Source: Catajapyx aquilonaris (Eukaryota). Taken from it: a stretch of 64,000 nucleotides of DNA. The notes under the pieces are model-generated. The model did no database searches. It was not told the DNA's origin and was given only the letters and a program-made list of their open reading frames with translations. The position numbers were made by a program, and so were the translations under genes. The stretch lies in assembly GCA_000934665.2 (NCBI GenBank), contig KZ538486.1, positions 62,001-126,000 of the forward strand, written 5' to 3'. This document shows, in pieces, positions 1 to 64,000 of the stretch. Every line of letters begins with the position of its first letter. The first letter of the stretch is position 1.

Positions 1-1848
1 CCCAGGCAGTTCCATCTCTGCAATGCTACCGGAACCACCATTATCTCCCCCCAGTTGCTTTTACCAGCAATTAAATCAGCCTCGGAATGAAAATCCTTTC
101 GTGTGTGCATTGCCTTTGGCACAGTCCTGCCGTAAAGCCATGGTAACGCCCGTCCTCCCTGGTCACACATCCCCAGCCAACGACAATAAGGTGTGCAAGA
201 CTGATCATTTCCATCAGCAGAATTGGACCCGGTTTATACCCCTCAGGATCCGACGCTTATAGTGATGCGAAGGACGCCGTAGACGCACTGCGACTAACCT
301 TGGCGCCACCCAGGCGCCACCTCCCCCATGCTTTTTTATCAGCACCAATCCATGGCATCTACTCCACTTTGCCAGAGGTTTAACCATGCAGCAGCCCTTC
401 CTGAATGACGAGGGATTGGGAAGTACAAGCTGACCCAAAACGTCCCAGCATATAGCCCTAGCGCACGCAAATATTTGCAACGTGCTTTGACTACCTGCCG
501 AACATCAATCGGACTTTTTATTGGGTTACGCGGTACAGACGGGGTTAAATTTACACCCGGAAGCGGAAAGAGCGCGTAAATATGGCCAGATTTTTAAAAA
601 TAAACATTCGGCCTAAAATTTGCAATATCTGATCTTCCCTATGCAGAAAACATCTCACCTGTTGCCCCACCTTTTTTTAAAAAAAAACACGAATTGGTTG
701 AACCCTCGGGGTCACTATCAACCTTACTTTATTCCTCCCCACGCTAGTCATCACCAGTTGTTCCAAATCGATTCCTACCCAATATGGCCTCAAGTGTTGC
801 TCGATTCTTTCTCGCCACCTCTTATTCTTGTGCAATGACGTCACTGTTTCTCTTCGCCTCATGCGTATACAGGATCGATCTATGCTCGTGTATACGTCAC
901 CCTCACTGAACAAGACTAATTTGGCTTTTTGGTTAACCCCATGGGCCCGGACATCCCCTGCCCCTACATAACACTGCCATTACCCTGCCTTTTTTCTCCC
1001 CTGAGGCTATATATTTGGTTGAAGCCAACAATGGTAGACCAGGCCAAAAACCAATGCAAGACACACAATTTCCTGATTTTTTATATTTTTAAAACATTTT
1101 GATTTGGATACCCTATCATTGAGTGGCGATGGACGGTTACACATTTACATAATTCCTTGATTTTTTAAAAGTGGGAATTTATGTACCGACTTGGAGACGG
1201 TACCGTCTACGAAAAATCAGTGTTTCACCTGCCTCCACTTCAAATTCTACTCCAATTCCGCCCCTAAAAAGTTAAGAACCGCCCTCCTTTGCATTTTTCA
1301 CTAGTTTCCTCTTAAATAGTACAAAGCTCCACTATACAAAGCTGAGCCTCCCTTGTTTACCCGACGGTTGGGTGTGGTTCCCACAAAATTCTTGCAAGTC
1401 AATTTGCAGTCGTCACGCGCTTCATTACATTACCCTAATGTCAGCGACTCTACCAGCTAATGAGGAAGTAGGTGGTGCACTCGAGGAACTTTGGAAGGAA
1501 GCGGAACCCCCCATTTTGGTTCTTCATCACCCTCATGCTCTCAAAATACACGTCAATGAGTTTACGTTTCCAGGTAGTGTGTCCCTGTCAGTCGGATTGC
1601 CTGCACTATTTATGCATATTGATCGCTCAATCCATAGATATGCAGTGGCTCAGACGCGATACAACCTGAAACTTTGCTCGATATTAGACATCAAATCCAA
1701 GTCCCATTAGACGCTTCTATCGGCGAAGTTGGGAGGATCAGAGAAACACCATGGGTCCTTGTTGCCCTGGCAACTGTATACAATTGACGTCAGCGGTTCC
1801 TTTCCCATGTCGTATCCTTATTTTTTTGTACAGTGTTGGACATTAGCC

Positions 1849-2049
1849 GCGTCATACTGCTTGCGACATTTATGACGTGCAGAAGTGCAAATCGAAGTGA
1901 TAGAGTGTGAGACGTGCGACTAAGTGCGAGTGACGTCCCCAGCCAGTGACGTCACCCATGGGCTACCATTTCTTACTCGCACGGCTCGCACTCTACCACT
2001 TCGATTTGCACGGCTGCCGCATCAGAAAATGTCGCTAGCAGTATGACGC
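1849..2049. mobile_element. Degenerate fold-back (MITE-like) element in FLOT2 intron 1
   Basis: Left arm GCGTCATACTGCTTGCGACATTT...GTGCAAATCGAAGTGATAGAGTG is the imperfect reverse complement of the right arm CACTCTACCACTTCGATTTGCAC...AAATGTCGCTAGCAGTATGACGC. No clean TSD seen. Confidence 0.6.
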
Positions 2050-5000
2050 ACACGCACAGTATATACACCACACATCAGCTACTGGTCACTAACCAACCTG
2101 ATGATTCTGCAAGACTATACATGTTTCGACAAAAAAACACGAATTCTTGCAGACATTCCTTCTAGTATAGCCCCAACCCCTGCAAATCAAAAGGGGGGTT
2201 ATCGGATTTCCCAAAATAGCAGACCTAGGTTCTTCTCCAGCATTAGTGCCTATATTTTTCCTCCCTGCTCGATCCTCCCCATGACAGGATTACTTGAAAG
2301 GGAAGTCTGTTGTAAAACCGCTCATTTTCTCTACAAGTGACGTAGAATGATAAGTTGGACAATTTCATGCATTCAGCCTCTTCAGGCTGTCGCCAAAAGG
2401 AAGCCATTTCCTTTGACATAGTGAAAGATCCTAATTTCCACCCTTCCTCGTGCAACTCCCGGACGATACGCCCTTGTGTATAGACACTTGAGCGCATTGA
2501 CTCATGGTGAAAACCCTATACCCCCATTTACCTTCAGAAATAGCACCAAGGATGTTTTGCTGTTTTACCATTCTTATGCAAAGTACCTCTCACACGTGGT
2601 GAATAGTAATGGGTCACTGCACCCTTACACGTGACCGGCTCACATTACTTGGCGAGTTCGCATAATTTGTTGGTGAGAAATATGCTCCCTTTGTAAATAT
2701 CACACATTCAACTTCCAAACTGACGCGTTGCATATTTGTCACTGGTACTAACAAACGATGTCTTATCTTCAAACCCTACGTCATATGAGATCATGCCGGA
2801 AGTAGGAGTGCGTTCACAAATATGGTTTTTATCAGCGTTTGGTTTCAGATGGGCTTCAACCAGAGTGCTTAATGCGACCGTTTTATCATACAATTTGCAA
2901 GTCTTATCTTACACGCGTATGGTCCTCTACAGACTTGCGGCACTTCGATAACCTACTGATAACTACATCTGGTTGTCATTAAATTACAACCACGATATAT
3001 TTCTGTAATTGCCCATTAAATTTTAAGCACAGCTTCCGCCCAAGGCCAACTTCCCACTTATTCGTATACTCACATACTGCCAATACCAATTCAAAAAACC
3101 GATCCCAAACATAAACACCACCATCCTATACACTCCCTCACAAATAAAAAGCGCCATCCAGAAAAGTGTCCACCCCGATTCCAGTTGGCCCACAGACCAT
3201 TTCCAATCCAATTTCCTCCTCACTTATCCGGCACCGGCGCCGAAAATCTCGTTAATGGGCCAAGTCTCTCCTATCCCCCCCAGATAACCCCTTCATGCCC
3301 AGTAAAATAACCGAAAAAGAGTGGCCTCTTCCTGCCTAGCCCCCACCTCAAAGCCTTCGACCGGTGTTAATTTCCCAGAACGTTTTGCGTGCGGTGGCAG
3401 GCAAGAAACTCATTCCTACTCATCTGATATGCACGACATTTCCATCTCAAGTGCCGGATTATATGAGACGAAATGCCAGGAGCAGCCTGGCTGCACAAGA
3501 CTAAGAAGGACCAAAGATCTATACAATAATAAAAAAGAAGGAACAAGAACCCTTCATCCGCAGGAAATTTTGCACTTTACAGCAGTTTTTTTCCCCCTTA
3601 TTTCTCCTTGGCGAGAGAGTAATGAGTCAATTACTTTTTCGCTTCGAAATTTCGCAGGAGAATGGAGAATAAGTTGATAAACTTCTTTATACAGTTTGGG
3701 CTTTGTTTTATAACCGCATGGGCGCCTGAGATTAAAGGAAAACGCGTTGGACACTCTCCTGGTATATACGGTACACAATAATATTACGGTCGAGTGCAAG
3801 GTGTGTTGCCTAGCCCACAGGATGCATAGCTGGCCACAATTTTGAAATCAACATTGAACACCTACACTGCAATATTACATTAAAAACACTAATACTGTGG
3901 CACGTCCATTATACCACAGAATGGCCCATATACGCGTAAACTAAACATAAGTTTATTTTCCTTCTGGCTTCTGCTGGGGAAACCCGCCTTCCCCTTTCTC
4001 CAATAAAGCAAATATGCTTTAATCCATAAGAAACGCATATGCCCGACAGCCCATTTAATAACCCCCGTACAAACTGCCTACATCGACCTGAACTACGCGC
4101 ACATGCTACCCATTCTTCTCATTGGCTCCCTCTCGAGAATACTGTCGACTCACACAAACGCCTGCCATTTGCGAAACCTGCATTATAAGACCTATGAATA
4201 TTTACTTCTCTACAAGCTTCTGATCAGAAACGAGCTATCCTTAATTAGGCTCAAATTACGACCTTGGCTTTTGACATATCCTAGATCATATACAATGGAA
4301 TGGCGGTGAATCAGGACACATGTGACGTTGAAGCTCTCTAATTGGTTGGGCATTTATCACATTTTCCCCACACTTCGACTCAGATTGGATCGAAATAAAA
4401 ATGTCAATATATCGGGACCACGTGATGTAATTTCCTGGTGACAAATGCTGGGGTGGGAGTGGGAAGAAGGCAGCTGGGCTGGTACGAGTCCCAGAAGACG
4501 TCAAAGGTTGTGACTTGCGAACAAACTCCATTTTTTTCCCCCTGGAGCTTTCCCATCCCCTACACAACACATCAGTTTTTGTCACAAGCTTGCTGCAGCA
4601 TTTAGAAAAGCAAATTGACATCAGGTGTAACATAGAAAAAGTCAATAAAGGCATTCATTATGCAGTACCAATACTGTAGTAATGTGCTTGTGGCTGTAGA
4701 TAACCAACAGCAAGAGGAAGTGCCAACAACATCTGCCTCTCTACTTCCTCTTCATGCAGCACAAAAAATGCACATTCAATTACCTCCTCATGCAATGAAA
4801 TGGGTAATCCCACAATGCATCTGCTGGCAATGTTGGACGCACTCATTCGGATAATTCAAGTGTAACACGGTGTTTCAAAATGTGTCTCACAGATCAAAGT
4901 GGACTATCCCAAGTACATTACTCATCAATTGAGTATGACCGGGACTTGTTCCATAGATTTTAAAAGGTATGCTCACAGTTTCACCCTCACAACATAGTCA

Positions 5001-5291
5001 CACCCGCAGTAACTTGTTCCTATCATGGTCAGGTGAACTTGAATTCCTTCAGAGTCAGCAGTGCATGACAAGGCCATGTGCAACTGGTGCTGCAGGCATG
5101 TCACCACTGTTACATGACAGCCATCATGAAATCATATTAATACCGGTATTTCTGGATGTGTTAAGCAAACTATCAATACCCCAAACAGGCTGTAGCATGG
5201 GTCATATTGTCAACATAACTCCAACCCTGTACCACACCAACACTGCTAACCAATAATCAGCAATACTTTCTATCCTCTGGCTTGCACTCAC

Positions 5292-5340
5292 CGGACACTA
5301 TCAGAGCTTCATTGGGCCCCACTGTGTAGATGTTTCCCAT
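5292..5340 (-). CDS. FLOT2: Flotillin-2, first coding exon only (rest of gene runs off the left end of the window)
   Basis: Minus strand from ATG 5340 reads MGNIYTVGPNEALIVS(G), then a G|GTGAGT donor (49-nt phase-1 exon). This matches the myristoylated flotillin-2 N-terminus MGNxHTxGPNEALxVSG. Too short for the ORF track. Confidence 0.9.
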
Positions 5341-5859
5341 GACTACTGCACTGCCGGCGTCTTGCGCTTCCCTAGTGTTCTGTTGGACGGATCCACTCCT
5401 GGCTAGCTGGCTTCCCTTTTTTCTTCAACTATGATTATAGCAAATCAGCGGTTGGGTAGCCCTTCTTCCCCCCGGGTCTGATCCTACACTCACCGTCACA
5501 CATACACACGTCAATCGAGCAGGGGACTGGCACGCCGCTGACACCAAAACTCTGTCGGTCAGTCCGACACAGCCGCGGAGGGAGGACTGACTGGACGGGG
5601 GAGGGGATGGATGGAGCGGGGACGGCGCCGGGGGCGGGAGGGCGGCGGAAGGACAAGGCGATGCGAGGACGACGAAATAATCGAACGCTACATCTAAAGC
5701 ACACGGGATGTGACGACGACAAACAACACTTGTTAAAAAAGTGACGGCACGGTTCCTTTTCCTGGCAGACACACTCACTCGCGTCCCAGGACGCTTCGGC
5801 TTGATTCGGGAATCACTCTCGGGGAGTCGTCGGGGACAAGCGGTGGGGGGATGGCGGGC

Positions 5860-5990
5860 AATATTGGATTATGCAACTGAGCCATGTTGAAGCCGGGGAT
5901 GTGGGCGGAAGGGGCGGACATATTGCAGGTTCTGACCAATCACATTGCCTGGATTGCATCACGTGATTGGGTGTTCCAACATGGCGGCGT
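5860..5990. promoter_or_regulatory. Bidirectional FLOT2/PPP4C promoter
   Basis: GC-rich region between divergent genes with GGGCGG boxes (~5903, ~5912), CCAAT 5936-5940, CACGTG 5960-5965, ATTGG 5966-5970 and YY1-like AACATGGCGG 5978-5987. Confidence 0.6.
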
Positions 5991-7108
5991 TGTTGCCTAG
6001 CTTCACCGCCAGCCACCCACAATGCACTGCGTCTTGTAGTTAACCCGGTTTGACTTTAATTCCAGCCCAATTCCGTTATTTGTCATTAATTATGAGACGC
6101 AATTAGGAGGCGTGAGAGTGCATTAAAACGCGGTTGGATGAGTGATGGACGGTGGGAGAAAAGAGCGACGCCCGCAGCTGCTCCATGCGGCAAAGGGCTG
6201 AACCAGCGTCTCCATCACCGTTCCTGAGGGCTGTTCCCCTGCACGATCCGGATCTGGGTGAGTTCTAGCCCCTTCCCGAGGGCCAGGCCCGCACCAGGGG
6301 CAGCGGGTCAAGGGTCAGGTTGGGAGGTGAAACACGGGGCAGGGATGGGGAGGGTAGAAGCGGGGCAGGGGTGATCCGGTGCGTGGCTGGAGGGGGCCTG
6401 TCGCTTTGTGTCTTTTTGGGGGGGATTGGCAGCAGCGTCTGACTCATAATCAGAGACCAGTTTCACAATGTTGGGCAGTGATATCTGATTGGAACTGGGA
6501 TTATAAATGCCAGGGATTAGTCAGGGGGAGACACACTGCATTGGAAGCTGGGATAAGGTGACTGGCCATCTGTGTGTGTAAGCCAGGGAGTTGGGTGGAA
6601 CATAGGTTACTCTGCTAATTATCGGGTAGGTTACTGTGATTTGGGCCACGGAATTACAGTTGTTAAGATTTGCTGGTAAACTATTAAATTTATGGCATGT
6701 AAATGTGGGTGCGTAGAGTGGCTTATGTAATGCACCCACATGCTTCACCACCTATTGCCTCATCATAGTGCATGTCTAAAAACTACACCAAGCATTGCCA
6801 CCAATCATGGAATAACTTGCAATGTGCAGTAAGGTATATAATTTTTGGCCAGTCCCATTAAGCTAGGCCTACTGCAGCTTGCAATAGTCTAATGGACACA
6901 ACCCAAGCAACACTTGACCCGACTTGACCTTACTGCTCATTGCAGATGTACCATTTTCCCCAAAAGCTACATTGGCGGTAGCTTAACACGAGGCTTAACA
7001 TTTTCAGATTCTGTTGTAGCACTTTGATACATATCATTTGATCCTCCTCGTTGCAGAGTGTTTTCCTGGCATTAAAGTGTGTCTTTATTCCACCAGAACA
7101 CAGCAACC

Positions 7109-8761
7109 ATGGGTGACTGCAGTGACCTTGACAGACAAATTGAACAGTTGAGACGCTGTGAGATAATCAAGGAGTCGGAAGTTAAAGCACTATGTGCCAA
7201 GGCGAGGGAGATTCTGGTTGAAGAGAGTAATGTGCAGAGGGTGGATTCACCTGTGACTGTAAGTCTTAATATGCAATTATTGTTGATGAATATATTCATG
7301 TAACAGAGAGTGCTAAATGGAATGTGAATTTCAGGTGTGTGGCGATATTCATGGCCAGTTCTATGACTTAAAAGAATTGTTTAAAGTTGGCGGGGATGTT
7401 CCCGATTCCAATTACCTCTTCATGGGTGACTTTGTGGATCGAGGGTTCTACAGCGTGGAGACCTTTCTCCTCCTCCTTGCCCTCAAGGTAAGGCGTACTG
7501 GATAATTGCATAAACTGATTACTTGAATAATAAGCAGAGAAATAGCTAACACTTTGATTTCAAATTTTGGTGCAGGTTCGTTATCCAGACCGAATCACGT
7601 TGATCCGAGGCAATCACGAGTCTCGCCAGATCACCCAAGTGTATGGTTTTTATGATGAATGTTTAAGGAAGTATGGCAGCATTACTGTGTGGCGTTACTG
7701 CACCGAGATATTTGACTACCTGAGCCTTTCGGCTATCATTGATGGAAAGGTAAATCCTCCCATGAGACACTTGCAGCTATAAGCACAAGAACCAGTAAGG
7801 GGCAGTTGCATGAACAATGCAACCCATAATAGTGTGTTTGATTGCTTGTTCTTATTTTACCATCAAACATGCAACTGGCCCTTATTGGGTTGATGGTTTG
7901 ATTTGATATGTAATTTGCTCATCATTTATGTTAATTGCAGATATTTTGTGTGCATGGAGGCTTGTCCCCCTCCATCCAAACTTTGGACCAGATCCGCACC
8001 ATTGATCGCAAGCAGGAGGTTCCACATGATGGTCCAATGTGTGACCTGTTGTGGTCTGATCCAGAAGGTGAGATTCAGCGCTGACCAAGTGTCAGTGCTT
8101 CTGTAACACTGGAAACCTTTTATACTTTTAGATACTCAAGGATGGGGCGTGAGTCCGCGTGGAGCTGGGTACCTATTCGGCTCTGATGTGGTAGCCCAGT
8201 TCAATGCGGCCAATGATATAGACATGATCTGCCGTGCTCATCAACTGGTAATGGAAGGTTACAAGTGGCATTTTAATGAAACCGTGCTCACTGTATGGTC
8301 TGCACCTAATTACTGCTACAGGTTAGTCCTTTCATACCTACACGGTTCAAAATATGACATGTACTGTAGTTGCATCATCATGCGCACACATTTTAGCAAC
8401 TATAAATTTTATAACACAAGCTGTATTTAGACTGAAGTACATGGCTGATATTTATTGGTGGTGGCATGTGGCTTTTAAGAAATTCTGGGAGTATTTAGCT
8501 TGACATTTTAAAAATGTAATTTAGCACTTGCTTTATATGTGATGTAACTATGTGCAACAAAGTACAATTTCGAAGAAATCTTAGATGTGGTATTCACTGT
8601 TTTGATTACCGTTGCCTAAATATTTCAACAGATGTGGGAATGTAGCAGCAATTCTCGAACTGGATGAGCACCTTCAGAGAGACTTCACAATCTTCGAGGC
8701 AGCACCGCAGGAAAGTCGAGGCATACCATCCAAGAAGCCTCAAGCAGATTATTTCCTCTAA
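7109..8761 (+). CDS. PPP4C: Ser/Thr protein phosphatase 4 catalytic subunit (307 aa, 6 coding exons)
   Basis: Exons 7109-7258, 7335-7487, 7576-7749, 7941-8067, 8132-8321 and 8632-8761 sum to 924 nt. GDIHGQ, GDFVDRG, RGNHE and SAPNYC motifs; N-terminus [15 protein letters not shown]-terminus DYFL. Confidence 0.97.
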
Positions 8762-9335
8762 AAGTGGGAGGTTCTACATTCAAAGCTAATTTTTGTTAAT
8801 TTTATCCCGTCATGGTCCCGATTGGGTTTTGTAACTTTCAATCCACAGCAACGGTTAATATTTCCAATTAATTTTTGCCCCCCTCCTTACTTGGTGTGTG
8901 GACAAGAGTGAAAATGGACCACATTGGACTGCCTGAACCTAGAACCGTTGGTGTGTGCGTGTGCAGTTTTGTACAGTATTTTTTTAACAAAAAGGACAGG
9001 CCACAGTGATGGAAGGAATTCCAAGGCTTGTTGTGTGTGTTAGAGAAGACTCCGAAAATTTTCAGTTTATGTTTTGATTCCGGTGACTCAGCACAATCGA
9101 GGAAACTGTCAGTGTCATCGCATGATTCTTGTGTACATAGGGCTGAAAATTACCTTCCGCGAATCAAATGTTTTTATCTATTGTGTTAGGATGTAGTCGG
9201 TAGTTCAACTTACACCATGATAGGATTCAGCCAAGAGAAAAATTTGCAGTACAAAATGGAACGATTTTATTGACTGCAGCCTGACAAATGTGTATCAACA
9301 TAGGAATTAAGTAAAACAAATGATTGAAGTCTAAA

Positions 9336-10411
9336 CTATTTGTTTTGCATCATTTGATTGACCTTTTCCAGTACTTCTCCACAGCGGCCTTCAACTTTGA
9401 CTTCTGCATGTTTGTCTCCCCTAGTGGAGCCAATATTTAATATGGCTATGGGCTTCTTTGTTTCTGTGGCTCGAAGAATGTATCTATATGCAGAGAATAC
9501 TGACAGAGATGAGCCAACTACCATGAGGGAGTCGGAGGTATCCAGAAGCTGAAATACGCTGTCAACGCGGGATCGAGGAACATTATCACCAAAGAAGACG
9601 ATGTCAGGTTTCAGTATTCCTCCACATTTGGAGCATGGAGGTACTATGAAGTTGGCCACTTCCTCCTAGAAATAGAGAGTTATCCACCTAAATGTGTCTG
9701 CAGAGCTAGAAGAAACAAAGCTGACGAGGGGAAAACTACTAGGGATGATCAATGTGCAGGTGTGAGCAAGGGAAAAGCACAAGTTGCTACTCCTTAAAAT
9801 GTGTGAAAATGCACCGGTCTGAGATCGACATCACCATCTGGCCGAATGTTGACAGCCTCTGCGATTAACCTGGGATTCTCCTGTGTCAAGACCATCTGAA
9901 AGTCATCTCTCTTGGTCTTATCCCTGCAGGTCAAGCACACCACCTCATGTCCAGTCCCATGCAGCTCGATCACTCCCTGGCTGCCAGCCTTATGGTGCAA
10001 ACGGTCAACATTCTGAGTCACCACTCCTGTCAGACTCCAGTCATCCTCCCACTGTGCCAGAATCTTGTGTGAATCATTGGGCTGCACCTTAGAGAACCGG
10101 GGCCATCCCACAAAGTTGCGTGCCCAGTACCTCCTTCGCACCGCATCGCTTCGGACAAACTCCTGGTAGGTGACAGGCCGTCTGTTGCTGCGTGCGTACA
10201 ACCCCACTCCTTCCGACCTGTAGTCTGGGATGCCACTTTCGGTCGAGACCCCAGCCCCTGTCAGCACCATGAACCCCTGGCCTTCTGATGACCTTGCTAG
10301 GAAATGGTGCAGGCAGGACACATCAGAACTCGGTGTCTCCGCATATTTCGGTACGTATGTCCACACATGCCGGCTGAGTGCTGCCTGTGAGGCTACAAGA
10401 CGACGGTACAT
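9336..10411 (-). CDS. SIRT4: NAD-dependent mitochondrial sirtuin 4
   Basis: Exons 10411-9815 and 9665-9336. GAGVSTESGIPDYRSEGVGLYARS, RRRYWARNFVGWPRF, QNVDRLH, RPDGDV and LKPDIVFFGDNVP are SIRT4 signatures. Confidence 0.95.
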
Positions 10412-10877
10412 TGCTACGTACCCAGTTGCAACCCTACCGCAATTATGTAACAAAATGCAACAAAGTTCAAGTACGGCGCCATGTTACTTTAATGTGCAAT
10501 TAAGGAACGAACCAACCTTTTACTTTACATTCCCGTGGTTACTACGACCGTTACATCGTTTTTAATTTGTAACCTAAATGGCAGCAATTATTACAAAAAA
10601 TATGCATTGTTAATTTACATTGTGCAAAATTGCATCCGTTCCTTCTGTCAGCCTTCAAAATGGCGCCTGTTCCTTCAGTTAATAAATCTGACTAATTTCT
10701 GGTTGATTTGTTGATCACTGCAGCACATACTTTTAAGGCAAGTACTTTCATTGCATGCACGACTATATTAATGTACTCTGAATGGGTGTGATAGGTTAAG
10801 TGAAAATTGGTGATGAAATGTTGCAATGAATTGAATCAATTATTGTGGCAGGATCCGTGGTCGCAGGAGCAGAGAGG

Positions 10878-11790
10878 ATGACCCTGTATGGCCCAGCGGG
10901 GCCTCATGCCCAGCCCAACTTCGCAGGGGCCGTTTCCCAGTTGCAGCACTTGTCCCCAGCAGAGCTGCGTGAGTTTCTGAATGAAGATTCCAAGGTGGAA
11001 AACCTGGTGCGGGAGCTAGACCAGGTGAAGCAGTTTGAGCAGGAGAAGCAAGTGGTCATTGCCAGCAACAAGTCCATTGCGGAGTTCAATCTGGGAAGGG
11101 AACCTAAACTCAGTCAAGCCAAGCAGAAACTCACAGAGACGTACAGCCAGGTGGCGGATCTGCTTGCAAAGGTGCAGGAGAAGAAAGAGGAGTTTGGTGA
11201 GGACATGTGTAGCTATTCGGGGTTGGAGCTAGGGCCTACAACTCAAAATTTACAATCATCATTTGGCAGTAATTGACAGCTTGAAATTACTGTGTTTCAC
11301 AAACTAAAAGTTGCTCATATTCATCGTATGTGGCACTTGATGACTTTGTGACAATCAGATGCAGAATATATAGGCTTCAAAGGTAATAACCATGATTCCA
11401 ATGGATATTCCAGACAAGCTATCAGGGCAACAGTCATTGGACGCTACTCTCAACCTCCTGAAAGAAGCAACCTCTACGGCAGAAGAAGAATCAGATGCTA
11501 TAATTGAGCGCTTCCTACAAGGGTCGCTGGATGTAGATGCTTTCTTGGAAGAGTATCAGTCAAAGCGCCAGGTGGCCCACATGCGCCGTGTAAAATCAGA
11601 GAAGATGGTGGAACTCATGAGAAACCAGCAGCGTAGACGAGTGTCTGATTCAGCTGCCTTACCACCCCCACTCTATCGCAGACCTGCACCACCACCTCCA
11701 CAGTCTGGGCCAATTCCATACCCCATCAGGCCAGTAGGAATGCCCCAACCGTACCCAAGTTTTGGTATGGGAATGGGATGGCCACAATAA
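10878..11790 (+). CDS. VPS37: ESCRT-I subunit VPS37 (B/C-like)
   Basis: Exons 10878-11196 and 11414-11790. Mod(r) domain (ASNKSIAEFNL...AEEESDAIIERFLQGSLDVDAFLEEYQSKRQVAHMRRVKSEK) followed by a Pro-rich tail. Confidence 0.9.
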
Positions 11791-12237
11791 ATTGTCCATT
11801 CAGATTGAATGAGCATGGTGTATATTACATTAGGTGCTTTTACTAAGGGACAGATGTGCTCAAGATGGTCATGATGGCATGTAGCCCACTCTCGACTCAA
11901 CTGCCTTGCAAAGTGAGTCAAGAGTCATGCCTATGTTATCATGACCACATCTTCAGCAGGTCTAGGGTCTAATATAACTGCACCTTACGACCTTCGTTTC
12001 TGGGCTGCCTAAAGGTTTCTTTCCTATCACTTGTTTCTCTGGTTAAAATGAGTACTATATGAGGTATAGTGAGTTTAGAGACATGCCCCAGAACTGTGAT
12101 CTTTGAAAGTGTGGCTTTCAAGAAATTATCAATTTCTGCCACATGTTCCCGAGCTGACTACCATACTATTAACAAGTTTTCAATAAATGATGTAATAAAG
12201 ATATGTTATCCTAAACCATTTTGATTTTACTTCCAAG

Positions 12238-12278
12238 GGGGTGGATTCATCAAATGTAATGTTTGATGAATCCACCCC
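12238..12278. repeat. Perfect 17-bp inverted repeat with 7-nt loop (probable minimal MITE remnant)
   Basis: GGGGTGGATTCATCAAA-tgtaatg-TTTGATGAATCCACCCC, flanked by AAG on both sides. Confidence 0.75.
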
Positions 12279-12489
12279 AAGGTTACCTCACTGTTGTCAT
12301 AAATCTAATTTTACAACATAAGGTTACATAAGGTGAAAGGCTGACATTGGGATTAGCCAGGCCATCAGCTGAAAGATACACACGTACCTGTCATATGTTG
12401 TCAACTGTATTTAACATATTTACAATAACGATTCCAACGACGCATACACATTTGTGTTTGGCGTAATGACTACAACAGTTTCATGGTAG

Positions 12490-13431
12490 TTATGTGTCGC
12501 TACCGCCACGTGGCCCCCGAGGATTATCTTGATTAGCCCTTGCCATAGTAAACATAAATCCAACACTAAACAGAAATATCATGGTGAAGAGCACAGAATG
12601 AGTTTGATACCGCCTCCTCTCGTAAAATTCATACTGCCTCTAGAAAGGAAACAGTGACAGGTAATAATAATTGGTATTTCATGCAATTATTTCATATGTG
12701 GTTCTTCAATAAGTTTTACCCTCGTTTTCCACTTCTCCTTTGCAGTCGCTTTCTTGGCCAATGTATCACTGTAATGCTGCCTGGACCACTCATCAAAATC
12801 ATAGATTGTTGTGCGGCCAGACATTGGTGTTGAAAATCTACGTTCGCCTCTGGTCTTTTCCCTCTCTGCCCTCAGCGCTTCTTCCATGTTCTCATACGTT
12901 GTGGTTGCATGAGGAAAGGGTCCACCAGCAGTATGTAAAATGCCTTTATCATACATTTTGCGAAGGCGATGGCTTCCTAAAACCTGCAACAGAATGTAGC
13001 TTTTTCAGGCTATTCCATTTGGTCAAGATAAATTATTGCATGCATGTTATTGGTGATGGTGGAAAATCTGTCTATCTTGCACACAATTTGGATCGGAAAT
13101 GTGAAAATGTCATATTGGCAATTCTCATATGATCTATCAAAAGTTGTGCTTTTAATAAATATCAACACACCTCGTATGCCAAAGTAATCTCCCTAAACTT
13201 GGTAGCCGCATCCTCCTTCCCCTTGTTCTTGTCTGGATGGTACCTCATGGACAGCTTGTAATAGGCAGCCTTGATTTCAGCCTGCGTCGCCTTAGGAGTC
13301 AGTTCCAACGACTCATAATACCCTTTATTATTCCAGGCAGCACTAGTGAAGATAGTCCTCAAACAGGGGCCACGTTCCACTGTGCATCCGTAACTTGCTC
13401 TCCCCCAGTTACATCTCAATGAGTTCATCAT
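12490..13431 (-). CDS. DNAJC30: Mitochondrial DnaJ homolog subfamily C member 30-like
   Basis: Exons 13431-13171, 12983-12720 and 12639-12490. J-domain YYESLELTPKATQAEIKAAYYKLSMRYHPDKN, YDFDEWSRQHY motif and a C-terminal hydrophobic segment. Confidence 0.85.
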
Positions 13432-14051
13432 GAACTACCCTTCCTCAGTTAGATGTTTACCTTGTTCTGACCTGACAATGCACTAGTTACTCCCAAAATA
13501 ACTAGAAGTTCCTGAAAGTGGCAGCGTTGACTCCTGTGCTTCTGACTGAGCTGACTGACTTGTGACTAGCTATTAATTAGGAGCCAGTGAATATTATGTC
13601 CCAGTGAAGTAAGAAAGCAACTGCAGGAATTTCACCAATGGAGGACGCCATGTTGAGATCAAAACAAATGAGGTTCGGGGAGGCTGCGTCCAAACTCATT
13701 GGCATCGTCCGAATTGCACAGGGCACAATACGTCATCAAAATTGCGGGCGATTTGAATGATTCGGATGAAGTAATCCTACAGTATCAAGCGGTAACTAGT
13801 GTTGCAATGAGGCCTAATATAGTGCTGACCTTACGGCACCTTACGGCTATTACAAAAAAAAGTCAAAAGTATCTTCCTAGCATCACGGAAACAAATCAGA
13901 GTGCTTGTCATACAATATGTCTATTCAAGTGTGTAGGGCAACTTCTTGGTCCTCTAGCATTCATGATCATATCTGAAATTCAACTAACACATTCTTCAGG
14001 TTCACACTGCAACCACATTCAACCAAAGCAACTGCCATTTAGTGCATGTAA

Positions 14052-15460
14052 TCAGAGGCATATAAGGCATGTACTTCCAATAGGACCCCTTACACTTTTG
14101 ATCACTTGCACCTTGTAAGTTTTACTTTCTGGTGTTTCCTTCTGGATCACCAGTCTTGTTTGTGGCACATGCGCCCAGAAACTCCCAAGGTACACTCCAG
14201 ATATGTCCTTGTCTCCTTGCATTGGAGGCTGTCCCACACTGGCTCCTGAGTCCTTCTTGGTGTTGTTCACAACAATCACAGCCAAATGGTATTCTGATGC
14301 TAGTTGTTTGAGACATGAAGCTAGCTGTCCCACATAGCTCAGTCCTAAAATAATAATTATCTTGCAATGAAAATGGAAAGTACTGGTTACTACAGGAAAA
14401 ATACAAACCAATCCAGTAGCTTTCTCCTCCTATAAGAGGTGAAAATAGACACGGCAGTGAATCTATGATAAGAACTCGCAGATCTTTCACTTCGTCCTCT
14501 CTTTTATTCAGCCTTTCATGCAGCTGGCTTAGAAATGAGAACAACTTGAAGATCTCGTAAACTTTCACCACCTGTATTTTCTCCAGTACATTCTTCCATT
14601 CCTGTTTATTAGAGACAACAAAAACATTAGAAAATGAAGAAAAAAAGCTTCCCCTTTTTGACAACTAGACATTAAGGTGTGTAACTGTGTTTACACGTGA
14701 ATGATTTGATCACGCGATGTCATCACCGAGCGATGAATCCAACTGTTTGAGGTGAATCTAACAATCGATTTTCGCCTCAAACAATACTGGTACTTTGGTT
14801 TCGCAGCGATGTTATCGCTGACGATGACATCGCGGCATCAAATCGCTCACATGTAAACACACCTTTGGGTCTCATTTTGGTTTCATTCATTCGTATATTG
14901 TTCACATCGCACGTATGCCTACCTCACTATTTTCTTGTACACCCCATCTTCCAAGAAACTCACAGACACGAGCAGGTGATAAGTCTCCCTTGCAGGCTAC
15001 GTAGCAAACAGACCTATTGTGATGTTTGGCTATGTGGGCAGCGACAAACATGCAGAGCTGCGACTTCCCTGCTCCCTGGCCGCCACAAATCTCAGTGATC
15101 TCTCCTGTCAGTATCCCACCTCGAAGTACTTTATCAAGCCTGCAAGAAAGAAGACAACCTAGAAAAAAAGCACTGTGTAACAAACCCAACCAAGCACCTG
15201 TCAAGTCCTGTCTTGAACTTGGCCACCTTGCTGACCATCCTCTCAAACAAGTCACATCCATTGATGACAGGAGCCGAGTATTTGGCAAGAAGTTCCTGCC
15301 TGACCTGCACCACCTGGCTGTAGGGCAGCCTGGAGGTCACAATGAGGGTGTTGGTCTCCGCATTCAGGTAGTCCTGTGCAGTGGTGATCCTGGCCAGCCG
15401 GAGGTTCTCCACTGCCGACGGTGTCAGCGATGGGCAACTCTCCGAAAACTTACGAAGCAT
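14052..15460 (-). CDS. RAD51D: RAD51 paralog D (multi-exon)
   Basis: N-terminus CPSLTP...RQELLAKYSAPVINGCDLFE, Walker A GEITEICGGQGAGKSQLC, Walker B LIIDSL, and LG..WAHVPQTRL typical of RAD51D. Confidence 0.9.
14675..14864. mobile_element. Short MITE in a RAD51D intron (PIF/Harbinger-like ends, uncertain)
   Basis: TGTGTTTACACGTGAATGATTTGATCACGCGATGTCATC pairs imperfectly with GATGACATCGCGGCATCAAATCGCTCACATGTAAACACA; AGG...CCT termini. Confidence 0.65.
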
Positions 15461-16061
15461 GACCGATTACAGCCCGTTAAATACCTGGAATTTCCAGTTG
15501 TCCAGAGCCTGGACATCAACACAGAATCAAACACATGGTCGTCCAGTGTACGGTGGCGACACCTACGAAAAAAATTGTTTGCAAATTTTAGCCTGCAGAT
15601 GGCACAATTATCGGTACAATTTTCCCGCCGATTTTGAATGTTGTTTGTTTGTCCAGGTAACATCAAGCAGAATTCTGCTTGGTGTTACCGGGACAAACAG
15701 CAATTTTATCCTACCTCCACCTGCAATTGTGACGCAATGCAAGAAATAACTTCCCACGCCTTCTCATTAATGTGGCTTTATTTCACAACTTGTTTTGTAT
15801 GATGAATTTCCTACATTCGTACATATATTATCATACTCCCAGCTCTCACACGTGCCATAACTTATTTCAGCTTGATCCATGCAGAATTCCACACTTGTCG
15901 CTCATTGAAGTTCAGCTTGAGGTAACATAAAGTGACACTTTCTGCTTCTGAACAATTTGTAGGTACCGGTACGGTATGTCATTTTCTTAAAATTGACAGA
16001 AGGGGAACACATTCTGAAGGTACCCATCACAAATTTAATGTGCTGCACATTATTGATCATA

Positions 16062-17498
16062 TCAGTGTGGAAGAATGCTCTCCACACCATCCTCTTCATC
16101 ATCCTCTTCATCCTCTTCTTCGCTCTCCAGTGCCTCCAAATGATCTGAAGATATTGTTATTAGTTTATGAAATCAAAATTGCATTACAATAATGCAGCTG
16201 TATAAAGTGCAAAGATGACTTACCATTCTGTTGTTGCACTCTCAAATCCAAACTAGTTAAATTCACAATTTCTGCATCCTCCTGCTTGGTACCTGCTTGA
16301 ATACTGTTACAGAGGCTTTGATCTTTGGCAGCTCGCTCACGCATTGAATTAACATTGGTGGACATGTATTTGTACTCCAGCCCCATTCTATCCACCTAAA
16401 GTCGCAAAAGTACAAAGTATTAAAGATAGCCTACTGATTAACTGGAAGATGTTCATACACAGCTTCTTACAAATAACTGCAAAGGAAAGGGAGTTTGTGT
16501 CACTTATTATAAATTAATGGCAGGTTACTTGAGGGCATATTGGCTGACTACCTTCAGCAATCCCAACACCTCCCAATCTGAACATGTTTTAAAACTCCAT
16601 TACTTTGCAACTACAGTGAAAGGAGACACTCACTTCTGGGTTTGCACACAATTTTCCACAGCAGAGAAGCTTACGCTACATCCAAGGTCCACTATAGACA
16701 AGTTTCACTGGTTTCAGACCCAGAAAATCACAACTAATGAGAACAGAAGGTTAATATTTCTTACCAGGAGTATGTTCTGAATTACGTTTATTTCTCGTAA
16801 CATGGCTCTAATTCGGGCCTCTTCTTTCTTTAGAGCTTGCAAATTCTTCAGGATAATTCTGGCAGCCGCTTCTAGAAGTATTACCAAAGAGAAATGAATG
16901 TTTATTAGAAATATTGAGGTTAATCCAGAAAATATTCAGCACTTTGACTCTTTTGAGGTGTGTGGGTTGTGGGTGTGTGGGTGGGCAGCATAGCACTTGG
17001 CATATTGCAAAAGTGATAGCTGTGCAATTCCACATGAAGTTATTACTAAGTGGGATGTTGGAAATCAGCATTACTAAAAAATGCTAGAAACATAAATGAA
17101 AACTATACCGTACAAGGTCACAGTGTATATTCTGTAGTGACTTACTCAGAAACATTACAAAACTGTGAATATATAATGCAGAGGTCAGCACTATCAGAAT
17201 ATGGCAAAATAGTCTTAATTTTTCATCCTACATTTTCAGGAACAACTCCCTCTAAAAATTGTGGCATCTCAGGGAAAGAACATTTAAAAAAAAATTCTTT
17301 TGAAGTTTCCCTGTATTGTTCTGCTGACCACCCTGTGCTATCAAAACATCCCGTCCAATTTGATCAAAGGCAGTTGGGGTGTTTATGCTACAAATTCTAG
17401 TGCAGCGACAGGCGACGCATGGAACCGCATGGACACTCACTCTTCTTAATAACACCCCTAGTTTTCCTTGGTCCAGAGCCATCGTTTTCCTCCTCCAT
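16062..17498 (-). CDS. SNAPC5: snRNA-activating protein complex subunit 5 (SNAP19)-like, 4 coding exons
   Basis: Spliced product MEEENDGSGPRKTRGVIKK-KAAARIILKNLQALKKEEARIRAMLREINVIQNILL-VDRMGLEY...VNLTSLDLRVQQQN-DHLEALESEEEDEEDDEEDGVESILPH. It aligns without gaps to the recalled SNAPC5 pattern LQELRKEE...NRLKVEELAL, then INQTTLEL and an acidic tail. Confidence 0.65.
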
Positions 17499-18092
17499 TA
17501 TCTGCAATTAAAAACACACCGTATGCAATGAGAGACAATCTGCTGCATTATCTGCAGCAAGCACAGTTTTTTTCAAGTTCTCACCACTTGTGTACCTAAG
17601 ATGTCTTTCAAAGTTATATCTCCCTCGTCACTCTGCAGTGTACCCTGTCCAATGTTACACGATCCCACGTTGGAAGGACGATGCCTAATAGTTGAGCTCC
17701 GCCTCGGCAAGCCTCACCAAAAGCCTCATGCAAAGGAGTCGACAACAATACGTCTCGTCGCCATGTTCTGCCAAGTAGTTATAACTTATAGCTGTTTGCT
17801 TAAAAATATTTAGTCGTTGATATGGCAAACCGTCGTTTAATTAAACGCAAAACTTATAGAGATAATTGTAATCTACATTAGTTCACACAAATATTGGATC
17901 GGTGTTATAAATATGTGCAGTAATTATGGCATTTATGCAATAGCAGCTATGCGACTTTGTTGACACGCACAAAGATGGCGGAGTTTAGCTTGTGAATTTT
18001 GCAAATGAATTTTGCCCATCCTGATTCTTCTGTCATATTGAGTACAGACGTTGTGGAAAAGCTTTTCTACCTGTTGCTTTGCGTCCGTAGTG

Positions 18093-21000
18093 ATGGACAG
18101 TTGGAGCACCGGCACATACCGCTGTTGCGATCCCATTAGAAACTTTAGGATCAGGTACTAACCGCTCTTCTTCAGAACTGACTGCACCACTTCCTTGCCT
18201 GTGAGCACTCTTGTATTTCTTGTGCACACTCATTCTTTTGATCGCCCGCGTGCTTAACATTGGACTGAGAGAATGAAGAAGTATCCGAAGCCAACGGCGT
18301 TGACGGACAAGCTCCACAGGGGCTTGGTGCTGGGGTGCGTGGGGCTGACGGTGTGGGGAATGTACATGGCTGGATGGAGGGTGTATCGGTACGCCACCGT
18401 CATAAGGCCCATGCAGCAGCAGAAGAAGGAGGAGATGCTCCAGGAGGGGAAGGCGCCTGACGTGGAGGAGCTTAAATACTGACGTGTGCCTATGACACTT
18501 GCAGTGTAGTTTGTGATTAGTTTAGCTAGTGTATCATAAAAATATATATAGTGGGGGATGTGTTGTGCTTGGGGTCATGGGTGGATCCTGCCTGTTCAAC
18601 TGAGGTTTTTGTTAAGGCAGGTATCACGGACCTCAAGGTACTGCTGCATTTACTTTCCCACAAATTTTATTTTGATGCCTCTCTTTATTTGCAGAATTAA
18701 ATTGCAGAAGGCCAGACTGGAATATGTTTCTGCCCACGAGTCAGGAGAGAAAGGTGATGGGGAAGACATTCCGTTGTCAGAGTTGGATCATACAGATCAA
18801 GAGGTGGAAGAAAGGGAATTTACTTGGCAAGAGAAAGTATTCAGGTACTGCTATTGCTCTTAACATACCTCATGCCATCCTGTTGCTTGCACTCCATTAC
18901 TACTTGCCTTCCTGGAAGCACAATTTCTGTCAGATGTACAGTCCCGCTCATAAAGAATGGTACGACTCTATAGTCGAAATGTTTATCCTGATTATCGAGC
19001 ATTATTCCCGACCTTAATTCGACAAAACCCTATGGACAACCTTTTCTGGACCTCTGGTGACTTGTATGACCCATCCCGATTTTTAAATAAAAGTTTTAAT
19101 GACCAAAATGTTCAACCCGGTGCAATGCTTATTTAGATTTGATGTGAATTTCCCCCCTAAAATTTTCCTACTTAGCTTTGTTATTCTTTTCTCTTTTTTA
19201 TTTTATTTTAATTCCCTTTTCCCGGACTTCCTCGTGACTCCTAAAAACGTGCTGGCAACCCAGGGGTTGGGGACAGAATAAACATTTCGTCCATATAGAG
19301 TCGTACCATTCTTTATGAACGGTACTGTACATCCCTACATCCCAGCCATTAGTGGTTTCCCATTATTTTGTTTATACATAAAAATGGTATTTGATGACAT
19401 ATTGTATTTGATACTAGGGTAAATAAATATATTTGATGGAAATAATTTGAATTAAAAATTTTAAGCCACAACACTGGATTTTCACCAGTTTGGTTCCATC
19501 TATTATGCTTGCTTACTTAAATACATACACCATTTGGCTGGTACAGTGCAGGGGCAATAGGAGTCTTAAGTCACAGTTCCAAACTAATTTAAAGCATATG
19601 ATTGGACATATCTAATGACAGTTGATTTCATTTTTCTACATGAGTATGGGAATGAATATTTTTTTAATGTTGTGACCACAATATTGTTCAAATAAGCCAT
19701 GAATGATATGTTGTTATGAAATAGCCCAAGGGAGATACACAAATACCAACAGCTGAGCAACTGTCATACTGCCCTGGAGGAGAAGTATCATCAAGATGTC
19801 ATGGCCATGGAAAAAGACCAAGATCCTCGGAGACTTTTCAGTTATGTTGATGCAGACAGCTACATTAACTCGAAAGAGGTTAGGCTGTTATTTTTTCCCC
19901 CCCATTACTCAACTAATGCACTCTCTTCCATTTTCATTGGCAGGTTTCTTACAAGGTTACAACTGATTCAAAGGAAACACCATCATTTCTTGTGGAAAAA
20001 ATGGCTGGACTGCGACAGAGAAAAAACACAAAGCAAAGGTACGCATTCAGGTTTGTTATTTTCTGACAATATGTCTGATTGGAGAACTATTATAGGGAGC
20101 CTGATTCATTACAAAAACCAGTCATTGGTGAAGAAGACTACATTAGTGATGTGCAAATCATGTATATAATGGCTGATTTGAACCCAAAGTCTGTGTAAGT
20201 TAATGGCAGTATTTTGCACATATTTAAAGTCACGACTCTCATTATTTATTGCTTATTATTTATCATTAGAGGATACCATGACAAGAGGAAAGAGCAAGTG
20301 CTGTGTCGACTGGAATACAATTCCAAGGGTGTCTTAATTGTTTACCCAGATTTCAACAGTCGTCAAGCTGGGCACAAAATTCAATTGGACACTGTCACAC
20401 GAGATGTGTACGAGTACTGGGTGGAGCATGCATCGGGGGATATTAATGAAAATGAGAGAGCTAAAGAAAGGAATGCTACCAGAGAGGTAAAATCATCCGT
20501 ACCTGATGGTGCAACAAAATATTGCTCATTGCTGTAATAATATAATATCCCGAAGGTTTGTTGTAAATAATGATGATGATACATAAATGAAATTATTTTA
20601 CACGAGTTTTTGCCTACAATTTATGCCATTAATCATTATAGCTTAAGTTATTTATCATCAAGCTTCATTAGCATAAAAAGGGGGGTGACCAATGTCCCTT
20701 CAGTTTTGATCTTGGCTATTGTACGCAGAATTGCCTACCAGTAATATAACCAGTTATTGACCTACTTGCAGAATTGACCTGGAACATCATGTATTATTTT
20801 CAGATTTATGAAAGGAGTGCTGAGCAGTTGCAGAGACGCATTGGCAGAGTTTTTGATACCCCTCCCCCTGGGAAGCTGTTCCTGTCAGTCTCAGGAGAGA
20901 TTTCACTGGCAAAGGACTATGAGTATGAGCCTCTCCATGTTCACTACTACATTGACTTACCCAAAGGTAAACCTCATGTGATGTGCATTGCGTTACTAAC

Positions 21001-22001
21001 TTACTTTAAAAAAATTATTTATGGCACATGCATTTGGAACTCCTGATTGGTGAGAAGATTGAAGCTAAATCATATATATCCAACATTACCATAAGCTCTA
21101 GATTCCAAGTAATCCAGCATGAGCCATTTGTCATAATGACAATTACCCTACTACAATTACCAATTTCAGGACCTCATTATTAATCATGATGAATTTTTGA
21201 TGTCAGTTACATGCATGTTGTGAATTTGATCGTGGACTGACTGGTATTTTCGTTGGGGTATGATAGGTTGGACTAAAAGCGCAAACACCAAGCTCGTTGG
21301 AGTGACCCAGAGCTGCAACATTGCTTCAGACCATGATGGAAGAGAGGTTGCTAGGTTTGGCTTCCCCTTTACCTTAGAGCTGACCCTTGACCTGGGTGAT
21401 GGTGAGGAGAAGACAGCAATTCCAAAGTGGCCTCTTTTGTACGTTAAGGTTGCATCTCTGGACTCTTGGGGAAGATATAGGATAGAAGGATATGGCCACA
21501 TGCGAATTCCCAGCACTCCTGGATCCCACAACGTCGGAATTTCTACATGGCGACCTACTGACACTTCATTGTTTCCCATTGGGGAAATGAGAAGGTTTTT
21601 CATTGGGGGTTCACCAGAGCTGGAGGATATCACATACGTTGGAGTCCCACATGCTTTCGAAGTATGTACTTCTCTCATATTAGGAAGGATAACACACTCG
21701 AGGTTTGTAAACTCATACTGCATTTATCTGCTTTTAGGGAAAGTACCTGAGCCGCCTTGGCTTCCGGACTGTAGGTAGTGGAAGTGTCCTTGTGCACATG
21801 AATATTCTTCATCAGTCCCAAGCTTATGTTGGATTGGACAAGGACAGAGGGTCAAGACACATGATGTTGGCAGAAAAGCTGAGCTCAGGAACCTTATTGC
21901 ACAGTGTCAATGCCGTCCTAGAGGCTTACCGTAGAGCAAAAGAGAGACTGAGCAGGGCTAAGCAGGGACTTCCAGAACCTGAGGATGACAAAGATGACTG
22001 A
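18093..22001 (+). CDS. MKS1: Meckel syndrome type 1 / B9-domain ciliary transition-zone protein (multi-exon)
   Basis: First coding exon 18093-18154 (MDSWSTGTYRCCDPIRNFRIR, like YRSRDPVRNLRLR) splices in frame to 18695-18844 (..FTWQEKVF). Later exons give RRLFSYVDADSY, SGEISLAKDYEYEPLHVHYYIDLP and the B9 motifs WPLLYVKVASLDSWGRYRIEGYG and RRFFIGGSPELED. Confidence 0.92.
18273..18482 (+). CDS. COX14: Cytochrome c oxidase assembly factor COX14-like, nested in an MKS1 intron on the same strand
   Basis: Uninterrupted 69-aa ORF with a single TM segment (DKLHRGLVLGCVGLTVWGMYMAGWRVYRY) resembling COX14 (LTVYGGYLCSVRVYHY). GC-rich coding-like composition. Confidence 0.8.
   Translation: MKKYPKPTALTDKLHRGLVLGCVGLTVWGMYMAGWRVYRYATVIRPMQQQKKEEMLQEGKAPDVEELKY
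18939..19327. mobile_element. Tc1/mariner-type MITE in an MKS1 intron
   Basis: TA|CAGTCCCGCTCATAAAGAATGGTACGACTCTATA ... TATAGAGTCGTACCATTCTTTATGAACGGTACTG|TA; ~50-bp TIRs and a TA TSD inside the palindromic target GATGTACATC. Confidence 0.9.
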
Positions 22002-24396
22002 TGTGTTTTGATTTTATATTCCTGGCAAGCCAAGTTGAACGTGGCTGTATTCCCAGTGGCACAAGTAATAAAATAATTCTGGACGTGTGTTCACATTCTA
22101 TTGGGTTCATTTATTACTTCCATGGGAATTTTATACTCATTATCAGTTATTTCTTCCACATATGGGTTCTGCAGGGCAGATAGTGCAAGGGCTGTACATA
22201 ATGCAGACAGAGCCTTCTTCACACTGCAGGTCACATGATTGAGAATCTGAAAGGATTATTTTTCTGGTTTGATGGTGACTCCTCCTTTACTGCAATTATA
22301 TTACTGCTTATGGTATTACCTTGGGTATTACTTTGAGCCAAAGCTGCAATTGCACACCATGCAATGATGAATAGTATGCTAGCCACTATTGAGACTGGCC
22401 CTGAAACTATAAAAGTGAAATAATTATTCAGAGGCCTATGTGTATATTCTGGTATGAATTGCAGGTGCAAATAATATAAGGAATCTTTTGTAATGCTTGT
22501 CCTTGTTGTTATCAACAGGCCTGTATCCCCAGGTATGCAGGCCCCCCCAGTCGACATCGACCTGGTTCTATACTGAGAATTCGCTGATTGCTGTGTAGTA
22601 TAGTATTATTGCTGCCATAGTCTGAAAGCATTACTAAGGAGCGATGCTCATATTGCAAGACTTAGAAGATGGTTTCACAACCATCATTGAAACACATTGC
22701 ACACACCTGGCGCACACATCCCATTTCCCATTATGATCACTTTTCACTGGCCACCTTAACCAGGTGCTGTGCATCTGTTTGTCAGCAACCTAGCATAGCC
22801 AGTCCAATCTGTAAGCAGTTGTCATCTAGTTCAAATGACATGTGGCTATGCTGTTTCAGAAAGAAGGCATGACCAAGAACCTCTTACAACATCTGGGTTA
22901 TTATCCCCTTCCTCTCCCCTCTCACCTTTGTGAGCATCTGAGCAGTGCTGTAAAGGTTGGCCATGTGAGATGACTAGGAATGCAACAAGTCATTCTTGTG
23001 GTACTTTCATTATCTCTGGCTATCCTTTCAATTAGCGGCAAGATGTGATGTAACTGAATGAATGAACTAATGAACTTTCCAGCATCTAATGTATTATAAT
23101 GTGATTCTGCTTTTCTCGGGGCAATAGCAGAAGAATTTTTTTTAATGTGTAAAATATGAACATCAATTATTTAATCACAATATATTTCAAGTGAGGAAAA
23201 GTCGCCATGCAAAATTAATAATTACACAAAGCCATGAAATAAAGTGGTGGTATCTAGATCTGAATTTTGTTTAGTGTCTCTCAAGCATGCTATTTTTCAT
23301 GGAAAATTTTATACCAATATTTTACCTGCGTGAAATGATTTTTTGGAGCATTATGAGGATTTCTTCTACGAAAATGACAAACCTGAAACCATCTTCCTGC
23401 AATTGAAGCTTACTAGAATGATGTCTCTTCTCAGCTCTGGCTGGCAGGCAACTGAGACTGTGCTCCATAACATGTGTGTTAGATAATTGTAATTCCCCCG
23501 GATATGCACTGTACTGCGCGCCTTATTGATAGATGGTTGAATGCAATAGTGTAGTCACTAATGACTGTAACCTTGAACAGTCATAGTGAATAAAAACAAT
23601 TTGCAGCATCATGGCAGGATCCATGTACAATGTACAATACAAATTCTCTTCTTCAGTCATGGATTACCGTTCTCCCTAGGCAATAGTTTCTGGCCCTATA
23701 ATCCTCCATTGGGTTTCAGCAGAAGCCTTAGTGAACAATATTTATCCTTCCTGAGAAATACCGGCTTTGATTCGCAAGTTATTATGGAAAATATCGAGAA
23801 ATATCATCAACTCATTGGGAAATTCTTATTTTACCAGAGGTGTGTTCTCTGACCATCTGAAAATAATTTGTACACATGGATTACCTAATTGTGGCAAGGG
23901 ACATCCGCTTCCTATTTTACGCAAGCAAGGACATTTCTCAGTCAGACTGCATGAATAAAGATACCAGAATGTATGCTGTAATGTTGCTAATGGTGTCACT
24001 GAACAATAGCATCTCTAATCAAGATCTGTTTATACTGTATAATGTGGCAAGGCAATGCTGCATAATATGGGTAATTCTTGATGTCATGGACAATAGTAGG
24101 GTCTAGGTCAGAGGAGACATGAATGCATAGTATACACCTGTGTAACAAGTCTAGCTGACACTATCATCTGAATAATTGCTATGTTTTAACTGCAAAGCAA
24201 TGTCAAGGTGGTGAGACTCATGATGTAAGGGTGGAAATGAGACACTGTGATTGTCACATTCGCATAAAATTTAAGAGCAACAAACTCTTTGCTGTTGTCG
24301 GGCGTGTTTTTTAGTCAATAATTTTCTCTCAACAGTACATATTTCAGGCTGGTGTAGTACCTGTAAGTTCTGTTGATTCTCAGTGATACTCCAATA

Positions 24397-24645
24397 TCAC
24401 CAATAAACACTGCAAATAGGTATTATAGGGCAATGTGTGCAACGGCGATACAGAATGCACACGTGCTCCTCATCACATGGGAGATCACATTCTGGAAATA
24501 TAAATTCACTTCAGTTGCTTCTGAATATAAGCTGTGGGCCATAATGGCGAATGATGTGATGATAATTACCTGGAAAATAAGCTGATACCTCTTTCATTGT
24601 CCAAGTAATAGTAAATAATACGACATAAGTCATCAGGGCAACCAT
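24397..24645 (-). CDS. Small secreted six-cysteine peptide (divergent cluster member)
   Basis: Exons 24645-24570 and 24491-24397 (phase-1 GT-AG intron) give MVALMTYVVLFTITWTMKEVSAYFP-ECDLPCDEEHVCILYRRCTHCPIIPICSVYW*. Confidence 0.65.
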
Positions 24646-25141
24646 TTCTGCTGCGTACAATGAGATAAAACCTAAGTTGTAGATTTGTACAATTAAGTCA
24701 AGGTAATAATATTCCAGTAATATAACGAACTAACCTGCCTTCATCCTGAGTACTACGTGTATATCTGACTGAAGTACTCACATGGTGGTGCACTTCCTGC
24801 AGATAGCAAATAAATAACTAGAAAAGTAATGCCGCAATAGTGAAAGTTAAATAATAATGACAGAATGATGCACTCTATTCTTACATGAAGTGCCTGTACA
24901 CTTCCACCGGCATGCCATCATCATAACAATAAGACAGTTTCGAAATGCTAATCCAATCCCGAGGTATGCAGGTAAGAGGAAGTGAATTTCTGTGAAATAC
25001 CAGCTGGTTGATTTTATTGCCAAATAGCCAGATAAGGCACAATCAAATGCAAAAAAAAAAAAAAAGGTGGATGCTTGTTATACAGTGTATCCAAAACATT
25101 TAGGCGTGGAAGTCATGGTCATATCTCAGTTGTAACAATTT

Positions 25142-25626
25142 TCAGGCTGTGGGTTTTGGGACGCAGACATCTTTAGTCACTTTTGTTATCTCCTTGGAAG
25201 GCTCGCAGGTCAGATGGACTCGCACACACGCTTCCTTTTCACTGCAATCAACCTCACCGCAAGCCGTACCTGCATGATTAACATTTGGGTTATTATAAGA
25301 AATGTCAAAAATGTTACATGTCCATCGACCATGGTGGCACAAATGCTGCAATACCATAATATTAGCAGCAGACAAGTGTAACCTATTTTATTAGTTTTCA
25401 TACTATTCTTTCATGTTGGAACTAATATGCCCTAAAATTAATAATGCATGCTTAATATTGAACTAACCTTCATGATCAACGTGGTGATGTGCTTGCGTCG
25501 TAACAACAGCAATAATCAGGATGAGTCCAGAAATGACCAACAGATGACCTGTAATTGCAACATAACCAATATCTGGTATTTTACCTAGGTGGTATAGAGA
25601 AAATGTTACTTACGGAGACCGGCCAT
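25142..25626 (-). CDS. Small secreted Cys-rich peptide with His-rich N-terminus (5 Cys)
   Basis: Three exons give MAGLRHLLVISGLILIIAVVTTQAHHHVDHEGTACGEVDCSEKEACVRVHLTCEPSKEITKVTKDVCVPKPTA*. TATAAAAG on the minus strand at ~25709-25716. Confidence 0.75.
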
Positions 25627-27256
25627 GTCGTACAATTCCAAGTTCCTCCTACAAGAACTGAATGGTCTGAAGATGTTCCTGGCAATGGTGCATGGTCGAG
25701 GACTCTTCCTTTTATATCAAGCCTGTCAGGGTGAAGAACAATAGGGGATAAAACTGGCTTTGAGATGGGTCACCTGACCACTTCTTGTGAGGGCCTCGAA
25801 TGGCGTCACTCCACAGTGATGCTGGACAATGCTCCAGCATCCTCCAAAAAATCCTCTCCTATTTAAAAAAAAAAAACCTTCAACAAAAACAGGTTCCACC
25901 ATGCATGAAGCAAATATGCAATGGTGTAACAAGGCTTTTGTTAGCACATTTACACGGACGTGTGAAAGGTCGCTTTTGGACTTTTGAGCAGCAGGGCCAT
26001 GGCCAACGGAATGTTGTTGTAGGACCAGTTTGGAATTTTTTGAAAAGCTTTGGTGCTAATTGTTTGACAACACGGAAGCTATCTGCTTCCTCGTTCCCAT
26101 TGAGAATTAGCATATTTCCAGGAATTTTTTGCATGAAAGGTGAGCAAATGTTGAGGTACTGAGGTTATTGATGAGATAAGAGTGACATCAACTGCGGTTT
26201 TGCAAATATTAGCATCCCATTTGGTGAAGGTGATGTCAGTGGGTGTTGTAAAGTTTCGTTTGATTGGTTTTGCTATTTTCGAACTGAAAGCCTTGTACAC
26301 CTTGTATAACTTTCATCTTATCCGACGGACTTTATGACGGCAATTAATAATTTATTATACGTCTGTTCACAGACAATTCTGGGATAACAACCCTTGTAAA
26401 AAATAAATACAAACTGGCTTATAGCAATAAATAGAGAAGAATGCTACAATTTGCATTTTCTTATTACAGTTCAGTACAAATTCCTCAAAATCGAGGAAAT
26501 AATTTGCATCCAACATACCGGTAAGAAAGATGTATGGCATACCATATAAAAATATGGTGACTTTCCACTTTTCCAGTAACATTGTGTGTGTTATAAAGTT
26601 TTTACCATAAATCATACCTTCTGTTAAGACAAAGTGACGCGCAATAAATTAGTGACAATTGTTGCGACTTTTAAACCCCATATTATTTATATCTGGCCAT
26701 AATTTCAGCCTATCTTACATCATGACTGTAGACTGTACGTGAGACAAATCATTAACCGAAGCTATATTCGTAAAGAATAATTTGCATTCTGAATAGGCCC
26801 AAGACTTGTTTGCGGTGAAACTAATGCTTTCTCCTTCACTTGCCCTGTAATCACAACTCATCCTTGAACCAACAAAGCAAGCAGGTCAATCCTCCATGAA
26901 TAGCTCTATTATGCAGCATGGGCATTGTCGTAATGGAAAAAAAAGGAGAAAAGGTTGGTGTCCTCTCTGCTGTAAATGGTTTGGGTGATGGGGGGGTCGA
27001 TGCGGCCATTGACCGAGGAAGATGACTTTTAATTACCAGCTTCACAGTGCATATAGCTGCATGGCCACATTCTGTACTTTTGATGACCCGGTCTAGTGCA
27101 GACACTCCCAGTGCTATTATCTAGTCTAAAGTGCTGTAGATTCGGGCAGGTGGATAGTACAGGTTATGCATCTATAATAATTGGGATTTGGCAAGTAAAC
27201 GAAACATATCCTCATCCAGCTATTTTATTATCCGTTCAGCTTTGACTATGATGACA

Positions 27257-27764
27257 TTATCCTCTGCATTCTCGGATTGGGTAGCATGGAGCCCTAAAGC
27301 ACTGAACTTCTTGCAGTACGCAGGTTTGACCAGGGGGGCAGTCCATAGTGCTGCAACCTGCACAATATTGGACCATTAGCACATTTGTTTGGATATGTTT
27401 ATGCATATTACAATTTATTCGAAATACAAATTGAGCGGTTGCTTACTCTGGTCGTTAGGAACACATGTGCTCTGTAGGGGGCAGTCATAGCAAGGATAGT
27501 AGTCTTCGCACACTTGACCAGCAGGACATCCCGTTACGGGACAAGCTGAAAATAATCACTAGTTGAATATGCTTATTTTGTCAAATTATGTAAGTGTAAA
27601 TCATCATACGGGGTTGGTATCCATTGCCTTCCCTAACTGCGAAGAGCAATAGCGGAAGAAACACAGCGGCACGAACTGAAAGTATAATGATGATAATGTC
27701 GACTACAGCGACAACTCGACTGACGTTGAAAAAAAATCACAATTGACTTACCAAAAACCTTCAT
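27257..27764 (-). CDS. Secreted peptide with two six-Cys modules
   Basis: Four exons give MKVFVRAAVFLPLLLFAVREGNGYQP-CPVTGCPAGQVCEDYYPCYDCPLQSTCVPNDQ-SCSTMDCPPGQTCVLQEVQCFRAPCYPIRECRG*. TATA near 27855. Confidence 0.85.
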
Positions 27765-28311
27765 AACTCTTCCAGTTGGCGATTAGCTCTGCACAGAATG
27801 AGTCCCTGGCGTCAAATATGCATCTGATGCAGGGGAAATCCAGTCATCAATTTATATAAGTTTATAAATATATGGCTTCGGTTATGGAGGCAGTTAATTG
27901 GACTCGTGTACGTGACAACTCGCGCATGTGCGAAGCTTGCATGCAAATTATAACGTGTGATACTGTATGTTATTGGAAACTTCCAAGGTGAGCCGGTATG
28001 TGCGTATGTCATGTTCTGGGAAGTGATGGCACACCTGCGTTTCAGAATATTTCAGTGCTTATAAAACAAAAATATGGGCTATTGAAGATTTTATAGGCAA
28101 GAAATTCTGATACAGTATGTGGCGCAATGTGAATCAAAGCATTAAGAATAGGAAACATGCATTATACTGTACTTGCATATAATTATTTTAAATTTTGCCT
28201 CTAATGCATTTCAAATGTGGGCAAATAAACAAAGTAAAATATTAATTCTCATCCAACACTTTTATTATCTGCTCAATTCATTTCAATTAATGAACTGTAG
28301 TATTTGACCTT

Positions 28312-28764
28312 TTATCTTCGTGCTGCCGTGCACCCTCGGATCGGGTAGCATGGGTCAGTAATGCAAACAACATGTTGTAGTTCACATTTTTGTTTAGGGG
28401 GGCACGTCATGGTGCTGCAACCTGTGTTATTCGACATCAAAAAACATTAGCACATTCCCATAATATTATGCTATGCCAAAGCACCATACGTATTATGACT
28501 TTTTGAACAAGAACACATTCAGTAATGGCTTACTCTTGTCTTCAGGCATGCATACACCTTTACGGGGGCAATTTTGGTCGAAACACGGATAGTAGTTTTC
28601 GCACACAAAACCAGAGCTGCATTTCATTGTGACGCAAGCTGAAAGTAACAATATCAGTTATAATGTTCATCTGGTCATATCATAGTCATACTCGTGGAGG
28701 TTTGTCCGTTGCCCTCCCTGGGCACGAAGAGCAGAAGGGGCAGAAAAACAGCGAGAAACACTGA

Positions 28765-28848
<84 letters not shown>

Positions 28849-28901
28849 GAGAGAAAATGTGCAATGATTCTAAAATATATGCACTTACCGAATGATTTCA
28901 T
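28312..28901 (-). CDS. Secreted peptide with two six-Cys modules
   Basis: MKSFVFLAVFLPLLLFVPREGNGQTST-TCVTMKCSSGFVCENYYPCFDQNCPRKGVCMPEDK-SCSTMTCPPKQKCELQHVVCITDPCYPIRGCTAARR*; all introns phase 1, GT-AG. Confidence 0.88.
28768..28848. repeat. (ATT)n microsatellite in intron 1
   Basis: About 27 uninterrupted ATT units. Confidence 0.97.
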
Positions 28902-29676
28902 AATTTTTCTATGACAATCAGCTAGCTATAGGGAAATACGTATATAGCGTGCACAGAATGACCGTCTGTTCTATACACTGCTGATTCTGTGATGTGATTT
29001 CAGACCTTTCCATATTTGGCCTGATTTTATTGCGCCACTATTAATTGGTACCATGTTCATGCCAACTTGCGCATATGTGTAGCACATCCATCCTGCGCAT
29101 CTGGGAGTGATTATTTAGAGTGATTATGCAACTGAGCGGGGGAACGGCATTATTATAGCACGTTAGAAATAGTCTTATGAGTTTCATTATCTCCAATATT
29201 ATCCTTGTTACACATTTACCATCGCCAGCAACGGAAACAACACTATTTCTCGTAATAATATATTATTAGAAAATAAGTGGTTGAAGGCCAACTGTTCATA
29301 ATTGATAGTACGTTAACGATGGTTTTTCAAATGAACCTAATTAGGTTTATTTGAAAAATACGACAAAGTCGTATAATAAACTCCGCATTCATTATCACAT
29401 TTCCTAAGGACATACTAGAATATTGTGCCACTTCCTGATTTGATAAAAGGTACTCCAAATGACCGTCGATGAAGGTTCACCTGAAAAATAACATGCATTA
29501 TAATATCTGCGGGGTCAATTCTTGTGTCAAATTCATGCATATAATTATAAATTTAAATTCTGGTTCGTATGCATTTAAAATGTGGGCAAATAAACGAAGC
29601 AAAATTATAGTTCTCATCAAACACCTTTATTATCGGTCAATTCATTTCATGAACTGCCATTTTATCTGTTGAAATC

Positions 29677-30149
29677 CTATTTACACTCTGGGGGCGGGTA
29701 GCATGGAGTTGTAATGCAATTAATATTTTGTAATTCGCATTTTTGTCCGCTGGGGCACGTCGTGTTTCTGCAGCCTGTGTAATAATCGCAATAATCATCA
29801 CAATAATCACAACATAATATTCGACATGAAAAGACATTAGCACATTCTCTTATACTAGCACAAATCATGCATATTGTGAAAGAGAACACATTCAATAGTG
29901 TCTTACTCTGGCCTTCAGGTACGCATACACCTTTACGAGGGCAATTTTGGTCGAAACACGGATAGTAGTTTTCGCACACAAAACCAGAGCTGCACCTCAT
30001 TGTATCGCAAGCTGAAAGCAACAATATCAGTTATACTGTTTCATCTGGTCATATCATAGTCATACTCGTGAAGGTTTGTCCGTTGCCCTCCCTGGGTACG
30101 AAGAGCAGAAGCGGCAGAAAAACAGCGAGAAACACTGAAATTATTATTA

Positions 30150-30226
<77 letters not shown>

Positions 30227-30279
30227 GAGAAAATGCGCCGTGCTTATAAAAATACAATGCACTTACCGAATGATTTCAT
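29677..30279 (-). CDS. Secreted peptide with two six-Cys modules (recent duplicate of 28312-28901)
   Basis: MKSFVFLAVFLPLLLFVPREGNGQTFT-TCDTMRCSSGFVCENYYPCFDQNCPRKGVCVPEGQ-SCRNTTCPSGQKCELQNINCITTPCYPPPECK*. Confidence 0.88.
30140..30225. repeat. (ATT)n microsatellite in intron 1
   Basis: Paralogous ATT tract with one interruption near 30149-30152. Confidence 0.95.
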
Positions 30280-31751
30280 AATTATTTTGCTCAGACAACA
30301 AGCTAGCTAGGGGGATACGTATAGCCTGCAGAGGATGAGTATCTGTTCTCCAATGCTGATTCTGTGATGTGGATTCATACCTTTGCATGTTTGGCCTCAT
30401 TTTATTGCGCCGCTGTTAATATTGGTACCATGTTCATGCCAACTTGCACATATGTGTAGCACCTGCAAGGTTATCTGCTCGATTTGTGCTGAGAGAGGAT
30501 TAGCACACTTGCGTCTCAAGTTATTTCAGTAATTATATTCATCTGCAGATTTATTGGGCAGGGAAAATCGACATTTAAGGCATTGATTATACTGATACAT
30601 TATTTTAGCACGTTAGAAATAGTCTTATGGGATTCACTATCGGCAGTTATCCTTGTTACATATCTACATTGAACATAAAGTGATGATTCAGACTATTGAG
30701 TAATAGCATTGCACCATATTCCACGCAGAATAATTGCATGTAAATAATTAAAAAACTTAAGCATGCATGCTTAGGCAAACAGTCGACAAGACTGCCAATT
30801 TCCTTCTTGATATCTGCAAAGAACAAGAAGACCCTGTAATTCTGCGCTTATGAAATTAGCAAGTGCACGTGAGTTATTAAAATAAATCGGGGGATAGTAT
30901 AATGACAAACTCACAATAATTGTTGATCATGGTTGTAACGCTGCATGCATCAGATACATCCAGAACCTAAGGTATCTTAACGGTATGTGCTTCTATATGT
31001 TCATTCCAGACAGTTACTCCATATTGTTTATTACCCGCATTCAATAGTGATCTGCATATGAACATTTAGCAATGGCACTGTGACTGCGCCTAACACTTGC
31101 ATTCTTGGGAAATAGACATCCACTGCGTTACATGCGTGTTTCAGTGTCAACCGCCTTCAGCAATGTTTCTTTTAGTAAATTCGTACTGTAAACCACATAA
31201 TGTCAAAGGGCAAACAGTGCAAGTAGAGGAGAGGCGTAAGGGGCCATGCAAAATATGGATTATGAATATAATTATTTTTACAGCTACTTACAAACAGACA
31301 CTTTGGCTGAGAAGCTGCTGACAAGTGAGTGGAACCTCCGGGCATTGTCTTTTATAGCCTGTGGGTCTACAAATATTTTACCATAAAGCCTGCAAGAGAA
31401 GGCTACTTGAATTAAATGTTATAATCAACTATGATTATGGCTAATGCGCGTTGAAGGCCTGATGGGAGCGGGTAACGAAGTACTTAAATTCATAACCCGT
31501 GAAGTTTGCACGACAATCGCTATAGTTGTCATTCCTATAAAAAATATAGCATAACGGGACATATGGCCAGAATTAAGATGGTTTTACTTACATTACATTG
31601 GGAGAAAAAATATGTGTCTCTCCTTTTCAACTTTTTGCATATGAAATTAATATTACAGAGCAATTTGCTGTTGTGGTAGTTTTATTGTCAGGTTACATTA
31701 TTAAGCAGCAGTATTGATGTCATTATCCTTCACCAGTAAATATACATCGCT

Positions 31752-32294
31752 TTATTCATCTTTAGGAATGCATCCTCTTTCATAGTCACAAGGAGGCTGG
31801 GTGCACTCAGTTGTCAACAGCAGTTCACACTTCATTCCTTCAGGGCACGGAGGGTATTCGTAACAACCTAAAGCATTCATTAAAAAATTAATCGTCGCAA
31901 ATGTAAGGTGTGAAGCTGGCAATTTCAGGGAGTATACGTACTTTCGTTTGCCCAAACACACATGGGCCGATATGGACATTTACGGTCAACACATGGCCGA
32001 ACATTCGCGCAAGCTTGCCTGCATCTCACTCTCGAGCATGCTGAAAATGATTGGTCACAAATCACCTTGATTATCCAATATAGAATGCATCATGCTAACA
32101 AACCTTAAGTCTTTATGCATATACTTTATCCACCTTAAGTGCGCATATTCTTCGGTTTCAGCAAAGCACAGCAACAGCGGCATTAACAATACTGCTGATG
32201 TCACTAAAAAGTAGCCTATACAGATTAGATGTCAAAAATAATCATCTCGAGAATTCTCTGCCCACTTTCCAAAACACTTACAAATTTTGTTCAT
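31752..32294 (-). pseudogene. Two-module Cys-rich peptide gene with a damaged exon-2 splice donor (possible pseudogene)
   Basis: Exons are intact (MNKILTSAVLLMPLLLCFAETEEYAHL / CSRVRCRQACANVRPCVDRKCPYRPMCVWANE / SCYEYPPCPEGMKCELLLTTECTQPPCDYERGCIPKDE*), but the phase-1 C|GTAAGT donor seen in two paralogs is replaced at ~32102-32140. Confidence 0.6.
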
Positions 32295-32849
32295 GGTGTA
32301 CTGATGAAGAGTTGACACTCGACTGACTTCTGGCGGTTAGTTTAATATACTGATGGTATACCTATTTGCATAATGCTTCGACGTCATTCCAAGTGTGACC
32401 GCGTTTTTTTTGTTATCTACCTATTTAGATAATGGCATTGCACTTGCACGGCAGAGACAGGAAACGGCACGACATGCAGTAGCCTACTGGAAGTGTAAAA
32501 TGAAACTGAACGATATTAATCGCCAACTTAGTCAAAGACCCTGTCCATAAATTCACAAAATTATTTGGTAATTTAATTGCATCATTGTCAATGCCAACCT
32601 TCAGAAATCTGTGGTTTGGCAGCCGCTTTTGTACGGGCTCTTGCATGCTGTATTTTTGTGACGGGAAACGACCGTCTGTGGTTTCCCCCCGGGAAACACT
32701 CTCTACGTATATCCAAGGCTATTAAAATTACTAACTATGTAATAGTTTCCTGGGGAGTAAGCTATCACGACCACCAGTGACGTCACTAACTGCCAGGAAA
32801 GTTCCCCTTTACAAAATATCCATTAATTTGCACAAATTTTTGAAACATG

Positions 32850-33188
32850 CCAACTTCAACGTGGGGACAAGGTGCTACAAAGCAGGCAATGGATTGAATT
32901 GCACATTTGTATCCTGAAGGACAACTTTTGAATATGCAGCCTTCAGAAAAATATTGTGTCACTATCTCGAGCATAATGCCGAACTTAAATCCAGAACTGA
33001 TGTGTAAGATTACACTAAAGGTTATCCTAAAGTTGTTGTTGCTGCATTGTGCAAGAACATGTCACACAATCATGCATACATACTTTAATTTTTCCAAACA
33101 CACAAGGCATCGTAGGGACATTATTGGTCAATGCATGTATATGGTCGCACATCTTCATAAGCTTCCATGCATCTCCCGCTGAAACAAG
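32850..33188 (-). pseudogene. Pseudogene fragments of the Cys-rich family
   Basis: One exon CFSGRCMEAYEDVRPYTCIDQ*CPYDALCVWKN* carries two stops; the next exon GCIFKSCPSGYKCAIQSIACFVAPCPH is truncated before the sixth Cys. No signal exon found. Confidence 0.8.
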
Positions 33189-33638
33189 CTGAAAATGATT
33201 GGTCACACAACCTTACTGCAACAATTGCAAAAACTTGATGTATAATGTGCTGATGATATCCTGATATTCATGCAATGTCCCATTGCAGCCTGTTACACAT
33301 CTGTGGTACACATAAATAAAGAACTGCTGTGATAGAGTACACACAGGAGGTTCCAGGAACATCAGGTGCAGCCTGAAAAATACAATAATATTTTTCTGAG
33401 CTTTTTTGACATGACAATCAGACGTAGCTCACAACTTTATTGTCTCATTTTCAGGATAAACCAATTAATGAAACGTAAATAACTTTAGGGTCACTGTCAT
33501 ACTGTATGCTGATATCAGTCTTATTCATGTTTACTCGATAAGTTGATAGTAATGTCAGTCGACGAGTTTTAAACACTAATTCCAGGTTTTCTAACTGAAG
33601 AGGACACAGGTTCAACTCCACATTTTAAAATGTATATT

Positions 33639-35538
33639 AGGGAACCTCTCGAAGTGTCACTCGAAGTTCAAGGTGAAATATTTTTTTCGGGTTCTTTATC
33701 AGCTAGAAGGACAACACCCTTCTGGAGAAATCCTCGATCTCAGGCGTTTTCGAGATACAGAGGTCAAAACGATGTCAAGAATGGACCACTTTATGAAGGC
33801 CCTGAGGAAGCTATCATTAGTGCTATCGGCGAGATTTTGGGGATCTAGAGGTTCCTTGGGATGGGGAATACAGTGGCATAACCGAAAATCATGAATTATG
33901 CACATGAAGGGTACTTCTCAGGGAAGGGGGTGGGAGGTGGGGGACAAAAATTACTATAAACAAAGTATTTTCTACTCATTACGTCTTTAGACAGCACTGA
34001 CTGGACACCCAAGTTGGTGAATTTCGTCAAGAGGAGTGCTTCAGAAATTCTACATAATTCATGTGTGGGTGATTCTCCAAAAACTTACCAATACCATGTC
34101 CCAGCATAATAACTCAAAAATGGCTTGACTGAGAGAGTTGATTTTTTTAACATTTGGAGAAGCAGTTGACACCTAGCCATCCCCATGAAAACAAAGAAAA
34201 TATTAAATTAAGTTTTACTGCAAAAAATGTCAAAGGGCCTAAAATCACTATTCTTGGCATGTCCCGATCTCATTTTAAAGCATGCTATATTTTCTTACAA
34301 TTTTATTTTTAACATTAGATAAGTTTCAATACTATAATTAAATTGTACATAGTTGCAGGTATAAAAGAACATTTTTAAAACGATTTATTCATTTGACATG
34401 ACCTTGCTGCATCACTCCAAAGTGTGTCCCGAGTTTTCCCGGAAATAAAAAGTTCACACTCCTGGCTTATTTTTCTATGTCATAAAATAGCTTAAATGTT
34501 TTGAAATAACTCTGATTCCATGGCATGAAGGGTCTTCTTGAACCCACAGAAATGTCCAGAGTCAACGTTCGTTCTTGACCGTGATATTAATCCTAATGCA
34601 TCCAAATGTCATTTTCTCCCGGAAATTAAAAGTTCACACTCCTGGCTCATTTTTCTGTCACATAATAGTTTAAATGTTTTGAAATAACTGTGATTCCATG
34701 GAATGAAGGGTCTTCTTGAACCCACCGAAATCTCCATAGACAACGTTTGTTCTGGACCGTGATATTAATCCTATTGCATGCATAGGTCATTCTTCTGGCT
34801 CCCAAAGTCCTGGAAATATTCACTCTCCTGGCATTAGAATATCAGAATTAGTTCTCCATATTTTTCCCTGATTTGTGACCTCATATAGAGTAAGTGAGAA
34901 TTTTTCCAGATTTTTAAAACAAGTTTTGAAATTCATTAATTCTTGCTTTGAAAATGGTCAGTTTTTGGAGAATCACCCGTGTACATGATATAGTTAATGA
35001 AATTCACCAACTTGGGTGTCCGGTCAGTGCTGTCTAAGGGCCAGTTGCACCGACCTCAGTATATCTTATTAGAACCTCGGGTATATCAAGAATTACCATA
35101 GCAATCATTGTTGGTCAACAGTGATTGCTATGGCAATTCTTGATATACCCGAGGTTCTAAGATATACTGAGGTCGGTGCAACTGGCCCTAAAGACGTAAT
35201 GAGTAGAAAATACTTTGTTTATAGTAATTTTTGTCCCCCACCTCCCACCCCCTTCCCTGAGAAGTACCCTTCATGTGCATAATTCATGATTTTCCACTGC
35301 CACTGTATTCCCCATCCCAAGGAACCTCTAGATCCCCAAAATCTCGCCGATAGCACTAATGATAGCTTCCTCAGGGCCTTCATAAAGTGGTCCATTCTTG
35401 ACATCGTTTTGACCTCTGTATCTCGAAAACGCTTGAGATCGAGGATTTCTCCAGAAGGGTGTTGTCCTTCTAGCTGATAAGGAACCCGAAAAAAAATATT
35501 TCACCTTGAACTTCGAGTGACACTTCGAGAGGTTCCCT
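33639..35538. mobile_element. 1.9-kb non-autonomous element with ~400-450 bp terminal inverted repeats
   Basis: AGGGAACCTCTCGAAGTGTCACTCGAAGTTCAAGG... at the left end is mirrored almost perfectly at the right end. Internal ~180-bp tandem duplication (~34435-34790), no transposase ORF, and an empty paralogous site at ~41220-41280. Confidence 0.9.
35038..35188. mobile_element. PIF/Harbinger (Tourist-like) palindromic MITE nested in the right TIR
   Basis: TAA|GGGCCAGTTGCACCGACCTCAGTATATCTT...AAGATATACTGAGGTCGGTGCAACTGGCCC|TAA. The left TIR shows the empty site with a single TAA. Confidence 0.92.
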
Positions 35539-35691
35539 GTTTAGTTACATTTAAAATGTTTTTGGGATGGGTGCCAATTATAAGCACTCCCCAACTCCAT
35601 ATCCACTCACATGCTACAGGCTGACCAATGAATTATATCAGGACTTTCGGCTCATTGCATTTATTCAGCTATAATACAATATTATTGCAGT

Positions 35692-36126
35692 TTACTCAGG
35701 ACCGTCAACTTTGACACAGGTTGGTGTGCCGGTGGGACAAGGTGTTGTAATGCAATAAATTGTCGGAGTCTTGCATGTGTATCCTGGGGGACAGAAGATG
35801 CCGAACCCGCAGTCTGTAAAATAATATATGAATATTATATATAATATTATATATTATATTAATATTATGAATGAAACATGTTCAGTTCAATAATTATAAC
35901 TTGTTCAGAAGTAGTTTAAATGCTAATTTTGCTTGTAGGAGATTCACGATGACTCACATGATGCATTTCCGTCTGTGACAAAGAACACCAAGAACATCAG
36001 AATAACACCGAAAATCTCTGAAAATGTACAATGGACAACATACTATATGATTATGCATGTAGTGCATATCCACATAATTATTGAGAGTAAAACCAATGAA
36101 AAGTAACACTTGCGAAATGAATTCAT
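35692..36126 (-). CDS. Secreted single-module six-Cys peptide (GC-AG first intron)
   Basis: MNSF-QIFGVILMFLVFFVTDGNAS-YCGFGIFCPPGYTCKTPTIYCITTPCPTGTPTCVKVDGPE*. The first donor is GCAAGT where paralogs have GTAAGT. Confidence 0.75.
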
Positions 36127-36641
36127 CGTTGAGCAGTCTATAGTCGATGAGACGATATGCACGGAGGAGCTTGAGGATAGTAGGCTATGTGGGAACTGGA
36201 TGAGTTCAAGCAGGCTACTCAAATAGCAGTAAGTTGTGTATCTGTTGATCTGTCATCTAAATGTGATCCATACTCTACAGAAGTGCACGTGCGGCAATTA
36301 TGTCACAACCTCGATCATTGTGCAGAACAGAAATCCAATTTGCTTCATATTGCATGACTGAACAGCATGGTGAACCAGAATGATCTGGTTAGCAGTAGAT
36401 TGTGATTATCAGACTATAGCTATAATATAGCACATAACGCCACAATGAACATGCAAAATTTCGCATCAGGCTGTCTTCTATAGTTTTTCTGTAGGGAATG
36501 GCTATTCGACAGGTTTCACTGTAGTAAAATCAAGCGTAATTTCCACAAATTATATTGCATTATTTTATTGTCAGGTTACATTGTTACACAGCAGTATTGA
36601 TATCATGTTATCATTTTTCAGTAGGCTAAATATACATCCAT

Positions 36642-37160
36642 TTATTCATCTTTTGGAATGCATCCTCTTTCATAATTATAGCAAGGAGGCTGGGTGCATT
36701 CAGTTTTCATCAGCAGTTCACACTTCATTCCTTCAGGGCACTCAGGGTATTCGTAACAACCTAAAGCAATGCACAAAGTAGATATTGTCGTAAATGTGAG
36801 GTGTGAAGCTGGCTATTTCAGCGAGTATACCTACTTTCGTTTCTCCCAACGCAAGTAGCCTGATAGCGACATTTGCGGTCAACACATGGCCGAACATCTT
36901 CGCAAACTTCCATGCAACTCACGCTCGAGCAAGCTGAAAATAATTGGTCGCAGATGACCTTCATTGTAGAATTGCATCATGGCGATCAAACCGATTCAAT
37001 ACTTACGTGTTAAGCGTGAATAATCTTCAGTTTCAGCAAAGCATAGCAGCAGCTACATTAACACTACTAATGTCACTAAAAAGTAGAGATAAGCTGTGAA
37101 ATTATCTGGACTATTATATTAAAAGAACCACTTTCGAAAACACTTACAAATTTTGATCAT
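36642..37160 (-). CDS. Secreted peptide with two six-Cys modules
   Basis: MIKILT... signal exons, then CSSVSCMEVCEDVRPCVDRKCRYQATCVGRNE and SCYEYPECPEGMKCELLMKTECTQPPCYNYERGCIPKDE*. Confidence 0.85.
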
Positions 37161-37591
37161 GGTGTACTGATGAATAGTTGACACTCGACTGTGACTCGCA
37201 CGGTAATTTTATTACACTGTTCCTATACTTGCATAATGACTTGACGTCATTCCAGGTGTGACCGCTGCATCATGTTGGCATTACTCGGCAGAGACAGGAA
37301 TTTACGTGAAGTACGGTTTTGAAATTGTAAATTGAACTTAACGACATTAATTATTATTGTTAGAAGAATGATAACATAATACTTGTCCCACTATAATTTT
37401 ATTAAGTGCTAGATACTAATTGGGCTGACAATACAGGCCATTTCTCTGACAGAATTGACTACCATCTGTGGTATAGTATAGACTTAATCAGGTGTAATTT
37501 TCACTAATTGCATATTTTATTGTAATGTTACGTTGTTATACAGCGGTTTTTATTAATGTCATTATCATTCTTCAGTAAATTATACATTTCT

Positions 37592-38127
37592 TTATTCGTC
37601 TTTAGGAATACAGCCTCTTTCGTAATCACAAGGAGGCTGGGTGCACTCAGTTGTCATCAGCAGTTCACACTTCATTCCTTCAGGGCATGGAGGGTATTCG
37701 TAACAGCCTAAATCATACACAGAATAGAATTGTCGTAAATGTCAGATGTTCCATGTACGGAGCTAACAGGTCAGTGAGTATACGTACTTTCGTTTGCCCA
37801 AACGCAAGCAGCCACATACGGACATTTACGGTCAACACATGGCCGCACATCTTCGCAAGCTTGCATGCATCTCACGCTCGAGCAGGCTGAAAATGATCGG
37901 TCACCACAGATTACCTTCATTGTATAGAATCCATCATGGCGATCAAACCGATTCAATACTTACGTGTTATGTGCGCATATTCTTCGTTTTCAGCAAAGCA
38001 CAGCAGCAGTGGCATTAACAATACTGCTGATGTCACTAAAAAGTAGCCTATATACAGATTAGATGATTGTGAAATCGTCTCGAGAATTCTCTGCCCACTT
38101 TCCAAAACACTTACAAATTTTGTTCAT
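37592..38127 (-). CDS. Secreted peptide with two six-Cys modules
   Basis: MNKILTSAVLLMPLLLCFAENEEYAHIT-PCSSVRCMQACEDVRPCVDRKCPYVAACVWANE-SCYEYPPCPEGMKCELLMTTECTQPPCDYERGCIPKDE*. Confidence 0.87.
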
Positions 38128-39033
38128 GGTGTACTGATGAAGAGTTGACACTCGACTGACTTCTGGCAGTTAGTATAATATACTGTTGATGTGCCTATTT
38201 GCATAAAGTCGACGTCATGCAAGGTGCTTCGACGTCATGCAAGGTGTGGCCAATTTTTTTGCTATCTACTTGTATAAGGGCATTACTCGGTTTGCAGTAC
38301 CCGAAGTATGTAAAATGAAACTGAACGATATAAGTGTTATCATACGATAAGACGTTAAAAATTACTTGGTACATTGTAATATTTAATTTATTGCTCAATA
38401 ATAATTGGGGTGGCAAAACAGGGCATTTCTCTACCCAAGTTGATGACTCCCTGACTGATTTATTATTATTCACACACTCTCTTTTCTTCAGACTGTCACT
38501 TTGGGCATTTTAATACAAAATGTTATAATTTAATTGCATCATTGCCAACCTTCAGAATTCTGTGGTTTGGCAGCCGCCTTTGTACTGGATATTGCATGCG
38601 GTGCGTTATTTTGTGACGGGAAACAAATATGGTTTTGCCCGGGCAACACTCTGTACGTGTATCCAAGGTAAAAATTACTAATGTAATAGTTTCCTTTCCT
38701 TGGGCGCGGGCGTAACCTGTTCCGACCATCAGTGGCGTCACTCACGGCCAGGAAAGTCCCAATATTACATGGTATTTAGTATTTATTTTACCAGTGAGCT
38801 ACAATGCCCTTTTGGCTACTTCACCATATGACATAATTATATGAACAGATATAACTCAAACCATACAACAAAATCAAGAAACCAATATTATATGAAGCAT
38901 CTATATATTGAATATATCCCCCTTTACATAATACCAATTTATTTGCACATGTTTTTGAAACAGGCTAACTTCCACACTCATAAATATTACTTGGAATGAT
39001 TTATGAGTTTGTTTTAGATAACAATCGGAAGTA

Positions 39034-39351
39034 ATAATAATAATAATAATAATAATTTGATACCCCATTATCAGCCTACGGGCTTTCCTAGGGGGGGGGG
39101 GGGATTTCTCCCAATTTTTTGTCTGGAACTCTTCCATTTTTACTATTTTTCTCATCACCGGAATGAAGCAGGGAAAGGGAAGGAAGGAGGCGGCTGTGGC
39201 CTATAATACGGTAACGACCCCGGAATTATCCTGCAAGGACCATGGGAAACCACAGAAAACCATGGTCAGGGTCGCCGGCCTCCGGGATTCGAACCCAGGA
39301 CCTCCCGATTAGCAGTCGGACACCATACCACTACACCACTACTGCTTCGGT
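39034..39351 (-). mobile_element. tRNA-derived SINE
   Basis: Minus-strand head with A box TGGTGTAGTGG and B box GGTTCGAATCC, (TTA)n tail, and a 13-bp TSD ACAATCGGAAGTA at 39021-39033 and 39352-39364. Confidence 0.92.
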
Positions 39352-39469
39352 ACAATCGGAAGTATCTCACAACTTCACTGTCCCGTTTTCAGGATAAGAC
39401 AAATAATGAAACTCAAATCAGTTCCGGGTCATTGGCACATTTAATCAGTGAAATGACAATTACTGCAGG

Positions 39470-39858
39470 TTACCCATCAGTGTCGATTGGTACGCAGGTT
39501 GGCCGTCCAGAAGGACAAGGTGCTCTAACGCAGTTTATTGTGTGATATTCGCATCTGTATCCTACAGGACACGTCGTGAACGCACAGCCTGAAAAGAGAT
39601 AGTTATTATGAAAAATATGTCGAGTTCATAATTATAATTTGTTGAGGACAATCATAATTATGCATGCCAACTTCAATCAAGTTTTAGGAAAATTCACCAT
39701 TGGTGGTGGCGCCACTTCCGTCTGTGACTGTGAAGACCAGGAACACAAGAACACCAAAAATCACTGAAAGTTTAAAAAAATGAATGATATATGCATCGTG
39801 TATCCTACTTTCATGAAAAGCAGAACATAAAGTAGTGCTACTTACCAAACGATTTCAT
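39470..39858 (-). CDS. Secreted single-module six-Cys peptide
   Basis: MKSFVIFGVLVFLVFTVTDGSGATTN-GCAFTTCPVGYRCEYHTINCVRAPCPSGRPTCVPIDTDG*; three exons with phase-1 introns. Confidence 0.87.
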
Positions 39859-40346
39859 AATTTTATGCTACCCAGTAGATTAGATGATCAGCACAGAGCA
39901 ACAGCTTGATGTATAATGTGATCATATGCTGATCATAGATATGATGATGTTCACGCAATGTCCCATTGCAGCCTGTTACACATCTGTAGATCTGGTATTT
40001 GTAATTATGACTCTATTCTCTACAGAAATAGTACTTTTACTCGTTAACTCGAGCATTGTGCAGCACATAATGAAGAACTGCTGTGAACTATTTTTTTCTA
40101 TCTTAGTTTCTGCCTTCGAACGGATGAATAATTAGAATATTATTAAAATATCATCAGTAGATCAACCTCTGGAACAAATTGGTTAAAACCAGGTGCAGCC
40201 TGAAAAATAGGTTTTTTTGAGATGACAGTAATTAGAAGTAGGTCATAACTTCACTGTCCCATTTTCAGGATAAGCCAAATAATGAAACGCAAATCACTTC
40301 CGGGTCACTGGAACATTTATTCAGTGAAATTAACAGTTACTGCTTG

Positions 40347-50404: not shown

Positions 50405-53400
50405 TTATAAACGTTTAATAAGCTTCTCTAGTTTTTTAATCCGACTTGATTCGTGTTCTGGGCTTCCGACTGCTACAGCTTGACTGGTGCTGACCCCAGA
50501 GCTGCTTATGGCAGAGTTGGCAGGGAGTTGAGATCGGAACAACTCAATCAGTTGGTTCTGTTCATTTCGTTTTAAACCCTACATGAAAAAATGGAAGGTA
50601 TATTAAAATGAGTTCATTAATTCAATATAGCCATCATATACCTTCATGTCAAGCACTTTCTGCAGCTCTGATGGATCTGATTCAGGCAGTAGCTTTGCAA
50701 ACTGGTCAACATATGTGCGTGGATCTTCCAAGGGAGCCATCACAACTTTGAGTATCATTTCTGCTTTTGTCATTCCTTTCACCACTATCTTTGTATAGCT
50801 GCCAAAAAAACACATCTGTCACTTTGTACAAAATCCAACTCTCCTCCATTCTCTCACCTGGCAGGTGCTTTCCTCAGCACTTGGGAGCCTAGTGATGGCA
50901 AATCCAGTAATACTGTCTTTAGCATGTGGGTGTCAAGGAGCAGCTGCTCTGCCCCTACTGTGCTAACAGGCTTGCACTTGTACACAGTCTGGATAAACTT
51001 GGGAATAAATGAGCTGCAAAACGAATATCAGAATGAGACGACACTAATTACCCTGTTTGTTACAGATTAAATTGCATACTTGACATTGGCCCCAGGCTGA
51101 ATACTCACCTGGCAAACTTAATGCAGAAATGTGTGAAATATTTCCTTGAAGATGCCAGGTAGTCCCTGATGATTGGTATGGTCTGCTTCAAGTGCGCAGT
51201 GATGGAGGAGACATAGGTACTCTGGTCCCCCACCGAGTCCACATTCTGCCACTGGATCTTAGACATAGCAGTGAGAGCAGGCTCACAAGCAGCTTCAAGA
51301 TCTTGCACCAGAAGCTGGGTACATGTCGAGATTACGCTGTGGAACACGTCTTGTTCTCCGCCCATGCTTATCCTGTCTGCCAAGGGAGGGTCCACTTTCT
51401 CTTTCAATTTTTCTTCCAACTGCTGAGTTGTTTCCAGGGAGTATTCAGCTGTTATTAGTATACTGGAAAAGAGGAAATAGTGAATGGGCCATGTTAACAT
51501 TTTGAAATTCATTCCATAGAATTAAACAGCACTCAGTCTCAATTAGTTATCAGGTCAAATGGTGATAGACAAGACCTACCTGCAAATTAGAAACTGCTCT
51601 TCTCTTGTAAACCTTGGTACTTCCCCTTCCTTCAGTAAGCTCTGAAAGTTTTGTATGAGCCCAGCAGTGGATAGATCACGCAAGTCACGGGTTAGACTCG
51701 TCACTGATGCCAGTGAGCTCGGAGCTGCCAGTCTGTCAAAGTACAATAAGTGAGATCCAGGCTTTCCTACTATGAGTTATATCTTACTTTGGAAGGTTGT
51801 TCTGTAGGACTTTCCCTGCATATTCCCTCAAATATTTCTGGAATGTGGTGGCCAAACTGTACATTGGTAGTCCGGTACTCAGCTGGGTACACTGGACCAT
51901 ACACTTTTTATAGAAAATGAATAGGTCAGCTGACGAGGATAGTACCACGCTGCCCTCTGCTTCAGGGTGGTGGCGGAGGCCATTCTGCCTGAAGTCTTGG
52001 ACAAACTTGTCAATCAACTCTGCCAGATTCCTGCATAAAAAGCAAACACATTCTTGGAATGAATAATAATCAATTCCACTACTAATCTTGAAAATTTCTC
52101 AACTTCATGGATGTGGTAGACAACTGTGCGACTCAGATTCAGCATCCCTTTCAATACGACAATCTTCTCTCTGCATAAGTGAAGGTTTGACAAATAAATC
52201 TCGGAAGCGATGCTTACTTATCCTGACTCTCGATGTATATGTGCAAGTGTGGCTCAAAACACTTGCTGACAATTCCATGGAATGGCGAGGTCTTTGGCTT
52301 CATGTTGACTTCCTCCCCCTCCTCCTCTTTCAAATCCTGAGCTTCACCTCTGAGGTCCTCTTCAAATGGATTGGTTGATTCTGACTCGGGTTCCTCAAAT
52401 GGATTGGAACCATGCTGCTGTATAACCTGGATCAATAATTAGTAATTGAGGTTAGGTCGCTCCCAATTCTTGCCTTGAAATGCTGAACTGACCACTGGCT
52501 TGCTGGCTCTTCTGCTAGGAGCCCTTCCCACATCACTTGATCCTTCAGCCAGTGTAACACCAGTAAATCTCCTGCTCAGCAGTGTTTCAAAGTTGGTGGT
52601 TCTTTGTATGGCAAAAAGCAGTAGTTTCACATCTATCTCATCTTTCCTCCTGGCCATGATTCGCGTTAAATCAGATGCAGTGACTTCGCAAAACTCCACC
52701 GCTATCCTTTCACTGACTTCCCAATCAGGTGGAAACATCCTTCCCAGTTTCTCTTCAAACTCAATCAAGTGACGCTTTAGCCAAGTGTAGCGGCGGTCAA
52801 TCTTGTCAAGCCAGGCACAATCTTCATTCTCATTGAACAGGTGCTTGTATTCTGCCAGCTGGAGGCCTATGAACCATTTCAGCAAGTCACGCCTGCCAGA
52901 AAAAAAGCATGATGTGACACTCACTGGACAAGCACATTTAGACAGTACATATTGAAAAATGAAATACCTACTTGACTTTAGGCTCCAGTTCAGACACCAC
53001 AAGACAGGCCTCAGCCATTGACTTGGTAGGAACAAAGTGCTTTGAATTGGGCCCTGTCAGTGCATCATGAAAATCAGCTGTGATCTGCTGACCAAGGTCA
53101 CTTCGTATCTGCTGGACCTGGTCAGAGAGCTGCCGGATCTGTGGGATGGCCAGATAATTCTTGAAGTGGTCTAGGACATTCATTACTCCCTGGAGCAAAG
53201 TAGCTGCTTGCCCATATTGCCTGTGTTTTGTATGTGACCTAGGAAAAATTCACATTGCATAAGTTTTCAAATTCAATAAGTACATGAAGAAACCATGGGC
53301 TCATTGGATGGAAACAAACAAGGCCTGCCCGCTTACTGAAGAGTGTCGACACCTCCAACCAACATATGAAGGTGGTTAAGAGTGGTAATGGCAGTGGTGA

Positions 53401-53997
53401 GGTTCCGCTTGGCGCAATCAAGCTGCTTGATGTCCCTGGTGATCTCCCTAACCATCTGTTCCGACTGCTCCGCCTTCACCTTTATATCCTGGATGCGTGA
53501 AAACAGCTGGATTATGGCAGCCTGAGCTTCCTCCAGAGCTGCCCTTCCATCCTTCCCGGCATGTGTCTGCCCCCGCACAACAGTCCGTATCTCATCATCA
53601 ATGGAATGGATCTTGGAACGCATGCTGTTGATAACCTCATCGATATTGGACAGGGACTGCTCCGTGGGGAACAGCGAGTTGATGTAATCCACCGAGTTGA
53701 AGTCAGGGTGGTCCAGCGGATCATCACTCGGCAGTACCTAACAAAATCATCAGCATTACAAGCGAACAGTTGTCTTCATCATTGCCCAACATCAAGAGCT
53801 ATGCCAACATGTATTATTTTTTGTACTGTGTTCTCGCTTTATTCCTTTCGAATTCATTCTCCACTGTCAACAAATGATGCCCTACATGTCGGCCAGTCTC
53901 TCACCTGCTCAATCGCGCTCTGCACTTCGGGCGGGAAGGATATGAGCGCGGTCAAGTTGTCATCGAACAAGTCGTCATCCTCCCTCAGCGCCGCCAT
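50405..53997 (-). CDS. VPS53: GARP/EARP complex subunit VPS53 (multi-exon)
   Basis: [89 protein letters not shown]-terminus KLEKLIKRL*. Confidence 0.96.
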
Positions 53998-54284
53998 CTT
54001 TCATCTGACGTCACAGAACATCACTGAATAGAGTGGTGCAGAAAATATATTTAAAAAATTGCTCCAGACATTATTTTTAAAAAACTAAAACGGAATTTAA
54101 CTATCTTTTCCATCTGAGCATGTAATGCACCACTTGCACACACGTCATGTGAAATAGAGGCTCGTCTGCAGGCTGTACCCTAATCCACTCTAACAGCGTG
54201 TGTCGATGCCTAGCTGGATGATGGAGCTGTGAGTTCAGAACAGGAATAGAAAAGAGGTTGTTGTTGTTCCTTCCCCAGTTCAGA

Positions 54285-55356
54285 ATGTCGATAAAGGAGG
54301 ACCTGAAGAAGCTGATCCACCCGTACTACCTGATCAACCTGGCCCTTGGGTTCTCCTTCCTGTTCCTCAAGACATGCAGGCCCTTCTGCGCCTACGTCTT
54401 CCCCCATTCCGAGTGCCAGTTGGACTCGGTGAGTTTGGGGTTGCCTCTTTTGGCTGTTCGTGGTTTGGAATTAATGTGGGGCTGCATTTCAGCGTGAGAG
54501 CGAGATCCTCTTCTTCCTGCTGGTGGTGGTCATGATCCGCTCCAGGAAGACCGGGAGCATGGCCATGCTCAGCTACATCTCCTCCAGCTTCATCTACTGT
54601 AAGGTAGCCAATGCCATCCTCTGGTTCTACACCGACTTCAGGGCAGGATTGGCCTACTTGGTGCTTTTCACCTGTGAGTTCTCAGGCACATGTAACTCAT
54701 CGCCAATGGCGCAAATTTTATACATGTACCCATCACTAACTTCCAGTACAAGGGCTAATGTTTCCGGAACCTGTGATGGAAGGCCCTGACCAAGTTGTCT
54801 ACTTCCGAGGCCCTGGTCTGGAGGAAGAAATCCTGAGAGACAAGAAAATCACATGGATTGTGGCCTTCTACACAGCATGGAGCCCTTCATCAGTCAATTT
54901 CGCCCCTATATTTTCCCAGCTCAGTTGCGAGTATGGTCCGCTGCGTTGACGGTTGTGATCAGTCACTCACCGGCACATCTGCTCTCTTGTTAGGTATACC
55001 CTGCCAAACCTCAAGTGGGGAAAGATAGATGTTGGTCGCTACCCAGACGTGGCCAAGAGGTATTACGTAAGCGACGCATCACTCAGCAGACAGTTGCCTA
55101 CGATCATCCTCTTCCAGCAGGGCAGGGAGATTACTCGGAGGCCATACATTGATGATAAGGGAAAGATACAGAAGTTCTTTTTCACTGAGGTAAGCACATT
55201 TTTACATTCCCCTCTGGATACATCAATCTAATTATGACTTTGTTACTGAAGGATAATGTGAAGGCAGGCCTAGATCTGAACAACTTGTATGCAGAATGCA
55301 AGAGCAAATGCAAGGCACCGGTCACACAAAATGCAGCACATTCAAAGGAGGAGTGA
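54285..55356 (+). CDS. TMX2: Thioredoxin-related transmembrane protein 2 (multi-exon)
   Basis: MSIKEDLKKLIHPYYLINL, RESEILFFL, CKVANAILWF, WIVAFYTAWSP..NFAPIF, KIDVGRYPD, RQLPTIILFQQG; di-lysine-like ER tail ending SKEE*. Confidence 0.92.
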
Positions 55357-55503
55357 AAGTCATTCATGTAGTGCTGTAGACAGATGTGAAGTCTTGTTTG
55401 TCACTTATTATGTAAATGAAAAGTCAGCAATGGTAAGTCATAGCCATTGTAGCGACTAATTTTACTTTGCAATAAAACAGATATAAGGCACAATCATTTA
55501 AAT

Positions 55504-58500
55504 TTACAATGGTGGCCACGACAGTGAAGCTTCATTGTGAATTGCTTCGGGTAGCCATTGCAAGTATGCTGAGAGGAGATCTGAAAGAGACAAAGAATTA
55601 GATGCAAGTTGCTATTTTTCTCCATGATTACTTACACTGAGGATCTTTCTCCCATTCTTTCCTGAGAGCCTCACTGGTTCTGATGCCTTGATTCATCAGA
55701 GATTTTAGAAGGATTTCTGTCCTCTGTTGCAATCTATAGTTAATGGTCCATAAGTAAGAGTGTTAGTGTAACTTGAACAAGGGGTCAGACAACAACAGGA
55801 AGAATGTGTCTGCTAATGGAAAATAGCACCACTCTGATGTATTAGTACTTACTTGGCCCAGGAGCGGATCATAGTGACAGGCACAGCCAACAACAATTCT
55901 TTATACTTGGCCAGCTTTGGAATCACACTCCCCTCAAGCAGGAAGCAGGCAAACCAACGATACGCCTCAGGGCCCTCAGGAAACTCCACCTTAACAGGGT
56001 TTGGCAACTGCCATGCGGCACGTCCATATGTGACGTTGACAAGACAAACAACGTGACCAGCCTGAGCATCATACTGTGGAGGTGGATTTTCCAAAGGTGG
56101 TGACATCTGGCACAGGCTGGGTGCAAAGATGGGAAGCCATTCAGGTTCGATAGCTGTCACCCCCCTCATGTACATCTTCTTGGTCTCATAGACTTCTTGG
56201 TAGACAACCCAGTCTGGTGGATTTGCCTTCAACACTGACGTGTAGTGAAGAAAAACAGGTTCTTCCAACTCAGAACATCTGTATGCGTGCTTCCATTTGA
56301 GCTTGTCCTCCCCTGATTTCAGTTCATCAGGAGAAACTCGCATTGCAACTTGGTCAGGCAAACCAGCTAGAAGAAGCTGGCGCAAGAGCTTCGATTGGAG
56401 ATCAGTTGGGGGCGGCATCTTGGGATCCACGCACAGGTTAAGGTGTGGAATAACAAGATTAGCCTCGTTGGTCAGCTGCACCCGGAGCTTTCGTATCTCC
56501 ACCATGGCCTTGTACCGGAGCCCATTTGCTTCACAGAATTCTGGACAGTATGACATGTACTCTGCAGCACCAACCGCTCTCAAGAGTACCATGGGGTCCC
56601 CTGGAAAATTAAAACAAACCAGTTAATATACTGAATAACATTGACCTTTATGTCTGTGTCTCCTGCAACATTAGCACATGAAATGCTTACCCAGCAAGAG
56701 TGAATTTCCTTTCCCAGCCCATGCTCTCCTGGTCTGTGCCCACTTTGCCCTCAAGCCCTTCCTTGACTGAGTCTCAGTCCCAACTGGAGCTTCAACCAAA
56801 ACTTCAGGCACAGACAGTGCAGCCACCATGCACACTGTCAATGGAAGCAGGTCATATTGGTGTGCAAGTGCCAGCATCTTTCCAAACCTGGGTGCCACTG
56901 GAAAGGCAGCCATCACCTGCCCTAGGGGAGTCACACGAGATGCCCATGCTTTACGTTTGGTATCCCTGAACCTGCGAGTCTTTCCTGGTTGCTCCAGTGC
57001 CCCTAACAACATGAGCTTCTTCTCAGCCGCCTGGAGTTGAGCTGTGTCAGGAGGCGATGGAAATGGAAAGTTCACAACGCGGTCTATGTGCATTGACTTC
57101 ATCTGAAGCATTAGATCATCTAGCGGCCTGCGCACCATTTCAGGCTCAGCAAACTTGGGAAACTCATCATTAAACACAGCAGATGAATACAAGCGGTAGC
57201 AGTGGCCTGGACCAGTTCGCCCAGCCCTGCCAGCCCTCTGATTGGCGGAAGCTTTTGAAGTCCATGTCACCTGGAACACTGACACACCCGTCACCTTGTC
57301 ATAGAACTTGGTTTTGACCCTACCACAGTCAACCACATATTTTACATTGGGTATTGTCAGAGATGTTTCTGCCACGTTGGTGGCTACAACACAGAGTCTT
57401 GAGCCATCTGGTGGTGGCCGAAAAACTTTCTGCTGCTTGTTTGATGGAAGCAAGGAGTACAGAGGTAGAACCCACATGGGCTGTGATAAACCTCCAGCAC
57501 GTAACATATCGTCGTCGTCATCATCAGAATCAATAACTCCTTCAACCTGTTCAGTGTCAACTAAGTCAGCTTCAGCATCATCTTGTGGTAGCAGTGAATA
57601 ATCATCCAAATTAACCTCTGGAAGTCTGACCTCTCCTTTTGACGGCAGCTTCTTTTTCTTACGTACGTTTTGCATGGCCTCAAGTGCACGTTCCATCTCC
57701 AGTTCAACTTCGTTTCCGTCATAATCTGACTCTTCATCATTCTTGGTGATCTCTGATTTTTTGTCCTTCGTGTAATGGAATGGGAATGTCTTGCGCAGCT
57801 TTTTAACCAAATAGTTGACCTCCTGCTGACCTGTCAGAAACACAAGTACCCCTCCATCTGGCAATTGTCGGTGGATTTTGCATACCTTCTTGTAAGCCTC
57901 ATCAGCATAATTATCTATTGGAGTGTGCTTATTGAAATGGATTGTGACTGGAAACTGTCTCGATTCAACAGTGATCACTGGAGGGGTGGCCTTGAACAAA
58001 TGCCTGTTCTCGGTGAAGTCCTCAACTCTGAGTGTGGCCGACATTATCACCAATTTGAGAGGGTCACCCATTTTCTTCCTCAATGGAACCACACGAGAGA
58101 GGAGGCCCACTAAAATGTCAGTGTATACGCTACGCTCATGTGCTTCATCAATAATGATTACGCTGTATTTTTGTAGCAGGAAGTTCTTCTGCATTTCCCT
58201 CAGAAGGACACCATCAGTCATGAACTTTATCCGTGTCTTGTCTGTAGTGTCACCTTCAAACCTTATCTGGTACGAAACTTCTCCGTCTAGGCCCATCTCA
58301 TATGACACTCGGTGGGACATTGACACAGCTGCAACCCTGCGTGGCTCAGTGATGCCAATGCGCCTCCCATCAAGTGCAAAACCAGCTTCATACAAGAACT
58401 GGGGTACTTGGGTAGTCTTCCCACTGCCAGTCTCACCAGCCAGGATGACCACGGGGCTTTCTCTGATTGCTTCCATGATTCGTTGCTCCTCTGCCAAGAT

Positions 58501-59640
58501 GGGCAGTTTCAGACGGGATTCCTGAATTGATGACTGGCGATGGACTGTAACAAACACAGCAGGTTTGCATGGAGGTTTAGGCTTTTCAGGTGTTTTGGGG
58601 GCTTCAGAGGCAATGGTGGCCACTTGAGTTTCAGGTGCAGTTTCAGGTTCCTTCGGAATTGGAGCTTCTTCCATTGGTTCAGGAATATCCAAGGGCAATT
58701 TTTGGACATCTGGATCATCAGATTCATCAGATTCATCCGAGTCACTTGAATCCTGCATATTTGAAAATGTGTTACTCAAGTGTTCTGCAAAATTCACCCA
58801 TAATAATTAGCCAAAAGCAGTGTAAATTTCTTACAGCCAAGAAATAATTGCTATGTCAAAAACATTAACCAAGTGTGCATTTGAAGTGAGTGTGATTGAC
58901 AGGCCAGAAGAACAGGGTGATACTTCACTACACAGTAAGCTTAGAGAAGGTGCATTATTACCTCAAATCCTACAATGGATGCGTCAGTTGCTTTCCCTGC
59001 TTTTTGTTCAGTTTCCTCCCACTGATCAACTCCTTTCCGTCTCTTATGGGCCCCTGCAGTGCTGCTAATCTTTCTCTTAGATGTACGGCTCAAATCCTGG
59101 ATTGGATTAAATTCAGCATCTTTGTATTCCGCCAAAACCTTTCGCCTTCCCTTGGTCTGAACATCAGCAATGGTAGTGTACAGAGCCAACTCCTCTGGTT
59201 TCGCTTGAACTTCAGACAGTGCCTGCAGTAGCTGGACTCTCTGAAATTTCAAAATAAGCCAATGGTTACCACCGAGTCACACTACACGTCCACAAGACAA
59301 GCACCTTTTCTTTCTTCTTCTTCCGCTCCACGACTTTTTCCAGCAACTTGCGCTTCTTTTTTGAAAGCACCCGTCCTGTGCTTTGCGCCAGGGCCTTCTT
59401 CTTTGTGCTCCGCTTATCCGAGGGCAGCACCAAGGCATTGCTCGCATCATACTGCTTCCGCCCCACATCCAGCTCAAGCTTGATCTGAAACCATGAACCA
59501 CAAGCATTACATCCTCTGCAGATATCTCATTTCAACCTCAGTCGACCTGACCAACTGACCTGCTTGGTAGGGGTGTCGTCCACCTGCGTGGGCACGACCT
59601 GGCGGGCCTTCCAGTTGAACCTTTTTCGCAGCCGACCCAT
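55504..59640 (-). CDS. DHX37: DEAH-box RNA helicase DHX37 (kurz/Dhr1)
   Basis: Starts MGRLRKRFNWKARQ; YDASNALVLP; GETGSGKTTQVPQFLYEAG; DEAH; SATLR; QRAGRAGRTGPGHCYRLYS; ~2-kb central exon. Confidence 0.96.
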
Positions 59641-60095
59641 GTCTCACTGCTCCACTGGCTGAAGCCTGAAGGGCTGAAGAGTGGGCTGAAGCGGTCTGAA
59701 GCAACACGCCTGGAAAAACGTGGGCCAACCTCACCTGCGCTTTCGGACGCAACCGCCACTGGGATAGAATTATTTGGATGCAACCCGTGATGTTCTCCAG
59801 GAGTTTCCTGCTCAATTTAAACAACTGTTAATATTATTTACTAGTGCATAATACAGATCTAATTTTTTGATTGAATTTAAAATGGGTCATTAAATTATTG
59901 GCTCACATGATGGCAAATTGTCTGAATCCGTGACGTCATCCGCATGTCCAACATGGCCGACTGATGAGCACGTTTCACACTTTCCTTCAGTACCTTCAGC
60001 AAGTTGTGCCAGTTGTGCATGGTAATTACTCCTGTTTGTAAGAGATGTACATTGTTACATACCAGGCCTTTTCTCGCCTCAGAAGACTGTGAGGG

Positions 60096-63000
60096 ATGGA
60101 TTCGTACGACATATTCCGCAAGCTGACTGCTGGAGTTCGTTTCAACACGACCAAGTTCTACAATGATGCGCAGAGGTTTCAGATGGTCAAGTCCAAGCCT
60201 GTGGTCGGGCCTGTCTTTCCCGTTATTAAGGATGAGCCGAAGGACGAGAAGCCCGGTAGGAAGAAGAAGGAGAAGACAAGGGAGCAGCTCATACAGCAGC
60301 ATAAGGAAAAGGTGCGAGGATCAGCTTCTTTTTATCCGCCTCAAGCAGTGTACATGTTATGGAAATGTGTTGAAAGAGGGAACCAATTCACAGAGCTACT
60401 TCAGAATTTTTCACTCTGAAAAGTGAACTGACAAAAACTACACGTTATTCCTGTACAGTACATGCACCACCATGATAATTTCACAACATTACTTTCTTTC
60501 ACAGATATCTCACTTTCGCCGCTCTAACAGAATCACAGTTGATGGAAGCGACTTACCCAACCCGGTTGAATCATTTTCTCAATTAGCCGAATGCCATGGA
60601 ATGTCACAGCAACTGCTAAAAAACATTCTGAGTGCTGGCTATGACGCACCAACACCAATCCAAATGCAGGCGATTCCAGTGATGCTGGATGTATGTTTTG
60701 CTGGCCAATTACTGATCCTATATCAATGTCGCAGTATTCACGTGACGTTTATTGATATTTCAGAGGCGTGAAATCCTGGCCTGTGCGCCTACTGGTTCAG
60801 GAAAGACAGCAGCATTTTTGCTTCCATTGTTGCATCAGTTGAAAGGACCACAGAAGAAGGGATTTAGAGCAGTCATTGTTGCTCCAACAAGGGAATTGGC
60901 CAAACAGATACTGAGGTAAGTTGAAATTTTTTCTATTGTGAAAATTAAGTTATAACTGCTTGTCCATCTTGTAGAGAATGCGAACGTCTGGCAGAAGGAA
61001 CTGGATTGAGAGTTCATTACATTCGCAAAGCTGCGGGGGATTCTACTGGAGGGAAAAAGTTGAATGAAAAGAAATTTGGTGAGTAACCTTTTCATTGTGT
61101 CTGCTGTGTGCCATTTAGCTGATGCATTAATGTAACATTATGGTTGATTGGTAATGGTTGGTTAGTATGGCGAGTAATGAAACAGATTGGTTTCAACATA
61201 TGAGCAACTGCAGTGATGCAAAACCAATATTACACCACTTATGCAGGGTGGTCGGTAAATGGCGGACAAGCTTCAGGTAGCGAGATTCCTTGTGAAAAAT
61301 CAGTATATGGAAGTGAAGGTCATATTGCTCTACAAGGCCTGGTTAGGGCTCACGAGGTCCCCAAAGTTTGGGCCAAATCATGACGTCACATCCGCCCGCG
61401 AAATTCAAACACTGCCGTATCGCTTCTGTCTGCGGTGTGTTACCAGGCGTTGCCATGTTGACATCCCCCACATGATCACCAAACAATGGAACCGTTTAAA
61501 CTCGCCGGGACGTTGCCAGGAACTCGGCGACGACGGTATGGCAATGCCTGGCAACGTCCCGGTGAGTTTATACGGTTCCATTGTTTGGTGAACATGTGGG
61601 GGATGTCAACATGGCAACACCTAGCAACACACCGCATACGGTAGCGATACGGTAGTGTTTGAATTTCGCGGGCGGATATGATATCATGATTTGTCCCAAA
61701 CTTTGGGGACCTCGTGAGCCCTAACCAGGCCACGTAGAGCAATATGACCTTCACTTCCATATACTGATTTTTCACAAGCAATCTCGCTACCTGAAGCTTG
61801 TCCGCCATTTACCGACCACACTGTATTACTGACAAGAGGCAATCATTTTCAGAGCTGTTGTAAGCTTTTGATGAGACGTCTTATTTAGTCAGAAGTAAAG
61901 TACATTCTGAATTACTGCTGGCATGGAAAAGAGTGGCAAGGTTAACATAATACCTCAACTGGAAAGTGATCTTATTCTTATTTCAGACATTTTGGTGACT
62001 ACTCCTAATCGACTGGTTTTCCTTTTGAATCAAGAGCCAGCGGGAATAAGTCTTAAGAAGTATGTTTTCATTCTAATGCACATGGAACATATTGAACTTT
62101 TCTGCTGATTCCATTAATGGTGGCTTTTAATGCATTACAGTGTGGAATGGTTAGTAGTGGATGAATCAGATAAGCTCTTTGAAGCAGGACGCACTGGGTT
62201 CCGAGACCAGCTGGCGATAATTTACAAGGCATGTGACTCGGCTGGTGTGAGGAGGGCCATGTTCAGTGCAACCTTTGCACATGAAGTGGAACAGTGGTGT
62301 CGTATGGAGCTGAACAATGTGGTCATGGTTAACGTTGGTGCCAGAAATGCAGCTGCTGACCTGGTTCAGCAAGAACTTACATTTGTTGGAAATGAGTCTG
62401 GAAAACTTATTGCTTTTCGTGACTTGATTCGTAAGGGATTAGAACCTCCAGTGCTCGTGTTTGTCCAAAGCAAAGACCGAGCTAGGGAGCTCTTCAATGA
62501 ACTTATTTATGATGGGATTAATGTTGATGTCATCCATGCAGAGAGGACTCAACTGCAGGTAGACAGCTACGGTTGTAAAATATGACCCAATATGAGGAGA
62601 TAGTTGTATGGCCATAAAATTTTACATGCATTGTTTTTGCAGAGAGACAACACTGTGAGAAGCTTCCGACGTGGCCAAATTTGGGTCCTAATTTGCACTG
62701 AATTGATGGGTCGTGGCATGGACTTTAAGGGTGTTAATCTGGTAGTCAACTACGACTTTCCACCAACTGCTGTTAGCTACATTCATCGGATTGGACGTAC
62801 TGGCCGTGCTGGCCGTCCTGGAAAGGCTGTCACTTTTTTTACTGAAGATGATGTTATCTGTCTTCGCAGGTTAACCCCCATTTTAATATTTTCATTCAAT
62901 GTAAATTACAAGCTTATCTGCATGTGGGAACCAACCTGTACTGGATGGTCATTGGGTAGGAGAAATTATCATAACTGCCGGCAGGAATTTGGTGGTGGTA

Positions 63001-64000: not shown

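Follow-up and report, generated by a model that had tools for sequence, protein, structure and literature searches.

A COX14-type gene inside intron 1 of a same-strand MKS1-type gene, where the 5' splice site overlaps a branch-point consensus

Introduction

Mutually exclusive splicing by steric hindrance has its classic case in exons 2 and 3 of alpha-tropomyosin, where a branch point lies too near a 5' splice site. Two unrelated proteins can also come from one promoter, as described in the available part of a report on CPNE1/RBM12, in which splicing versus polyadenylation at the end of the upstream gene decides between the two products (PMC2568002). As for genes that lie inside other genes, the accessible portion of PMC11694760 states that nested genes occur within more than one in ten genes of mouse and human, and that co-expression alters the isoforms of the host. 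Here we analysed a 64-kb stretch of DNA (the window), in which a COX14-type gene lies within the first intron of an MKS1-type gene, and the 5' splice site of that intron coincides with a branch-point consensus. A first-pass annotation had taken this coincidence for a possible either/or splicing switch between two unrelated proteins. The pairing of COX14 with MKS1 was not found in the literature, where the papers naming both genes are, by their titles and abstracts, gene lists.

Results

The MKS1-type host gene

The exons of the host gene were located by tblastn with five MKS1 proteins and by direct reading of the sequence, which gave an in-frame model on the + strand (18093–22001) with nine exons, 532 amino acids and no internal stop. 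The model aligns end to end with eight animal MKS1 proteins at 38.0–43.1% identity, and the ORF at 21230–21775 contains the B9-C2 domain (PF07162, 99.9 bits, cut-off 27). The full-length colinearity and the long N-terminal part that precedes the B9 domain place the gene with the MKS1 type, as opposed to the short B9D1 and B9D2; in the protein search, the named proteins among the at least 120 matches listed were all MKS1, the rest being unnamed. Exon 1 (18093–18154, by direct reading and translation) comprises 20 codons and 2 nt, with its ATG at 18093–18095 in a good context (G at -3 and G at +4), and its product aligns with the N-termini of the eight animal proteins through a YR..DP..N..I motif. 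Intron 1 (18155–18694, 540 nt), which harbours COX14, preserves the reading frame across 18154/18695 and ends in the acceptor tttatttgcag, with pyrimidines at 9 of 11 positions. The first-pass annotation had closed its interval at this junction, which stands with a small correction: the acceptor AG occupies 18693–18694, so that the first base of exon 2 is 18695 and not 18696. Exon 2 (18695–18844) carries an FTWQEKVF motif and is followed by the donor cag/GTACTG. Exons 3–5 (19725–19878, 19944–20038 and 20096–20194) and exons 6–9 (20270–20486, 20804–20966, 21267–21661 and 21738–22001) were placed by tblastn and the 532-aa model, and an AATAAA hexamer stands 3' of the stop codon at 22066–22071 on the + strand.

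The nested COX14-type gene

The nested gene is an intact single-exon ORF on the + strand (18273–18482; 69 codons followed by TGA at 18480–18482), which lies wholly inside intron 1 of MKS1, 118 nt after exon 1. It matches the Pfam family COX14 (PF14880) with 63.3 bits (cut-off 25, E 1.9e-17), residues 2–56 corresponding to profile positions 1–58 of 59. A word-indexed search with the protein gave zero candidates; the homologues came from an exhaustive search, which returned 55 at E<=1e-3 with a best identity of 62%, most of them 59–101 aa and eight of them 114–172 aa in length. These homologues have the start Met in common with the nested ORF, along with the D.LH.G, R.Y.Y and RP motifs, and the best 19-aa hydrophobic window spans residues 17–35 (mean Kyte-Doolittle 1.38). 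In its small size, single hydrophobic segment and conserved start, the protein agrees with the COX14/C12orf62 family of cytochrome c oxidase assembly factors, defined in the accessible part of PMC3334569, and by this kinship it would be located in mitochondria and act in complex IV assembly. The protein itself is ordinary; only its genomic position is unusual. Its codon usage is strongly biased, with a GC3 of 0.84 versus 0.46 for MKS1, and the 64-kb window holds no other COX14-like ORF. Both identities and the same-strand nesting are as the first-pass annotation had proposed.

The intron-1 donor and the acceptor-like site at 18175

The exon-intron boundary reads CAG/GTACTAAC, with the 5' splice site at 18155–18162 on the + strand with its GT at 18155–18156 by direct reading. 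Bases 18156–18162 are at the same time the branch consensus TACTAAC, so that donor and consensus occupy overlapping bases, closer than the spliceosome can tolerate. When exon 1 is left unspliced, its reading frame runs for 22 codons and then ends at the TAA within TACTAAC. Directly downstream, on the + strand, is an acceptor-like site (18163–18175), where CCGCTCTTCTT with 10 of 11 pyrimidines precedes CAG at 18173–18175; from its AG to the COX14 ATG at 18273 there are 97 nt. The first-pass annotation had read the exon-1 end at 18154, the donor, the branch consensus with its pyrimidine tract and CAG, the 22-codon upstream ORF and a distance of about 100 nt to the COX14 ATG, and all of these were found again by reading and translation.

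The intron-1 donor agrees with the donor consensus at 6 of 9 positions, as do all eight MKS1 donors, and three of the eight introns have GTAC-type donors, so GTACTAAC needs only CTAAC beyond a usual donor. The acceptor-like site at 18175 is stronger in pyrimidines than every one of the eight real MKS1 acceptors (4–9 of 11). Its putative branch A at 18161 lies 14 nt from the G of the AG, whereas the best branch motifs lie 27–30 nt from the AG in five of the eight real MKS1 introns, which bears out the earlier remark that this distance is short. The + strand of the window contains 32 sites of this kind, a density of 0.43 per kb per strand, and within 17900–18800 the one at 18175 stands alone. 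TACTAAC occurs four times on the + strand of the window and five times on the - strand; a second copy within MKS1, at 20994, lies 27 nt after the intron-7 donor with no acceptor nearby. TACTAAC with an acceptor-like site (here at least nine pyrimidines in 11, then YAG) no more than 35 nt downstream was seen once against 0.17 expected in a window of 64 kb, and among 150 Markov simulations 15% produced one or more such pairs; the pairing is not significant window-wide, and only its placement is notable. RNA structure around the MKS1 donor showed nothing beyond shuffled sequences (z 0.62).

Signals upstream of the two genes and 3' of COX14

By direct reading, a AAGATGGCGG motif at 17972–17981 on the + strand lies in a putative upstream promoter or leader region, and its mirror copy AACATGGCG lies at 17759–17767 on the - strand; we take the pair to be a possible divergent promoter. 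ATGs are clustered at 17913–18005 and rare thereafter, with a single one, the MKS1 start, in 18008–18272 and none in 18096–18272, a distribution which suggests that transcripts may start after about 18005. The COX14 start codon is thus preceded by 177 nt free of ATG, which is true of only 2.2% of windows of that length. The acceptor-like CGTAG noticed at first pass is present and ends at 18090, directly before the MKS1 start region, with no yTnAy branch motif within 50 nt of it. A mini-intron at 18042–18090, which would bring the 18005 ATG into the MKS1 reading frame, was rejected, as its donor matches at 3 of 9 positions, it has no branch motif, and the start at 18093 already matches other MKS1 N-termini. 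An RFX X-box near the MKS1 start (17816–17829) was likewise rejected, with 2–3 mismatches to what we take to be the consensus and 180 matches seen versus 209 expected by chance.

Closer to COX14, a hexamer TCATTC at 18230–18235 on the + strand, 41 nt before the ATG, resembles what we assume to be the initiator consensus and is a weak candidate for a start of its own. It is the sole TCA[GT]T[CT] in 17900–18280; on the + strand the pattern has a density of 1.64 per kb, and a stretch like that next to COX14 would contain one by chance in about 25% of cases. Besides AATAAA and ATTAAA, poly(A) signals include a number of variant hexamers, and a downstream element follows them. A candidate 3' end of COX14 (18535–18574, + strand) combines CATAAA at 18535, AATATA at 18541 and a GT-rich stretch at 18551–18574, while a hexamer scan found neither AATAAA nor ATTAAA between the COX14 stop and MKS1 exon 2.

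Search of metagenome contigs

A search of metagenome contigs with COX14 as the query gave 294 pattern matches, none of which was confirmed, and a scan with the B9 profile gave 80 loci. No COX14-like ORF was detected in these 80 loci with a profile built from 56 sequences (best E 6.7). The MKS1 N-terminal part is clear in only four of them (L001, L002, L003 and L037), which are intronless, and two others (L005 and L006) have a weak match to MKS1 exon 1 (E 0.02–0.04); all are distant (24–37% identity). Such distant loci show only that the linkage of COX14 with MKS1 is, to judge from these contigs, not universal among eukaryotes, and nothing more.

Discussion

COX14 as a proposed separate transcription unit

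The reading that we prefer, and to which we give an even chance, makes COX14 an ordinary nested gene: functional, in a single exon, within intron 1 of MKS1 and on its strand, with an unspliced mRNA of its own. The two genes, their layout and their signals are observed; where transcripts begin, where COX14 ends and that the acceptor at 18175 stays unused we infer as follows. The COX14 mRNA would start at its own site or sites between 18096 and about 18240, with 18230 as the candidate initiator, would stay unspliced, and would end at the weak non-canonical poly(A) signal in the intron at about 18535–18575. MKS1 transcripts would start slightly upstream, at about 18010–18090, read through the weak poly(A) site and splice out 18155–18694, so that COX14 would be discarded with the intron. 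GTACTAAC would then be a GTAC-type donor that spells the branch consensus by chance, and the AG at 18175 would be left unused.

Several observations argue for a separate COX14 gene. Both genes are intact and conserved, and pairs of host and nested genes are common in animals (PMC11694760). The difference in GC3 is what separate tuning of the two genes would produce, with COX14 expressed highly and MKS1 little. Starting downstream of 18095 would provide a leader without any upstream ATG, and there is no convincing donor upstream of the MKS1 ATG. The frequency of GTAC donors in MKS1, the usual 27–30 nt between branch and AG in place of 14, the copy of TACTAAC at 20994 without an acceptor and the chance expectation for the paired motifs all point in the same direction, and the weak intronic poly(A) variants together with the GT-rich stretch make read-through possible for MKS1. 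On the other hand, the ATG-free stretch of 177 nt is longer than a short leader of its own needs and hints at a long leader overlapping the first MKS1 exon, all the real MKS1 acceptors are weaker than the acceptor-like site at 18175, and the sole promoter-like element near COX14 is a hexamer that about a quarter of such stretches would contain by chance, with no canonical AATAAA to end the transcript.

Possible transcripts with a shared start

A reading which we hold to be rather unlikely is that the two mRNAs share a start at about 18010–18090 without any splicing of a leader, the form spliced at 18155–18694 giving MKS1 and the unspliced form, ended by intronic polyadenylation, giving COX14. 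In the unspliced form the MKS1 exon would be an upstream ORF, with re-initiation at the COX14 ATG 111 nt later. The upstream ORF is short, and a spacer of this length is long enough for re-initiation. The MKS1 ATG is the only one in 18008–18272, and the rarity of ATG-free stretches of this length also favours a shared start, as does the combination of a weak donor (GTACTA) with weak poly(A) variants, which fits a balanced competition; unrelated genes sharing a promoter and a 5' exon are documented in the available part of PMC2568002. Nevertheless, the good context of the MKS1 ATG means that most ribosomes would translate the upstream ORF, which would be an odd handicap for a gene whose GC3 suggests high expression.

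Possible use of the site at 18175, or a silent copy

It is improbable that GTACTAAC has a dual use, in which U1 binding would lead to removal of intron 1 and to MKS1, and U2 binding to use of the AG at 18175 and to COX14, the partner donor being either a weak cis site that the consensus does not recognise or a spliced leader. By layout alone, MKS1 splices out the intron in which COX14 lies, so that any transcript begun upstream of 18093 yields one mRNA or the other but not both. The switch proposed at first pass is the form of this idea in which MKS1 and COX14 have a non-coding leader exon in common, cis-spliced to 18091 for the former or to 18176 for the latter, with U1/U2 exclusion at GTACTAAC as the toggle, and we judge it very improbable. 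In its favour, a perfect branch consensus, the pyrimidine tract and CAG stand shortly before the COX14 ATG with no ATG between 18176 and 18273, and it is accepted that splicing can be made mutually exclusive where a donor and a branch point close to it hinder each other sterically (for example in PMC7969005, as far as the accessible text goes). The donor upstream of 18091 that it requires is however wanting: the eight GT sites in 18008–18092 agree with the consensus at no more than 4 of 9 positions, as against 6 of 9 for all eight real donors, and of the 11 GT sites in 17950–18092 only that at 17992 (ctt/GTGAAT) reaches 6 of 9. By hand reading, this donor would keep the upstream ATG at 17975, giving an upstream ORF of about 38 codons that ends 15 nt before the COX14 ATG. 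The acceptor at 18090 lacks a branch motif, the spacing of 14 nt is atypical for MKS1, and the overlap of motifs comes cheaply where GTAC donors are so frequent. Thus the gene identities, the nesting, the overlap of donor and branch consensus and the 22-codon upstream ORF stand, while the cis-splicing switch built on them finds little support for want of a convincing donor.

Trans-splicing of a spliced leader to the orphan acceptor at 18175, by which the COX14 mRNA would be cut from the MKS1 pre-mRNA without a cis donor, has an equally slight chance of being right. It would explain a strong acceptor with no upstream donor, and the SIRT4 of the window groups with that of a barnacle (support 91/87), a grouping of two long branches that may be an artefact; the named SIRT4 matches are mostly from arthropods among the at least 120 listed, and the DNA thus looks arthropod-like and possibly crustacean. 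Spliced-leader trans-splicing is reported in copepods, according to the part of PMC4664967 available, yet no copepod or amphipod is among those SIRT4 matches. Moreover, no Rfam family, and hence no SL RNA, was found in the 64-kb window, and the starts of SIRT4, RAD51D and DnaJ, the three inspected, have no pyrimidine-rich acceptor before the ATG. That a working COX14 gene lies elsewhere in the genome, with the ORF here its silent or decaying copy, such as a retrocopy, is scarcely credible: this ORF is intronless, lies within the intron of another gene, is followed by an A/T-rich run at 18537–18549 and has no canonical poly(A) signal, but its 69 codons are intact with the start and motifs of the family and a high GC3, it is the only such ORF in the window, and no target-site duplication surrounds it alone, the only direct repeat (17982–18006 and 18519–18543) also enclosing MKS1 exon 1.

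Significance and comparison with known systems

If the two genes only share space, they are one more host and nested pair, of value mainly for annotation, which may easily overlook an intronic single-exon gene of 69 codons and could mis-model how MKS1 begins. If the start were shared, one transcription unit would make either a ubiquitously needed mitochondrial factor or a protein needed in ciliated cells only, and the locus would be a compact natural model for competition of splicing with intronic polyadenylation, or of donor with branch occupancy. Were the dual use of GTACTAAC true, one unit would toggle physically between a cilium-restricted and a housekeeping protein.

The steric-hindrance cases share with this locus a donor and a branch consensus on the same bases, such that U1 and U2 could not bind together. 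The classic ones concern two alternative coding exons within a single gene, whose flanking donors and acceptors are known; at this locus no donor could be assigned to the second acceptor, and the outputs would belong to different genes. CPNE1/RBM12, as described in the available part of its report, resembles both the switch proposed at first pass and the shared-start reading; there the shared non-coding 5' exons were established by cDNAs and RT-PCR, while our locus is known from its sequence and presents no identifiable shared exon or donor. With the host and nested pairs of animals it has in common a complete small gene within one intron and a host whose transcription has to cross that gene together with its poly(A) site. 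It differs from them in that COX14 lies on the same strand and only 118 nt past the first coding exon of its host, so that the two promoters, if separate, must nearly coincide.

A COX14 gene within the first intron of MKS1

The ORF at 18273–18482 translates into 69 codons and matches Pfam COX14 with 63.3 bits (cut-off 25). Searching 1.84 billion representative proteins exhaustively identified 55 homologues (E ≤ 1e-3; 4 of them at E ≤ 1e-10; top identity 62%), which share with it the start Met, D.LH.G, a hydrophobic core (hydrophobic segment at residues 17–35), R.Y.Y and RP. That this ORF is a silent copy is very improbable. Its GC3 is 0.84 versus 0.46 for MKS1, with 0.60–0.72 in three neighbouring genes and an intron GC content of 0.36, and by this composition COX14 looks tuned to higher expression than its host. 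A 162-codon stop-free frame without Pfam match runs antisense to COX14 and MKS1 exon 1 (18033–18521, minus strand); the richness of COX14 third codon positions in G/C would explain it most simply.

A B9-C2 domain was recognised in the host gene (99.9 bits). The exon encoding it matched 233 proteins at E ≤ 1e-5; of these 120 were listed, and those with a name are MKS1. A model built from tblastn with five MKS1 proteins and from sequence reading has nine plus-strand exons (18093–18154, 18695–18844, 19725–19878, 19944–20038, 20096–20194, 20270–20486, 20804–20966, 21267–21661 and 21738–22001). Its translation of 532 amino acids contains no stop and aligns end to end, first exon included, with eight animal MKS1 proteins at 38–43% identity. 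Since the first exon belongs to the model, COX14 lies inside MKS1 intron 1 (18155–18694, 540 nt) on the same strand; the Pfam matches and the aligned model thus support the gene identities and nesting proposed in the first-pass annotation. Within this intron, a 21-nt stretch at 18617–18637 between ttaag/ and /gtactg would preserve the MKS1 frame as a micro-exon; it is probably not used, as the other MKS1 proteins in the alignment have no insertion there.

Reading of 17500–19300 placed the MKS1 start ATG at 18093, the end of exon 1 at 18154, the intron-1 donor as CAG/GTACTAAC with TACTAAC at 18156–62, a pyrimidine run and CAG (18173–75) 3' of this donor, and CGTAG, with 18090 as its last base, upstream of the ATG. 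The earlier coordinates were borne out, with the single exception of the exon 2 start, which moves to 18695 because the intron-1 acceptor AG is at 18693–94. Translation also reproduced the 22-codon unspliced reading of exon 1, ending at the TAA within TACTAAC.

Candidate transcript start and 3' end

From these sequence features, COX14 could be a conventional nested gene that starts at a nearby site of its own and ends within the intron, a reading to which we give about an even chance. The two start codons are separated by 177 nt without any ATG, as are only 2.2% of plus-strand windows of this length. This fits a COX14 leader starting anywhere from just after 18095, and also a shared transcript with the 22-codon exon as uORF. 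An initiator-like TCATTC lies at 18230, but this pattern has a frequency of 1.64 per kb. RNA structure around the intron-1 donor showed no special fold (z 0.62). The only poly(A)-type hexamers from the COX14 stop to exon 2 are CATAAA (18535) and AATATA (18541), with a GT-rich stretch 3' of them (18551–74); a weak intronic poly(A) signal would let part of the polymerases reach MKS1 exon 2. One transcript start for both genes, with intron 1 spliced out for MKS1 or intronic polyadenylation for COX14, is a possible but rather unlikely arrangement.

A 25-nt direct repeat, 76% identical (core AGTTTAGCT.GTG.AT, 14/16 matching), encloses MKS1 exon 1 and COX14. Its first copy (17982–18006) falls in the leader region preceding MKS1, its second (18519–18543) in the 3' region of COX14, immediately ahead of the hexamers; the repeat could be chance. 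ATGGCG-type motifs (AACATGGCG / AAGATGGCGG) occur near gene 5' ends at 17759–17767 (minus), 17972–17981 (plus) and about 10480 (minus, upstream of SIRT4). The two upstream of MKS1 are divergent and about 210 nt apart, and the motif may serve this organism as a promoter element, here in a divergent promoter with a putative minus-strand gene.

The proposed splicing switch

The first-pass annotation had proposed that a shared leader is cis-spliced either to 18091 (MKS1) or to 18176 (COX14), with U1 at the donor and U2 at the overlapping branch point excluding each other. TACTAAC occurs four times on the plus and five times on the minus strand of the window; a second copy in MKS1, in intron 7 (20994–21000), is 27 nt 3' of the donor and 266 nt 5' of the acceptor, with no acceptor nearby. 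Three of the eight MKS1 donors (GTACTA, GTACTG, GTTAGG, GTACGC, GTAAGT, GTAAAA, GTAAAC, GTATGT) begin with GTAC, so that CTAAC behind a donor of the usual kind is enough to create a donor/branch overlap. The candidate acceptor at 18175, 97 nt upstream of the COX14 ATG, has 10/11 pyrimidines versus 4–9/11 in the eight real MKS1 acceptors, all of which it exceeds in strength, and is the sole site with at least 10/11 pyrimidines and YAG within 17900–18800 (55 in the window, 0.43 per kb per strand). Branch and AG are 14 nt apart here, versus 27–30 nt for the best motifs in five of the eight real introns. TACTAAC followed within 35 nt by at least 9/11 pyrimidines and YAG was observed once. Chance predicts 0.17 per window, and in a set of 150 first-order Markov simulations 15% contained at least one such combination. 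What is notable is its placement before the nested gene's ATG, and its value as evidence is modest.

The consensus CAG/GTRAGT is matched at 6/9 positions by all eight real MKS1 donors. Of 11 GT sites in 17950–18092, ten match at 2–4/9 positions, and solely 17992 (ctt/GTGAAT) at 6/9. Upstream ATGs stand at 17913, 17926, 17935, 17949, 17975 and 18005, followed only by those of MKS1 (18093) and COX14 (18273); this pattern suggests that the transcript starts after about 18005, which would exclude 17992. By hand reading, a donor at 17992 would leave a uORF from ATG 17975 in either spliced form. For the acceptor-like CGTAG at 18090, no yTnAy motif lies within 50 nt. Without a good upstream donor and a branch motif at 18090, the cis-splicing switch lacks its key part and is improbable. 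An either/or output holds trivially for any upstream-starting transcript; the specific U1/U2 toggle finds no support in the sequence.

Spliced-leader trans-splicing exists in copepods (PMC4664967), and the orphan acceptor 18175 could thus be a trans-splice site; however, an Rfam scan of the window gave no family and three other gene starts inspected have no comparable acceptor, so this too is improbable.

Other features of the window

The genes are compact, with introns of 57–76 nt. Pfam matches in stop-to-stop frames are SIRT4-like (9339–10483, minus), VPS37/Mod(r) (10830–11787, plus), DnaJ (13165–13434, minus), RAD51D-like (14055–15466, minus), VPS53 (52442–53737, minus), a DEAH-box helicase (55852–58806, minus) and DEAD/Helicase_C (62118–63002, plus), besides a weak SURF4 match below cut-off (32374–32547, plus; 22 bits). 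Among the matches listed, those of SIRT4 are mostly from arthropods at 60% identity or less, and a 28-row tree groups it with barnacle (support 91/87; both branches long). Three WAP four-disulfide-core ORFs form a small tandem family (44470–48079, minus; 34.8–42.4 bits). A 493-codon open frame without Pfam match (42529–44007, minus) lies in the most G+C-rich and most skewed part of the window (GC 0.485, GC skew 0.16). The perfect palindrome GTTGCCCTGGCAAC (1761–1774) is the window's only zero-mismatch match to an RFX X-box consensus, and may point to a further cilium-related gene close to where the window begins.

Comparison with known gene arrangements

A COX14 scan of metagenome contigs gave no confirmed match, and none of 80 loci retrieved by the B9 profile has a COX14-like ORF; all are distant relatives, with the MKS1 5' part clear in only four, all intronless, and two further loci matching MKS1 exon 1 weakly. 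No COX14/MKS1 pairing is reported in the titles and abstracts of literature naming both (gene lists), nor in that on COX14 with bicistronic. COX14 in MKS1 adds a further case to a known layout, that of host/nested pairs (PMC11694760). If the start were shared, the arrangement would resemble the promoter-sharing pair CPNE1/RBM12, for which PMC2568002 describes a choice between splicing and polyadenylation.
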